Shown piece after piece: positions 1 through 37,929 of a DNA stretch of 37,929 nt. Both the position numbers and the translations under genes were made by a program. The stretch lies in IMG/VR virus record IMGVR_UViG_3300032219_000648; one strand, given 5' to 3'. The notes under the pieces were generated by a model. The model was not told where the DNA came from. It saw nothing but the letters and a program-made list of their open reading frames with translations, and did not search any database. Every line of letters starts with the position of its first letter. Positions within the stretch are counted from its first letter, which is position 1. The stretch is from a virus.

Positions 1-123
1 ATCCCGGCGACTATAAGGTCTATACGAAAGGCAAGTAATGGCCAAGAAGAGTGGTGTTAAAGATATGTCGTGGCGGCCGCAGCCGAAAGCTAAACGTCGC
101 CACAAACCCGACGGGCTTCGCCA
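1..123. repeat. Terminal direct repeat copy 1 (identical to 37807-37929); circular-closure overlap or terminal redundancy
   Basis: I compared the two ends base by base; 123/123 are identical. Bases 1-38 duplicate the 3' end of the 1056-aa gene. Confidence 0.95.
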
Positions 124-169
124 TCGTAAGTCTTTGGGGCCACGCAGTCACTTGCGAACTAGCTTCTAA
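38..169 (+). CDS. 43-aa highly basic peptide (MAKKSGVKDMSWRPQPKAKRRHKPDGLRHRKSLGPRSHLRTSF), hypothetical
   Basis: The ATG overlaps the stop of the 1056-aa gene (TAATG). GAAAGG lies 6 nt upstream. It is below the 60-aa cutoff of the ORF track. Very K/R-rich. Confidence 0.45.
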   Translation: MAKKSGVKDMSWRPQPKAKRRHKPDGLRHRKSLGPRSHLRTSF

Positions 170-186
170 TACTATACACACCTCCC

Positions 187-714
187 ATGAAGTTCATGGG
201 CATTGATCCCGGCGCGTTCGGGGCTATCGCTATTCTGGATAAGGATAGCCGAGAACTTGTCGTCATCGACATGCCTACCTTAAAGGTCAAGCGCGGGCCG
301 CGTGTCGTCAATCAGGTTGACGCACACATGCTGGCCGATGCTTTGCGCGGTCACGTCACTGCCGATACTTCCGCTCTCATCGAGAAAGTCCACGCCATGC
401 CGGGTCAAGGTGTGTCCTCGATGTTCAGTTTTGGCAGAGCAGCCGGTATCGTTGAAGGCGTGCTTGCTGGCCTGTCTGTACCTTTTCAGTTGATACCGCC
501 TGCGACTTGGACTAAATCTATGCGCACGTTCGGAGGGAAGGACGGCAGTCGGCAGCGGGCACAAGAGTTGTTCCCGGATTACGCCCATCTCTTCGCACGG
601 AAAAAGGACGACGGCCGTGCAGAAGCTGCGCTTCTCGCCTGTTACGCCGCTGAGAGGGAACAACATGAACCACCTATTCGATTACCAAAAAGTCGGCGCA
701 GACTTTCTTTGTAA
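187..714 (+). CDS. RuvC-like Holliday junction resolvase
   Basis: N-terminal MGIDPGAFGAIAIL (catalytic Asp), IEKVHAMPGQG, and C-terminal KKDDGRAEAALLA. These are typical of the RuvC/phage resolvase fold. Confidence 0.85.
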   Translation: MKFMGIDPGAFGAIAILDKDSRELVVIDMPTLKVKRGPRVVNQVDAHMLADALRGHVTADTSALIEKVHAMPGQGVSSMFSFGRAAGIVEGVLAGLSVPFQLIPPATWTKSMRTFGGKDGSRQRAQELFPDYAHLFARKKDDGRAEAALLACYAAEREQHEPPIRLPKSRRRLSL

Positions 715-1948
715 GAACCCCGCCGCATTCCTTGCCGATGAGCAGGGCCTTGGAAAAACACTTCAAGTTATCGCAGCCTGTGATACACTCGGCCTGACAA
801 AGGTCGTTGTGATCTGCCCGGCCATTGCCAAGATTAACTGGCGTCGTGAGTTCGAGCGATGGGGAACCGTCGAGCGCGAAGTCAAGGTGTTCAGCTACGA
901 CAAGATCACACAATCGAAGGAGGTCCGCAATGAAATCGCAAAGTTTGAGCCAGACGTTCTTGTCTTGGATGAAGCGCATTATCTCAAGAACCGTACTGCT
1001 AAGCGCACAAAGTATCTATATGGTCAGTACTGTCGCGGCGATGGCCTTGTTCGTTTCGCTGATCGTGTTTGGCTTCTTAGCGGTACTCCCATTCCTAATA
1101 ACGTCAGCGATTTCTGGACGCATCTCAAAGCGATTTGGCAGTACCCTTTAAACTTCGCCGACTTTACGATGTATTTTTGCAAGACTTGGAGCGGTCAGTT
1201 CGGTCTTCAAGTTCTTGGCAATAAGACCGAACGCATGGCCGAGTTCAAGACCGTGCTGAAAGCAATCATGCTGCGCCGTAAAGGCGAGGTTGTGCTGAAA
1301 GATTTGCCGCCGATCTGGTGGCAAGACGCACCCGTCGAGATTGATAACTGGAACGACAGAAAACATATCGACGATCCACGCCAAGCCGAAGCGGTCGATA
1401 TGATCCTCGCGCATTCGCTGACAAATCAAGACTTGTCTACCGAGATCGAGAGCATCGCCCCGCACATCGCGTCACTACGTCGGCTGACAGGTGTGGCCAA
1501 GGCAGCGCCCATTGCCACACAGATAGCGGGCGAGTTGGCTGATGATGCCTACGACAAGATAGTAATCTTTGCCTACCATACCGACGCAATCCAGACGCTT
1601 TACGATAGGCTGAAGGACTTCAATCCGGTCGTTGTTGCAGGAGGTATGCCAACGGCTGAACGCCAAGCGGCGATTGATAACTTCCAGACTGACCCAAAGG
1701 TGCGCGTATTCATCGGCCAGATCACGGCGTGTTCCACAGCAATCACATTGACGGCTGCAAATCAGGTGGCGTTTGTGGAGATGGATTGGGTTCCGGCGGT
1801 GAACGCGCAGGCGGCTAAGCGTTGCCACCGTATCGGCCAGACAAAGCCCGTGATCGTGCGGACCTTTGGCCTTGTCAATTCTGTTGATGAGATTGTGGCT
1901 AAAACCTTAGCCAAGAAAGCCCAGATGATTTCGGAGGCTTTAGATTGA
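665..1948 (+). CDS. SNF2/DEAD-like helicase
   Basis: Motif I LADEQGLGKT, motif II VLDEAHYLKN, LLSGTPIPN, and motif VI QAAKRCHRIGQTKPV. I prefer the start at ATG 665 (GAGAGGGA upstream, MNHLFDYQ) over the track start at 617. Confidence 0.9.
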   Translation: MNHLFDYQKVGADFLCKNPAAFLADEQGLGKTLQVIAACDTLGLTKVVVICPAIAKINWRREFERWGTVEREVKVFSYDKITQSKEVRNEIAKFEPDVLVLDEAHYLKNRTAKRTKYLYGQYCRGDGLVRFADRVWLLSGTPIPNNVSDFWTHLKAIWQYPLNFADFTMYFCKTWSGQFGLQVLGNKTERMAEFKTVLKAIMLRRKGEVVLKDLPPIWWQDAPVEIDNWNDRKHIDDPRQAEAVDMILAHSLTNQDLSTEIESIAPHIASLRRLTGVAKAAPIATQIAGELADDAYDKIVIFAYHTDAIQTLYDRLKDFNPVVVAGGMPTAERQAAIDNFQTDPKVRVFIGQITACSTAITLTAANQVAFVEMDWVPAVNAQAAKRCHRIGQTKPVIVRTFGLVNSVDEIVAKTLAKKAQMISEALD

Positions 1949-1988
1949 GAAGGGCCGGTGGGCGACTTCCAAACTCCCCCGGCCCTTC
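1949..1988. terminator. GC-rich hairpin between convergent genes (possible bidirectional terminator)
   Basis: GAAGGGCCGG (1949-1958) pairs perfectly with CCGGCCCTTC (1979-1988). It sits between the stop codons at 1946-1948 (+) and 1996-1998 (-). The loop is long and there is no clean T-run. Confidence 0.4.
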
Positions 1989-1995
1989 CCTTCAT

Positions 1996-2556
1996 TTAGA
2001 GCAAATCGTCAAGGTCCGAGATGTCTGCGGACGGACGTTCCGTCGCAGTGAACTCGTCCGCAGCAGACAGACGGCCGTCCATACGGGGGCCATCGCCTAC
2101 CTTCTGAAGATTGCCCAGTGAGAAGGCAACGCCATTGTTGCCGTTCACGCTGTACGCATACGCCCGCAGTGAGGCGCGAACCTTTGCACCCGGATAGATT
2201 TCCTTGGGGTCAGTAATCGGAGCAGGCTTGCCGTTCTCGCCAGCAAACTTGCTGACAACACCGGGCTGCTGCTTCGACTTGACGTTCATGAAGACCGACC
2301 CTTCAGGGTAGCCCTTCTCTTCGCCATCGTTGCGGAAAGGCATACGGATTTTGCCGCCTTCCATCAACGCCTTGGTCTTGTCTCCCCACTTCTCCTTGGC
2401 CACAGCAGCCGCCGTCGCCTTCAGTTCGGACATGTCAGTCCCGTCAAGGAATACAAGGCAGCAAGAATAAACTGGCTCACTTGCACCCGGAGGGGTCTGT
2501 GGTTCGAACACATGCGGATAAGAGATGATTGCTTCAGGTGTAATAACTTTTGACAT
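1996..2556 (-). CDS. Single-stranded DNA-binding protein, T7 gp2.5-like (DUF2815-type)
   Basis: MSKVITPEAIISYPHVFEP N-terminus and an acidic C-terminal tail DISDLDDLL. It lies in the SSB-exonuclease-PolA module. The start at 2556 has an AAGGAAA SD. Confidence 0.75.
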   Translation of the reverse strand: MSKVITPEAIISYPHVFEPQTPPGASEPVYSCCLVFLDGTDMSELKATAAAVAKEKWGDKTKALMEGGKIRMPFRNDGEEKGYPEGSVFMNVKSKQQPGVVSKFAGENGKPAPITDPKEIYPGAKVRASLRAYAYSVNGNNGVAFSLGNLQKVGDGPRMDGRLSAADEFTATERPSADISDLDDLL

Positions 2557-2566
2557 CGGTGTTTCC

Positions 2567-3712
2567 TTATTCAACGGTAAAGTCATCAATCGCTAATGTA
2601 GCGATTGCTGGACGGTTATCTGTATCAGCGACCATTGATGTGCCGGATGATACAGCGATGACGAGCGATGTCGGCAAGTTCTTCTTGCCCACGATACGCT
2701 CGATCTGAGGTGGCGACTTCAACTTCTTTTCGTAGATGTCGTCGTCATCCAGACCTTCTTGTGCGGCCCAAGCCACAAATTCTTCTTCGACACGCCAGCG
2801 ACGGGTCGGTCGTTTCTCAACCAGCTTGTAGCCGGGAAGCCCATCGCCAGTTTCAAGCAAGCTATTGGCGTGGCGGCGCAGAGATTTAATCCACTCTTCG
2901 ATCAGCGGAACCCGTTCCAAATAGTCCGCGACTTCCTGCGGAGTTAGGTCATTGACGGTTCGTACTGTGCCGAACTCGTCTTGTGCGACTGCAAGGGCGT
3001 TGTTGCGCAGGGCCGAACAGGTTCCCGCCGCTAGACAGAATTTGCAGTGATCGCCAGAAATGCGCGGTGCGTCCGGCTTCATGGCTGCGTGCGCTGCGTC
3101 AATAAGGTCTGTGCCGAAGTCCATGATTTCGTCACGGGTGTAGCTGTACTGCCGTATCGGCCCGTCGGGATGCGAGGCGCGTGGTTGGATAACAACCGTC
3201 ACGACCTTGTTGACCGGAGCCTTATCGCCGATTTCTAATATGCCTCCGAGCGCATAATATTTAAGCTGCTCGTTATGCTCGACTTCAACCGCGACACCTT
3301 GGCCGTGCTTATAGTCAAGGACGTAGAGCGTGCCGCTCTCTTTGCCATAGATGATACAGTCGGCCGTGCCGAACATCGGCATGGGCGGATCGAGTTTGTC
3401 GAGGCTGAAGCGTTTCTCATAGCGGCATAGGCTTGGTTCCAACGCGGCTGTTGCGCGGATGTGGTCGATGTAAACCTGCACCGCACGGGCCATGTTATCG
3501 TCAACCTTGTGGCCGTTATGCTCTTCGCCAATGAAGGCGAAGGCATCTTCATGTCCATTGACTAAGCAGAACTCACCAAGTTCGTGCGCCGCTGTACCAA
3601 GTTCGGCGTAGGGTGAACTCTCGTTAGGAAATGGGGCCTCAGCTTCTAACGAGCCGGGGCAGTTGATGCGGCGCTTCGCATTCGACGCGCCAAACTTTGC
3701 GTGTGCTGTCAT
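2567..3712 (-). CDS. PD-(D/E)XK exonuclease with Cas4-like Cys cluster (DUF2800-type)
   Basis: N-terminal INCPGS Cys plus C-terminal CKFCLAAGTC (a 4-Cys Fe-S type arrangement). Nuclease core VLDYKHGQG. The start ATG at 3712 overlaps the polymerase stop (ATGA). Confidence 0.8.
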   Translation of the reverse strand: MTAHAKFGASNAKRRINCPGSLEAEAPFPNESSPYAELGTAAHELGEFCLVNGHEDAFAFIGEEHNGHKVDDNMARAVQVYIDHIRATAALEPSLCRYEKRFSLDKLDPPMPMFGTADCIIYGKESGTLYVLDYKHGQGVAVEVEHNEQLKYYALGGILEIGDKAPVNKVVTVVIQPRASHPDGPIRQYSYTRDEIMDFGTDLIDAAHAAMKPDAPRISGDHCKFCLAAGTCSALRNNALAVAQDEFGTVRTVNDLTPQEVADYLERVPLIEEWIKSLRRHANSLLETGDGLPGYKLVEKRPTRRWRVEEEFVAWAAQEGLDDDDIYEKKLKSPPQIERIVGKKNLPTSLVIAVSSGTSMVADTDNRPAIATLAIDDFTVE

Positions 3713-5616
3713 TTCCGATACCTCTTTCCTTCTTTGCCCTCGGCGTTGATCGGGCAGCCTTCGGCCCATGCAGGAACTTGTGTCATGATGTCAATCATTT
3801 CATCGAGCGAACCGAAATCATCCGGCACTTCGCAGATGATTTCATCGTGGACGGACAGGATTACGTTGTAGCCTTTAAGTTCCAACGCCATCATGGCCGT
3901 GGCCATCATGTCGCGGGCGGTTGCTTGCACCACGTTCTCCGTCAGTAGACCGCCCCAGATAATCTGGGATGTCCACTGTCGCGTCACACTATTCAGCGTA
4001 TCGACTTGGGCTGTGTCGCGCATAGCCCCCCAAGGTGTCTCTCGCTGAATGATGCGCGGATTGTGGTATGTAAGCAACCGCCCGCTAGGTAGTGGAAGCT
4101 TGACCGACCCAACACGGCCAGCGTCCTTCACCATCTCTACAAAATCATTCTCAACATCGCGCCAGTATTGCGCGATCCGGTTATTCTTTTCACGGTAGAC
4201 GGCCACGATGCGCTTAGCTTCGTCCTCGTCCACCCTGATCCCCATACTGGCGCACTGTTCGGCAAAGCGTTTGCCGCCCATGCCATAGCCGCAACCCAAG
4301 ATTGCCATCTTACCAACCTGCCGCTGTCCGTCAGTGACGCTATCCACGCCCACGTTGTAGATGGCCGATGCCATTTCTTTATACACGTCTCCCCCCTTTC
4401 GGAACGTCTCAACGAGATCGCTCTGCCCTGCTACCCACGCAAGAACGCGGGCTTCAATCGCCGAGTAGTCGGCGAACATAAGACGGTGGCCCTCATCGGC
4501 TACCAGCATCGAGCGCAACAGGTCGGACGCTAGGACCGTTCCGGCCCCATGTTGCGACACATCCTCGCCCGCTTTAAGTTTGGCGATGATTTCGTCCAAC
4601 TCGTCTTGTTTCTTTTGCGGACGGGGGAAGTTCTGTGGCTGCACCAACTTGCCCGACCAGCGGCCAGTCGCAGCGCCATGATAGACAAGAAGGCCGCGCA
4701 TCCGTCCGTCCGCGTTCACCGCGTGCAGCATCGCATCATACTTGGCTGTGCTGGACTTGGCTCCGTTCTGCCGGAGTTTCAGAACCTCACGGATTACAGG
4801 ATGCAATCGGTCAAAAGATAACAGCCGACCAACGGTTTGTTTGTCAACAGACTTGGCGCGGATGCCATGCGCGTTTAGCCACGCGGTCAAGTCCATCGCA
4901 TTTGTTGCGGCTTTGACTTGGCCTTTGGTGAGGCGTTGGATTTCCGCGTCAATCTCTAGGCTGGCGTTGTTCGCCAGTTCCTTAACGCGATGCACTAAGT
5001 CAACGTCGAGGCCCACGCCCCGGTCGTTGATGCGCTGATCGAGTTGATACAGACGGCGCTCACTGTCGGGCATTGCGTGCAGTGTCTCTGCGACCGACAG
5101 TTCCGTCCGCACGTCCTGTCGGCAATACGCTACAAGCGCATCAAGTTTATCCTTGGTGTTCCACCATGTGTAGCTGCCGTCGGCGTTCACCTTACGCGGC
5201 CGTGCCATCCGGAGCATAAGGGCCGCGCCGGTTTTGTCCTTCTGTTCTTCAACGCCAAGGACCGCAGCCGCTTGGCCTAGTGAACGGGGCAGACCCATCG
5301 CGCTGGCCTGCGCCATCGTGCAGCGCCATTGCTTAATGTTGGTGCGGGGCCATTGATAACGGCCGACCATGATCTCGTTCCAGATTGTGCGCTCGAAGTT
5401 GGCATTCCATGCCGAGAGCAATCCGCCTGCTATGATCCAGTCTTCAAGGTAGGCATCCATCTCATCGCCCGGCAACCATACCTGCACGTCGTCAGACCAC
5501 GGGGCCTTGTAGGCCATGCACCAGATGTCGGTCGATGGGTCAGAGGCGTACTTATAGACGCCCGTTTTGCGGAGATCGACGGCGCTGCGCGTCTCGAAGT
5601 CAACCGATACAATCAC
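3709..5616 (-). CDS. Family A DNA polymerase with 3'-5' exonuclease domain
   Basis: Exo I VDFETRS, Exo III YCRQDV, motif A FADYSAIEARVLAW, motif B RQVGKMAILGCGYG, motif C LSVHDEIICEV. I prefer GTG 5616 as start because it gives MIVSVDFE (compare T7 MIVSDIE) and forms a GTGA overlap with the upstream stop. The track alternative is 5628. Confidence 0.95.
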   Translation of the reverse strand: MIVSVDFETRSAVDLRKTGVYKYASDPSTDIWCMAYKAPWSDDVQVWLPGDEMDAYLEDWIIAGGLLSAWNANFERTIWNEIMVGRYQWPRTNIKQWRCTMAQASAMGLPRSLGQAAAVLGVEEQKDKTGAALMLRMARPRKVNADGSYTWWNTKDKLDALVAYCRQDVRTELSVAETLHAMPDSERRLYQLDQRINDRGVGLDVDLVHRVKELANNASLEIDAEIQRLTKGQVKAATNAMDLTAWLNAHGIRAKSVDKQTVGRLLSFDRLHPVIREVLKLRQNGAKSSTAKYDAMLHAVNADGRMRGLLVYHGAATGRWSGKLVQPQNFPRPQKKQDELDEIIAKLKAGEDVSQHGAGTVLASDLLRSMLVADEGHRLMFADYSAIEARVLAWVAGQSDLVETFRKGGDVYKEMASAIYNVGVDSVTDGQRQVGKMAILGCGYGMGGKRFAEQCASMGIRVDEDEAKRIVAVYREKNNRIAQYWRDVENDFVEMVKDAGRVGSVKLPLPSGRLLTYHNPRIIQRETPWGAMRDTAQVDTLNSVTRQWTSQIIWGGLLTENVVQATARDMMATAMMALELKGYNVILSVHDEIICEVPDDFGSLDEMIDIMTQVPAWAEGCPINAEGKEGKRYRK

Positions 5617-6215
5617 AGCGCACCCCACTGATCCGCCATCGCAGCGGCGATACCCTTAAACGTAGTGCTGCGCAGTTTCCACCTATCGGCAGATGGTGGT
5701 AGATAATGAAGACGCTGGCGCTGATTATCCGGCAATGCCATCATTGCTTCTTTGACGTTATCCGTCGGCACTAGAGGCGGAAGGTTCTTCAGCCATAGGC
5801 ATGTAGCTTTTTGTTCCATGTGGCCAAACATCCACGGCTGGATAGTCTGGGTCTGTTGCATACCGCCGATCCGCTCTTTGGCATATTTGTGCATCACAGG
5901 GTTCTCAATGGCGATACGCTTAATAGGTGTGTCCCAAAGAGCCTTAAAGAAAGCAGCGCATTCATCTAGTTTGGCCCAGCGTGTTGGGTCTTTGTGCAGC
6001 CAAGTAACCCCGGCGTTGGTCAAGTAAGTGCAGGGTGGGTGGGCTATCATCAAATCCCAATCATGCCCATGCGCAAGCGCAAGAGCGTCACCTTGGATGT
6101 GCCAATGCGGGTCACCGTCCGTCGGCAACAGGTCACACGACCAAGCGTCGTGTCCTTTAGCCCGAAAAGCATCTCGGACTGTTGCGCTGTACTCGCAAGC
6201 CACTAGAATTTTCAT
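5613..6215 (-). CDS. Truncated C5-cytosine-methyltransferase-like protein (motifs IV and VI only)
   Basis: AHPPCTYLTNAG (PC motif IV) and IAIENPV (ENV motif VI). There is no FxGxG SAM loop (ILVACEYSATV instead) and no target-recognition domain. It is only 200 aa. GAGGGA SD. Confidence 0.6.
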   Translation of the reverse strand: MKILVACEYSATVRDAFRAKGHDAWSCDLLPTDGDPHWHIQGDALALAHGHDWDLMIAHPPCTYLTNAGVTWLHKDPTRWAKLDECAAFFKALWDTPIKRIAIENPVMHKYAKERIGGMQQTQTIQPWMFGHMEQKATCLWLKNLPPLVPTDNVKEAMMALPDNQRQRLHYLPPSADRWKLRSTTFKGIAAAMADQWGAL

Positions 6216-6375
6216 GCTGTTCTTTCCCTCTTTTTGTCGGTGTCACGTTTGCTTTCCGTATAGCTGGCACAAAACATATAGTGCCGTCAACAAAAAAAAG
6301 TTCTTGCATTCGATATTCAACTTGTGCCACCCAAGAAGGGCAACAAGAAAGCACGCAGAAAAAGTAAGGGAGATT
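6216..6375. promoter_or_regulatory. Divergent intergenic control region between the leftward replication operon and the rightward operon
   Basis: 160 bp with no credible ORF lying between divergent starts. It contains the dyad GGCAC-N10-GTGCC (6266-6285), an A8 run and TTGACG on the minus strand. I could not fix exact promoter hexamers. Confidence 0.4.
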
Positions 6376-7146
6376 ATGAACAACCGTTTTACCGCGTGGA
6401 GCGCCGAAGACGACGCCACCCTGATAGGGCTTTACGAGAATAAGCTGACGCACGCGCAGATCGCAGACGTGCTTGGCCGTTCAATCGAAGCGATTGATGC
6501 TCGGCGTAGGAAGCTGGGGCTAAAGCGTGGCGTCATCATACGCAAAGCGCAAACGCCCGATGATTTTGAAGAGATGGCGAAGACCATGAACATGGCACAA
6601 CTCGCTAAACATTACGGCCGTGTTAGGTCAGTAATTTCCCGCTGGGTAGAAGAACTCGAACTTACGGAGATTGTGGCCAACCCACGCGGAAGGACGAAGA
6701 CCGTCCCGCATAACTTTCAAAAGATGGCCCCGACCATGACCCGCGCCGAACTCATGCGGCTTTACCACACTGACCGCCTAACGATTATAGGCTGGCTCAG
6801 GGAAGCAGGTATCTCTTGCCAGTCGATCACGGAACGGCGTGCGCAAAACGCCAAGTCCGCTCCGGTCAAGATTGAGGAAGACGGCCCGGTTGTTCGGCGT
6901 GAGTTCAATGGCCGCACAAAATTGGTCGCCGCTGAAGCTGCGCGTTTTCTGCGCCGCTTCCATTCGTCAGTCCATCGTGCGGATATTAAAATGTATGAGC
7001 ATTCATCTCACACATGGGGCGACGTTAAGAACGTACCCCACCGAGGCATCAATCAGTATTATGTCGCAGGCAAAGGCGTACTGTGGCTCGATGACCTCAT
7101 CGACTACGCTACATCAAAAGGTTTTAAAATGAAGGAGTTAACATAA
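6376..7146 (+). CDS. DNA-binding protein with GcrA/Myb-like N-terminal HTH plus two further HTH-like repeats
   Basis: WSAEDDATLIGLYENKLTHAQIADVLGRSIEAIDARRRKLGL resembles the GcrA N-terminus pattern W-x-x-E...L-W...S-x-x-Q-IA...LG...R-LGL. Further units are MNMAQLAKHYGRVRSVISRWV and MTRAELMRLYHTDRLTIIGWL. The start at 6376 has an AAGGGA SD. The track extension back to 6028 is antisense to the upstream gene. Confidence 0.45.
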   Translation: MNNRFTAWSAEDDATLIGLYENKLTHAQIADVLGRSIEAIDARRRKLGLKRGVIIRKAQTPDDFEEMAKTMNMAQLAKHYGRVRSVISRWVEELELTEIVANPRGRTKTVPHNFQKMAPTMTRAELMRLYHTDRLTIIGWLREAGISCQSITERRAQNAKSAPVKIEEDGPVVRREFNGRTKLVAAEAARFLRRFHSSVHRADIKMYEHSSHTWGDVKNVPHRGINQYYVAGKGVLWLDDLIDYATSKGFKMKELT

Positions 7147-7319
7147 TGGCACGTCCTACAAAAATTATTGACGCTAAAGTTGAAGCAGTTCTCGTAAAGC
7201 CAGTCGTGAATGAGAAGGATGCCCTTCTCGCGTGGCTTCGTTCGCCAAAGATAAATATGTTTGAGCGCAACACACGCTGGCTGGCGGATCGGATTGAAGA
7301 AGGGGATCATTTGAAATGA
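7146..7319 (+). CDS. Hypothetical protein, 57 aa
   Basis: TAATG overlap with the upstream stop, AAGGAG SD 8 nt upstream, and an ATGA overlap with the next ORF. Below the track cutoff. Confidence 0.6.
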   Translation: MARPTKIIDAKVEAVLVKPVVNEKDALLAWLRSPKINMFERNTRWLADRIEEGDHLK

Positions 7320-7501
7320 AACAGTTCATATCCCGTAGAATAAGGAAGCACTTTGAGTTTGGCTTTGGAAAATATAGGGCCTCAGAAAAGTTCGGCTTCG
7401 GTTATTCACGGGTAAAATACGTCAGCCCCGGTAGTCCGAGACTTCGTTGGCATTGGTCGGTTCAATTCGGGAACCGTTATATATGGTTTGTAAAGGTATA
7501 A
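7316..7501 (+). CDS. Hypothetical protein, 61 aa, aromatic/basic with FGFG repeats
   Basis: ATGA coupling and an AAGGGGA SD. Contains HFEFGFGKY and EKFGFGYS. Confidence 0.55.
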   Translation: MKQFISRRIRKHFEFGFGKYRASEKFGFGYSRVKYVSPGSPRLRWHWSVQFGNRYIWFVKV

Positions 7502-7505
7502 TGAA

Positions 7506-7664
7506 ATGACCAACACATCAACAAGCCGAAGATTGTCTGAAGATGAAAAGCGCGGATTGATGGAGCGCGGTGTTGTCGGCACAAAAAACAATCGCATCTG
7601 GGTTGACCTAGCCCCTGCCGACACCGCCAAGTATGGTTTGCGTCGGATTGAGTGGCAACGATAA
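7506..7664 (+). CDS. Hypothetical protein, 52 aa
   Basis: ATG preceded by AAAGG. It continues the same-strand gene chain. Below the track cutoff. Confidence 0.5.
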   Translation: MTNTSTSRRLSEDEKRGLMERGVVGTKNNRIWVDLAPADTAKYGLRRIEWQR

Positions 7665-7686
7665 TTTTTTATATGGGAGAAATGAA

Positions 7687-7752
7687 ATGATCCGCCGCAT
7701 CATCAACTGGATGATTGACCGCATGTTTAAAAACGAAAAGGAGTGGTATTAA
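7687..7752 (+). CDS. Mini-ORF, 21 aa (MIRRIINWMIDRMFKNEKEWY), possible coupling/leader ORF
   Basis: GGGAGA SD 6 nt upstream. The stop overlaps the next start (TAATG at 7750-7754). Confidence 0.3.
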   Translation: MIRRIINWMIDRMFKNEKEWY

Positions 7753-8021
7753 TGAAACAGGTATTAGCAGCACAACTGGCCGAGTGGATTGCCAACAACG
7801 CACGGGGCTACACCAACCGGATCGGGAATAAAATTAAGATTGAAGGGACGATTGATGCCTACGATCTTCTCGTATATGTCCAGTCGCTCCTAGCGGAGAG
7901 AACTACAACGCAAATCCAAGCGGACAACAAAGCGTCTTACACCGGCCGGTATATCGGGACCCTCAACGGCTACCTAGATGTCAATGCTGTGGTTGAAGGT
8001 GGCGACTTTGCAGGGGATTAG
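7752..8021 (+). CDS. Hypothetical protein, 89 aa
   Basis: ATG 7752 has an AAGGAG SD 8 nt upstream. The track start at 7743 is less likely. Confidence 0.65.
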   Translation: MKQVLAAQLAEWIANNARGYTNRIGNKIKIEGTIDAYDLLVYVQSLLAERTTTQIQADNKASYTGRYIGTLNGYLDVNAVVEGGDFAGD

Positions 8022-8023
8022 TA

Positions 8024-8245
8024 ATGGACAAGATAAGGTGGCCCGACAAAGAACAAAAAGTGGACTTTGTTCCAATATTCCTGATCGGTTTCGAAGAAGA
8101 GTTCGAGCGCGGCGTAATAGTAACAACCACTGCGCATGGTATACTGAGCGAAGTTGATCCTAAGTTTGCGGTCTATGCTATAGACGCAGCGATAGACATG
8201 CTGATGCAGAAGCGCGACCAAATTGAAAAGAGGGATTTGAACTAA
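8024..8245 (+). CDS. Hypothetical protein, 73 aa
   Basis: AGGGGA SD. The stop overlaps the primase start (TAATG). Confidence 0.65.
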   Translation: MDKIRWPDKEQKVDFVPIFLIGFEEEFERGVIVTTTAHGILSEVDPKFAVYAIDAAIDMLMQKRDQIEKRDLN

Positions 8246-10719
8246 TGAAATTTAAGACACTGTATGAGGTCGGGTTCACTGACCTCGTGTCCGTTATCCC
8301 GCCGAACGCTGAATTGTCGGCCATGTCTAAAATCCAAGCGGATCAGGCAGGCAAAGCGCCCGGTCGGCAGAATGCGCAGGGCACATGGGGTGGCTATGCT
8401 TGGCAGGACTATGCGCCGACGCCCAATGACGTTGAGCGGTGGGACCGCAGCCATGCTAATATTGGCTTGAAGGCCAGCAAATATCCTGCGGTTGACATTG
8501 ATGTTGTTAACGAGGGGCTGGCTCGGGTCATTGGCGATATGGCGGTGAAGGCATTGGGCAAAGCACCTATGCGTATTGGTCGTTACCCCAAGCGCCTGTT
8601 CATGTATCGCACCGATGAAAAGATCGGCCGTATGCAGGTGCGCTTTCGTGACGGCCGGGGTGTCGAGCAGCTTGTAGAATTTCTAGGGGACGGGCAGCAA
8701 TACGTCATCGCAGGTATTCACCCTATCACTAAGGAGCCATACAGTCTCGATGTGGACTTGGAGGCACGCGGCCCGGCTGGGTTGAAGAAGGTCACGCGAG
8801 ATAAGATTGAGCGGTTCTTTGCTGATCTGACGGAGACGTTGGAGATGATGGGCTGCCAGATTATCCACGCCGACAAGACGGCGCAGAAGGCAGTCGAGCG
8901 GCAGTCGGTAGATCAGGCTTCGCTTACTGCGCCAAGCGTTGTCCATGTGGCTGCTGCCGTGACCGCAATCCCAAACAAGACCGAACACTTCCCTGACCGG
9001 GATGACTATATCCGCATGGGCTATGCCATCAAGGCGGCATGTGGCCCTGACAATGAGACGGATGCGTTCGAGATTTTCGCAGGCTGGGCCGAGCGTTGGG
9101 AAGACGGGGTTAACTCGCTCGATACTATCGAAGCAGACTTCGGCCGTATGCACCCGCCCTATGAGTTGGGTTGGGACTGGCTGGCGAACAAGGCTGCGAC
9201 CTTTGGCTATAAGCGCGAGGTCGATGAGTTCGACGTGGCGGACTTCAGCGACGAAGACTTCGGCGTGGTGGCCTCGGCTGGCGAAACGCCGATTGAGTAT
9301 AGTGACATTGCTCTCGCGCAGCGCGTTGCTCGGCTACACGTTTCGGATATCCGATACGTTGTGGGCGGCATGGGCTGGGTCGCATGGGATGGCAACAAGT
9401 GGGCTTTGGACGTGGCGAAGAAGCATGTGGCCATCGTCCGCAAGGTCTGCGCTCAAGCGTCGGCCGAAGCCTTGGAGAAGATTGAAAGCCCACAAAAGGG
9501 TGAGCGGATCGCGCAGCGTGTGGCGTCGTATAATGTCATCGCTAACGTCGCCAAGTTGGCGGCTGTCGAGCCGATGATGCAGGCGACAACCGAGCAGCTA
9601 GACGCCGACATCTATATCCTCAACACCCGGTCGGGGATGGTGGATTTGAAGACGGGGGTCTTGTTTGCGCATGACCGTTCACGCATGTGCACAAAATGCA
9701 CATCGGTCGAGGCGGACTTCAGTAAGCCTGCCCCGCAATGGCAAGCGTTTCTCAATGAGGCGTGCAACGGTGATGCTGAGATGATTTCTTACCTTCAAAG
9801 GCTGGCTGGCTATTCGGCTACGGGTAGCACCAAAGAGCATGTGCTTGCCTTCGCCCACGGCTCCGGCGGCAATGGCAAAGGAACCTTCCTCGGAGCGATA
9901 GGAAACATCCTTGGCGATTATGCCACCGTGGCCAGTGCGGACGTATTCTTGGCGTCGAACAATCAGCGTCACCCTACAGAGTTGGCGTCGTTGATGGGGG
10001 CAAGGCTCGTTCACGCGCAGGAGATTGACCCGTCGCGCAAGTGGGACGAAGCCAAGGTCAAGAGCCTGACCGGCGGGGACAAGATCAGTGCGCGGTTCAT
10101 GCGGCAGGATTTGTTTGAGTTCGAGCCGCAGTTCACGCTTGTAATCGCAGGCAATACGAAGCCAGAGATTACTAATGTGGACGATGCTATGCGTCGGCGT
10201 ATGCACCTGATCCCGTTCGAGACAAAGCCGCTCCGCAAGGACGTTGACTTGCCGGACAAGCTGAAGGAGGAATACCCGGCCATCTTGGCGTGGGTTATCG
10301 AAGGTGCGAAGGCTTGGCTGGAGCAGGGCTTAAACCCGCCGAAGGCAGTAATCCAAGCTACCGAGGATTATCTCGCAGGAGAGGACGCCTTGGCCCGCTG
10401 GATCACTGAACGCTGCGTGGCTGGCGCGGACAATGAGATGACTACCAATGAAGCGTTCAATGATTTCCGCGATTGGTGCAAGGATAATAATGAGGCCAAG
10501 GGGCGTGACTGGTCGCAGCGTAAGTTCAATGGAGAGATGAAGACGCATGGCTATGAACCCACAAGGGATCGGGCGACACGAACGAAGCGTGTGTTCCGTG
10601 GTCTTGAACTTCTCATTGGCGATGCGGACCACATGATAATAAACGCCATGATAGATGAAGGGTCGGACGATTTCTTTGGCGTTCAGATTAACTTCAAAGC
10701 AGGTGAGGGAGATGAATAA
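8245..10719 (+). CDS. Bifunctional primase-polymerase (AEP/PrimPol) fused to D5/P4-alpha-like SF3 helicase
   Basis: AEP motifs AVDIDV and IAGIHPITKEPY. PriCT-like DRDDYIRMGYAIKAACG. Walker A GSGGNGKGT and Walker B LVHAQEID. C-terminal winged-helix-like tail. Confidence 0.9.
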   Translation: MKFKTLYEVGFTDLVSVIPPNAELSAMSKIQADQAGKAPGRQNAQGTWGGYAWQDYAPTPNDVERWDRSHANIGLKASKYPAVDIDVVNEGLARVIGDMAVKALGKAPMRIGRYPKRLFMYRTDEKIGRMQVRFRDGRGVEQLVEFLGDGQQYVIAGIHPITKEPYSLDVDLEARGPAGLKKVTRDKIERFFADLTETLEMMGCQIIHADKTAQKAVERQSVDQASLTAPSVVHVAAAVTAIPNKTEHFPDRDDYIRMGYAIKAACGPDNETDAFEIFAGWAERWEDGVNSLDTIEADFGRMHPPYELGWDWLANKAATFGYKREVDEFDVADFSDEDFGVVASAGETPIEYSDIALAQRVARLHVSDIRYVVGGMGWVAWDGNKWALDVAKKHVAIVRKVCAQASAEALEKIESPQKGERIAQRVASYNVIANVAKLAAVEPMMQATTEQLDADIYILNTRSGMVDLKTGVLFAHDRSRMCTKCTSVEADFSKPAPQWQAFLNEACNGDAEMISYLQRLAGYSATGSTKEHVLAFAHGSGGNGKGTFLGAIGNILGDYATVASADVFLASNNQRHPTELASLMGARLVHAQEIDPSRKWDEAKVKSLTGGDKISARFMRQDLFEFEPQFTLVIAGNTKPEITNVDDAMRRRMHLIPFETKPLRKDVDLPDKLKEEYPAILAWVIEGAKAWLEQGLNPPKAVIQATEDYLAGEDALARWITERCVAGADNEMTTNEAFNDFRDWCKDNNEAKGRDWSQRKFNGEMKTHGYEPTRDRATRTKRVFRGLELLIGDADHMIINAMIDEGSDDFFGVQINFKAGEGDE

Positions 10720-11117
10720 TGCATAACTACGAAGAGAGACTAAGGAACTGGTCTATGACGCCTGACACTCTCGCCGCCATCCACCTAGATGCGGCGTTGT
10801 TTGGCGTTCCAGAAAATGAAATGGTTAGGCTTAAGATTGTCGGCCTGTCCAGATCGCTCAACGCGACTGCTTCAAGGGTTTACAATTTGGAAAAAGATAA
10901 CGAGTTGTCTAGGATTGCAATCTTTGGCCTAACCAAATCGCTCGATGTGGCTGCCTCACAGGTTCACAAGTTAGAAAAAGAAAACGAGTTCATGCGGGCG
11001 GAAATTAAAAAGGCACGTTGGTATCTGAAAGGGAGGGCGATATTGGTTAAATTCTTTGGGTTCCTGTCATGGTTCAGGATGTTTAAACGTGGCGAAGGCC
11101 AGCAAGAAAGGGTGTGA
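10719..11117 (+). CDS. Hypothetical coiled-coil protein with an internal 28-aa tandem duplication
   Basis: TAATG coupling and a GAGGGAG SD. Residues 39-66 and 67-94 are paralogous (IVGLSRSLNATASRVYNLEKDNE / IFGLTKSLDVAASQVHKLEKENE). Confidence 0.7.
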   Translation: MHNYEERLRNWSMTPDTLAAIHLDAALFGVPENEMVRLKIVGLSRSLNATASRVYNLEKDNELSRIAIFGLTKSLDVAASQVHKLEKENEFMRAEIKKARWYLKGRAILVKFFGFLSWFRMFKRGEGQQERV

Positions 11118-11121
11118 TGGT

Positions 11122-11415
11122 ATGTATGGGAATGATTTTATGAAATACAAAGACATTCGGGATGCGCTCAATCATGAGGTCGTCAGTGACGAGGAAGTCG
11201 ATGCGGTCAATAGCCCTCCGCACTACACGGCGGGAGGGATTGAAGCGATTGACGCCATTGAGGCCGCGCTAAGCGACGAAGGCTTTCGCGGCGCGTTGAA
11301 AGCGAATGTCCTCAAATATCTCTGGCGCTATGAAAAGAAAGCCGATCCAGTTGCGGACCTTCGCAAAGCGAGATGGTATCTTGATCGGCTGATACAAAAA
11401 GTTGAGGGGGCATAA
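11122..11415 (+). CDS. DUF3310 (SaV-like) protein
   Basis: SPPHYTAGGIEAIDAIEAAL ... ALKANVLKYLWRY ... DLRKARWYLDRL matches the DUF3310 pattern as I recall it. Confidence 0.75.
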   Translation: MYGNDFMKYKDIRDALNHEVVSDEEVDAVNSPPHYTAGGIEAIDAIEAALSDEGFRGALKANVLKYLWRYEKKADPVADLRKARWYLDRLIQKVEGA

Positions 11416-11430
11416 CGCCCCCTCTTTTTT
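11404..11430 (+). terminator. Rho-independent terminator ending the rightward early/replication operon
   Basis: GAGGGGGC (11404-11411), loop ATAAC, GCCCCCTC (11417-11424), then TTTTTT (11425-11430). It overlaps the stop of the convergent minus-strand ORF. Confidence 0.8.
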
Positions 11431-11584
11431 ATAGTGCGTTGAAGCCGACGGGCCATGCGTTGGCGGGCTTGTCGGTTTTCGTTATTTTATATTGTGAACC
11501 GCCATAGCGAATACGGGCCGTGCGTTCGTTCTCGTATATGCCGACGGACCGACCCGTCTTGAGGTTGGTGACTTCGTAGTTCAT
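11429..11584 (-). CDS. Hypothetical protein, 51 aa (MNYEVTNLKTGRSVGIYENERTARIRYGGSQYKITKTDKPANAWPVGFNAL)
   Basis: AGGGAAG SD 5 nt upstream and its own sigma70-type promoter at 11641-11669. Below the track cutoff. Confidence 0.6.
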   Translation of the reverse strand: MNYEVTNLKTGRSVGIYENERTARIRYGGSQYKITKTDKPANAWPVGFNAL

Positions 11585-11640
11585 ATTTTCTTCCCTTTTA
11601 AAAAGCGGTCGGAGGGTTGGCCCTCTCGATCCGCGTTTGC

Positions 11641-11669
11641 ATTATGGAACAATGTTCCGGTCTTGTCAA
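11641..11669 (-). promoter_or_regulatory. Sigma70-type promoter TTGACA-N17-CATAAT with a GGAAC-N3-GTTCC operator in the spacer
   Basis: On the minus strand: TTGACA (11669-11664), a 17-nt spacer, CATAAT (11646-11641). The palindrome GGAACAATGTTCC (11646-11658) fills the spacer. A 10-bp palindrome CTAATATTAG lies just upstream (11673-11682). Confidence 0.6.
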
Positions 11670-11715
11670 GTGCTAATATTAGGGCCGAAGTGGACCTAAC
11701 TTGGCTTGAGATAAA

Positions 11716-12001
11716 ATCCGTGCACGGTTTGAGAGGGTCCGTGCATGGTTGGTGCACGGTTTAGGGCCGGATAAAATGGCTGAAATCTAAGGATGTGCCG
11801 GAAGTGCACGGTTTAAAAAAGTTAATCCGCTCTTACGACAGTAACAGTGTTAGAAGTGGTCATATTACAATGTTACTTACTTATGGGAACCAATGCGCCG
11901 ACAAACCGTGCACTCCGTGCACATTGGCGGAAATGCGTGGGTAAACCCGGCCCTAAACCCGGCCCGAACCGTGCACGGAGATATGCAAACCGTGCACGGA
12001 T
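11716..12001. repeat. 286-bp modular imperfect palindrome (axis 11858/11859) built from GTGCACGG(TTT) and other boxes around an AT-rich core
   Basis: Mirrored box pairs: 11716-11730/11987-12001 (15/15), 11738-11750/11967-11979 (12/13), 11758-11770/11947-11959 (13/13), 11793-11798/11919-11924 (6/6), 11801-11814/11903-11916 (13/14), 11841-11850/11867-11876 (9/10). The spacers between boxes match at only 2-5 of 10 positions. Confidence 0.9.
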
Positions 12002-12013
12002 GGCAGTTTTCCG

Positions 12014-12541
12014 TTAATCGTCGTCAAAAACACCCGGCAAGTCGTCCGCATCGAGGTTATGAGAGCCGACTTGCTTGGTTGGTGTGATGTCGATGACTTC
12101 TGGTTCATCGGCGTCGAGGGTATGTGGATTTGATGACGCCAAGTTTAGCTGGCGCAGTGCATCAAGGTGGAGTTGGTTCACGTTGACTTGGACCGCTGTG
12201 GTCGGCTTGGCTTGGAACTTCTCTGGTGCTGCAACGCCAGCCAGCCACTTGCGTGTTTCAATCTTGAGCCTGTCAGCATTGGCCGATGTGTTGTCCGAGG
12301 CATCGGCAATGTCGAGGCACTCATCTGCCCATTGGTCAGCCGCGATTGCCCGCGCCTGTTTAAACCGCTCCTCCCGATCCGGGTCTTTGCGTATCCAATG
12401 ATAGAGCGACAGGTTGCTGATGTTCAATTCACGAGCGAGGCCAGCCATTGTCAGGCCGGAAGCAATCTTCTCCAGCAGAACAGTCTCGCCAACCTTATCT
12501 AAGTTTGACGCAATCGTGCGCCGTTTAATATGTCCAGCCAT
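12014..12541 (-). CDS. terS: Terminase small subunit, Sf6 gp1-like
   Basis: HTH region GLTMAGLARELNISNLSLYHWIRKDPDREERFKQARAIAADQWADECLDIADAS ... RLKIETRKWLAGVAAPEKF parallels Sf6 gp1 (FRWLAKHEDFRDKYAKATEARAD...IADNA...RLRVDTRKWALARMNPRKYG) as I recall it. AAGGA SD. Confidence 0.75.
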   Translation of the reverse strand: MAGHIKRRTIASNLDKVGETVLLEKIASGLTMAGLARELNISNLSLYHWIRKDPDREERFKQARAIAADQWADECLDIADASDNTSANADRLKIETRKWLAGVAAPEKFQAKPTTAVQVNVNQLHLDALRQLNLASSNPHTLDADEPEVIDITPTKQVGSHNLDADDLPGVFDDD

Positions 12542-12552
12542 GTCTTATCCTT

Positions 12553-12597
12553 TATATGCCTCTAGAAGCCCATATAAAGCCCATAGAGAGGCATATA
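12553..12597. promoter_or_regulatory. 11-bp inverted repeat in the HTH-terS intergenic gap
   Basis: TATATGCCTCT (12553-12563) and AGAGGCATATA (12587-12597) with a 23-nt loop containing GCCCATA twice. It ends 6 nt from the terS SD on the minus-strand transcript. Confidence 0.5.
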
Positions 12598-12629
12598 GGG
12601 CGATTGCTAGGTAACTATCCCGATTGTAG

Positions 12630-12809
12630 CTATGCACGCTCCAGACCCCTTAAAAACGTCTCTAAGAGGATAGAGACTGGAGCGGGGACTGAACGGCCAC
12701 CTTGTTCATAGTATCTGATCGACCTTTCGGACAGTCCTATCTTGTAGGCAAGCTGCCCTTGCGTTAGCTTCAGCCTCTCGCGTGTTGCTTTAAATTCTTC
12801 ACTTGTCAT
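12630..12809 (-). CDS. Cro/XRE-family helix-turn-helix protein, 59 aa
   Basis: LKLTQGQLAYKIGLSERSIRYYEQGGRSVPAPVSILLE is a canonical HTH_3 pattern. ATGA-coupled to the upstream ORF. Below the track cutoff. Confidence 0.75.
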   Translation of the reverse strand: MTSEEFKATRERLKLTQGQLAYKIGLSERSIRYYEQGGRSVPAPVSILLETFLRGLERA

Positions 12810-12976
12810 TTGCTTTGTTCCTCAAGTCCGCGCCGGATGCCCTGCTCAACGAGGCGCATCCAGATTGTGTGGTCCCAACCGCCGGACAGATATAGCTGCC
12901 CATCGCTGTTGTCCTGCTTTTCGCATTGAGCCGCGCAAATTTGCCGTGCGGCGTGTGTTATTTCTTTATCGGTCAT
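12806..12976 (-). CDS. Hypothetical protein, 56 aa
   Basis: ATGA overlaps at both ends and an AAGGA SD. Below the track cutoff. Confidence 0.55.
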   Translation of the reverse strand: MTDKEITHAARQICAAQCEKQDNSDGQLYLSGGWDHTIWMRLVEQGIRRGLEEQSK

Positions 12977-13176
12977 GCTTCATCCTTTAGCGCCTTTTCG
13001 GCGTCCTCAATTAATTCGATGGGTGGGTAGCGCAGATAGGACACATGGTCTTTGCCTATCACGCCAAGCATCTCAAGAAACTCCATCAAGCGATAGGCCA
13101 AGGTTTCCCCGGCCCGTTCGATGTATCGTTCGGGCAGTGCCAATTCGTCGTCCTCATCGTCGTCGTAGTAGGTCAT
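12973..13176 (-). CDS. Strongly acidic hypothetical protein, 67 aa
   Basis: MTYYDDDEDDELALPE... By my count 19 D/E versus 7 K/R. ATGA overlaps at both ends. Confidence 0.65.
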   Translation of the reverse strand: MTYYDDDEDDELALPERYIERAGETLAYRLMEFLEMLGVIGKDHVSYLRYPPIELIEDAEKALKDEA

Positions 13177-13310
13177 TTGCTTTGTTCCTTTTCACGTTCT
13201 GCGCGGCGTTCGGCAAAGGTCTTGCCATCGAGGCCGCGCAGCGGCCAAGCATCGTCTGACGATACGCGGTGGTTCCGGCCCATTGGCGCGGCTTGCTGTG
13301 GTTTAATCAT
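13173..13310 (-). CDS. Hypothetical protein, 45 aa
   Basis: The start at 13310 is preceded by the conserved cassette CAAAAGGAGCATAAC. The track start at 13367 lacks an SD. Confidence 0.5.
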   Translation of the reverse strand: MIKPQQAAPMGRNHRVSSDDAWPLRGLDGKTFAERRAEREKEQSK

Positions 13311-13330
13311 GTTATGCTCCTTTTGTTTTG

Positions 13331-13759
13331 TTAAACTATTTCCAGGCCATTGCCGCCGGATTGCCAAGGGATATTGCGAAACTTGAACGATCCGCCGTTC
13401 TGACCGACAAGGCGGTATACTGGCACTGAATAACGGCTTACTTGGTCAAAGCCGCACAATTCAAAATGACTAGGCCATTCGATAACGTCCGCATAATCGG
13501 CCAGTCGCTTTGCGTAGCGTTTGCTTTGCAGAAGCTTGATGCCGCTGTCGTGCAACTCGCCGACAACTTTAGGGCAGTCGCGGTCAATCATGGCAAGCGC
13601 CAGATATATATCATCACCCGCTGCCCTAGGGCAGGTCGCGCTAACCGATAGTCCGGCGCGGCGGCGACCCTCGGCGTTGAGGGCTTTGCGTAAGCCAATG
13701 ATGTTTGTTTTCGTGACGCTGCCGCTGGCGATTGCGTCAATATGTTTTTGGAATGTCAT
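13331..13759 (-). CDS. Hypothetical protein, 142 aa
   Basis: The start at 13759 is preceded by the identical CAAAAGGAGCATAAC cassette. No motif recognised. Confidence 0.7.
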   Translation of the reverse strand: MTFQKHIDAIASGSVTKTNIIGLRKALNAEGRRRAGLSVSATCPRAAGDDIYLALAMIDRDCPKVVGELHDSGIKLLQSKRYAKRLADYADVIEWPSHFELCGFDQVSRYSVPVYRLVGQNGGSFKFRNIPWQSGGNGLEIV

Positions 13760-13760
13760 G

Positions 13761-13958
13761 TTATGCTCCTTTTGCTTTAGTGATTGCGGTTTCGATGGTG
13801 TCGCGGACATCCATCCATTCGGCGCGGTCAGTGTAGCCGCTCTTGCGAATGTATGCGGATGCCGCTTCTAGCGCCAACAACAAGTCAGGCGCGGCATCGT
13901 GCATCAGTTTGCGGCGGCGGTTGCGCTCTTGCGCGGCGGCGTAGTAATCAAAAGCCAT
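13761..13958 (-). CDS. Hypothetical protein, 65 aa
   Basis: Start preceded by GAGGGAAGCATAAC. Predicted helical with a basic centre. Confidence 0.65.
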   Translation of the reverse strand: MAFDYYAAAQERNRRRKLMHDAAPDLLLALEAASAYIRKSGYTDRAEWMDVRDTIETAITKAKGA

Positions 13959-13959
13959 G

Positions 13960-14049
13960 TTATGCTTCCCTCACTGTTTCAATGATTGCGTAGATCGATA
14001 GGGCCAAGACGCCCCAAAAGAATGCGTTGATTGCTATGTGGGCTGTCAT
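13960..14049 (-). CDS. 29-aa single-pass membrane peptide (MTAHIAINAFFWGVLALSIYAIIETVREA)
   Basis: ATGA overlap with the upstream stop. Hydrophobic core of about 20 aa. Below the track cutoff. Confidence 0.4.
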   Translation of the reverse strand: MTAHIAINAFFWGVLALSIYAIIETVREA

Positions 14050-14315
14050 GCTGCATCCGCTTCCATCATGTCGGCGTGATGTTCTGCCAGTGCGTCCCAA
14101 TCGACGCTGTTAAGGTCGAGCATATCCCAGATGAACCCTGCGCCTGTGCTTTCAAACCCAATAAATTCTCCAACGTAATTCTCAACGCTGTCGCGGCAAT
14201 ATTCTGGAGTAACATCTACACCGTCTTCGGTAGCTAAAGCCCAGCCATCGCCGAACCATAGGTTTACAGTCCAAGTGGCTGCATTGCGCCATCCGTTGCA
14301 TGAAATATCTGTCAT
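14046..14315 (-). CDS. Acidic hypothetical protein, 89 aa
   Basis: NGWRNAATWTVNLWF motif. About 18 D/E versus 2 K/R. Preceded by the conserved 39-nt leader with an AGGAG SD. Confidence 0.7.
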   Translation of the reverse strand: MTDISCNGWRNAATWTVNLWFGDGWALATEDGVDVTPEYCRDSVENYVGEFIGFESTGAGFIWDMLDLNSVDWDALAEHHADMMEADAA

Positions 14316-14396
14316 AGTTTCTCACTCCTATTATTGGCACTAGCGCCATAAATGCCGCGCAAGGTTAGTTGCGCGGCTAATATGGTGTTAGGCTGC
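14311..14396. repeat. Intergenic junction cassette, copy A (stop context, GC hairpin, 39-nt conserved leader)
   Basis: 14311-14349 matches 14542-14579 with a single 1-nt indel. Hairpin GCCGCGCAA/TTGCGCGGC at 14354-14377. GGTGTTAGGCTGC at 14384-14396 recurs at 14609-14621. Confidence 0.85.
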
Positions 14397-14546
14397 AAGC
14401 CATTCGTCATATGACAGCAGCGGTTGCCCGTTGCGGGTTATGTCGCCGCCCTTGCCGTCATTCGCGCACGATAGATAAATCTGATACTCGCTATCGTTGT
14501 CGCCGCGATAGCTGGTCTGCCAGAATTGTTCACGTTCAGTAGTCAT
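14388..14546 (-). CDS. Hypothetical protein, 52 aa
   Basis: Preceded by copy B of the conserved leader (AGGAG SD). Ends with AA-stop like the upstream gene. Below the track cutoff. Confidence 0.55.
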   Translation of the reverse strand: MTTEREQFWQTSYRGDNDSEYQIYLSCANDGKGGDITRNGQPLLSYDEWLAA

Positions 14547-14621
14547 AGTTTCTCACTCCTTTATTGGCACTAGCGCCATCCTCGCGGCGGATTGCTCCGC
14601 CGTCCGGTGGTGTTAGGCTGC
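14542..14621. repeat. Intergenic junction cassette, copy B
   Basis: Same architecture as 14311-14396. Hairpin GCGGCGGA-TTGC-TCCGCCG at 14584-14602. Confidence 0.85.
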
Positions 14622-14963
14622 TTCTCCCCATGCGATTGCAGCTTGCGTCCGAACATGTGGTGGCAAACATTGCAGCTTACAGGCGATATTGAGAGCGATT
14701 ACCATTGTGCCACAATCAGAGCCAATAAAGAGCGCCTTCTCGTATGGCGTCATATCATCCCGGCCGATGATGTCGTATGCGCTCAGACAGGCCTTAAATG
14801 ACGCCATGGCACCTTGACGCGCTCTCTCATTAGGGGTGAGCATGGCAGACGTATCGTGCACCTCCGCCTGTTGAATTAGGGCTGTGCGGAATGTTTCATC
14901 ATGGCAGACTATCGACCGTTCAATGATGTCGCGGGCTGTCGGATTGGCTGGCAAACTATACAT
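14613..14963 (-). CDS. Hypothetical protein, 116 aa
   Basis: ATG 14963 has an AGGAG SD 8 nt upstream. The track start at 14972 is a GTG abutting the SD. Confidence 0.7.
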   Translation of the reverse strand: MYSLPANPTARDIIERSIVCHDETFRTALIQQAEVHDTSAMLTPNERARQGAMASFKACLSAYDIIGRDDMTPYEKALFIGSDCGTMVIALNIACKLQCLPPHVRTQAAIAWGEAA

Positions 14964-14985
14964 ATTATTCACTCCTATTGGTTGG

Positions 14986-15159
14986 TTAAAGCACGTTCAA
15001 ACGAGCGCGGGCAGCATCTTCTTTTTCTGCCCATGTCTTAAGGCGAAGCAGCTTGGCGATCAGTCTGTCGCGCTCGTTATTGGCATGGGTGTCGGTGGAT
15101 TTTTCACCAGCCAATATGCCTGCAAGATAGGCAGCTTCTGTTTGCGTTAGATATTCCAT
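14986..15159 (-). CDS. Hypothetical protein, 57 aa
   Basis: ATG 15159 has an AAGGAGAG SD. The track start at 15192 is less likely. Confidence 0.6.
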   Translation of the reverse strand: MEYLTQTEAAYLAGILAGEKSTDTHANNERDRLIAKLLRLKTWAEKEDAARARLNVL

Positions 15160-15160
15160 G

Positions 15161-15274
15161 TTACTCTCCTTCTTTATCGTTACGACTAGCAAATGCTAAA
15201 CCAGCCAACATGCAAACAACCCATATGAATGCAAACACATTGAATGGAATATACTGTGATAAATCAAAAGCCAT
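15161..15274 (-). CDS. 37-aa membrane peptide (MAFDLSQYIPFNVFAFIWVVCMLAGLAFASRNDKEGE), first gene of the leftward early operon
   Basis: AGAGGGA SD 6 nt upstream. Hydrophobic core. Below the track cutoff. Confidence 0.45.
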   Translation of the reverse strand: MAFDLSQYIPFNVFAFIWVVCMLAGLAFASRNDKEGE

Positions 15275-15304
15275 TGTCAGTCCCTCTTTGCTATTGAGGT
15301 GTTA

Positions 15305-15435
15305 ACAATAGGAACATTGTTCTGGTTAGTAAAAATATATAATTTTATTGATTGGTAAAAAATAGTAACCAATCAAATCACATTAGAATGTGAATTGCCT
15401 CACCCTATAATATAATTGTGCAGGAACATGGTTCC
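15305..15435. promoter_or_regulatory. Divergent early control region with two GGAAC-N3-GTTCC operator copies and candidate leftward/rightward promoters
   Basis: O2 is GGAACATTGTTCT (15311-15323), lying inside a minus-strand TTACTA-N16-TATTGT. O3 is GGAACATGGTTCC (15423-15435), just downstream of a plus-strand TTAGAA-N17-TATAAT (15383-15411). The AT-rich core carries TTGATTGGT-N11-ACCAATCAA (15348-15376). Confidence 0.45.
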
Positions 15436-15511
15436 GCTTTATGGTGGTGGATAGAGAGCGCCGGGTTTCGTTTCTTGCGCGTCTCCGAACCCATTCGGTC
15501 GCATACTAATA

Positions 15512-15743
15512 CACTGTTACAGTCTGAAACCCGCAGAAATGCGTTAGTTTTTGAGCCGGGGAGGGGTGGTGGCATTTAAATTTGACCCCCCCCGCCCCGG
15601 TCTTGCGCGGGGGGCGCGTGCGCACAACCTGACAGACATCGAGGTGTGCCCCCACCCCCCGTACTCCTTTATTTTTGATCCCCCAGCCAAAAAAAATTTC
15701 TAACTTTTTGCTTGCCAAGTTGTAACAATAGAGTGTAACAGTG
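15512..15743. repeat. 13/14 inverted repeats bracketing a 204-bp structured, homopolymer-rich noncoding segment upstream of the recombinase
   Basis: CACTGTTACAGTCT (15512-15525) versus the reverse complement of AGAGTGTAACAGTG (15730-15743). The interior has an imperfect hairpin at 15556-15600 with an ATTTAAAT loop, plus C8, G6, C5, C6 and A8 runs and the palindrome GTGCGCAC. Confidence 0.6.
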
Positions 15744-15771
15744 ATGCACAACAACAAACGGGAGAAATACG

Positions 15772-16452
15772 TTGGCAGTTTATGGATACACTCGCGTCTC
15801 GACTGAAGACCAGATTGAGAACACATCGCTCGATGATCAAGCCCGCCAAATCCAAGGCATCGCGCTCACACATAATTTGGAACTGGACCATATATATGAA
15901 GAGCGTGGCGTCTCTGGCGGCGTCCCGCTGCTCCGCCGAGAAGAAGGCTGCAAGCTGGCGTTCCTACGGCCGGGCGATACCGTCATCGTATCGAAGCTGG
16001 ACCGTATGTTTCGCGATGCGAGAGACGCACTAAACGTGATTGCCGACTGGGAGACGGCGAACATTAATCTCATCATCAACGGCTACGGCAATGTGATGGA
16101 CAAGGCCAACCCGAACGGCCGCTTCATGCTAGAGATCATGGCCGTCTTCGCCGGGGAAGAGCGCCGCCGTATCAGAGAACGTGTCACCGCCGGTAAGAGA
16201 GCCAAGCGTTCGCAGGGCGGATATGTCGGCGGCAAAGTGCCATTTGGGTTTAAGAAGTCAGGCACAGGCCGCAAGGCCAAGCTGCACCCAGAACCAAATG
16301 CGCAGGACGCGCTAATTACAATGAAAGCCGCACGCGTTAAAGGTCATAGCTACCGCGATATTGCTATTATCGTAGCAAAGCGTCATGGTATATCAGTTAG
16401 CCATCAAACAATCGCACGCGTAATCCGGGGAGATAAGAATGACGAAATCTGA
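15772..16452 (+). CDS. Small serine recombinase (resolvase/invertase family) with C-terminal HTH
   Basis: YGYTRVSTEDQ (catalytic Ser), VSKLDRMFRD, EERRRIRERVTAG, and C-terminal HTH SYRDIAIIVAKRHGISVSHQTIARVIR. TTG start with a GGGAGA SD. The 3' end overlaps terL by 14 nt. Confidence 0.9.
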   Translation: MAVYGYTRVSTEDQIENTSLDDQARQIQGIALTHNLELDHIYEERGVSGGVPLLRREEGCKLAFLRPGDTVIVSKLDRMFRDARDALNVIADWETANINLIINGYGNVMDKANPNGRFMLEIMAVFAGEERRRIRERVTAGKRAKRSQGGYVGGKVPFGFKKSGTGRKAKLHPEPNAQDALITMKAARVKGHSYRDIAIIVAKRHGISVSHQTIARVIRGDKNDEI

Positions 16453-17848
16453 GCCGAACTTCTTTTTAGAGTTCCTGAAGAAATACCGCGATGATCCTGT
16501 AGGGTTCGTGCGGGATATTCTGAGAACTAAGCCAGACCCTTGGCAAGTCGAGTTTCTGAAAGCGATCAGCGCCGGGAACCGTCGTATTTCCGTTCGCTCA
16601 GGCCACGGCGTCGGCAAATCGACAGCCGCAAGCTGGGCCATGCTGCATTACTTTCTGACGCGGTATCCGGTAAAGGTCGTTGTGACTGCGCCGACATCCG
16701 CACAGTTGTTCGATGCGATGTTCGCGGAACTGAAGCGATGGGTGAATGAACTGCCCGAAGTGCTGAAGGTTCTGATCGAAGTCAAGACCGACCGTATTGA
16801 ATTGAAGGCCGCAGCCAGTGAAGCCTTTATCTCCGCCAGAACGAGCCGAGCAGAAACGCCAGAAGCCTTGCAGGGTATCCACGCCGACAACGTGCTGCTC
16901 GTCGCAGACGAAGCGTCCGGTATTCCCGAAAGTGTGTTTGAAGCTGCGTCCGGTTCTATGTCCGGTCACAATGCGACGACGCTTCTTCTGGGCAACCCAA
17001 CGCGAAACACTGGATTATTCTACGATACGCACAACCGCTTAAAGGGTGAATGGAAGACCTTCCACGTTAGCTGCCTCGACAGCCCACGCGTATCCGATGC
17101 GTTCGTCCGAGAGATGCAGTTGCGGTACGGCGAAGACAGCCCGGCCTACCATGTCCGTGTCCTTGGTAACTTCCCGCCGCGTGAAGAAGATACCGTCATC
17201 CCGGTCGAGTTGATCGACAGCGCCATGAACCGCGAGATTAAGATCGCCAAGCAAACGAAAAGTGTGTGGGGCCTAGACGTGGCGCGTATGGGTTCCGACG
17301 CTTCCGCCCTCGCCAAGCGGCGTGGGCCGGTCGTTGAGGAGATACAGACTTGGAAAGGTCTGGACCTAATGCAGCTAACCGGCGCAGTCGTAGCCGAGTT
17401 TGAGGCGCTGCCGCCATCGGAACAGCCGGTCGAGATATTGGTCGATAGCATCGGGTTGGGGGCGGGTGTGCTTGACCGTCTGCGCGAACTGGGTCTGCCA
17501 GCGCGAGGGATCAACGTGGCGGAAAGCCCCGCGCTGAAAGGAACTTACGCCAACCTACGCGCCGAGTTGTGGTTCAAATGCAAAGGGTGGCTGGCGAACC
17601 GCGATGTTAAGATACCGAAGGATGAGCAGTTGTTCGCCGAGTTGGCGTCACCGCGCTACACCTTTACCTCGTCGGGCAAGATGCAGGTGGAGAGCAAGGA
17701 GAGTATGAAGAAGCGCGGGCTTCCGTCACCAGACAAGGCGGACGCTTTGTGTCTATGTCTGGCCACCGACCTGTCAACGATTATGCACGGATATTCGATG
17801 GCCAACAAGTCCGGCGCGTTGCGTCGAAATATAAAAGGTGTAGTTTGA
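16439..17848 (+). CDS. terL: Terminase large subunit
   Basis: Walker A-like RSGHGVGKST, Walker B LLVADEASGI, and nuclease-domain acidic motifs (WGLDVARMGSD, ILVDSIGLG, SPDKADAL). Confidence 0.9.
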   Translation: MTKSEPNFFLEFLKKYRDDPVGFVRDILRTKPDPWQVEFLKAISAGNRRISVRSGHGVGKSTAASWAMLHYFLTRYPVKVVVTAPTSAQLFDAMFAELKRWVNELPEVLKVLIEVKTDRIELKAAASEAFISARTSRAETPEALQGIHADNVLLVADEASGIPESVFEAASGSMSGHNATTLLLGNPTRNTGLFYDTHNRLKGEWKTFHVSCLDSPRVSDAFVREMQLRYGEDSPAYHVRVLGNFPPREEDTVIPVELIDSAMNREIKIAKQTKSVWGLDVARMGSDASALAKRRGPVVEEIQTWKGLDLMQLTGAVVAEFEALPPSEQPVEILVDSIGLGAGVLDRLRELGLPARGINVAESPALKGTYANLRAELWFKCKGWLANRDVKIPKDEQLFAELASPRYTFTSSGKMQVESKESMKKRGLPSPDKADALCLCLATDLSTIMHGYSMANKSGALRRNIKGVV

Positions 17849-18019
17849 CATAAATAAAAGATGTGATATATTTGTCTTGCTCGGCAGGTTTTTCTCTCCC
17901 TCTTGCCTGCCGAGTGTCTTGGGTGCTAAGGGGTGTGCGCGGCGGGTTTCGCCGATAATAGCGACTAAACAAAGATGCCTACTCCCGTCTCTTGTTCAAA
18001 ACGCCGCCACCCCGATTTT

Positions 18020-18048
18020 TTGCTTTTCCACAAATTTTAGGCTATAGG
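18020..18048 (+). promoter_or_regulatory. Candidate sigma70-type promoter TTGCTT-N17-TATAGG upstream of the endonuclease VII gene
   Basis: TTGCTT 18020-18025, 17-nt spacer, TATAGG 18043-18048. GGGAG SD 7 nt before GTG 18069. Confidence 0.35.
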
Positions 18049-18068
18049 CGTCCGTAGGGAGCGAACCC

Positions 18069-18491
18069 GTGGAAACAAAGACTTGTGTGACATGCGGCGG
18101 AGAGAAGCCCCTTGATGACTTTTACCCCCGAAGACGCTCCTGTAAGTCATGCGTGCGCGAACACCAACGCCGTTTCAGAAACGCCCAGCCAGACTATAAC
18201 CGCGCTCACAATCTCCAAAAGCGTTATGGTATAAGCGTCGATGAGTATAAAACTCTCCTCGCCAACCATAATTTTGCTTGCGCTATTTGTAAGGTAGAAA
18301 TACCTGACGCATTAGGTTATAAGGGCGGAGGATCAGGTGTCGTAGATCATAACCACGAAACGGGTGATGTGCGCGGCATATTATGTTCAAAGTGTAATTT
18401 AGTTCTTGGCCACGCACGAGAGAGTACGGATATTCTTTATCAGGCCATTGTGTACTTGAGTGAGCGCGGCGCGTATACGCCAAAGAAATAG
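18069..18491 (+). CDS. Endonuclease VII family (T4 gp49-like / HNH-related) nuclease
   Basis: CAICKVE...VVDHNHETGDVRGILCSKCNLVLG is the Endonuclease_7 signature. N-terminal CxxC...CxxC zinc ribbon. GTG start. Confidence 0.85.
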   Translation: METKTCVTCGGEKPLDDFYPRRRSCKSCVREHQRRFRNAQPDYNRAHNLQKRYGISVDEYKTLLANHNFACAICKVEIPDALGYKGGGSGVVDHNHETGDVRGILCSKCNLVLGHARESTDILYQAIVYLSERGAYTPKK

Positions 18492-18501
18492 GTTTGATTG
18501 C

Positions 18502-18792
18502 ATGGTTGCGAAGCGTTTTCAAAATCCGAAGGGCGGCCTCAATGCAGCGGGGCGTAGCCACTTCAAGAAGACCGAAGGGGCCAACTTGAAAGCGCCTGTT
18601 AAATCAGGGGATAATCCACGGAGGGCATCATTCTTAGCGCGTATGGGCAATATGCCGGGGCCGGAGCGTAATGCGAAAGGCGAACCAACCCGCCTTCTCT
18701 TATCTCTGCAAGCGTGGGGTGCGTCATCTAAAGCAGACGCGAAGTCCAAAGCCAAAGCCATATCAGCCCGAAACAAGGGGAAGTCAAAATGA
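18502..18792 (+). CDS. Small basic protein, 96 aa (KGGLNAAGR...NLKAPV...PRRASFLARM family)
   Basis: I recall this conserved pattern from small proteins of aquatic phages. ATG 18502. The track start at 18460 overlaps the upstream gene. Confidence 0.6.
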   Translation: MVAKRFQNPKGGLNAAGRSHFKKTEGANLKAPVKSGDNPRRASFLARMGNMPGPERNAKGEPTRLLLSLQAWGASSKADAKSKAKAISARNKGKSK

Positions 18793-18941
18793 AGATGGGT
18801 CTATACAGCAACATCGCGGCCAAGAAGGCACGGATAAAAGCTGGTTCTGGCGAAAAGATGCGTAAGCCGGGGACGAAAGGCGCTCCTACTGCGGCCGCAT
18901 TTAAGGCTGCCGCGAAAACCGCAAAGGGTAAAAAGAAATGA
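18789..18941 (+). CDS. Small Lys/Ala-rich basic protein, 50 aa
   Basis: ATGA overlaps at both ends. MKMGLYSNIAAKKARIKAGSGEKMRKPGTKGAPT... Below the track cutoff. Confidence 0.55.
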   Translation: MKMGLYSNIAAKKARIKAGSGEKMRKPGTKGAPTAAAFKAAAKTAKGKKK

Positions 18942-19114
18942 AGAAACCTACTAAGGCCGACAAGAAGATTGCTAAGGTCATGGGCGAATATAAGCGTGGC
19001 ACATTGCACGCTGGCGTGAACCCTAAAGGCCCCGCAAAGGCTCCCTTGGCTAAATCGCGTAAACAGGCTATAGCTATTGCCCTGTCCGAAGCTGGAAAGT
19101 CGAAAAAGAAATAA
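18938..19114 (+). CDS. Small basic protein, 58 aa (DUF6496-like SRKQAIAIALSEA motif)
   Basis: KVMGEYKRGTLHAG...KSRKQAIAIALSEAGK. ATGA and TAATG coupling. Below the track cutoff. Confidence 0.6.
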   Translation: MKKPTKADKKIAKVMGEYKRGTLHAGVNPKGPAKAPLAKSRKQAIAIALSEAGKSKKK

Positions 19115-19377
19115 TGGAGACACAAAAGTTTCTAGGCCGAAATGAATTGGTTGACAGACTTGCTGCGCAAGTTGGCGACCGGGACATGGCTATAGGGCTT
19201 TTGATTAAAAACGGGCTTATGACCACCGATGGTAAGTTAACCGCCAAAGGCCATGCCCGTAATGCTATGACCGCAGAAGAGCGTGCAGTTGACCGCGCTG
19301 TAAAGCGTAGTGGTAAAAATCACGGGGATTATGTATATGATCCTCGTACTAACCGCGCTACATTACGGAAGAGATAG
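19114..19377 (+). CDS. Hypothetical protein, 87 aa
   Basis: TAATG coupling. Lies immediately upstream of portal. Confidence 0.65.
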   Translation: METQKFLGRNELVDRLAAQVGDRDMAIGLLIKNGLMTTDGKLTAKGHARNAMTAEERAVDRAVKRSGKNHGDYVYDPRTNRATLRKR

Positions 19378-19380
19378 TAA

Positions 19381-21729
19381 ATGGCATATCGCAATAACCG
19401 CAAGCCGACTAAGGATCAGATGGCTAAGAACAACCGTATGTATCAGGATACGGGTGTTCCCAACGCCAACTCTGAAAACGACGACAGCGAAGATATGTCT
19501 AAGGAAACCGAGATTGAACTTCCCGATGGCACGGAAGTTTCTATCGAAGAACCTGAAATGGAAGACGAGCAGGTAGAAGACCCTGTATCGGAAGAAGAAC
19601 TTCAGAACATTATCACCGCCGAGATTGACGACGCGCAGGATTATATCGACGATGTGATCTCGCCAGAGCGTGCGCTTGCGGGCCAGTATTATAAGGGCGA
19701 ACCTTTCGGCAACGAAGAGGAAGGCCGGTCGCAGGCTATCTCGATGGATGTACGGGATACTGTACAGGCCATGATGCCGTCGATCATGAAAGTATTTTTC
19801 GCGGCGAACAACGTCGTCGAGTTCGCGCCGAACGGCCCAGAAGATGTTGACAGTGCGCAGCAAGCGACGGATTACGTCAACTACTGCCTGACACGCGACA
19901 ACAACCTATTCAATGAATGCTACTCCACATTCAAGGACGCATTGATCCGTAAGAACGGTATCATGAAAGTTTGGTGGAATACCGAGAAGGATGTCACGAC
20001 CCACTACTTCACGGGTCTGGACGAAGCTACCTTCTCGGTTCTTCAGGCCGATGAGAATATCGAAGTTAAGGACGTAGAAATTCGCATGAGCGAAACTATG
20101 ACCATGACGCCGATGGGCGAAATGATGCAGCAGACGCCGCCCACTTATGACTGCACCGTTGTCCGCACCACGGAGAAGGGCCGCCTGTGCGTCCAGTCCG
20201 TACCGCCCGAAGAGTTTCTGATTGACCGCCGTGCGCGTTCTATTGAGACAGCCGAGTTTGTAGCCCACCGTCGCTACGTCACCGTATCCGATCTCGTGAA
20301 GATGGGCTACGAGTGGGACGAGGTTCAAGACCTTGGCTTCGAAACGCTTGATGACTTTGAAGGCAACCAAGAAGCCTTTGATCGTAACCCGCAAGCATTC
20401 GTTCAGATCACCGGCCGCACAGATACGACATCGCGCAAAGTCCTTTATATTGAGGGCTATGTGTATGTTGACATGGACGGCGACGGGATCGCGGAACTTT
20501 GCCGCGTCTGCGTTGCTGGCACGGCCAACAAGATACTTCACTACGAACCCTGCGACTTTATTCCGTTCGTAGACTTCTGCCCTGATCCAGAGCCGCACAC
20601 ATTCTTCGGTATGTCGATTGCCGACGTGACGATGGACATTCAGCTTATCAAGTCGAATATCCTGCGCAACACGCTGGACAGCTTGGCCCAGTCTATCCAC
20701 CCACGCACGGGTGTCGTTGAAGGCCAAGTCAATCTCGAAGACGTGATGAACACCGAAGTCGGTGGCATCATTCGTATGCGTGCACCGGGAATGGTGCAGC
20801 CGTTCACGATGCCGTTCGTTGGGCAGCAAGCCTTCCCGATGTTGCAGTATATGGATGAACTGCGCGAGAACCGCACAGGTATTTCCAAGGCCGCGTCTGG
20901 CCTCGATGCGAATGCGCTTCAGTCTTCGACCCGCGCTGCTGTCGCGGCCACGATTACTGCTGCGGCGCAACATATCGAACTGATCTGCCGTATCTTCGCC
21001 GAGACGGGCATGAAGGGTCTGTTCCGCAAGTCGTTGCAGCTTATCATCAAGAACCAAGATGCTCCGCGCATGGTGCGTCTGCGCAATACGTTCGTGCCGA
21101 TTGACCCACGGGTATGGGACGCGAATATGGATGTCGTCGTCAATGTCGCTATCGGGACTGGTAGCAACGAAGAGAAGATGGCGTTCTTAGGCCAAGTCGC
21201 CGCCAAGCAAGAGATGCTGATGCAGATGGGCGCTCCATTGGCGGACATGCAGGGTTACTATAATACGTTAGCTCAGATGATGGCGCTGGCTGGGTTTAAA
21301 GACCCGACCGTGTTCTTCAAAGACCCGGCCATGATGCCGCCTCCGCCACCACCTGCACCACCGCAGCCGACACCGGAAGAGATGCTGTCTCAGGTTCAGA
21401 TGGAAGCAATCCGCGCTGACATCCAGAAGAAGGCGGCTGAACTTGAGTTGCAGCGCGAAGAGATGCTGCGCAAGGACGACCGTGAGCGCGACAAACTCGA
21501 CGCCGATCTGATGATTAAGGCCGCTGAGATTGAAGCCAAGTATGGCACGCAGGTTAACACGGCCAACATCGAAGCGTTGATGCAGCGCGACCGCGAGTTC
21601 CTACGCCAGCAAGGCGAGATGGATCGTGCGGCGGTGCAAGCTGCACAAGCCGCGCAGAATGCACAGATGGCGCAAGCGGTTCAGCAAGCGCAGATGCAAC
21701 CTGAAATGCCACCAGAAGGAATGATGTGA
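19381..21729 (+). CDS. Portal protein
   Basis: 782 aa, placed between the terL cluster and scaffold/capsid. ALAGQYYKGEPFGNEEEGRSQAISMDVRDTV is portal-like. Q/A-rich coiled C-terminus. Confidence 0.8.
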   Translation: MAYRNNRKPTKDQMAKNNRMYQDTGVPNANSENDDSEDMSKETEIELPDGTEVSIEEPEMEDEQVEDPVSEEELQNIITAEIDDAQDYIDDVISPERALAGQYYKGEPFGNEEEGRSQAISMDVRDTVQAMMPSIMKVFFAANNVVEFAPNGPEDVDSAQQATDYVNYCLTRDNNLFNECYSTFKDALIRKNGIMKVWWNTEKDVTTHYFTGLDEATFSVLQADENIEVKDVEIRMSETMTMTPMGEMMQQTPPTYDCTVVRTTEKGRLCVQSVPPEEFLIDRRARSIETAEFVAHRRYVTVSDLVKMGYEWDEVQDLGFETLDDFEGNQEAFDRNPQAFVQITGRTDTTSRKVLYIEGYVYVDMDGDGIAELCRVCVAGTANKILHYEPCDFIPFVDFCPDPEPHTFFGMSIADVTMDIQLIKSNILRNTLDSLAQSIHPRTGVVEGQVNLEDVMNTEVGGIIRMRAPGMVQPFTMPFVGQQAFPMLQYMDELRENRTGISKAASGLDANALQSSTRAAVAATITAAAQHIELICRIFAETGMKGLFRKSLQLIIKNQDAPRMVRLRNTFVPIDPRVWDANMDVVVNVAIGTGSNEEKMAFLGQVAAKQEMLMQMGAPLADMQGYYNTLAQMMALAGFKDPTVFFKDPAMMPPPPPPAPPQPTPEEMLSQVQMEAIRADIQKKAAELELQREEMLRKDDRERDKLDADLMIKAAEIEAKYGTQVNTANIEALMQRDREFLRQQGEMDRAAVQAAQAAQNAQMAQAVQQAQMQPEMPPEGMM

Positions 21730-23063
21730 TGCCAGCAGGTGAAGCCCCTAGCGCAAGAGCCGCGCTTCAAGGACCACTCGGACAATCTGTTGTCGGCCCA
21801 TACGCTGGCAAAAAGTCGCTTGCATTTGGAACTGGCAACACGTTTAATGTGGGCGAGGGCCAAGAGGTTCGCCTTGTGGACGCTGCGGGTAATGTTATTT
21901 TCAGCGGTTCTGGCGTTGAAGGCGCGAACCGAGCGGTCGCCGCAGCCCAGAGCCTTAGCGATGAACTTGGTGGAAACGCTAACTTTAAAATACAAACTGG
22001 CGAACGCACGATAAATCCTGATGGTAGCGTCGGCCCAACCCGTTACATTGACGTTGCCCGCGCCGCCCCGTCGCAAAGCGGTCTTGGTTTCTTAGCCGAC
22101 TATGTTCTTCCGTTTGCCGCGTCCTTCATTCCAGTTATCGGCCCAGTTGCGGGCGCGGCTCTTGGCTCTGCCGCCTCAAGTGCGGCGCAAGGTCGTGGTC
22201 TTGAGGATGCGTTGAAGCGGGCGGCTATTGCCGCAGGCTCGGCTTATCTTGGAGGCCAAGTGTTTGGCCCAGCATCGCCCGGAGCGTCAGCACCAACAGG
22301 CGGCGTCAACGCAGACTTAGTGCCAAATGCGCTCAAAGGTCTTAACTTTGGCAGCCTTCCAAGCGCGTCAATCCCTGCTGGTGTCGGCAGCACTCTTGGA
22401 GCCACGGCTGGCGACATCATCGTAAAGGCAGCGCCTAGCCTTCTTGGATCAACAGTTGGTAGTGTGGTAGGATCGACAGTTCCGTCGCTTATCAGCGCAC
22501 CGGCCCCCGCACCAATGGAGCAGCCCGCACCAACGGAGCAATCCGCACCAACACAGCCAGAAGAAATCGTGGTGACAGGAAACATACCACAGGCAACGGC
22601 CGCACCTCTTCCGATACCGGGCTTTGAGACTGCGATACCTGCGATAACGGGTGGTGCGCTTACCGCAGCGCAGACGGCCGGTACTCCACCATCGGAAAAT
22701 AAGTTTAAGTTTAACGACGTTCTCGGCACTGGTCTAAGCGTACCTCAACTTCTGTCGATTGGCAGCGTCGGCGCTGATCTTCTGCAAAATCTTTTGGCCG
22801 GTGGCGACGGCGCAGGCGCGGGAGCACCCTATGTCTCCCCGTTTGGCACGGGCGTAGGTATCGGCGCAGGCCGAGATATGCGGGCCACTCCGAACATCAC
22901 AGATTATGAGCGGTATGGTTTCGGCCCAGAAGCTATGTTCTTCCAACCCGGATACGGCCTTCTCTCTACGGGTGCTGCGCCTACCCAAGCGCCACCCATT
23001 ATGGCCGCGCCGCAAGCACAACCCGCAATGGTAACTAACCCTAGATACGAGCCGTTGATCTAA
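21729..23063 (+). CDS. Gly/Ala/Ser/Pro-rich virion-associated protein, 444 aa
   Basis: Low-complexity sequence with a glycine-zipper-like hydrophobic stretch FLADYVLPFAASFIPVIGPVAGAALGSAASSAA. ATG 21729 overlaps the portal stop. Confidence 0.65.
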   Translation: MPAGEAPSARAALQGPLGQSVVGPYAGKKSLAFGTGNTFNVGEGQEVRLVDAAGNVIFSGSGVEGANRAVAAAQSLSDELGGNANFKIQTGERTINPDGSVGPTRYIDVARAAPSQSGLGFLADYVLPFAASFIPVIGPVAGAALGSAASSAAQGRGLEDALKRAAIAAGSAYLGGQVFGPASPGASAPTGGVNADLVPNALKGLNFGSLPSASIPAGVGSTLGATAGDIIVKAAPSLLGSTVGSVVGSTVPSLISAPAPAPMEQPAPTEQSAPTQPEEIVVTGNIPQATAAPLPIPGFETAIPAITGGALTAAQTAGTPPSENKFKFNDVLGTGLSVPQLLSIGSVGADLLQNLLAGGDGAGAGAPYVSPFGTGVGIGAGRDMRATPNITDYERYGFGPEAMFFQPGYGLLSTGAAPTQAPPIMAAPQAQPAMVTNPRYEPLI

Positions 23064-23293
23064 TGGACCCTATTACAAAAGCTAACCACGCGAAGCGCCT
23101 TCTTGAAGATGATATTCTCAAGGAGGCATTCGACGCAGTGGAAAGAGATATTTTTGAAGAGTGGCGTATGTCGGCACATACTGACTATAGCGGACGCTCT
23201 GACATGTTTCACACGCTCAAAGGACTTGAGCGGTTGAAAGCCCGCCTACAGGCAATCCTTGACAACGGCCTAGTCGCCAAATCGAGGAGTTAA
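23063..23293 (+). CDS. Hypothetical protein, 76 aa
   Basis: TAATG coupling. Helical. Lies between portal and scaffold. Confidence 0.65.
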   Translation: MDPITKANHAKRLLEDDILKEAFDAVERDIFEEWRMSAHTDYSGRSDMFHTLKGLERLKARLQAILDNGLVAKSRS

Positions 23294-23315
23294 CATTTAA
23301 CAAAGAAGGTGCTAT

Positions 23316-24326
23316 ATGACGGAACAAGTCGGCAACCCCAGTGCAGGGATCGGCCTCCACGAAGCAACACTAGCCATCGACCAATTGCTTGGCCCTGATG
23401 AGGACACCCAAGACGAGGCCGAGGCGCAAGAGCCTGAAGAGGCTCAAGACGACGCGGAAGAAACTGAAGCCGAAAATTACTCGGAAGAAGAGGAAACCGA
23501 ACAGTCTGACCCGGATGAAGATGACGACGTAGAAGAGGTTATCGAACAGGAACTTCCTGACGATCTAACCATCAAGGTTAAACTTGACGGTGAAGAAACG
23601 GAAGTCACCCTTGACGAACTTCGGAAAGGTTATTCTCGTTATTCGGATTACACACGGAAAACTCAGGCGTTAGCTGAAGAACGTAAGTCGTTCCAAGGCG
23701 AAGCCGAAGCGATCCGTATGGAACGCGCTCAATACGCGGAACTGCTACCTGCGCTTAAAGCGCAACTTGAGGTGCAGTCCGAGGCTGAGCCTGATTGGGA
23801 CAATCTTTATAATGAAGACCCCATTGAGGCGGCGCGGTTGGAACGGCATTGGAATAAGTCTCGTCAGGAACGAACCGCTAAAATTCAGGCTATCAACGCC
23901 GAACAGCAGCGGATTGCTGAAGAGATGGCCAAAGAGCAACAGCGTGCATTGGCTGACATTGTGCAGTCAGAACGCGCCAAACTCACCGAAGTCATTCCTG
24001 AATGGAAAGACGAAGGCACAATGCAAAGCGAAGCTAAGGAACTTCGTGAATGGGCTTTGAACAATGGGTTTAGTGAACGCGACCTAAGCGCACTTGTCCA
24101 AGCCACTCACGTCTCAATCCTTCGCAAAGCTATGATGTTTGATAAGGGTTCGAAGAAAGTGGAAAAAGTGAAGGCCCAGCCAAAGAAGGTTGCCCGGATC
24201 GTTCGCCCCGGTTCTTCAGGAACTCAAATCAACACACGTTCTTCCGATGTAAAGAAAGCGTCCCAGCGCCTTGCGCGTACAGGCCGTGTTGCAGATGCAG
24301 CGGCCTTGTTGGATAAACTCATTTAA
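23316..24326 (+). CDS. Scaffolding protein
   Basis: Extremely acidic N-terminal third and a long coiled-coil. Lies directly upstream of the major capsid gene. Confidence 0.7.
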   Translation: MTEQVGNPSAGIGLHEATLAIDQLLGPDEDTQDEAEAQEPEEAQDDAEETEAENYSEEEETEQSDPDEDDDVEEVIEQELPDDLTIKVKLDGEETEVTLDELRKGYSRYSDYTRKTQALAEERKSFQGEAEAIRMERAQYAELLPALKAQLEVQSEAEPDWDNLYNEDPIEAARLERHWNKSRQERTAKIQAINAEQQRIAEEMAKEQQRALADIVQSERAKLTEVIPEWKDEGTMQSEAKELREWALNNGFSERDLSALVQATHVSILRKAMMFDKGSKKVEKVKAQPKKVARIVRPGSSGTQINTRSSDVKKASQRLARTGRVADAAALLDKLI

Positions 24327-24341
24327 TAAGGAAGTGAACTA

Positions 24342-25304
24342 ATGGCTATTGTAGCAAATACTTTTACCCGGTACTCCGCTATCGGTATTCGTGAAGACTT
24401 GTCGAACGTCATCTATAACATCTCGCCGGAAGAAACGCCGTTCATCTCGAACATCGGCCGCGAGAGCGTTAAGAACACCTACTTCGAATGGCAGACAGAC
24501 GTTTTGGCTGCGGCCTCGGCTTCTAACGCCGCGCTCGAAGGTGACGATATTTCTTCGTTCACTGCTGTTACCCCAACCGTTCGCGTTGGTAACTACACGC
24601 AGATCAGCACGAAGAACGTCGTAATCTCCGGTACGCTTGAAGCAGTTGACAAGGCCGGTCGTCGTAACGAAATGACCTATCAGCTTGCTAAGCTGGGTTC
24701 GGAACTGAAGCGTGACATGGAAAGCGCATTGCTTGCCAACCAAGCTTCGGTTGCTGGTAACACCACGACTGCACGTCGTACTGCTGGTCTGCCTGCGTGG
24801 TTGACTTCGAACACCTCGTTCGGCACAGGCGGTGCGAACCCAACTGTTGGCTCGACCCCAACTGCTGCTCGTACCGATGGTACGCAGCGTGCGTTCACGG
24901 AAGCCTTGTTGAAGGGTGTTATCCAGAGCGTCTGGACTTCGGGTGGTACGCCTAAGATGTTGATGGTTGGTCCGTTCAACAAGACGGTCGCTTCCGGTTT
25001 CACAGGTATCGCCACACGTTTCCGTGACGTTCCTGCCGGTCAGCAGGCACAAATCATCGGCGCAGCCGACGTGTATGTGTCTGACTTCGGTACGGTCAAC
25101 ATCGTTCCTAACCGCTTCCAGCGTGACCGCGATGCGTTCATCGTCGATCCTGACTACGCATCGTTGGCAGTTCTTCGTCCAATCCAGAAGATGGACTTGG
25201 CGAAAACTGGTGACGCCGAGAAGGCTCTGCTCCTCGTCGAGTACGGTCTGAAGGTGAACAACCAAGCTGCGCACGGTATCGTCGCTGACTTGACCACTTC
25301 GTAA
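24342..25304 (+). CDS. Major capsid protein (HK97 fold, DUF5309-type)
   Basis: REDLSNVIYNISPEETPFISNIGRESVKNTYFEWQTDVLAAA is the characteristic N-terminal signature of this capsid family. AAGGAAG SD. Confidence 0.9.
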   Translation: MAIVANTFTRYSAIGIREDLSNVIYNISPEETPFISNIGRESVKNTYFEWQTDVLAAASASNAALEGDDISSFTAVTPTVRVGNYTQISTKNVVISGTLEAVDKAGRRNEMTYQLAKLGSELKRDMESALLANQASVAGNTTTARRTAGLPAWLTSNTSFGTGGANPTVGSTPTAARTDGTQRAFTEALLKGVIQSVWTSGGTPKMLMVGPFNKTVASGFTGIATRFRDVPAGQQAQIIGAADVYVSDFGTVNIVPNRFQRDRDAFIVDPDYASLAVLRPIQKMDLAKTGDAEKALLLVEYGLKVNNQAAHGIVADLTTS

Positions 25305-25320
25305 GAAGGTCTAAATGGGT

Positions 25321-25341
25321 GAGGGGGTATAACGCCCCCTC
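25321..25341 (+). terminator. Post-capsid hairpin, near-identical to the stem-loop of the 11404 terminator (attenuator/stabiliser candidate)
   Basis: GAGGGGGTATAACGCCCCCTC versus GAGGGGGCATAACGCCCCCTC at 11404-11424 (20/21). No T-run follows here. Confidence 0.45.
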
Positions 25342-25361
25342 ATCTAACTATTGAGGGTTTT

Positions 25362-25667
25362 ATGACCAAACGCCTTATCAACGACGATGCTTTCACAGGC
25401 GTCAAAACTTATTACGATTATGATGCCGGTAAGGACGAAGCGATCATCTCGAAAGAGCAAGACGTTTCCGCAATCATCGAGCAGAACAAACGCGAATTTA
25501 ACGATGCGCCCGAACGCTGGGGTGAGTGGACAAAGGTTGGCAGCATCCCGATTTCAGTGTATTATGAACTTGAGCGCCAAGGTATAACTAAAGACCAAGA
25601 GGCGATGAAGAAGTGGCTGAACGATCCTGACAATCGTTACTTCCGCACAAGGCCGGGGACTGTTTGA
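25362..25667 (+). CDS. Hypothetical conserved phage protein, 101 aa
   Basis: GAGGG SD. Lies in the head module. Confidence 0.7.
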   Translation: MTKRLINDDAFTGVKTYYDYDAGKDEAIISKEQDVSAIIEQNKREFNDAPERWGEWTKVGSIPISVYYELERQGITKDQEAMKKWLNDPDNRYFRTRPGTV

Positions 25668-26287
25668 TGGCGATTACGACGTATTCAGAGTTGAGGACCG
25701 CAGTCGCCGATTGGCTCAACCGATCCGATCTGACGGCGGCTATTCCGAATTTCATCTCGCTTGCTGAAGCGCAGATGAGCCGCCAAATCCGTCACCGTAA
25801 GATGGTGACGCGGGCGACCGCAACTATGGATACGCCGTACTTTGCTGTTCCTGCTGACTGGAAAGAAACAATCCGGTTCCAGTTGAACACAAACCCTATC
25901 ACGCCGCTGGTCTACGTCACGCCAGAACAGCTTCTCGAAGACAGCCAACTTTATAGTGCTGGCGGTCAGCCGATGTTCTTCACGACCGTTGGTCAGCAGT
26001 TCGAAGTTCTGCCGCAACCCGATGGGTCTTATGACGCGGAACTTCTTTACTACGCCAAGCTGCCCGCATTGTCTGATGCAGCGCCGACTAACTGGCTTCT
26101 GACCGAAAGCCCAGACATCTACCTGTATGGCACGCTGGCTCAGTCCGCGCCGTACTTGAAGGAAGATGAACGCACCGCCATCTGGACTTCTTTGTACGAG
26201 AAGTTGGTAGAAGATATGCGCATCGCCGACGAGCGTGCCCGCATTGGTTCGTCTAAACTGAAACCCCGCATAAGGACATTCGGATGA
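25667..26287 (+). CDS. Virion structural protein, putative head-tail adaptor
   Basis: YSELRTAVADWLNRSDLTAAIPNFISLAEAQMSRQIRHRKM is a pattern I associate with adaptor/connector proteins next to capsid genes. The ATG overlaps the upstream TGA. Confidence 0.5.
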   Translation: MAITTYSELRTAVADWLNRSDLTAAIPNFISLAEAQMSRQIRHRKMVTRATATMDTPYFAVPADWKETIRFQLNTNPITPLVYVTPEQLLEDSQLYSAGGQPMFFTTVGQQFEVLPQPDGSYDAELLYYAKLPALSDAAPTNWLLTESPDIYLYGTLAQSAPYLKEDERTAIWTSLYEKLVEDMRIADERARIGSSKLKPRIRTFG

Positions 26288-26664
26288 GTTTTTCCAATTA
26301 TCTTGAGAACAAGGTTCTCGGTCATGTGTTTGGTGCAACGCCTTACACCGCGCCTGCCACTTTGTATGTTGGCTTGTATACGTCCGATCCGGGTGAGGGT
26401 AACACAGGGACGGAAGTCTCTGGCGGCTCCTACGCTCGGCAGACGATTGCGTTCACTGTCGCAGCCAACCAAGCGTCCAATACGGCAGCGGTTGAGTTCC
26501 CGACTGCAAGCGCATCATGGGGCACAGTGACCTATGCTGCGGTCTTCGACGCTGTTTCTAGCGGCAATATGCTTGCCTATGGTGCGTTGACCACAAGCAA
26601 GACGATTGCAAGCGGTGACGTTCTCCGTATTCCTGCGGGCGACTTCGACATCAATCTGGACTAA
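26284..26664 (+). CDS. Virion-associated protein, 126 aa
   Basis: ATGA coupling. Conserved-looking LENKVLGHVFG...YVGLYTSDPG...GGSYARQ pattern. Confidence 0.65.
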   Translation: MSFSNYLENKVLGHVFGATPYTAPATLYVGLYTSDPGEGNTGTEVSGGSYARQTIAFTVAANQASNTAAVEFPTASASWGTVTYAAVFDAVSSGNMLAYGALTTSKTIASGDVLRIPAGDFDINLD

Positions 26665-26668
26665 GTAG

Positions 26669-27310
26669 ATGGCTGGCTACGGCAGCGGTCTATACGGACG
26701 CGGTAATTACGGGATAGACCCCAAAGAGGCGTCTATCACCGTCAATGCCGCGTCTAGTGCTGCCGTCTCCGCGCAACGCATTCTACTGGCCGCTGTCTCC
26801 AGCAGCGCATCATCATCAACGACGGTCACCGCGCAGAAGGTCAATCTCGCTGCGGTAACGGCTAACGCCACATCGAGCGCGTCTGTCAACGCCAACCGCG
26901 TGCAGAACGCCGCTGTAACTTCTACGGCAACGTCTAGCGTATCCGTGGCCGCGACCCGTGTTCAGTTCGCTTCATGCGCCGTCAACGCCGTTTCTAGCGT
27001 CACGGTGTCCTTGCAGGGTGTGTTCCTTGTCAGCATCACGACGAACGCAGCCTCATCGGCAAGCGTGTCTGTGGTTCGCAAAACGCCAACATCTGTTGTT
27101 TGTAACGCCCAATCGAGCGTCACGATTAACGCCACGAAGAAGTGGGAGCCGCAGCCAATCACGCCAGAAACGTGGACTGCGGAGATGGATACATCTGAGA
27201 CTTGGACACCCGTCGAAGCGATTGCAGAAACTTGGACACCGCAATCAATAACAAACGAGACATGGACGCCAATTTCTGATACAGCAGAAATATGGCAGCA
27301 AGCTGCGTGA
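26669..27310 (+). CDS. Repeat protein: 7 x 20-aa Ser/Ala/Val repeats followed by 5 x 10-aa ETWTP repeats (fibre/decoration candidate)
   Basis: Residues 21-160 divide exactly into 20-aa units (for example AAVSSSASSSTTVTAQKVNL). Residues 161-210 carry PETWTA/SETWTP/AETWTP/NETWTP/AEIWQQ. Confidence 0.7.
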   Translation: MAGYGSGLYGRGNYGIDPKEASITVNAASSAAVSAQRILLAAVSSSASSSTTVTAQKVNLAAVTANATSSASVNANRVQNAAVTSTATSSVSVAATRVQFASCAVNAVSSVTVSLQGVFLVSITTNAASSASVSVVRKTPTSVVCNAQSSVTINATKKWEPQPITPETWTAEMDTSETWTPVEAIAETWTPQSITNETWTPISDTAEIWQQAA

Positions 27311-27318
27311 GGACTTAA

Positions 27319-29040
27319 ATGGCTGATACAACCACAACAAACCTTGGATTAACGAAACCTGAAGTCGGCGCATCTGCCGATACTTGGGGGACGAAACTTA
27401 ATACTGATCTCGATCAAGTCGATGCGCTCTTTGCTGCCGCTGGCACGGGGACATCTGTTGGCTTGAACGTCGGTGCAGGCAAGACGCTGGCCATCGCGGG
27501 TAACGTCTCCGCCAATGGCGCGACGATCAGCCCAACTGAACTCAGCTATCTTGATGGCGTGTCATCCGCTATCCAGACGCAACTTAACGCAAAGGCCCCA
27601 TCGGCCGGTCCTACGTTCACTGGGACTGTTGTTCTTCCGTCCACAACGTCAATCGGAACGGTATCGGATACCGAGATCAGCTATCTTGACGGCGTAACTT
27701 CTGCAATCCAGACGCAGCTTAACGCCAAAGAGCCGACGATCACGACGTTAGGTGTAGCCAAGGGCGGCACAGGAGCCTCAACGCTTGCGTCTGGTTATCT
27801 GGTCAAGGGCAACGGCACATCGGCTGTCAGCGCGTCTGTGGTGTATGACACTGGCACGAACGTCGGTGTTGGCACGGCTTCGCCGGGTGCGAAGTTTCAA
27901 GTCATTGGAAGCACTACCGTTGGTGGATACGCCAATGTCGCGGCGGTATTTGGTGCGGGTGTCTCATCTGAGTTGTACGTCGGGAGCCTAAACGGTAACA
28001 ACCCGTATATCGGTTCTGGCGGTGCGTTTCCTCTCAGTTTTAACACCAACGGCTCAGAGCGTATGCGCATCGACAGCAGCGGCAACGTCGGTATTGGTAC
28101 GAGTTCTCCAGCATCCTTCGGTAAGTTCGTTGTCGATAATACGGGGGCGTCAAGTCCCGTAATTTATGGCAAATCAGGTGACCAAGCAGGCGCTCGACTT
28201 GCTATCTCCAACACGGGATCAGGCGGACAAACTTGGCAGTTTGTTGCAGGCGATGTTGGTGTTAGCAACTCCGGCTTGTCGTTTTATGACGGCACAGCCA
28301 CTCGTATGCGCATCGACGGCAGCGGCAACGTCGGGATTGGTGTCACTTCTCCCGGCCAAAAGCTAGACGTAAAAGGTATTGTCCGTAGTTCTATCGGGAC
28401 AGGGACGGGCGCTGGTGGCGCTGCATATGCTTTTTACCAATTCGGGACTTCGGCTACAGCTACCGAAAACTGGCATATCGGAACTGAAGGGGACGGCTCT
28501 TTCCGTTTCTACAACCAAGGCTTTGGCGCTGGTTTGGAACGTATGCGTATCGACAGCAGCGGCAACTTGCTGGTGGGGCAGACTGCAAACGGTCTGCAAA
28601 ATAGTAACTCCGCTGCAATCACCCCAAGTGCTGGAAATCAGGTTGTACTAAATAAGGTGACTGGCTCTGGTAGCGGAAACGCTTACGTTGTCTTTGGCTA
28701 CGCCGCTGGCACCATAGGCTCAATTACGCAGAGCGGCACAACTGCGGTTCTGTACAACACATCATCGGACGCCCGCCTCAAGCACGACATCGTAGACGCA
28801 CCAGAAGCCTCAAGCCTTATCGACGCAATCCAAGTTCGCAGCTTCAAATGGAACGCAGACAACAGCGAACAGCGTTATGGCTTTGTGGCCCAAGAACTCG
28901 TCACCGTTGCACCAGAAGCAGTCCACGAGCCAGCCAACCCAGAGGAAACGATGGGCGTGGACTATTCAAAGCTGGTTCCGATGCTCGTCAAGGAACTACA
29001 ATCAGTGCGGGCGCGTCTCGCCGAACTAGAAGGAAAGTAA
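27319..29040 (+). CDS. Tail fibre with C-terminal intramolecular chaperone (Peptidase_S74) domain
   Basis: N-terminus [29 protein letters not shown]. Repeats [19 protein letters not shown] x2 and [15 protein letters not shown] x3. C-terminus SDARLKHDI...YGFVAQEL...[15 protein letters not shown]. Confidence 0.85.
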
Positions 29041-29041
29041 A

Positions 29042-29365
29042 ATGGCAGTTGTAAACACATGGAACGTCGTTCAGCTTGACGCATACCCAGAGTTCGATGG
29101 CAATACAGATGTAGTCTTCACCGTGCACTGGACATTAAATGGTGCGGACGGCGAACACACCGGCCACGTCTACGGCTCGGTCGGCGTTACACTCAATGAA
29201 GGCGGCGCGTTTACGCCTTATGCTGACCTCACCGAAGCGCAGGTTCTCGGCTGGGTTAAAGAAGCACTTGGCGAAGAAGCTGTTGCTGGGTTTGAAGCCA
29301 GCGTAGCGCAACAGATTGCGGATCAGGCCAACCCGCCTGTCGTGCATCCCGAACTTCCTTGGTAA
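29042..29365 (+). CDS. Hypothetical protein, 107 aa, downstream of the tail fibre
   Basis: The ATG lies 1 nt after the fibre stop. No motif assigned. Confidence 0.65.
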   Translation: MAVVNTWNVVQLDAYPEFDGNTDVVFTVHWTLNGADGEHTGHVYGSVGVTLNEGGAFTPYADLTEAQVLGWVKEALGEEAVAGFEASVAQQIADQANPPVVHPELPW

Positions 29366-29377
29366 AGACTTCAGTCG

Positions 29378-29596
29378 ATGGATATGTCATTCGGCATTGA
29401 TACGCTTCTCACAATCGTCGCTGGCGTCTTCGGCCTTGTTGGCGTGTGGACGCAGTTGAGCAACCGTCTTGCAATTCTGGAAACGAAGTTGGATTACGGC
29501 GAAGAGAAGTTCAGCGCCATCGACAAGAAGTTTGACGAAGTGATGATGCACCTTCGCCGGATCGAAGACAAACTGGATCATAAGGCAGATCGGTAA
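29378..29596 (+). CDS. Holin candidate (one N-terminal TMD plus coiled-coil)
   Basis: IDTLLTIVAGVFGLVGVWTQL TMD. Lies directly upstream of, and TAATG-coupled to, the endolysin. Confidence 0.5.
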   Translation: MDMSFGIDTLLTIVAGVFGLVGVWTQLSNRLAILETKLDYGEEKFSAIDKKFDEVMMHLRRIEDKLDHKADR

Positions 29597-29988
29597 TGGC
29601 TTTTAAACTAGGCCCACGTTCCTTGCTAAACCTTCGCGGCGTGCATCCAGATTTGGTGCGCGTCGTTAAGCGTGCGATTGGCATTTCCGATATAGACTTC
29701 ACTGTCATCGAGGGGCTGCGGACCCCCGCACGGCAGAAAGAACTGTTCGCCAAGGGTGCGTCAAAAACAATGCGGTCGCGCCACATTCACGGCTTTGCAG
29801 TAGACATCGCGCCGTATGTAGCTGGCAGCATTCGTTGGGATTGGCCGTTGTTTGACCAAATCGAAGAGGCCATGAAGAAGGCCGCGCACCTTGAGAATGT
29901 ACAAATTACTTGGGGTGGCGACTGGAAATCATTCAAGGACGGTCCACATTGGGAACTTCCGCACGCTAAATATCCTGATCCGAAATGA
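29596..29988 (+). CDS. Endolysin, L-alanyl-D-glutamate peptidase (Peptidase_M15 / VanY-like)
   Basis: EGLRTPARQKELF, SRHIHGFAVDI (H..D zinc ligands), DGPHWE. Confidence 0.9.
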   Translation: MAFKLGPRSLLNLRGVHPDLVRVVKRAIGISDIDFTVIEGLRTPARQKELFAKGASKTMRSRHIHGFAVDIAPYVAGSIRWDWPLFDQIEEAMKKAAHLENVQITWGGDWKSFKDGPHWELPHAKYPDPK

Positions 29989-30206
29989 CGATTAAAGAAC
30001 TCGAAACCGCTCTACTCGAACGTGTCCGTGTTTGGTGGCGTCCTGTCACCTGTATCGGTATCGCTTGCGGTGTGATTGTCAACGCGGTAGTATTGCCCGT
30101 TGTAAACAGCCAACCAATATCCCTTACGGACTTGGCGGCTACGATTGCGTCTTGTGCTACTATATTTGCGGTGAGAGAATGGGGCAAAATAAATGGGGCG
30201 GATTAA
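29985..30206 (+). CDS. Two-TMD membrane protein (class II holin/antiholin candidate)
   Basis: ATGA coupling. TMDs VTCIGIACGVIVNAVVLPVV and LAATIASCATIFAV. Confidence 0.5.
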   Translation: MTIKELETALLERVRVWWRPVTCIGIACGVIVNAVVLPVVNSQPISLTDLAATIASCATIFAVREWGKINGAD

Positions 30207-30552
30207 TCCGATCATGGGCTATGTGGCGGCAGGCGCTCTTGCTGTTGGCCTCTCCGCCGGATGGAAGGTTAGAGACTGGCAGTGCGATGCCGCTTATTCC
30301 AAGGCTCTGGAAAAAGGCGAAAAGCGAAGCCAGCAAAAGCAAGGAAAAGTAAATGAGGTTTCTACGGTTTACCAATCCGAACGAGATCAAGCCGATGTGG
30401 TGGTCGCCAGAGAGAAGCAAACGGTCCGTGAAATTTACAAGACTGTGCCTGCTGTTCCTGATAGTTGCGCTCCTGACCCTCGTCTTATCGGGCTGCTCGA
30501 AGGCAGTGTCGATCGCGCCAATGCCGCAGCCTCCAGCGAACTTAGCAAGTAA
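30193..30552 (+). CDS. i-spanin (Rz-like)
   Basis: N-terminal TMD GYVAAGALAVGLSAGW, a charged coiled periplasmic domain, and an o-spanin gene overlapping it out of frame. Confidence 0.7.
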   Translation: MGRINPIMGYVAAGALAVGLSAGWKVRDWQCDAAYSKALEKGEKRSQQKQGKVNEVSTVYQSERDQADVVVAREKQTVREIYKTVPAVPDSCAPDPRLIGLLEGSVDRANAAASSELSK

Positions 30553-30706
30553 TTGTCCGCCTCTCCCAAATCCTCCCTCTGTGCTGACCGACCCAGAGCG
30601 TGCTATATGGGAAGTCGAGATTATTGCCAAATATGGTGACTGCGCGTTGCGTCACCGCCGAACAGTAGAAGCATGGGAAGAGGCTGTAAAAATCCCAAAT
30701 AAGTGA
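30353..30706 (+). CDS. o-spanin (Rz1-like lipoprotein), overlapped architecture
   Basis: Lipobox LVLSGC after a hydrophobic signal, with a Pro-rich mature part. AAGGA SD before 30353; alternative start at 30395. It starts inside the i-spanin gene and extends beyond it. Confidence 0.7.
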   Translation: MRFLRFTNPNEIKPMWWSPERSKRSVKFTRLCLLFLIVALLTLVLSGCSKAVSIAPMPQPPANLASNCPPLPNPPSVLTDPERAIWEVEIIAKYGDCALRHRRTVEAWEEAVKIPNK

Positions 30707-30740
30707 TATAAGAACTTCAGTCTTACGCACAGGTAATTAA

Positions 30741-32222
30741 ATGGCGCTTATTCCGATCAGTATCCCGCCGGGTGTATACCGCAACGGAACCGAACTTGAC
30801 AGTTCTGGCCGGTGGTATGACGTGAACCTTGTGCGCTGGGTTGAGGGGATGATGCGTCCCGTCGGTGGCTGGCAGGCTCGAACGTCTACGGCTCTGACGG
30901 GTAAAGCCCGTGGCATGATTGCATGGCGGGCCAACAACAGCACCCGCTACATCTCTGTCGGCACACACTCCAAACTCTACGCTATCACACAGTCCAGCGT
31001 TATCGTTGACATCACCCCTGTCGGGTTTGTTCCCGGCAACCCGAATGCGTCTGTTGGTGGCGGCTATGGCGTTGGTCTTTATAGCGCCGGGTATTACGGT
31101 ACGCCGCGTCCTGACGTTGGTTCAGTAACGCCCGCTACGACTTGGACGCTCGATACATGGGGCGAGTATCTCGTCGGCTGTTCAAACTATGACGGCAAGA
31201 TTTATGAGTGGCAGTTGGACACGACAACGCCGACAAAGGCCGCTGTCGTAACGAACGCGCCGACATCTAACACAGGCGTTCTTGTCACGAACGAACGCTC
31301 GATGTTTGCTCTTGGCGCGTCTGGCAATCCACGCAAGATTGCATGGTCTGATCTTGAGAACAATACGATCTGGACGCCAGCATCTACGAATCTTGCTGGT
31401 AGCCTAGAGCTACAAACGGGTGGCAAAATTATCACAGCCAAGCGTGTTCGCGGCCAAGTTCTCGTTCTCACGGACATTGACGCGCACATCGTTTCCTATG
31501 TCGGCCAGCCATTTGTATATACATCTGAGTTCGCCGGTCGTGCGTGCGGCCTTGCTGGACCGAATGCAATTGCCGTTCAGGATAACTTTGCGGTCTGGAT
31601 GGGTTCGCGTGGTTTCTATATGTATGACGGGTATGTCAAGTCTGTGCCATGCGAAGTGTCTGATTATGTGTTCTCCGACATTAACCAAGCGCAGATCAGC
31701 AAGGCTTACGCCGTCAACAACTCACAGTTCGATGAAGTGTGGTTCTTCTATCCATCGGCCTCAAGCCAAGAGAACAACCGCTATGTGATCTGGAACTACG
31801 CCCAGAACAACTGGTCGATTGGCTCGTTGGGCCGTTCTGCTGGGGTTGATCGCGGTGTGTTTGCCAATCCATTGATGGTGTCCGATGATGGCTACGTCTA
31901 CGATCATGAGATCGGGATGAACCACGGGACGGAAAGCGTGTACGCCGAGACAGGGCCAGTGCAGATTGGACAAGGCGACAACATCTTGTATATCAACGAG
32001 ATGATCCCAGACGAACGCAACCAAGGCGAAGTCACTGCGACCTTCTCTTCTCGCTATTATCCAAATGGCGATAAGCAAACCTACGGCCCCTATACCCTGA
32101 CGAACCCTACATCTGTCCGCTTCAACGGCCGACAAATACAGATGAAGGTGACGGCAGTTAATAACTCCGATTGGCGGGTTGGGACGCAGCGGCTCAACGC
32201 AATCCCCGGTGGGCGTCGATGA
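30741..32222 (+). CDS. Tail/virion structural protein, 493 aa (possible beta-propeller tail protein)
   Basis: PPGVYRNGTELDSSGRWYDVNLVRWVEGMMRPVGGW N-terminus. The size and position fit a tail hub/tubular role. No enzymatic motif seen. Confidence 0.55.
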   Translation: MALIPISIPPGVYRNGTELDSSGRWYDVNLVRWVEGMMRPVGGWQARTSTALTGKARGMIAWRANNSTRYISVGTHSKLYAITQSSVIVDITPVGFVPGNPNASVGGGYGVGLYSAGYYGTPRPDVGSVTPATTWTLDTWGEYLVGCSNYDGKIYEWQLDTTTPTKAAVVTNAPTSNTGVLVTNERSMFALGASGNPRKIAWSDLENNTIWTPASTNLAGSLELQTGGKIITAKRVRGQVLVLTDIDAHIVSYVGQPFVYTSEFAGRACGLAGPNAIAVQDNFAVWMGSRGFYMYDGYVKSVPCEVSDYVFSDINQAQISKAYAVNNSQFDEVWFFYPSASSQENNRYVIWNYAQNNWSIGSLGRSAGVDRGVFANPLMVSDDGYVYDHEIGMNHGTESVYAETGPVQIGQGDNILYINEMIPDERNQGEVTATFSSRYYPNGDKQTYGPYTLTNPTSVRFNGRQIQMKVTAVNNSDWRVGTQRLNAIPGGRR

Positions 32223-32812
32223 GGCTCAAACTACCGCCAGCACCGAGCGTGTACAACCCCAGCTATGACGACCAACGCAATCGTCTTATCGAGGCTTTTG
32301 CGAAGAACGCATATATAAAGGGCGAAGATGTCGGCATCTACGCGCCAGCGAAGCTGATTTACGAAGGGTTTTACGGCCAGTTCAAGAAGACCACTAGCGT
32401 GTCTCCTACCGCTGCAAATACGGCTTATGCTATTACATTTGATACAACTGAAGAAAGCAATGGCGTTTCAATCGGATCGCCTGCATCTCGGATTGTCGTA
32501 ACGGAAGATGGCATCTATAATTTCTCAGCCCATTTTACAATTCTATCCAATAACAGCAGCGCAAAAACTGTATATTTTTGGTTCAGGAAAAATGGAACCG
32601 ATGTACCTGCAAGTACGTTCTTGACAACAAGCGACATCAATGGCGGGCACATGGCGTCAGGTAGGGATGACTTCTTTCCCTTAGTTGCTGGCGACTACAT
32701 TGAGTTGATGTGGGCCGCTAATAGCACGAACCTTGAACTTCATGCTTCTCCTGCAACGGCATTTGCGCCATCTGGACCATCTTGCCTATTATCAGTAATG
32801 CAGGTTCAGTAG
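32219..32812 (+). CDS. Tail-associated protein with C1q/TNF-like C-terminal jelly-roll signature (receptor-binding candidate)
   Basis: ATGA coupling. EDGIYNFSAHFTILSNNSSAKTVYFWFRKNGTDV...GDYIELMW resembles the G-x-Y-x-F...H ... NG pattern of C1q-like domains. Confidence 0.5.
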   Translation: MRLKLPPAPSVYNPSYDDQRNRLIEAFAKNAYIKGEDVGIYAPAKLIYEGFYGQFKKTTSVSPTAANTAYAITFDTTEESNGVSIGSPASRIVVTEDGIYNFSAHFTILSNNSSAKTVYFWFRKNGTDVPASTFLTTSDINGGHMASGRDDFFPLVAGDYIELMWAANSTNLELHASPATAFAPSGPSCLLSVMQVQ

Positions 32813-32885
32813 TAATGGGCTGTCAATTCATTTTGTTTTGTGCTAATAACGAAGGATTAGGCGGCCAAACCGCACGGGGAATATA

Positions 32886-33734
32886 ATGGCGACTACAACA
32901 ACCACTGCTCAGCAACTCAATCCTTTCATTCAGGATATTCTGGCGCGTAACTATGGAGCCGCACAGCAAGTTGCGGCTATCCCGTATCAGGCGTATCAGG
33001 GGCCACGCGTTGCGGGCTTCCGCCCAGCCGAAGAGCAGGCGTTCGGTGTTGCCACCCGCGCCGCCACTGAACAAGTCGGGATGCCGCAACTTCAGCAAGC
33101 CACCCAAGTTGCAGAACGCGCTGCCGGATATACGCCGCAGCAGTTCCAGCAAGATGTCTCTGGCTTCATGTCGCCGTTCCAGACCAACGTCATCGACGCC
33201 ACGATGGCCCGACTGGCACAGAACCGCGCCGAGCGTGACGCTGCGACCAAGGCTCAGCTTGCTTCTTCGCGGGCATTCGGCAACGAACGTCGTGGCGTAT
33301 ATGAGGCGCAGCTTGCGGCCGAGCAGGACTTGAACACGGCGCAGACTTTGGCTGATCTCTATAATCGTGGATACACGCAAGCCGCTGGGCTTGCACAAGG
33401 TCTGCCAGCACAGCAGCTTGCGGGTGCGGCCGCTCTGTCCGGCTATGGCCAGCAGGCGCTTGGCAATCAGCAGGCATATGCTGCGATGCTTCAAGGCGCA
33501 GGCCAAGCACAGCGCGGCATGGCCCAGCAGAACCTTGACTTGGCTTACAAGGACTTCCTCGAACAGCGCGGCTTCCCACAGCAGCAGCTTCAGACTTTGC
33601 TCATGGGATCGCAAGGTCTTCCGTCTCCAGTTACGCAGACGACAACCACGCCGGGCCAGTCAACGCTCAGCCAAGTTGGTTCGGCTGCGTCCACGATTGG
33701 TACTCTCCTCAGTCTATTTGGTAAAGGTGGTTAA
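32886..33734 (+). CDS. Internal virion/ejection protein, Gln/Ala-rich, 282 aa
   Basis: Q/A-rich low complexity, first of three consecutive large late genes. Typical podovirus core-protein position. Confidence 0.55.
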   Translation: MATTTTTAQQLNPFIQDILARNYGAAQQVAAIPYQAYQGPRVAGFRPAEEQAFGVATRAATEQVGMPQLQQATQVAERAAGYTPQQFQQDVSGFMSPFQTNVIDATMARLAQNRAERDAATKAQLASSRAFGNERRGVYEAQLAAEQDLNTAQTLADLYNRGYTQAAGLAQGLPAQQLAGAAALSGYGQQALGNQQAYAAMLQGAGQAQRGMAQQNLDLAYKDFLEQRGFPQQQLQTLLMGSQGLPSPVTQTTTTPGQSTLSQVGSAASTIGTLLSLFGKGG

Positions 33735-33738
33735 ATAG

Positions 33739-34662
33739 ATGGCAACCCCTACGGAAATTCTGATGCGTTCATTCGATCTGACCCGCCCTCGGCCGGTTGG
33801 CGCGACGGTTTCTCCTCGTATCATGCCCGCTATGGCTCCGTTAGCTGTTGCGCCCCAGCCAGCCGCACCAGTGCAGCCTGAACTTTCACCGACGGCAAAG
33901 TACATCGCGGATATGCAGGCTCTCATGAGCGGCGGTATCGGCAAGCTGTCAACTGGCGAAAAAATAACTGCCCTTGGCCAAGTGCTTCAGGCCGCAGGTA
34001 GCCGTGGCGCTGCTGATCCGGCCGCTGTTCTCCAGAATGTTCGCAATCAACAAATGGAGAAGTTGAACGCGCAACTTAAAATCGCACAGTTGCAACAGTC
34101 GGCGCAGCGAGAGCAACAGCAGCGGGCCTTTGTTAAGCAATACGCTTCAGTTTTGCCGGAGGCCAAGCGCGGTGTTCTTGAAAATGCAGACCCCGCAGAG
34201 GCGTTTAAGATTGTGCAGGAAGAAACATTCCGTCCGAAACAAGTCATGGCGCGTATGCGCGATGCCGCGACGGGTCTTATGCGCCTCGAATTTATGGACG
34301 GCTCCTCTCAACTTACGGATCGCCCGATGCCGCGTAACACTGAGGACCGCGATATTGGTGGTGCTATTCAGGTTATCGACAAGGACACTGGCGATATTGT
34401 TGCGACGGTTCCGAAGACTATGGCTCCGGGTGAAGCATCGCGTCTCGAACTTGCTGAGCGTCAATTTGCTTATGACAAAACTCGTCCCCGTGGCGGTGAT
34501 GGTGGAAGCACGCCGTCGTATCGGTTTATCACTACAGACGATGGTATCGTCGCGGTTGATCCGAAGAACCCAGCACGGCAGATACCGACCGGCCTGAAAG
34601 CGCCGAGCAATAATCCCTTTAAAGGTCTTCTTCCGCCACCGACAGGTAAACGCACGTTTTAA
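33739..34662 (+). CDS. Internal virion/ejection protein, 307 aa
   Basis: Position, and a coiled Q-rich centre. Confidence 0.5.
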   Translation: MATPTEILMRSFDLTRPRPVGATVSPRIMPAMAPLAVAPQPAAPVQPELSPTAKYIADMQALMSGGIGKLSTGEKITALGQVLQAAGSRGAADPAAVLQNVRNQQMEKLNAQLKIAQLQQSAQREQQQRAFVKQYASVLPEAKRGVLENADPAEAFKIVQEETFRPKQVMARMRDAATGLMRLEFMDGSSQLTDRPMPRNTEDRDIGGAIQVIDKDTGDIVATVPKTMAPGEASRLELAERQFAYDKTRPRGGDGGSTPSYRFITTDDGIVAVDPKNPARQIPTGLKAPSNNPFKGLLPPPTGKRTF

Positions 34663-34673
34663 TAGGACTTTAG

Positions 34674-37600
34674 ATGGCTGAGACTAAGCCAAAAGGCGCA
34701 CCAGTATTTCTGGAAATTCCTGCCACCGGGGAGACAATCACGCTTCCCGGTGTAACGTCGCTTAACAGCAACGATGAACTTAAAGCTGCGGCTGACGCTT
34801 GGATTGCAAAGAATTACAAAGGCCCCCTACTTGCGGCCCCTGTTGTCGCACGCACGCCGGTAGAGGGTGAGACGCAGGGTATCCTACCGGGCGAAGAGAT
34901 TAAGGTTACCGCTAACCGCCAACCGGAACTAAAAGCCTATGTACCCGATACATTTGCGGGAAGCATTCTCGATGCGATTGCTTCTGGCGTTACGAATGTA
35001 GCTGGCTTTCTTCCCGGTTTTGATGAACGAGGTGCTGTTCAATACGGCCAAGATGTACGTTCCAATATCGAAACATTACTTGGCCTTGAGGGAACTGAAC
35101 GTAGTTTCCGCGATATTGCTGCCGGTCGCGGGACAGGTGAGGACTATTTAATAGCTGGGCTTACCGCCGCACCATTCGCCGCCGTGGGGTTGAAGGCTGG
35201 GGCTAAGCGGATCGCACCAGAATTTAGCGCGACGGTTAGCCGTTTGGCTACCGGCCCTGTCGCAGTTGCAGATGAAATTGCAGCAGCGGTTCCAGAAACT
35301 GCGCTTTCCCCAGAGATGGCCGCAGTTGCTACGCCTATCACACCGGCCCCTGTTGTGCCAAGCACACTACCGAGGGCGCAGGCTGTTGAGTTACCGGAAG
35401 CCCCCGCAACAGGCACACGCGCTGCTTCTAGAGGAAAGTTTACGTTTGATGATTTACTTGAAGCCCCTGTGGCCGCGGCGGCGATACCGGAGGCAGCACC
35501 CCTAACGGGCACAGGCGCTGTTTCTAAAGGAAAGTTTACGTTTGATGATTTACTTGAAGCCCCCGAAGCGGCAGTAATCCCTGAAGCTGCGGTAGTACCG
35601 CGCAATGTGGCGTATGATCTACCGCCTTCTACACCGGGAACAGGCATCCCCGCCATCGAGGCTATGCAAGTAAAGGGCCAGACGCAGCCTGTGCCTACTG
35701 CTGAAATTGGCGGTAAGGTCGCTAACTTTGCCGCAGACTATAGCAGCCTCGCCGGTCTTCAGCGCCCGGCGGACATGCCATTCTCTGAATTCTTCTATCG
35801 CCACTTTAAGGCGGGCACTCTTCCAGAGGAAGAAGTATCGAAACTCGTCACGAAGCATGACCTTAAAGACGAAGACCTGTTCGAACTTATCACGGGATCA
35901 CGCCAAGGTTTGGGCGATGCCGCTCGTGTGATGCAGCGTTTCAGCATTGCCAGCCGTTACGTTCCTAAAGAAGCAGCCGACATTGCTAAACTTGGCCTTC
36001 AAGAAGCAGACGACCTCGGCTTCTGGAAACGATTTACCAACGTCTATCGCGGTGCGCTTGTGTCGAGCGTTGCCACAACAATGCGCAACGTCATATCGTC
36101 CGTAGGCCGCGTGCCTATCGACGCGGCGACGAACCTTATGGATAGCGCGGTCAACGCTGCCGCTAATCCTTTCCGCCAACAGAAGGTTGGCGTCAGTCCA
36201 TTTGACGCAGCGGCTCTCCTTACGGATCGCTTTGCTCCGGGCCGGAACGCTAAGTTCTGGGAGCAAATGAAGAATGTCCAGCCGGAAATTAACAAGGAAC
36301 TTGCGGCTACTTACGCCGCAGATGTGGCGCGTGTAACCAAGAAAGACGCTTTTGCGAAAGTCGAGAAAGCCGTTGACGTTGCTAACCTTTTGAACCGCGT
36401 TAGTGAAACCGCAACGCGCAAGGCGCTGTTCCCGGTTATGCTTCGCCGAGAAGCAACCCGCCTTGGCTTAGACTTTAACGAACTGGTGGCCACAGACGGC
36501 ATGGCACGTCTCCCCGATGAGGCATGGACGAAGGCGCTCGACGACACACTCGGCTTTACCTATTCCGCACGGTCTGAAGTTGCAGATAAGTTCAGTCAAA
36601 TGCTGGATAAGATGGGCAAGGTCGGGACCGTTGCCCGCGTTGTCGGCACAACGATCATGCCGTTCCCACGCTTCATGATGAATGCCATGAAGTTCCAGTT
36701 TGACTACAGCCCGGCTGGTTTCACTAAACTGTTGACCGAAGCCGAACGCGCTAAGTTTGCTAAGGGCGATGTGTCGGCTGTATCGAAAGCTATTGTCGGC
36801 TCGGCCATGCTGTATGGCGCGTACCAATTTCGCAACAGTGAAAATGCTGGGGAGAAATGGTACGAAGCTAAGTTGCCAGATGGTAGGACAGTCGATCTCC
36901 GTCCATTCTTTCCTGCGGCCCCCTATCTTTTAATCGCCGACGTTATCAAACGGTCGCAGGATAACACGCTCGACCAAGCGTTCGAGACGAAAGATATTCT
37001 TCAAGGTCTATCCGGTGCGCAGTTCCGTGCAGGCACGGGCCTTTATGTAACCGATCAGCTTCTCAAGGATTTGTCCGGCGCAAGCGGAAACCTCGACAAA
37101 GCCAAGACGATTACGACAAGTTGGCTGGCGGATGTAGGTGCTGGCTTCCTGCAACCGTTCAGCACGTTCAAAGATTTCTACGCTCAGTACGATCCGGAAG
37201 AAGCGGTCTACCGTGACACTAAAGATAACCCACTTGGCGCACTTGTCCGTCCAATCCCCGGAGCGCAGCAGGCATTGGGCATTCCAGCCGCGCCATCGGC
37301 TACGCGTGAAGGGCCATTGACCACTGAAGACCCTGCGTTGCGTCAGCTTCTTGGGGCCACAATCCGTCCAGTCAAGAACATTGTCGAAAGCGAATTGGAT
37401 AAACTTGGTCTTACGCCCTATGATGTTGGGTCCAAGACTGGCGAAATTGCTATCGACCGCCTTGTCAACCGCGACTTAGGCATCATCGCCGAGCGCGGGA
37501 TCGCACCGTTGTTGCAGTCTCCTGAGTATCAGAACCTCGATAATGTCGGCAAGTCCGCAGCGATTAAAGAAATTTACAGCAAGGCGCGTGAAGCAGCCAA

Positions 37601-37844
37601 CGCTAAGTTCAACGCGGAGAACCCAGAACTTGCTTTGCTAAAGAAGTTTAAGGGCATGAACCGCGAAGAGAAGATCATGCTCAACCGCCAAATTGAAAGC
37701 ACCACGGGCATGACGGCCGATACATTGTTACGTCAGTTGAGCAAGGCCCCCCTTATCAAGAGCCAAGAACAATTTGACGCACTTCCTGTCGGCACTCAAT
37801 ACACTGATCCCGGCGACTATAAGGTCTATACGAAAGGCAAGTAA
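34674..37844 (+). CDS. Large internal virion/DNA-ejection protein, 1056 aa
   Basis: Largest ORF and last gene of the late operon. It contains a 2 x 32-aa tandem duplication. No catalytic motif recognised by eye. Confidence 0.6.
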   Translation: MAETKPKGAPVFLEIPATGETITLPGVTSLNSNDELKAAADAWIAKNYKGPLLAAPVVARTPVEGETQGILPGEEIKVTANRQPELKAYVPDTFAGSILDAIASGVTNVAGFLPGFDERGAVQYGQDVRSNIETLLGLEGTERSFRDIAAGRGTGEDYLIAGLTAAPFAAVGLKAGAKRIAPEFSATVSRLATGPVAVADEIAAAVPETALSPEMAAVATPITPAPVVPSTLPRAQAVELPEAPATGTRAASRGKFTFDDLLEAPVAAAAIPEAAPLTGTGAVSKGKFTFDDLLEAPEAAVIPEAAVVPRNVAYDLPPSTPGTGIPAIEAMQVKGQTQPVPTAEIGGKVANFAADYSSLAGLQRPADMPFSEFFYRHFKAGTLPEEEVSKLVTKHDLKDEDLFELITGSRQGLGDAARVMQRFSIASRYVPKEAADIAKLGLQEADDLGFWKRFTNVYRGALVSSVATTMRNVISSVGRVPIDAATNLMDSAVNAAANPFRQQKVGVSPFDAAALLTDRFAPGRNAKFWEQMKNVQPEINKELAATYAADVARVTKKDAFAKVEKAVDVANLLNRVSETATRKALFPVMLRREATRLGLDFNELVATDGMARLPDEAWTKALDDTLGFTYSARSEVADKFSQMLDKMGKVGTVARVVGTTIMPFPRFMMNAMKFQFDYSPAGFTKLLTEAERAKFAKGDVSAVSKAIVGSAMLYGAYQFRNSENAGEKWYEAKLPDGRTVDLRPFFPAAPYLLIADVIKRSQDNTLDQAFETKDILQGLSGAQFRAGTGLYVTDQLLKDLSGASGNLDKAKTITTSWLADVGAGFLQPFSTFKDFYAQYDPEEAVYRDTKDNPLGALVRPIPGAQQALGIPAAPSATREGPLTTEDPALRQLLGATIRPVKNIVESELDKLGLTPYDVGSKTGEIAIDRLVNRDLGIIAERGIAPLLQSPEYQNLDNVGKSAAIKEIYSKAREAANAKFNAENPELALLKKFKGMNREEKIMLNRQIESTTGMTADTLLRQLSKAPLIKSQEQFDALPVGTQYTDPGDYKVYTKGK
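35412..35603 (+). repeat. 2 x 96-bp in-frame tandem duplication inside the 1056-aa gene
   Basis: The units start at 35412 and 35508. The 35-nt core GGAAAGTTTACGTTTGATGATTTACTTGAAGCCCC is identical in both copies and encodes GKFTFDDLLEAP. Confidence 0.9.
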
Positions 37845-37929
37845 TGGCCAAGAAGAGTGGTGTTAAAGATATGTCGTGGCGGCCGCAGCCGAAAGCTAAA
37901 CGTCGCCACAAACCCGACGGGCTTCGCCA
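37807..37929. repeat. Terminal direct repeat copy 2 (identical to 1-123)
   Basis: See copy 1. It contains the last 38 nt of the 1056-aa gene and the first 86 nt of the 43-aa ORF. Confidence 0.95.

Follow-up and report, generated by a model that had tools for sequence, protein, structure and literature searches.

A mirrored array of twelve short boxes as a probable iteron-type replication origin in a family of metagenomic phages

The mirrored box array and its surroundings

We analyzed a window of 37,929 nucleotides (the whole stretch of IMG/VR virus record IMGVR_UViG_3300032219_000648), assembled as a circle with an overlap of 123 bp. Neither the Rfam scan nor the tRNA scan of this window found anything. 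An 824-aa primase-helicase, the putative initiator, is encoded on the plus strand at 8245..10719. Three ORFs (10719-11117, 11056-11415, and 11429-11584) lie between its stop at 10719 and a palindromic block at 11716-12001, whose first box starts at 11720, so that the block is 996 bp away from the primase gene. On the other side, the minus-strand gene of a 175-aa Sf6-TerS-like protein (12014..12541; PF20901, 2e-16) has its stop 13 bp from the block. The preliminary description placed the block immediately downstream of terS, which is right when read on the minus strand but not otherwise. The TerS-like gene adjoins the element in the relatives always, ending 13 to 20 bp from the first box. The interval between this gene and the boxes showed no terminator-like site, and the transcript of the gene therefore probably enters the block. 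Just outside the left arm, a sigma-70-like promoter (TTGACA-17-CATAAT, 11/12; 11641..11669, minus strand) precedes the 51-aa ORF 11429-11584 on the same strand, and we regard it as flanking context rather than as part of the element.

In an ungapped mirror comparison, 88 of the 143 mirrored positions of the block were complementary (mean 35.9, standard deviation 5.4, z = 9.6). Among all 286-bp windows this is the strongest dyad of the genome; the runner-up, at 23583, reached 63. A scan for the degenerate box G[GT]GC[AC][CTG]G[GA], summarized as the 8-bp form G[GT]GC[AC]NGG, placed six boxes in each arm, with all twelve pointing inward. The left arm, nearer the primase gene (11716..11814, plus strand), has its boxes at 11720-11727, 11741-11748, and 11752-11759, followed by the inner boxes at 11764-11771, 11795-11802, and 11804-11811, which keep the same positions in relatives. 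The TerS-proximal arm (11903..12001, minus strand) has boxes at 11906-11913, 11915-11922, and 11946-11953 and outer boxes at 11958-11965, 11969-11976, and 11990-11997, the last coordinate of each range being the 5' end of the box. The spacings of 21, 11, 12, 31, and 9 in the left arm are mirrored exactly in the other one, and all six pairs sum to 23717, which sets a common axis at 11858.5 (11858/11859). The mirrored box positions roughly follow the helical phase, to within 2 bp. Several boxes of the left arm are followed by a TTT tail, and a 23-bp outer spacer separates its boxes 4 and 5.

Across the whole genome, GTGCACGGTT(T), searched exactly and with one mismatch, occurs only in the block, except for one-mismatch matches at 10088 and 29119. 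Its core CCGTGCACGG is itself palindromic, and the outermost boxes can thus be read on both strands. The six box pairs on one shared axis that had been described before were all recovered, although the items listed there as GGTTTAGGGCCGG and ATGTGC, while present, are in fact additional boxes that belong to the GKGCCGG subtype. The spacers, which had been called unrelated, indeed do not pair, but they are not random: TGGCnGAAAT occurs in both arms in the same orientation (11776-11787 and 11924-11935) and thereby breaks the dyad. Four mechanical ORFs of 51 to 64 aa overlap the block and none has any support, in agreement with the earlier view that it holds no credible ORF.

The symmetry might also be that of a hairpin or cruciform, formed in the DNA or in a read-through RNA and serving as terminator, processing site, or hairpin end. 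The predicted fold of the single strand is much more stable than those of shuffled sequences (-73.5 kcal/mol, z = -9.4), and in relatives the two arms vary in concert, a pattern resembling compensatory change. However, a favorable fold is a trivial consequence of any inverted repeat, mirrored boxes are often of different subtypes (for example, GTGCACGG facing GGGCCGGG), and no Rfam family matches. One box sequence is used six times per arm, which suits an array of binding sites and would be needless in a helix. The unpaired spacers, the reused boxes, and changes that track a protein domain (see below) led us to reject this explanation, to which we give next to no credence. Repetition of the box within each arm instead agrees with the original proposal of spaced protein-binding boxes with a global dyad.

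The AT-rich center and its inner inverted repeat

Between the arms lies an AT-rich center (11815..11902), the presumed DNA unwinding region, which contains the dyad axis at 11858/11859. Its A+T content is 61% compared with 46.5% genome-wide, close to the earlier estimate of about 60%. The same feature is general in the family, since an A+T peak is centered on the element in 87 of 87 nonredundant relatives (median of 68% over 60 bp versus 42 to 46% in the arms). Within this center, AGTAACAGTGT (11840-11850, plus strand) and AGTAACATTGT (11867-11877, minus strand) form an inner inverted repeat with halves 16 bp apart. Two center types were distinguished among the relatives, type A with the GTAACA repeat and type B rich in TATATA, and the inner repeat is kept in type A centers. 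The center type showed no association with any protein tested and is independent of the box class.

The center motif (A/T)GTAACAnTGT recurs as a 14-nt inverted repeat bracketing 204 bp immediately upstream of the recombinase gene; this segment is GC-rich and precedes the recombinase/TerL operon. The recurrence of GTAACAGTG beside the recombinase gene, remarked on in the preliminary description, is thus true and conserved, but it concerns the center only and is absent with the other center type. In a group of 74% identity, GTGTTAAGGCG stands in place of the motif at both the block center and the recombinase-upstream site. These shared sequences speak for a synapsis or crossover site of the res/hix type used by the 226-aa serine recombinase, a role suggested earlier. 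Yet type B blocks do not have the motif even though it is retained upstream of the recombinase gene in the same relatives. Sites such as hix, gix, and res consist of inverted 12-bp half-sites around a 2-bp crossover core, and a separation of 16 bp does not fit this geometry. Additionally, the recombinase is unassociated with box class (maximum mutual information [MI] of 0.23) and with center type (maximum of 0.33, from few sequences), and the twelve flanking boxes would be left without explanation. A recombination site is therefore highly improbable.

Box class and the C-terminal domain of the primase-helicase

The phage belongs to a metagenome-only family of phages of about 38 kb with more than 120 IMG/VR contigs. 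A DNA search with the region and its flanks against cultured phage records gave no match, and the block alone gave only chance 27-nt mycobacteriophage matches against cultured phages. When genome contigs were profiled for a host, three MAG contigs from unrelated taxa (Arenimonas, Thermotogae, and Anaerolineales) were obtained, and no host was called for this reason. About 80 nonredundant metagenomic relatives retain the layout and spacing of the block with an altered box sequence, namely, GTGCAYGG/GKGCCGGG, GGGACR, CGGACGC, or GKGCCATRTAG. The spacing of 20/21, 11, 11/12, 31/32, and 9 is found also in relatives with GGGAC boxes in place of GTGCAC. IMGVR_UViG_3300008259_000241 is one record with a GGGAC-type block. 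Hence, the mirrored pattern is present in related genomes, and the box sequence switches as a class while the positions stay fixed, as expected of an array. GTGCAC and GKGCCGG boxes share their winged-helix residues and often occur together within one element, and we therefore treated them as one specificity. Within the GGGAC class, H772 tends toward GGGACG and P/I772 toward GGGACA, with exceptions.

The primase-helicase matches PF08706 D5_N (4.9e-24), DUF5906 (9.7e-13), and TIGR01613 "P4-family primase C-term" (303 bits), as well as SaPI5 PriRep5 (7ola; E = 1.3e-7) and, by BLASTP, the helicase region of P4 alpha (E = 7e-13). The Pfam Pox_D5 match is below threshold (E = 0.0048), and the primase domain gave a weak PriCT_2 match only. 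For the C-terminal 144 aa, a sequence search against the PDB returned nothing significant (ASFV C962R, E = 1.5), a homologue search with the domain returned 15 proteins only, mostly fragments and with no informative names, and a model (pLDDT 66.7) gave only nonsignificant winged-helix matches in Foldseek. A usable model was obtained by trimming to aa 716-795 (10390..10629, plus strand). This AF2 model has a pLDDT of 85.7 and the topology β-H1-H2-H3-wing, and the PDB structures that it matches best are the RFX DNA-binding domain 1dp7 (probability 1.0, TM 0.68-0.71) and the ASFV PrimPol C-terminal domain, with weak Foldseek E values (9.9e-3 at best). Neither P4 alpha 1ka8 nor the SaPI Rep C-terminal domain was among the structural matches listed by Foldseek. 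The domain is predicted to be an RFX/P4-type winged helix.

Box class covaries with a small set of residues in this domain. Among 58 nonredundant relatives, the normalized MI was 0.86 for residues 762 and 774, 0.61 for 735, 0.60 for 772, and 0.54 for both 763 and 733, whereas each primase residue outside 727-774 gave at most 0.19. In the plus-strand gene the corresponding codons are T733 (10441-10443), N735 (10447-10449), N762 and G763 (10528-10533), P772 (10558-10560), and R774 (10564-10566). In the model, 762 and 763 lie in H3, the third and recognition helix, 772 and 774 in wing strand β2, and 733 and 735 at the β1/H1 junction. The choice of R774 or K774 predicts the box class in 75 of 76 cases. 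With a second finder of the element that is independent of TerS (78 combinations), R774 occurred with 54 GTGCAY/GKGCCGG elements and K774 with 21 GGGAC elements. Two more residue sets pair with two more classes (L179 with CGGACGC, L174 with GKGCCATRTAG), so four box classes correspond to four residue sets. As an out-of-sample case, MAG contig L190, whose primase is 73% identical and has N762 and R774, bears GTGCACGG boxes as predicted. The exception is L185 (IMGVR_UViG_3300031951_001661), in which GGGACGC arms accompany an N762/R774 winged helix. Through the primase, L185 shares 99.7% identity with L182, from which it is set apart by replaced arms; the metagenome assembly may be chimeric, or the mismatch may be real.

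Linkage can be excluded as the cause of this covariation, because the box class needs 16 changes on the tree of primase aa 1-700 (random, 15.2) but only 4 on that of aa 720-800 (random, 15.2; minimum, 10), and because the proteins of neighboring genes show low MI. The DUF3310 gene, situated between the primase gene and the block, showed no association with box class (MI 0.22), and neither did HTH59 and TerL (MI of at most 0.23); six other proteins with usable samples ranged from 0.16 to 0.43. The ORF at 14046-14315 reached 0.63, a value from 11 sequences and thus too few for interpretation. These observations suggest that the winged helix and the boxes share a cognate specificity.

The same comparison bears on the packaging role that had been proposed for the block, in which oligomers of the adjacent Sf6-like TerS would bind both arms and TerL would cut the center, as in SPP1 with G1P and pacL/pacR. 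The constant adjacency of the TerS-like gene agrees with such a pac site. So do the two arms with a central target, which recall the pacL-pacC-pacR arrangement, and three contigs that end 155 to 179 bp past the terS stop, near the axis. However, no TerS-like residue tracks the box class (maximum MI of 0.17; 17 Fitch changes versus 19 random) despite the 13-bp distance that makes this the nearest gene. Residues 1-125 of the protein, including the Sf6_terminase-matched region, are well conserved across classes, with 76% of positions at 95% or more. Moreover, the block has no excess of contig ends (4 versus 6, 5, 3, and 6 in neighboring bins), and the TerS-like gene is 3.9 kb from TerL and on the opposite strand. 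We consider a pac site quite improbable.

A probable replication origin and its known counterparts

According to the box and covariation data, the block is most likely the replication origin of the phage, an iteron origin like those on which self-loading SF3 primase-helicases such as SaPI Rep/PriRep act; the initiator itself belongs to the P4-alpha family. The box class tracks residues of the primase-helicase and not the neighboring proteins, and mirrored inward boxes surround an AT-rich center. Of the roles suggested at the outset, an origin recognized by the C-terminal domain of the primase-helicase is the one strongly supported by the covariation, through residues 733-774. GC/AT skew gave no origin signal (minimum at 6332), and GC skew is uninformative on this point since it tracks gene orientation.

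Initiation at this origin might proceed as follows. In one hexamer, the six winged helices would bind the six boxes of a single arm; we infer from this count of six that each arm takes one hexamer, giving two hexamers in opposite orientation, and the two SF3 hexamers are probably loaded head-to-head. They would then melt the AT-rich center lying between them and encircle single strands, on which the N-terminal primase domain would prime. Bidirectional replication by the phage-encoded DNA polymerase would start from there. The opening may be aided by transcription that reads through from the TerS-like operon.

It is improbable that the boxes are operators for the primase-helicase winged helix or a co-evolving protein and that initiation occurs elsewhere; the boxes would then regulate transcription out of the TerS-like operon or serve DNA handcuffing or partition. 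The covariation by itself shows cognate recognition only and not initiation, and the block, which no terminator precedes, sits in a 3' region that is transcribed, a promoter lying just beyond it. The crr of P4 sets a precedent as a second iteron cluster that is needed in cis and is not the start site (record features). On the other hand, the melting site of SaPI origins is typified by an AT-rich center with convergent arrays on either side, the layout persists in relatives whose downstream gene differs or is reversed, and no separate origin-like cluster exists, because the boxes occupy a single genome locus.

Within the origin reading, the conserved center repeat allows a further idea, which we offer as doubtful: the origin could be a two-layer control node, with its arms read by the primase-helicase and its center repeat by a second phage protein. 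As part of the same tentative proposal, this protein would also bind the repeats bracketing the 204-bp upstream segment; candidates are the TerS-like protein and the serine recombinase, the latter being encoded in the usual TerS position. If this were true, one DNA-binding protein would physically couple replication initiation to the start of late transcription or packaging, and the freely exchangeable arm and center modules would be a natural system for rewiring both processes.

The analysis places a probable origin, and names its likely initiator domain, for a widespread family of metagenome-only phages of about 38 kb. At least four iteron classes set against six winged-helix positions amount to a natural mutagenesis table for RFX/P4-type DNA reading by SF3 primase-helicases, and this specificity series could guide the design of orthogonal origin/initiator pairs. 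The strict 6 + 6 layout with in-phase spacing offers a testable geometry for double-hexamer loading. Meanwhile, when metagenomic relatives are mosaic, covariation among them can identify the binder of a cis element without experiment and can reject an adjacent gene.

Several known systems resemble parts of this element. The pac sites of SPP1 (pacL-pacC-pacR) and of Sf6/P22 share the adjacency to a small-terminase gene and, around a central target, two sets of repeats, whereas the phage boxes track the primase-helicase and have no TerS-like specificity link. The core origins of SV40 and papillomaviruses combine inverted arrays of short sites with an easily melted region, where two SF3 hexamers of large T antigen or E1 are loaded head-to-head. 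This comparison is functional only, with no sequence relationship: their origin-binding domains differ in fold and are placed on the N-terminal side of the helicase, and their pentamer or hexamer sites fall within about 64 bp. Among cultured phages, the closest primase is that of Acidithiobacillus phage AcaML1 (42.5% identity over aa 343-789). Its record has no origin annotation, but the 140-bp gap directly after the primase stop holds convergent 9-bp iterons, three copies of GGTCTGACG and two inverted copies about 44 bp apart. In contrast to the phage block, this array spans about 100 bp with 5 boxes, has a GC-rich center (CGCGCGCGCG), and lies directly behind the gene.

Plasmid pRN1 and P4 provide the closest parallels in protein architecture. 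ORF904 of pRN1 joins PrimPol, D5_N/SF3, and a C-terminal RFX/P4-like winged helix, has its origin downstream of the gene, and shares with P4 alpha the order of primase, SF3 helicase, and winged helix (PMC2777425). The same RFX domain (1dp7) is also the structure that the phage domain matches best. The ORF904 study was unable to define a cognate site (PMC2777425), whereas the phage sites are deduced from covariation. P4 has the same alpha-type part order in its initiator and short iterons in both orientations (NC_001609 features). However, its ori and crr are about 4.5 kb apart and the phage has a single box cluster, no single dyad spans all of its 8-bp type 1 repeats (NC_001609), and the box sequences are unrelated. 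The primase domains also differ in type, that of P4 alpha being of the bacterial DnaG type (PMC2777425), and BLASTP gave no alignment between the C-terminal domains of P4 alpha and the phage primase.

SaPI origins contain 6 to 12 iterons split around an AT-rich center in opposite directions and bound by the C-terminal winged helix of Rep; Rep/origin pairs are island specific, and in SaPI5 the SF3 helicase is fused to a primase (PMC9371898). The phage has in common with them an SF3 initiator of the D5_N/P4 family, a predicted C-terminal winged-helix fold whose likeness to the SaPI counterpart is one of fold type, opposed iteron sets, the AT-rich center, and, as far as covariation indicates, a cognate pairing of this domain with its iterons. 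The differences lie in the arrangement. SaPI origins are immediately 3' of rep and use iterons of 5 to 6 bp, while the phage origin is 996 bp off, abuts the TerS-like gene, and has 8-bp boxes with a TTT tail, always about 6 + 6 in exact mirror spacing. Its center also bears a conserved inverted repeat of its own, and whereas SaPIs are satellites, this replicon is a phage of 37.8 kb that has a DNA polymerase of its own. The orientation of the double hexamer is still listed as an open question for SaPIs (PMC9371898). As a whole, the design is already known from SaPIs, and P4 uses related parts.

The mirrored box array and its genomic setting

The phage genome of about 37.8 kb is circularly assembled, with an exact 123-bp terminal overlap (window 1-123 = 37807-37929), so its physical ends are not fixed by the window. 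It encodes a helicase, an exonuclease and a family-A DNA polymerase, together with an 824-aa primase-helicase (8245-10719, +; D5_N, DUF5906 and the TIGR01613 P4-family domain). The block at 11716-12001 sits in a 430-bp gap flanked by two minus-strand genes, a 51-aa ORF (11429-11584) and a 175-aa Sf6-TerS-like gene (12014-12541; PF20901, 2e-16). The latter, the sole TerS-like gene (Sf6 type), stands at the end of a leftward operon, 3.9 kb from TerL (16439-17848, +) and on the opposite strand; TerL is preceded not by TerS but by a small serine recombinase of 226 aa (15772-16452, +; Resolvase domain, 9.7e-31), which fills the usual TerS position and shares 14 nt with the beginning of TerL. The 51-aa ORF terminates at a bidirectional terminator (11404-11424), and a near-consensus sigma-70-like promoter, TTGACA-17-CATAAT (11641-11669, -), lies upstream of it, just outside the proposed origin. 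In tblastn searches the 51-aa ORF and a 132-aa ORF (10719-11117) gave 6 and 12 matches, whereas TerS-like, primase and DUF3310 each gave 165-175; because these two ORFs were detected in few loci only, the primase-origin stretch is a variable slot. No DNA similar to the region was found in cultured phage records, and the MAG assignments of the host are in conflict.

All box pairs listed in the preliminary description are present. Mirror comparison of 11716-12001 gave 88 of 143 complementary positions, more than in any other 286-bp window of the genome (mean 35.9, sd 5.4, z = 9.6). Box calling with the degenerate sequence G[GT]GC[AC][CTG]G[GA] revealed six boxes in each arm, every one oriented toward the centre, with spacings of 21, 11, 12, 31 and 9 that are exactly mirrored in the other arm (the six pair sums are all 23717), and the boxes share a common helical phase to within about 2 bp. 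The items first described as GGTTTAGGGCCGG and ATGTGC do exist, and are recast here as additional boxes of a GKGCCGG subtype. The centre (11815-11902) is AT-rich, as proposed, with 61% A+T, and contains an inner inverted repeat, AGTAACAnTGT (11840-11850 and 11867-11877).

Some elements lie outside this symmetry. A direct repeat, (A/T)TGGC(T/G)GAAAT, occurs in both arm spacers (11776-11787 and 11924-11935, 148 bp apart) and runs the same way in both arms, so that the dyad is broken there; a related ATGGCAGTTTTCC lies at 12000-12012, between the final box and the terS stop. These elements are kept in GTGCAC-class relatives, whereas the GGGAC-class spacers are different. Elsewhere, the next-best dyad window (23583-23868, 63/143 mirrored, about 5 sd above the mean) falls inside the head scaffolding gene (23316-24326).

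A protein-guided IMG/VR scan provided relatives for the TerS-like gene (127) and the primase-helicase (139). All share a common plan directly past the terS stop, in which 3-4 boxes, a spacer and two tandem boxes are followed by a centre of about 85 bp and the mirror image of the boxes on the far side. The spacing pattern is conserved, but the box core sequence varies between relatives and falls into four classes: GTGCAYGG mixed with GKGCCGGG, GGGAC(G/A), CGGACGC (locus L179) and GKGCCATRTAG (locus L174). The last two have the same architecture as the other relatives; L174 (~4050-4370) carries GGGGCCATRTAG / CTATATGGCACGG boxes and A, G, I, A, P and K at primase-helicase residues 733/735/762/763/772/774, and L179, downstream of terS, carries CGGACGCTTAG boxes and S, T, S, A, I and R. 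A+T content peaks at the centre in 87/87 non-redundant origins (median 68% vs 42-46% in the arms). The centres are of three types, and types A (GTAACA repeat) and B (TATATA-rich) are each found with both box classes. Such a fixed layout with changing box class bears out the earlier view of a spaced array of protein sites. It does not suit a hairpin, a reading that was rejected although the strand folds well, as any inverted repeat must.

Covariation of the boxes with a predicted winged helix

Non-redundant relatives were labelled by box class, and every protein alignment was scanned per column for normalised mutual information (MI). Residues 762 and 774 of the primase-helicase reached the maximum of 0.86, followed by residues 735, 772, 763 and 733 (0.61, 0.60, 0.54 and 0.54), while outside residues 727-774 the same protein gave at most 0.19. 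Maxima were 0.23 for the serine recombinase, 0.08 for HTH59, 0.21 for TerL, 0.22 for DUF3310, encoded in the interval from primase gene to origin, and 0.16-0.43 for six more proteins with usable samples; the ORF at 14046-14315 gave 0.63, but from 11 sequences, too few to interpret. On the tree of primase residues 1-700, box class required 16 Fitch changes vs 15.2 for shuffled labels, a random-like scatter, whereas on the tree of residues 720-800 it required 4 (shuffled 15.2, minimum 10). The recombinase, HTH59 and TerL trees were all random-like.

A much less likely reading of the block is the pac site of the adjacent TerS-like protein, the one point in its favour being that adjacency. However, this protein, whose stop lies 13 bp from the boxes, does not covary with box class (maximum MI 0.17; random-like tree), its first 125 residues are conserved across box classes, and contig ends show no enrichment in the block. 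Three contigs (L046, L058 and L014) stop 155, 164 and 179 bp past the terS stop, near the origin axis, perhaps because assembly broke off at the palindrome.

Residues 716-795 of the primase-helicase are predicted to form β-H1-H2-H3 and then a β-hairpin wing (pLDDT 85.7). The top solved-structure match, 1dp7, is the DNA-binding domain of RFX (probability 1.0; TM 0.68-0.71; E = 9.9e-3), and the other best matches are RFX5 and the ASFV PrimPol C962R C-terminal domain; a sub-threshold Pfam match (E = 0.0048) is to Pox_D5, a family equated with the RFX/P4-type winged helix in the pRN1 study (PMC2777425). The winged-helix assignment from this model is reasonably secure as a fold; the P4 alpha domain (1ka8) and the SaPI Rep C-terminal domain were absent from the structural matches listed. 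Residues 762/763 lie in mid-H3, the recognition helix, 772/774 in wing strand β2 and 733/735 at the β1/H1 junction; in RFX, DNA contacts are made by helix 3 and the wing (PMC2777425).

With a second origin finder independent of TerS (78 combinations), residue 774 was R beside 54 GTGCAY/GKGCCGG origins and K beside 21 GGGAC origins. An out-of-sample MAG contig (73% identity; N762, R774) carries GTGCACGG boxes, matching the prediction. The sole exception is L185 (IMGVR_UViG_3300031951_001661, 12727-13382), in which a primase 99.7% identical to that of L182, whose boxes are GTGCAY, accompanies GGGACGC arms of the L184 type and a retained 67-bp centre; it may be a chimeric metagenome assembly, or a real mismatch or recent recombinant. 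At the level of sequence covariation, these data show a cognate relationship between winged helix and boxes. Since the two short segments, about 1 kb apart, stay matched despite free recombination of the DNA between and around them, the pattern speaks for selection that keeps the pair working, not for linkage.

The centre motif upstream of the recombinase-TerL operon

Immediately before the recombinase/TerL operon, a 204-bp segment with many runs of G and of C is flanked by a 14-nt inverted repeat, CACTGTTACAGTCT / AGAGTGTAACAGTG (93%; 15512-15525 and 15730-15743, also 15720-15729). Relatives keep the repeat positions, -261 and -37 relative to the start of the recombinase gene. The repeat has GTAACAnTG in common with the origin centre. 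In L182 (74%-identity group; ~13579 and ~13869), GTGTTAAGGCG replaces GTAACAnTG in both places, so that in each of two divergent groups one motif occurs both in the origin centre and as inverted repeats bracketing a GC-rich segment ahead of the operon. Divergent phage promoters, an invertible segment or regulator sites are possible readings of the bracketed region. The preliminary description had correctly placed the centre motif beside the recombinase gene, upstream of which it is repeated, and this would suit a recombination site for that enzyme. However, the recombinase tracks neither box class nor centre type, the motif is missing from type-B centres, and the geometry is wrong.

Proposed mode of action and relation to known origins

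SaPI Reps are self-loading SF3 helicases whose C-terminal winged helix binds iterons; these number 6-12 and are divided around an AT-rich region in two oppositely oriented sets, and binding and melting proceed without ATP, with two hexamers thought to load, one per side (PMC9371898). P4 alpha and pRN1 ORF904 share this build, with the primase first, the SF3 helicase next and the winged helix last (PMC2777425). The block here has a convergent, in-phase 6 + 6 geometry with an AT-rich centre. We propose that each arm would seat one hexamer, its six boxes taking up the hexamer's six winged helices, that two hexamers would oppose each other across the centre, which would then be opened, and that bidirectional synthesis would start with the help of the N-terminal primase and of the phage's polymerase. 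The stretch from the TerS-like gene to the boxes showed no terminator-like site, whereas in relatives a strong terminator stands just past the origin; hence, more speculatively, read-through transcription may assist opening. An operator or handcuffing array without initiation is disfavoured by the single box cluster in the genome.

The origin design itself is already known from SaPI-type systems, and the block, most likely a replication origin, works likewise: of the five defining features of a SaPI origin that could be checked here, four are present, but a SaPI origin lies directly downstream of rep, whereas here 996 bp and three ORFs intervene. The initiator belongs to the P4-alpha family, yet the cis layout is unlike the bipartite ori/crr of P4. 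Among cultured phages, the closest primase is that of Acidithiobacillus phage AcaML1 (JX507079.1), in which a 140-bp gap right behind the primase gene contains unannotated 9-bp iterons (locus 5368-5469 = record 13708-13809), three copies of GGTCTGACG and then two inverted copies, convergent around a spacer containing CGCGCGCGCG. This set, smaller than the one here, is likely an origin of the same design, which is therefore probably common in phages with P4-family primase-helicases. Notable here are the strictness of the 6 + 6 mirror geometry, a natural set of matched switches in specificity, and a centre that can be exchanged on its own.

Follow-up and report, generated by a model that had tools for sequence, protein, structure and literature searches.

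Small phage genes of the kind considered here have several described counterparts. Ocr and ArdA are small, strongly acidic DNA-mimic anti-restriction proteins. The nin and ea/b regions of lambdoid phages are gene-precise mosaics of small genes with short boundary sequences. In acr-aca operons, small unknown genes are followed by a small HTH gene (PMC8633003, PMC9410906). Phage accessory regions (ARs) are hotspots in which accessory genes vary while the flanks are conserved, and they are rich in counter-defence genes (bioRxiv 10.1101/2023.04.06.535777). We compared with these a small-gene island in a window (the whole stretch of DNA analysed, 37,929 nucleotides) from an uncultured, podovirus-like phage of freshwater, whose genome, at 37.8 kb, is complete. 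The only genome hit was a contig of 6.8 kb that had been binned with an Arenimonas MAG. Because cassettes are exchanged gene-precisely on a fixed scaffold, we read the region as an AR, a plasticity hotspot, within the transcription unit of the small terminase gene (terS). The most likely targets of its cargo are the host or competing elements. Counter-defence leads the candidate roles, since orphan DNA methyltransferases occur in sister arrays; we consider this reading fairly probable as a whole.

The earlier note on this DNA had described twelve minus-strand ORFs here, seven of them shorter than 60 aa, and all were recovered as described. They are listed below with their presence in 57 arrays among related viral contigs, where terS was the gene used to find every related locus.

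15161-15274, minus strand: o1, single-pass membrane micro-protein of 37 aa, the unit's conserved first gene (scaffold); 56 of 57 arrays, dN/dS 0.16
14986-15159, minus strand: o2, 57-aa accessory cassette; 5 of 57, dN/dS 0.12
14613-14963, minus strand: o3, 116-aa accessory cassette; 3 of 57, dN/dS 0.07
14388-14546, minus strand: o4, 52-aa accessory cassette with a 39-nt direct repeat at both junctions (D10, D11); window only among the 57
14046-14315, minus strand: o5, 89-aa acidic accessory cassette, family DUF7249; 11 of 57, dN/dS 0.21
13960-14049, minus strand: o6, 29-aa membrane micro-peptide, accessory cassette; 5 of 57, dN/dS 0.38 on 4 sequences
13761-13958, minus strand: o7, 65-aa accessory cassette (phrog_1273, E 7e-6); 10 of 57, dN/dS 0.47
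13331-13759, minus strand: o8, 142-aa basic accessory cassette with a 23-nt direct repeat (D7) at both junctions; window only among the 57
13173-13310, minus strand: o9, 45-aa basic protein, near-core; 50 of 57, dN/dS 0.22
12973-13176, minus strand: o10, 67-aa acidic helical protein, near-core, lineage-restricted; 49 of 57, dN/dS 0.16
12806-12976, minus strand: o11, 56-aa accessory cassette; 6 of 57, dN/dS 0.19
12630-12809, minus strand: o12, 59-aa Cro/XRE-type HTH, core gene directly upstream of terS; 57 of 57, median identity 91%, dN/dS 0.12

The coupled junctions that had been claimed are also present. A survey of the twelve ORFs assigned their 11 junctions to four ATGA overlaps (o5/o6, o9/o10, o10/o11, o11/o12), three TAA-C-ATG junctions (o1/o2, o6/o7, o7/o8) and four short spacers of 20-72 nt. 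Purine-rich Shine-Dalgarno sequences were found at 11 of the 12 starts; that of o6, which overlaps o5 by ATGA, is weaker. Judged by their sequences, o1-o12 are real genes, beyond chance ORFs, because ten of them (o1, o2, o3, o5, o6, o7, o9, o10, o11 and o12) are under purifying selection (dN/dS 0.07-0.47 across relatives), o4 and o8 belong to large, widespread phage families (150 IMG/VR relatives and 149 representative clusters, respectively), and 11 of the 12 were also predicted by an independent gene caller on the source scaffold. The character ascribed to their products was borne out as well. Two are acidic (o5 with 18 D/E against 2 K/R; o10 with 19 D/E against 7 K/R and a DDDEDDE run), o1 and o6 each contain one strongly hydrophobic 19-residue stretch (peak hydropathy 2.25 and 2.12), o12 matches HTH_31 and HTH_3 (E about 1e-7), and, in keeping with the claim that enzymatic motifs are missing, none of the twelve ORFs matched an enzyme family.

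The unit does not end in the HTH gene, as had been proposed: terS lies 88 nt beyond o12 on the same strand, and no conserved terminator separates the two. The features that delimit and accompany the unit are the following.

15275-15771, no strand: divergent control region, with the serine recombinase/terL operon (plus strand) on one side and the small-gene/terS unit (minus strand) on the other
15311-15323 and 15423-15435, no strand: dyad-symmetric sites of the GGAACANNGTTC type, within the control region
15378-15393, no strand: dyad-symmetric site TCACATTAGAATGTGA, within the control region
15352-15372, no strand: dyad-symmetric site, within the control region
12542-12629, minus strand: o12-terS spacer, conserved, containing a perfect inverted repeat of 11 bp (12553-12563 / 12587-12597)
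12545-12637, minus strand: GTG ORF of 30 aa, overlapping the spacer
12014-12541, minus strand: terS, Sf6-type small terminase subunit of 175 aa, the unit's conserved distal gene
11404-11424, no strand: bidirectional intrinsic terminator with a stem of 8-9 bp depending on the strand, 7 G-C pairs and T-runs on both strands

As the 88-nt gap holds neither a conserved terminator nor a promoter, we infer that terS is co-transcribed with the small genes. The inverted repeat in the spacer lies just before the terS ribosome-binding site, and its hairpin is present in both the MFE and centroid folds, with no U-tract after it. A weak terminator-like hairpin within o12 has lost its T-run and pairing in most relatives. 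The GTG ORF is probably not a gene (dN/dS 0.64, low pS 0.19), and some relatives carry a 213-bp insert in the spacer that encodes a 72-78-aa hydrophobic protein (family F15, dN/dS 0.27). The first strong stop for leftward transcription is the terminator at 11404-11424. The small genes and terS would form one leftward transcription unit of about 3.9 kb, most of it made up by the twelve ORFs, which would start in the divergent control region, run through the small genes to terS and most likely end at this terminator. terS itself matches PF20901 (E 2e-16) and phrog_1482 (E 5e-15), is 86-97% identical in 80 loci (dN/dS 0.09), and is followed downstream by a pac-like array of CCGTGCAC repeats.

Across 44 related loci, the control region is at many positions at least as conserved as the flanking genes. 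Many relatives have GGAAC..GTTCC dyads at two recurring distances upstream of the o1 ATG, 49 and about 160 nt; the half-sites of these dyads change symmetrically, and the motif occurs nine times in the window against 2.2 expected. A sigma-70 scan upstream of o1 found no site of at least 9/12; the best candidate by eye scores 8/12 (TTTACT, 17 nt, TATTGT). The unit had also been called early, which finds no support in a unit that includes terS, a late function, and whose first gene has no canonical sigma-70 promoter upstream. A PDB sequence search placed phage 434 Cro nearest to o12 among solved proteins, though with a marginal E value (0.0097), and o12 is most likely a transcriptional regulator that acts at the dyad-symmetric GGAACANNGTTCC sites. 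No covariation between its recognition helix and the dyads was seen among relatives, because the dyads differ between relatives and the helix hardly changes.

The overall layout, with recombinase and terL on one side of the control region and o1 through to the HTH gene and terS on the other, is constant in 80 related IMG/VR contigs. Within the arrays, o1, o12 and terS occur almost throughout, o9 and o10 always travel together, and o2-o8 and o11 are swappable; 75 protein families are spread over the 57 arrays. At its smallest, an array consists of o1-o9-o10-o12-terS, so that o12, which always adjoins terS, is retained even where accessory genes are absent. When 11 long relatives were compared over positions 3500-21000 of the window (17.5 kb), 12750-15250 was the largest of several variable spots and the largest synteny gap. 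It comprises at least four variable slots, and variability peaks in slot 1, directly after o1. The cassettes mostly keep a syntenic order, with alternative "alleles" occupying the same slot, and o11 lies before or after o10 depending on the relative. Breakpoints coincide exactly with stop/start junctions, and among 513 junctions there are 179 ATGA overlaps and 70 1-nt gaps. Junction repeats flank o8 (D7), o4 (D10/D11), o10-o11 (D13, 18 nt, at o9/o10 and o11/o12) and o6-o10 (D4).

These patterns suggest a fixed scaffold of o1, the o9-o10 pair, o12 and terS, between which slots hold interchangeable, translationally coupled cassettes (here o2-o8 and o11). Exchange is gene-precise: each cassette encodes in its last codons the Shine-Dalgarno sequence for the gene that follows. 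This gives junction sequences of 18-39 nt, which recur as direct repeats on both sides of cassettes, and recombination at these junctions would move the cargo. In this way, the island may ride on an essential packaging gene, using its promoter and translation flow.

On the evidence of sequence comparison, the cargo is drawn from a gene pool common to unrelated phages. The relatives of o4 (60-96% identity among the best 80 of 150) lie nearly all on contigs without this lineage's terS/terL nearby, sometimes beside other island families. Both of the two o8 homologues examined were within small-gene arrays on unrelated phage contigs; o8 had no match in Pfam or PDB. There was no family match for o2 in Pfam, PHROGs, NCBIfam or PADLOC, and nothing matched o3 in these or in PDB.

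What this cargo does was addressed by the earlier note, which proposed a counter-defence island. The proposal stands in part: a hypervariable accessory region, a shared gene pool and methyltransferases in sister arrays speak for it, but its acr-aca, DNA-mimic and "early" arguments found no support. Sister arrays contain orphan DNA methyltransferase cassettes, Dam (PF05869, E 3e-30) and phrog_757, and the window's own phrog_757 methyltransferase copy (83% identical) is found in a different variable spot, at 5613-6215. The methyltransferases in sister arrays may point, weakly, to counter-defence. None of the twelve ORFs received an anti-defence or defence annotation from Pfam, PHROGs, NCBIfam or PADLOC, and none matched a characterised anti-defence, defence or host-takeover protein in sequence families, PDB or BFVD. 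A function for the window's eight cassettes would be inferred from genomic context alone, with the methyltransferase argument being one of guilt by association from sister genomes, and a counter-defence role for the island is a reasonable guess.

A different account would make the unit a late packaging operon, in which o9, o10 and o12 assist or regulate terS (pac recognition, terminase assembly control) and the cassettes are neutral or selfish morons with no counter-defence role. This agrees with terS being the conserved distal gene, with the conservation of o9, o10 and o12 along with it, with the divergence from the terL/structural operon via one common, highly conserved control region, and with the pac-like CCGTGCAC array downstream of terS. 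However, seven arrays lack o9 and o10, and both are therefore dispensable for packaging. The cassettes are not junk, because they are under purifying selection and are kept across unrelated phages, and the methyltransferase cargo has an obvious counter-defence use. We regard a packaging operon as unlikely, while noting that for the scaffold genes it overlaps with our preferred explanation, an AR in the terS unit, and differs on the cargo alone.

Another reading, based on acidity (net charge -16 and -12, pI about 4.1 for both), takes o5 and o10 for DNA-mimic anti-restriction proteins of the Ocr/ArdA kind. Such proteins share charge and not fold, so this reading survives an absence of homology. 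The confident o5 model (AF2, pLDDT 85.5, a small helical domain of four helices) nevertheless had no PDB fold match at E <1, including none to Ocr or ArdA, structures of which are in the PDB, and its BFVD matches are uncharacterised phage proteins only. In Pfam, o5 matches PF23907 (DUF7249, E 1.2e-6), and neither protein matches the Ocr or ArdA families. The most conserved positions of o5 are aromatic or polar rather than acidic (C6-N7-G8-W9-R10-N11, W15, W20, F21). In o10, the acidic N-terminal tail is variable in length and the least conserved part, whereas the helical body has 25 invariant residues; identity is at least 65% in all 120 homologues among the matches listed. o10 has no relative in the PDB, and its AF2 model reaches a pLDDT of only 61. 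A near-core gene that is always found with o9 is also easier to reconcile with a fixed partner than with an inhibitor in an arms race, and we find DNA mimicry improbable.

It is more doubtful still that the unit is an acr-aca-type operon, with the small genes as anti-CRISPRs or similar inhibitors and o12 as an Aca-like autorepressor that silences a strong promoter after early expression. Small unknown genes do lie upstream of a 59-aa HTH gene, and dyad-symmetric sites do occur at conserved positions in the upstream control region. The layout is nonetheless a different one, because o12 is non-terminal, with terS next on the same strand, is core whatever the cargo, and has no solved Aca among its PDB sequence matches, where 434 Cro alone appeared. 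Further points against are the lack of covariation between recognition helix and dyads and the absence of matches between the cassettes and NCBIfam or Pfam anti-CRISPR models.

In an integron-like platform, cassettes that lack promoters would be inserted behind a fixed promoter and leader by site-specific action of the adjacent divergent serine recombinase. Such a platform would suit a highly conserved recombinase gene (97% aa identity) that faces away from the array across a conserved region and the peak of variability directly after o1, but is barely credible: at most junctions the genes overlap by 4 nt or are only 1-3 nt apart, which leaves no room for attC-like sites, junction repeats are not alike between slots and no common recombination site was seen, there are several separate slots with syntenic "alleles", and the recombinase gene, which has a 14-nt overlap with terL, therefore belongs to the structural operon, its product being more likely an integrase or resolvase.

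Set against the described systems, the island resembles each in part. With Ocr and ArdA, o5 and o10 share small size and strong acidity, but not sequence, fold or the kind of residue that is conserved. With acr-aca operons, it shares small unknown genes before a small HTH gene and inverted repeats in the upstream control region; unlike in these, the HTH gene is followed by another gene and is kept without cargo, and Aca or Acr homology was not detected. Its terS has the N-terminal HTH-containing TerS domain of Sf6 gp1-type small terminases (PF20901) and adjoins a repeat-rich candidate recognition region, but rather than lying directly upstream of terL it closes a small-gene array on the other strand, 3.9 kb from terL. 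As in the lambdoid nin and ea/b regions, small ORFs are packed and translationally coupled and are exchanged at gene boundaries with short junction sequences, here in another phage lineage, at another genomic position and linked to terS. Compared with ARs, the island differs in that no cargo gene has a demonstrated or homology-inferred counter-defence function, and in lying inside the terS transcription unit with scaffold genes interleaved among several slots. Like ARs, it has conserved flanks (o1, o9-o10, o12-terS) around small genes that vary among close relatives, shares its cargo horizontally with unrelated phages, and counts orphan methyltransferases among that cargo.

The twelve small minus-strand ORFs between 15274 and 12630 (o1 to o12) were all present exactly as the earlier note had listed them. 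The coupling that it described was also borne out, with four ATGA overlaps, three TAA-C-ATG junctions and spacers of 20–72 nt at the remaining four. Purine-rich Shine-Dalgarno sequences precede 11 of the starts and are frequently formed by the final codons of the preceding gene; that of o6, which overlaps o5 by ATGA, is weaker. What had been misread is the boundary of the block. It was said to end in its HTH gene, o12, but the Sf6-type small terminase gene (terS) adjoins o12 on the same strand. The features that concern the two ends of the array are as follows.

15772–16452, strand opposite to the array: 226-aa serine recombinase with a Resolvase domain and a TTG start, overlapping the start of the large terminase gene (terL) by 14 nt
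15275–15771: control region between the recombinase gene and o1
15161–15274, minus strand: o1, first gene of the array
12630–12809, minus strand: o12, Cro/XRE HTH gene
12553–12563 and 12587–12597: 11-bp perfect arms of a stable hairpin in the o12–terS gap
12014–12541, minus strand: terS (PF20901, E 2e-16; phrog_1482, E 4.6e-15)
11669 to 11641, minus strand: sigma-70-like promoter TTGACA-17-CATAAT (11/12), among the top two of the first 19 kb
11584–11429: 51-aa ORF that follows this promoter and ends at the bidirectional terminator
11404–11424: bidirectional terminator

With 60.4 bits, TerS scores well above the Pfam cut-off of 27 for Sf6_terminase. The 88-nt gap between o12 and terS (12542–12629) is conserved at every codon position, and its hairpin, which abuts the terS ribosome-binding site and has no U-tract after it, could serve translational control. 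In some relatives, this spacer holds a 213-bp insert that codes for a hydrophobic protein of 72–78 aa. A 30-aa GTG ORF between o12 and terS is probably no gene (dN/dS 0.64, with a pS of only 0.19). A weak terminator-like hairpin within o12 (12677–12658) was rejected, as most relatives have lost its T-run (TTTCT) and mismatches in its stem go uncompensated; no strong terminator comes before the bidirectional one at 11404–11424. As terS lies downstream of o12 with no conserved terminator between them, o12 is not the terminal gene, and the absence of conserved signals from the intervening sequence suggests that the unit most likely delivers terS. The reading of the block as an early operon is not supported, and the presence of terS argues for a unit that is at least not exclusively early. 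Directly downstream of terS, CCGTGCAC occurs in ten copies on both strands at 11716–12001 (the whole window has 11, where 1.7 would be expected). These copies make up a 55-nt inverted repeat with arms at 11716–11770 and 11947–12001, and the repeat array could be a candidate pac or TerS-binding region. The number of GTGCAC copies per relative ranges from 0 to 8.

We searched IMG/VR with the 175-aa TerS as the query, which yielded 80 related loci; genes were re-called in 57 complete arrays (the small-gene block from o1 to terS), and the products were clustered. The window has a 123-bp terminal direct repeat (1–123 and 37807–37929) and is thus a complete genome of about 37.8 kb, either circularly assembled or terminally redundant. 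Its gene content is identical to that of the 37,861-bp ENA metagenome scaffold ERZ28594536 scaffold_175. Searches in near and distant mode found no DNA similarity between the small-gene block and isolated phages, and the best TerL matches reach only 56–62% identity. No match in the tRNA and Rfam scans reached the gathering score, and the sole Rfam match with E ≤1 (IS128) was far below threshold. A host assignment by genome-contig search returned one 6.8-kb MAG contig alone, which was judged too weak.

The related loci share a single layout, with terL and the 226-aa serine recombinase gene on one strand, a spacer of about 500 bp, and the small-gene array with terS on the other strand. The recombinase gene was found in 51 loci and terL also in 42, and the layout is the same in every locus with both genes. 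Inversion of the terS block by the adjoining recombinase was rejected on the same ground, the orientation being constant in all of these loci. The recombinase and terL are 97% identical across relatives. Within the array, a scaffold of constant genes can be told apart from variable cargo.

Occurrence of the window's array genes in the 57 complete arrays, their class, and dN/dS across relatives (Nei-Gojobori)
o1: 56/57; scaffold; 0.16
o2: 5/57; cargo; 0.12
o3: 3/57; cargo; 0.07
o4, o8: window only; cargo
o5: 11/57; cargo; 0.21
o6: 5/57; cargo; 0.38
o7: 10/57; cargo; 0.47
o9: 50/57; near-core, pairs with o10; 0.22
o10: 49/57; near-core, pairs with o9; 0.16
o11: 6/57; cargo; 0.19
o12: 57/57; scaffold; 0.12
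terS: called in 55/57; scaffold, and the search query

The minimal array consists of o1-o9-o10-o12-terS (e.g., loci L009, L016, L032, L040 and L046). Insertions occupy defined slots: the first, from o1 to o9, holds 0 to about 2 kb, and the others lie between o9 and o10, o10 and o12, and o12 and terS. In total, the 57 arrays contain 75 protein families; family F7 was rejected as a wrong-frame call (dN/dS 3.3). When the window was compared with eleven relatives that have 8 kb of sequence on either side, 12750–15250 was the largest synteny gap in the 17.5 kb covered (window 3500–21000). The block was rightly called an island, a reading that the comparative data support. Smaller gaps against the same eleven relatives, at 7250–7750, 10750–11750 and 18500–19400, mark more accessory spots, which belong to the replication and head modules. 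The two cargo genes without relatives in the arrays, o4 and o8, are likewise real genes, as o4 has 150 relatives in IMG/VR (60–96% identity among the 80 kept) and o8 is represented by 149 representative clusters in a library of 1.84 billion proteins. Nearly all of the o4 loci in IMG/VR lack the terminase genes of this lineage nearby.

The breakpoints in the relatives coincide exactly with stop/start junctions, and junction sequences recur as direct repeats on either side of cassettes in the window: o8 has a 23-nt repeat at its borders and o4 one of 39 nt, while an 18-nt repeat is shared by the o9–o10 and o11–o12 junctions and a 33-nt repeat (73% identity) by the o5–o6 and o10–o11 junctions. 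The pattern fits a movement of cargo in which short junction homologies recombine and intact coupling is then selected for. The alternative is an integron-like cassette array driven by the neighbouring recombinase. The junctions argue against this alternative. Of the 513 junctions, ATGA overlaps account for 179 and single-nucleotide gaps for 70, which leaves no room for structured, attC-like recombination sites between cassettes, and the junction repeats are unlike from slot to slot.

The 500-bp spacer between the recombinase gene and o1 is a conserved control region, in which the conservation of many positions equals or exceeds that of the flanking genes. Two dyads of the form GGAACANNGTTC(C) lie in it, one at 15311 and the other at 15423, and a third dyad lies at 11646, within the promoter downstream of terS; GGAACANNGTTCC dyads are located at 15311, 15423 and 11646, and the GGAACAATGTTCC dyad sits in the spacer/-10 region of the 11669–11641 promoter. 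Many relatives have the first two dyads as well, 49 and about 160 nt ahead of the o1 ATG, with half-sites that change symmetrically (e.g., GGCAC...GTGCC). The dyads are plausible candidate operators. No covariation linked the dyad variants to the o12 recognition helix; as this helix is almost invariant, nothing ties the dyads to o12. No sigma-70 promoter scoring 9/12 or better was found upstream of o1. A G/C-rich palindrome also lies inside the spacer (15553–15602), and the spacer may contain the site of the recombinase. Elsewhere in the window, a sigma-70-like promoter with a TG extended -10 (TTGACA-16-TATATT, 11/12) follows directly after the terL stop codon (17845–17872), and downstream of it are an Endonuclease_7-domain gene (18069–18491) and the portal gene.

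Next, we focused on the identity of the cargo. The properties that had been read from the sequence were upheld: o5 has 18 D/E against 2 K/R (net charge -16), o10 has its DDDEDDE run (net charge -12), and o1 and o6 are membrane micro-peptides, each with a single strongly hydrophobic segment. When every window ORF was compared with Pfam, PHROGs, NCBIfam and PADLOC, none matched a characterised family; among the cargo ORFs, Pfam gave DUF7249 for o5 only and PHROGs gave families of unknown function only, for o5 and o7, while NCBIfam and PADLOC returned nothing but generic HTH matches to o12. PDB sequence and profile searches of o3, o5, o8, o10, o12 and the array families F26 and F42 found nothing meaningful, and a match of o5 to SSM1 (E 7.5e-4, at the C-terminal end of a HAD phosphatase) was judged spurious. 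The o5 model is a confident four-helix structure (pLDDT 85.5) that had no Foldseek match in PDB at E <1 and matched only uncharacterised phage proteins in BFVD; its invariant residues are aromatic or polar, and none is acidic. All o10 homologues among the 120 matches listed are at least 65% identical, with an invariant body and an acidic tail of variable length, and the o10 model was inadequate for a fold search (pLDDT 61). No relative of o8 was found in Pfam or PDB, nor additional Pfam domains in its longer homologues. The two o8 homologues that were looked up occur in small-gene arrays after divergent junctions, on unrelated contigs of 43–60 kb. On an unrelated 43.6-kb phage contig (L166, 5001–6276), a 170-aa pentapeptide-repeat protein is encoded two genes downstream of an o8 homologue; members of this fold class act as DNA mimics.

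Sister arrays carry a Dam methyltransferase (PF05869, E 3e-30), a phrog_757 methyltransferase, GP88/DUF7227 proteins and a DnaA-C-terminal HTH as cargo. The phrog_757 cassette lies inside the small-gene island in four loci (L020, L033, L073 and L080). The window has its own phrog_757 "DNA methyltransferase" of 200 aa at 5613–6215, 83% identical to the L080 cassette, in a second variable spot that is missing from the eleven long relatives. These orphan methyltransferases are the sole cargo class with an obvious putative counter-defence role. Literature searches on DUF7249, DUF7227 and GP88 found no papers. It is conceivable, although we consider it rather unlikely, that the island stores new families for anti-defence or host takeover, among which at least one widespread cassette neutralises a defence system by a structurally unprecedented mechanism; the candidates would be o5/DUF7249, o4 and o8. 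If so, linkage to terS would ensure expression of the cargo in every infection.

The acidic proteins had been likened to DNA-mimic anti-restriction proteins, of which Ocr and ArdA are the type compared here. This reading fails on homology and fold: neither o5 nor o10 matched a mimic in PDB profile searches, o10 has no Pfam match and o5 none beyond DUF7249, and the o5 model lacks a PDB Foldseek match. A surface that imitates the phosphate pattern of DNA would be in keeping with the net charges of both proteins, the o10 model being of low confidence, and acidity alone keeps mimicry as a low-probability functional analogy.

The proposed acr-aca layout (PMC8633003, PMC9410906) is not supported. 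In acr-aca operons, the aca HTH gene comes last, directly after the acr genes, whereas here terS comes after o12. The upstream genes had no match to a known Acr in Pfam, NCBIfam, PHROGs or PDB. The earlier note was right that o12 is an HTH protein. In the general family libraries it matches only the generic HTH_3/HTH_31; among solved proteins, phage 434 Cro comes closest, with a marginal E of 0.0097, and no solved Aca was found at E ≤0.01. Inverted-repeat operators may have a counterpart in the positionally conserved candidate dyads, which do not covary with o12. For annotation, this means that a small HTH gene after small genes is not evidence of acr-aca if a terminase gene comes next.

The practical value of these findings is limited by cargo that lacks any functional homology, and their interest is mainly a clean catalogue of small, widespread, uncharacterised phage proteins: 75 families, several of them spread over unrelated phages. 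New proteins for counter-defence and host takeover are best sought in such accessory regions, and the DUF7249, o4 and o8 families are concrete candidates of tractable size. The observation as a whole is real, and describes a well-delimited accessory region, with its scaffold cleanly apart from its cargo, in a freshwater phage lineage that is abundant and uncultured. Of the known kinds, the phage accessory region comes closest: a hotspot in which conserved flanks enclose variable genes, often anti-defence ones (bioRxiv 10.1101/2023.04.06.535777). Its structural defining features are found here, in the conserved scaffold and flanking genes (o1, o12 and terS; the recombinase gene and terL) and in a gene content that varies among close relatives, with counter-defence as a putative role of the cargo.

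Follow-up and report, generated by a model that had tools for sequence, protein, structure and literature searches.

We propose, with moderate confidence, that the short repeats upstream of the small serine recombinase gene studied here are the cognate sites of this recombinase, forming a res-like and probably autoregulatory arrangement of fixed orientation, and not an invertible switch. At the level of sequence, this proposal is directly supported by the protein family with its intact active site, the conservation of the sites, the change of the sites together with the recognition helix of the recombinase, and the fixed orientation. Within the window, that is, the whole stretch of DNA that was analysed (37,929 nucleotides), the following features are relevant:

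15772..16452, plus strand: small serine recombinase, 226 aa, TTG start, GGGAG 7 nt upstream of the start
15511..15525, minus strand: left motif copy L, ACACTGTTAC, which is TGTAACAGTG on the minus strand; a single half-site, ~260 nt upstream of the start
15721..15744, plus strand: right motif copies R1 (TGTAACAATA) and R2 (TGTAACAGTG)
15709..15717, plus strand: -35-like element TTGCTTGCCA, with TTGCCA at 15712-15717, of the putative promoter of the recombinase-terL operon; A/T tract upstream
15582..15661, unstranded: G/C-tract element (C8..C4..G6..GTGCG..ACAGACA..C5AC6) between the left and right motif sites
11840..11877, unstranded: distal full palindromic motif site, AGTAACAGTGT-N16-ACAATGTTACT, two facing half-sites, 137 nt downstream of the terS stop
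11716..12001, unstranded: large palindrome of ~290 bp with eight boxes CCGTGCACGG(TTT), four per side; centre at 11858/11859
12014..12541, minus strand: TerS, Sf6-type small terminase subunit (PF20901, E=2e-16; PHROG 1482)
16439..17848, plus strand: TerL, large terminase subunit (PF03237), 59-89% identical across the family

In profile searches, residues 3-150 of the recombinase match PF00239 (E=1e-30), and the best PHROG match is PHROG 95 'integrase', with PHROG 125 'DNA invertase' also matching. None of the residues Y6, R8, S10, D69, D77, R78, R81, E130 and R137 varies across 35 homologues with identities as low as 39%; the catalytic domain combines the Y-x-R-V-S motif of the nucleophilic serine with the Asp, Arg and Glu residues, and judged by these active-site residues the protein is an intact resolvase-type serine recombinase. 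An AlphaFold2 model (pLDDT 90) shows the resolvase catalytic domain followed by a long helix E (114-147), a beta-hairpin (160-173) and a small C-terminal DNA-binding domain of three helices (175-189, 194-205 and 211-219), an architecture in which a length of 226 aa lies within the usual range of about 180-230 aa. A fold search with this model returned Bxb1 integrase as the best match, then gamma-delta and Tn3 resolvase, with Sin and Gin also matching; by sequence, Gin is the best match among solved structures. Relatives have an ATG at the position of the TTG start codon. In close relatives the protein is 96-99% identical, compared with 89-96% for the first 330 nt of the gene and the 28 nt upstream of it, which, together with the invariant residues and the model, suggests that selection maintains an intact enzyme.

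The initial annotation had described the gene as a 226-aa resolvase/invertase-type serine recombinase directly upstream of terL and overlapping it by 14 nt, and our coordinates and the PF00239 match agree with this. Its statement that the gene occupies the terS slot holds for this clade, but not for more distant relatives, in which the recombinase is separated from terL by an HNH gene or by several small ORFs. The recombinase has no match to any TerS family in Pfam and PHROG profile searches, and the real TerS, as the annotation had it, is encoded on the other strand. This Sf6-type protein is present in every clade, and by its sequence it is the genuine TerS of this phage, for which the recombinase is not a substitute. 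In two more distant relatives, L084 and MW202879, terS is adjacent to the recombinase gene and co-directional with it. The recombinase itself occurs in more than 120 viral contigs with 41-99% identity across the phage family, always close to terS/terL, and homologues of 41-79% identity lie upstream of terL in other phage clades. It is one of the core genes that an abundant and apparently non-lysogenic family of freshwater podophages has long kept.

Upstream of the gene, CACTGTTACAGTCT (15512-15525) and its 13/14 inverted copy AGAGTGTAACAGTG (15730-15743) are separated by 204 nt; between the end of the right arm and the TTG start (15772) there are 28 nt, and TGTAACA is directly repeated at 15721 and 15734, all of which was correctly placed in the initial annotation. 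Taken alone, this inverted repeat is weak evidence, because by rough arithmetic about two of its kind are expected genome-wide, against ~0.03 locally, within 600 bp, in agreement with the annotation's own caveat on chance. Over the whole window, the exact 9-mer GTAACAGTG is found three times where 0.15 copies are expected (at least three in 0 of 100 shuffles), and all three copies fall within two non-coding stretches. The enrichment disappears once a single mismatch is tolerated (8 matches versus 5.2 expected). The main support for the repeats is their sequence conservation. In 61 distinct relatives, the core CTGTTACA / TGTAACAG is almost invariant and the core CTAATACACTGTTACA of the left copy L nearly so, with the DNA between the arms being 72-85% identical. 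Since the outer arm bases vary among relatives, the conserved unit is ~8-10 bp long rather than the full 14 bp of the annotated repeat. The left arm has no partner half-site, and on the right side there is no inverted pair but two head-to-tail copies, R1 and R2, which are direct repeats 13 bp apart and lie over the -10 position of a promoter-like site.

Across the family, each repeat is a copy of one 10-bp motif, which reads TGTAACAGTG in clade A but TGTTAAGGCG in clade B, with all copies in a genome switching together. Relative to the recombinase start, the clade A copies lie at about -260, -50 and -37, and those of clade B (TGTTAAGGCG / CGCCTTAACA) at about -282, -49 and -27, in each case in addition to the distal site. 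In clade B, the left site at about -282 reads CGCCTTAACA(G/C), a 34-bp palindrome TGTTAAGGCG-N14-CGCCTTAACA takes the place of R1/R2, and clusters of four to six clade B motifs are found beside terS, at the place equivalent to the distal site. Clade C carries a compact 15-bp palindrome, TTGACA-N3-TGTCAA, over the -35 element. The predicted recognition helix of the recombinase varies along with these motifs: SHQT(I/V)(A/Y)R pairs with motif A and SH(V/I)(T/S)(V/I)R(R/K) with motif B, and the intermediate helices SHMTVSR and SHVTVSR pair with intermediate or hybrid sites. As far as these alignments tell, the motif change tracks the recognition helix, though shared ancestry confounds the comparison, given that both follow the same clades.

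In clades A, B and C alike, a -35-like hexamer (TTGCCA, TTGCAG or TTGACA) is kept at equal distance from the start codon. Recognisable -10 hexamers follow 17 bp downstream of it in clades B and C, but the -10 of the window itself is a poor one; the stretch 17-19 bp beyond the -35-like hexamer is occupied by the motif copies. A consensus scan of 14900-16000 returned no promoter and four terminator-like hairpins, which play no part in the argument. The G/C-tract element between the left and right sites has blocks that can still be recognised in relatives with only 43-47% identity in the recombinase. The idea that this element is a structured-RNA or antitermination leader was considered and dropped, as RNAalifold on 74 copies found only four invariant C-G pairs and no covariation. 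Rfam searches of the whole window (gathering thresholds) and of the intergenic region (E up to 5) gave nothing credible, the matches to IS128 (21 bits versus an 80-bit threshold) and HSUR being due to chance, and a tRNA scan found none. Ten of 50 contig ends of related phages fall within 15505-15717, but they cluster equally in another hypervariable zone (~11780-12300), and near-full-length related contigs end at unrelated places. We therefore rejected a physical genome end (cos/pac) in the G/C element, microdiversity of strains and homopolymers being the simpler account of the contig ends.

The third copy of GTAACAGTG, at 11841-11849, sits at the exact centre of the large palindrome (11716-12001) and is accompanied by a mirror copy with one mismatch at 11868-11876, both of them where the initial annotation had put a third core copy and its degenerate mirror. 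The resulting distal palindromic site is conserved in 17 distinct relatives, several of which have perfect 11/11 arms, with spacers of 14-16 bp, and no other site in this genome has both half-sites of a complete dimer site. The surrounding large palindrome consists of repeats with 55-nt arms (I1, 80%) and 22-nt arms (I2, 86%), and by its sequence looks like a replication origin. Its boxes were also considered as TerS sites and rejected, since the box type varies between relatives with nearly identical TerS.

The motif copies might instead be operators of another phage regulator, such as a repressor or late activator encoded in the variable leftward module or at another place, with the recombinase merely encoded downstream of the regulated promoter, a reading that we regard as possible but doubtful. 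It would account for the overlap of the right-hand copies with the promoter; the distal copy in an origin-like element would suit a regulator of replication or late transcription; a variable palindrome spacer and the scatter of single half-sites would be expected of operators more than of crossover sites; and the clade C palindrome over the -35 element looks like a classical operator. The two obvious candidates, however, do not change with the motif. TerS can be ruled out as the binder, since its helix is identical in clades A and B, and so can the only XRE-type protein, which has 59 aa, is encoded in the variable leftward module and is uncoupled from the motif, being replaced (~41-44% identical) or undetectable in L078-L081, L073 and L052, all of which keep motif A. 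None of the host boxes considered (LexA, CRP or ArcA-type) fits either, and because the motif changes between phage clades, a phage-encoded binder is favoured over a host protein. Among helix-turn-helix proteins, the recombinase alone always adjoins the sites and changes with them, and bacterial homologues outside phage contexts have similar repeats upstream of their genes. From the sequences, we infer that the binder of the motif is the recombinase and not some other protein.

The other alternatives give the recombinase or its sites a different task. The initial annotation had suggested an invertible promoter or leader switch, in which the enzyme would flip the 204-bp segment, as Hin does at hix, to turn recombinase-terL expression on and off. 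A 13/14 inverted repeat bracketing non-coding DNA beside a serine recombinase gene is what such a switch would look like, and the ten contigs ending inside 15505-15717 could be taken to mean that both orientations coexist. Yet all of the ~60 viral contigs holding the segment have it in the window's orientation, and among 241 million metagenome records no contig carries the flipped-state junction, compared with 23 for the parental left junction, counts that rare flipping would escape, as assemblies show the majority state. The arms are lone half-sites, neither of them a dimer-binding crossover site of the two-half-site type (~26 bp) found at Hin/Gin switches, and the contig ends fall in the hypervariable, homopolymer-rich interior of the segment, not at its arms. 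Moreover, with the -35 element within the segment and the -10 position in its right arm, a flip would not re-aim the promoter but destroy it. We consider this switch exceedingly improbable. The annotation likewise suggested that recombination of the 11.86-kb palindrome with the 15.5/15.7-kb sites inverts or excises the leftward early/terS module (3.7 kb); such programmed rearrangement is very unlikely as well. In its favour, inverted motif copies flank the module (11841 plus, 15512 minus), with direct copies at 15722 and 15735, the same arrangement is found in clade B with the clade B motif, and flipping 11859-15515 would turn terS to the direction of the recombinase and set it immediately ahead of the G/C element and the recombinase, as is the case in L084 and MW202879. 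Against it, all contigs spanning the region have the module in the window's orientation, and among 2.9 million viral contigs no member of the family has the modelled recombinant junction AGTAACAGTGTATTAGT, which would reveal only a crossover inside the shared core (its sole match is an unrelated 180-kb contig), compared with 68 loci for the parental junction, some of them the same contig counted twice. In addition, the 15.5-kb site is a single half-site, and excision would lose terS. An ancient one-off inversion at these sites, on the other hand, would explain the adjacent and co-directional terS of the distant relatives. We also find it very unlikely that the recombinase is an integrase for lysogeny with one of the sites as attP, even though its best PHROG match is 'integrase', its best fold match is Bxb1 and no other integrase is present among the ORFs scanned. 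Large serine integrases have ~450-700 aa and carry zinc-ribbon and coiled-coil domains, for which 226 aa leave no room. A TerL-profile scan of 185,579 species genomes found no integrated prophage with this recombinase, and hence no attL/attR-flanked integration, but only phage-sized contigs binned into metagenome-assembled genomes, whose bins hint at a host among the Burkholderiaceae, such as Polynucleobacter or Limnohabitans, and no repressor or excisionase module was found among the scanned part of the window's ORFs. An equally slim chance attaches to the recombinase having been co-opted as a packaging-specificity subunit of the TerS/cosB type, with the repeats as the pac/cos site upstream of terL. 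The gene does lie in the classical terS position with its 14-nt terL overlap, one inverted and two direct copies recall lambda cosB, in which R3 is inverted and R2 and R1 are direct, and contig ends cluster in the region. But a conserved Sf6-type TerS is present in every clade, the terL overlap is not conserved, being absent where HNH or several ORFs intervene, and a mere DNA binder would not keep the invariant catalytic serine and arginines.

The remaining suggestion of the initial annotation, a res-like autoregulatory site, is the one that we favour, given that the predicted cognate sites overlap the -35/-10 region of the putative promoter. As to promoter repression, the site that is cut and the biological purpose, we infer the following scenario. 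The C-terminal helix-turn-helix of the recombinase would recognise the 10-bp half-site (T/A)GTAACAGTG. R1 and R2 would cover the -10 region of the recombinase-terL promoter, with the inverted copy L 222 bp upstream across the G/C-tract element, so that occupancy of the sites would throttle the recombinase-terL operon; the DNA between them could be looped. The distal palindrome (11840-11877), within the origin-like palindrome beside terS, would be the likeliest site of strand exchange, and recombination between its copies on sister or concatenated genomes may set the multimer state or circularise DNA for the terminase. Several points sit uneasily with this scenario. The site layout, with single half-sites spread over ~230 bp, fits no characterised res and argues against the res-like reading; the variation of the distal spacer among close relatives (14, 15 or 16 bp) is awkward, as it is ill-suited to a crossover with a fixed 2-bp stagger; a multimer-breaking resolvase co-expressed with the terminase would oppose packaging from concatemers; repression of an operon that includes terL and portal would be odd, unless more promoters exist; and in the window itself the putative promoter has a poor -10 and escaped the promoter scan. 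A more tentative possibility is that, in a lytic family, the recombinase is tied to packaging and determines the topology of the replicated genome at the origin-like palindromic site, either by fusing monomer circles to multimers or by circularising or resolving genomes, which would give the terminase DNA that it can package. The module flanked by the site arrays would then owe its inversion in the course of evolution to this enzyme, too. A double-rolling-circle model of the Flp/2-micron type was set aside, as it predicts both module isomers in packaged DNA, which are not seen.

The closest known systems include resolvases with their sites. With Tn3 and gamma-delta resolvase, the phage enzyme shares the catalytic family and the intact YxRVS...DR..R...ER active site, and its candidate sites, directly upstream of the gene and over a putative promoter, would match the classical autoregulatory layout; the half-sites start with TGT, and the dimer sites measure 34-36 bp, compared with 34 bp for res site II. 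Palindromes of 34-36 bp with variable spacers and head-to-tail repeats resemble the sub-sites of Tn3 res and Sin resH. Unlike Tn3 res, with its three paired sub-sites within ~120 bp, the half-sites of clade A are single, three of them in 233 bp (15511-15744), and clade B has one 34-bp palindrome plus one distant half-site. Further differences from Tn3/gamma-delta are that the only full palindrome here is 3.9 kb away, that the host is a lytic-looking phage and not a transposon, and that in the phage recombinase a beta-hairpin is added to the C-terminal domain, whose linker is also longer and of the large-serine-recombinase type. As for the Sin (resH) and beta recombinase (six) systems of Gram-positive plasmids, the R1/R2 head-to-tail half-sites of the phage recall Sin site II; the conserved DNA between the sites could take an architectural protein, as resH does with HU/IHF, and the Sin-site II complex (entry 2r0q) is among the fold matches. 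In resH, however, the crossover site is ~30 bp from site II, whereas clade A has no crossover-type site near R1/R2.

In phages, most known small serine recombinases invert tail-fibre genes, and most large ones are integrases. With Hin, Gin and Cin, the protein shares being a small serine recombinase, here likewise phage-encoded, with inverted short-motif copies nearby, but the orientation is fixed, the arms are not 26-bp two-half-site crossover sites, and no tail-fibre or promoter cassette is switched. The top fold match in the Bxb1/phiC31 group spans all 226 residues, and the 'GG..PFG(F/Y)' motif and the beta-hairpin and helices that follow helix E are similar to the first part of the recombinase domain of integrases; yet the phage protein ends ~75 residues into that domain, has no zinc ribbon or coiled coil, and is found in no prophage in the genomes scanned. 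P1 Cre-loxP offers a purely functional analogy, in that a phage site-specific recombinase would have one palindromic target per genome. Cre-loxP circularises terminally redundant DNA and resolves multimers, and by analogy the 11840-11877 site may possibly serve the same ends; Cre, however, is a tyrosine recombinase and P1 a plasmid prophage, and no plasmid-maintenance genes are present among the ORFs scanned here.

If the topology reading were true, what P1 does by Cre-loxP, or lambda red- gam- mutants by Int-made dimers, would have its counterpart here in a serine recombinase, and a role in multimer state or circularisation would be a new way for circle-replicating phages to supply the terminase with its substrate. 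A literature search found no description of this phage group, nor of a terminase-linked resolvase. The natural helix-motif pairs (SHQT.AR/TGTAACAGTG, SHVT.RR/TGTTAAGGCG and the hybrids) could serve as a series for studying and engineering the DNA specificity of serine recombinases. In bacterial homologues from non-phage contexts, which tell nothing about the role in phages, the recombinase gene is directly preceded by TGTC-type repeats, for example in L088, with a 26-bp palindrome over the -35 element plus two direct repeats. Two of these bacterial homologues, L087 and L088, sit in genomic islands with tyrosine integrases.

Both ends of the window (1-123 and 37807-37929) consist of an identical 123-nt stretch, indicating that it represents a circularly assembled phage genome of ~37.8 kb with an arbitrary start point. 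The genome encodes an SU10-type portal, a family-A DNA polymerase, a D5-type primase-helicase, an SNF2 helicase, an Enc34-type ssDNA-binding protein and a DUF2800 nuclease; among the scanned ORFs we found no tyrosine integrase, partition gene or lambda-type repressor, and a single XRE-type protein of 59 aa. The closest GenBank record, the uncultured freshwater phage MW202879, is similar at the DNA level in terL only. The relevant features are:

11716-12001: palindrome of ~290 bp; its AT-rich centre is flanked on either side by four CCGTGCACGG(TTT) boxes, eight in all
12014-12541, minus strand: Sf6-type TerS
15511-15525, minus strand: left motif copy (L)
15582-15661: G/C-tract element, with blocks C8..C4..G6..ACAGACA..C5AC6
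15721-15744, plus strand: two right head-to-tail motif copies (R1, R2)
15772-16452, plus strand: serine recombinase
16439-17848: TerL
18069-18491: endonuclease VII (Holliday-junction resolvase type), directly 3' of terL

ORF 15772-16452 encodes a serine recombinase of the resolvase type (PF00239, E=1e-30), in which the nucleophilic S10, together with Y6, R8, D69, D77, R78, R81, E130 and R137, is invariant in 35 aligned homologues, down to 39% identity. Its AlphaFold2 model (pLDDT 90) comprises a catalytic domain and the long helix E, followed by a beta-hairpin and three helices; the top fold match is Bxb1 integrase, over the full length, followed by gamma-delta, Tn3, Sin and Gin. Model and fold matches thus indicate a small serine recombinase with a DNA-binding domain like the start of the 'recombinase domain' of large serine recombinases, although it is too short for either the zinc ribbon or the coiled coil of the latter. 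Relatives are encoded in 129 IMG/VR stretches; the 80 that were kept are 78-99% identical. The closest of them show 96-99% protein identity, compared to 89-96% identity for the DNA comprising the gene's first 330 nt and the 28 nt before it, which indicates purifying selection on the recombinase. In other clades sharing the SU10-type portal and terL, the equivalent position is taken by homologues of 66-79% and 41-47% identity. By this comparison, the family has conserved the recombinase gene, which is no stray insertion.

The initial annotation had placed this gene in the terS slot, overlapping terL. Such an arrangement is found in the window's clade (clade A), but elsewhere an HNH gene (L082/L083) or several small ORFs (L084-L086) intervene between recombinase and terL, and in both L084 and MW202879 a TerS gene lies directly upstream of the recombinase in the same direction. 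As TerS is conserved everywhere, we ruled out that the recombinase replaces it. In distant relatives, a VRR-NUC nuclease adjoins terS instead of the endonuclease VII after terL.

All coordinates of the initial annotation were correct on rechecking. By our own arithmetic, its 13/14 inverted repeat upstream of the recombinase is expected by chance ~0.03 times per 600-bp region and ~2 times per genome, and taken alone is weak evidence. The exact 9-mer GTAACAGTG, however, occurs three times versus 0.15 expected, a count reached in none of 100 shuffles, and each of these copies falls in non-coding sequence. At 11841 the motif is joined, across a 16-bp gap, by a mirror copy, and together they form the exact centre of the palindrome at 11716-12001. 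When the upstream regions of 61 distinct relatives were aligned, a left box, CTAATACACTGTTACA, and a right box, CTTGCCAAnnTGTAACAnTAnnnTGTAACAG, stood out as almost invariant, while the 204 bp between them are only 72-85% identical. The distal palindrome, AGTAACAGTGT-N14-16-ACA(A/C)TGTTACT, is also conserved, with perfect arms in several relatives. Judged by sequence and conservation, the repeats are functional sites.

In a second clade (clade B; recombinase 66-79% identical), a different motif, TGTTAAGGCG / CGCCTTAACA, is found at equivalent places: at about -282, -49 and -27, and next to the terS 3' end, where 4-6 copies are clustered. That all sites switch together between clades suggests that one sequence-specific protein, differing in specificity between clades, reads them all. 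The predicted recognition helix of the recombinase reads SHQT(I/V)(A/Y)R wherever the motif of clade A is used and SH(V/I)(T/S)(V/I)R(R/K) wherever that of clade B is used, a correlation confounded by shared ancestry. Intermediate helices accompany intermediate or hybrid sites: SHMTVSR in L096, where the sites are TGTAAC/TGTAAG, and SHVTVSR in L095 (IMGVR_UViG_3300032087_002115), which has both motif types, one copy each. At 4420-4500 of L095, ahead of the recombinase gene, a clade-A-type copy (GTGTTACAGTG) adjoins a clade-B-type one (TGTTAAGGCGTT), a naturally occurring hybrid. Matched helices and target motifs such as these form a natural series. We rejected TerS as the motif binder, its helix-turn-helix being identical in clades A and B, and likewise the XRE protein, which is replaced (only ~41-44% identical) or undetectable in relatives that keep the clade A motif (L078-L081, L073, L052). 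In two bacterial homologues, encoded in unrelated genomic islands, repeats beginning with TGTC likewise directly precede the gene; in L088 they comprise a 26-bp palindrome, TGTCAGCTTGC-TAAA-GCAAGTTGACA, over a TTGACA -35 and two direct repeats ahead of the start codon. This suggests that upstream sites are a trait of this recombinase subfamily. Taken together, these comparisons single out the recombinase as the most likely binder.

In all clades, an A/T tract leads into a -35-like hexamer (TTGCCA, TTGCAG or TTGACA), whose distance from the start codon is conserved. An acceptable -10 hexamer follows 17 bp downstream in clade B and in clade C (further relatives); in the window this position is occupied by R2, and a consensus scan of the upstream region found no promoter. 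Binding to R1/R2 would consequently overlap the core promoter. Tn3 and gamma-delta resolvases are autoregulated, and by analogy the same probably applies here. Of the readings offered initially, a res-like autoregulatory site is the best supported: the repeats are probably res-like, autoregulatory candidate binding sites of a small serine recombinase that is predicted to be active.

The headline proposal of an invertible 204-bp switch found no support, since all ~60 viral contigs containing the segment show the window's orientation. A 24-base pattern for the flipped state was absent from 241 million metagenome records, compared to 23 contigs with the parental left-junction pattern. Moreover, each arm is a lone half-site lacking a partner, and hence no crossover site. 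Since the segment contains the -35 and an arm the -10 position, flipping would disrupt the promoter instead of redirecting it. Ten contigs do end within 15505-15717, in the hypervariable, homopolymer-rich interior, with a similar cluster at ~11780-12300; strain microdiversity is the simpler cause. For the proposed inversion or excision of the leftward module (11.86-15.5 kb) we found no evidence, and all spanning contigs show one orientation. The inversion junction, tested for crossovers inside the shared core, was absent from the family, and the parental junction is present in 68 collected loci, some of them the same contig twice. In favour of the proposal, motifs in inverted orientation bound the module in both clades, and un-inverting it would yield the order terS, G/C element, recombinase, as in L084 and MW202879, which makes a single ancient inversion by the recombinase plausible. 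As far as can be seen, the recombinase is not an integrase: a TerL-profile scan of one genome per species across 185,579 species yielded phage-sized contigs in MAGs, several in Burkholderiaceae, Polynucleobacter or Limnohabitans bins, and distant prophages lacking the recombinase, but no integrated prophage encoding it.

The palindrome at 11840-11877, inside the origin-like element, is the only full dimer site in the genome, and strand exchange would be likeliest there, even though its variable spacer of 14-16 bp is unusual for a crossover site. The recombinase might then control the multimer state of the genome, or circularise it, in step with packaging. This would be the most coherent purpose and would fit a lytic-looking phage keeping the enzyme beside its terminase genes, although multimer-to-monomer resolution alone would seem counter-productive in packaging. 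Overall, a resolvase-type enzyme shows a conserved link to the packaging module.

Within the intervening DNA, the C8, G6, ACAGACA and C5AC6 blocks of the G/C-tract element are kept even with recombinases 43-47% identical. We found neither base-pair covariation nor an Rfam family match for this element, which could act as a terminator, an insulator or a binding platform for an architectural protein, or could form a structure at the DNA level; its minus strand has four G-runs (G6, G5, G4, G8). Further left, two overlapping rightward TATAAT hexamers (15406-15416) precede a hairpin, GGAACATGGTTCC (15423-15435), and a short rightward transcript may end at the T-run 15547-15552. The box CCTCCGAACCCATTTGGTC, just left of L, is kept in clades A and B.

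The palindrome at 11716-12001 has terS on one side and two small leftward ORFs on the other, and it resembles a bidirectional replication origin. Since another box type (GCGTCCC / GTGTCCC) occurs in relatives whose TerS is nearly identical, the boxes are not TerS sites. ORF 11581-11757, which overlaps the left arm, may be spurious. The leftward small-ORF module (12541-15192) is highly variable in gene content across loci L002-L081 despite recombinases 96-99% identical, with the XRE gene swapped or missing in some relatives, contig ends accumulating at the module borders, and ~2.2 to 3.9 kb separating distal palindrome and recombinase.

Family contigs L157, L158, L163 and L165 fall in MAG bins assigned to Burkholderiaceae, Polynucleobacter, Limnohabitans and Arenimonas; this points only weakly to freshwater Betaproteobacteria as hosts, given that phage-contig binning is unreliable. 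Finally, two tiny lysine-rich ORFs of 50 and 58 aa, the first matching PHROG 16028, lie at 18789-19114; here, ~18795-18945 shares ~75% DNA identity with otherwise unrelated Pelagibacter, Octadecabacter, Prochlorococcus and Synechococcus phages; in the records of some Synechococcus phages, the matching stretch is part of a gene annotated as ribonucleotide reductase.
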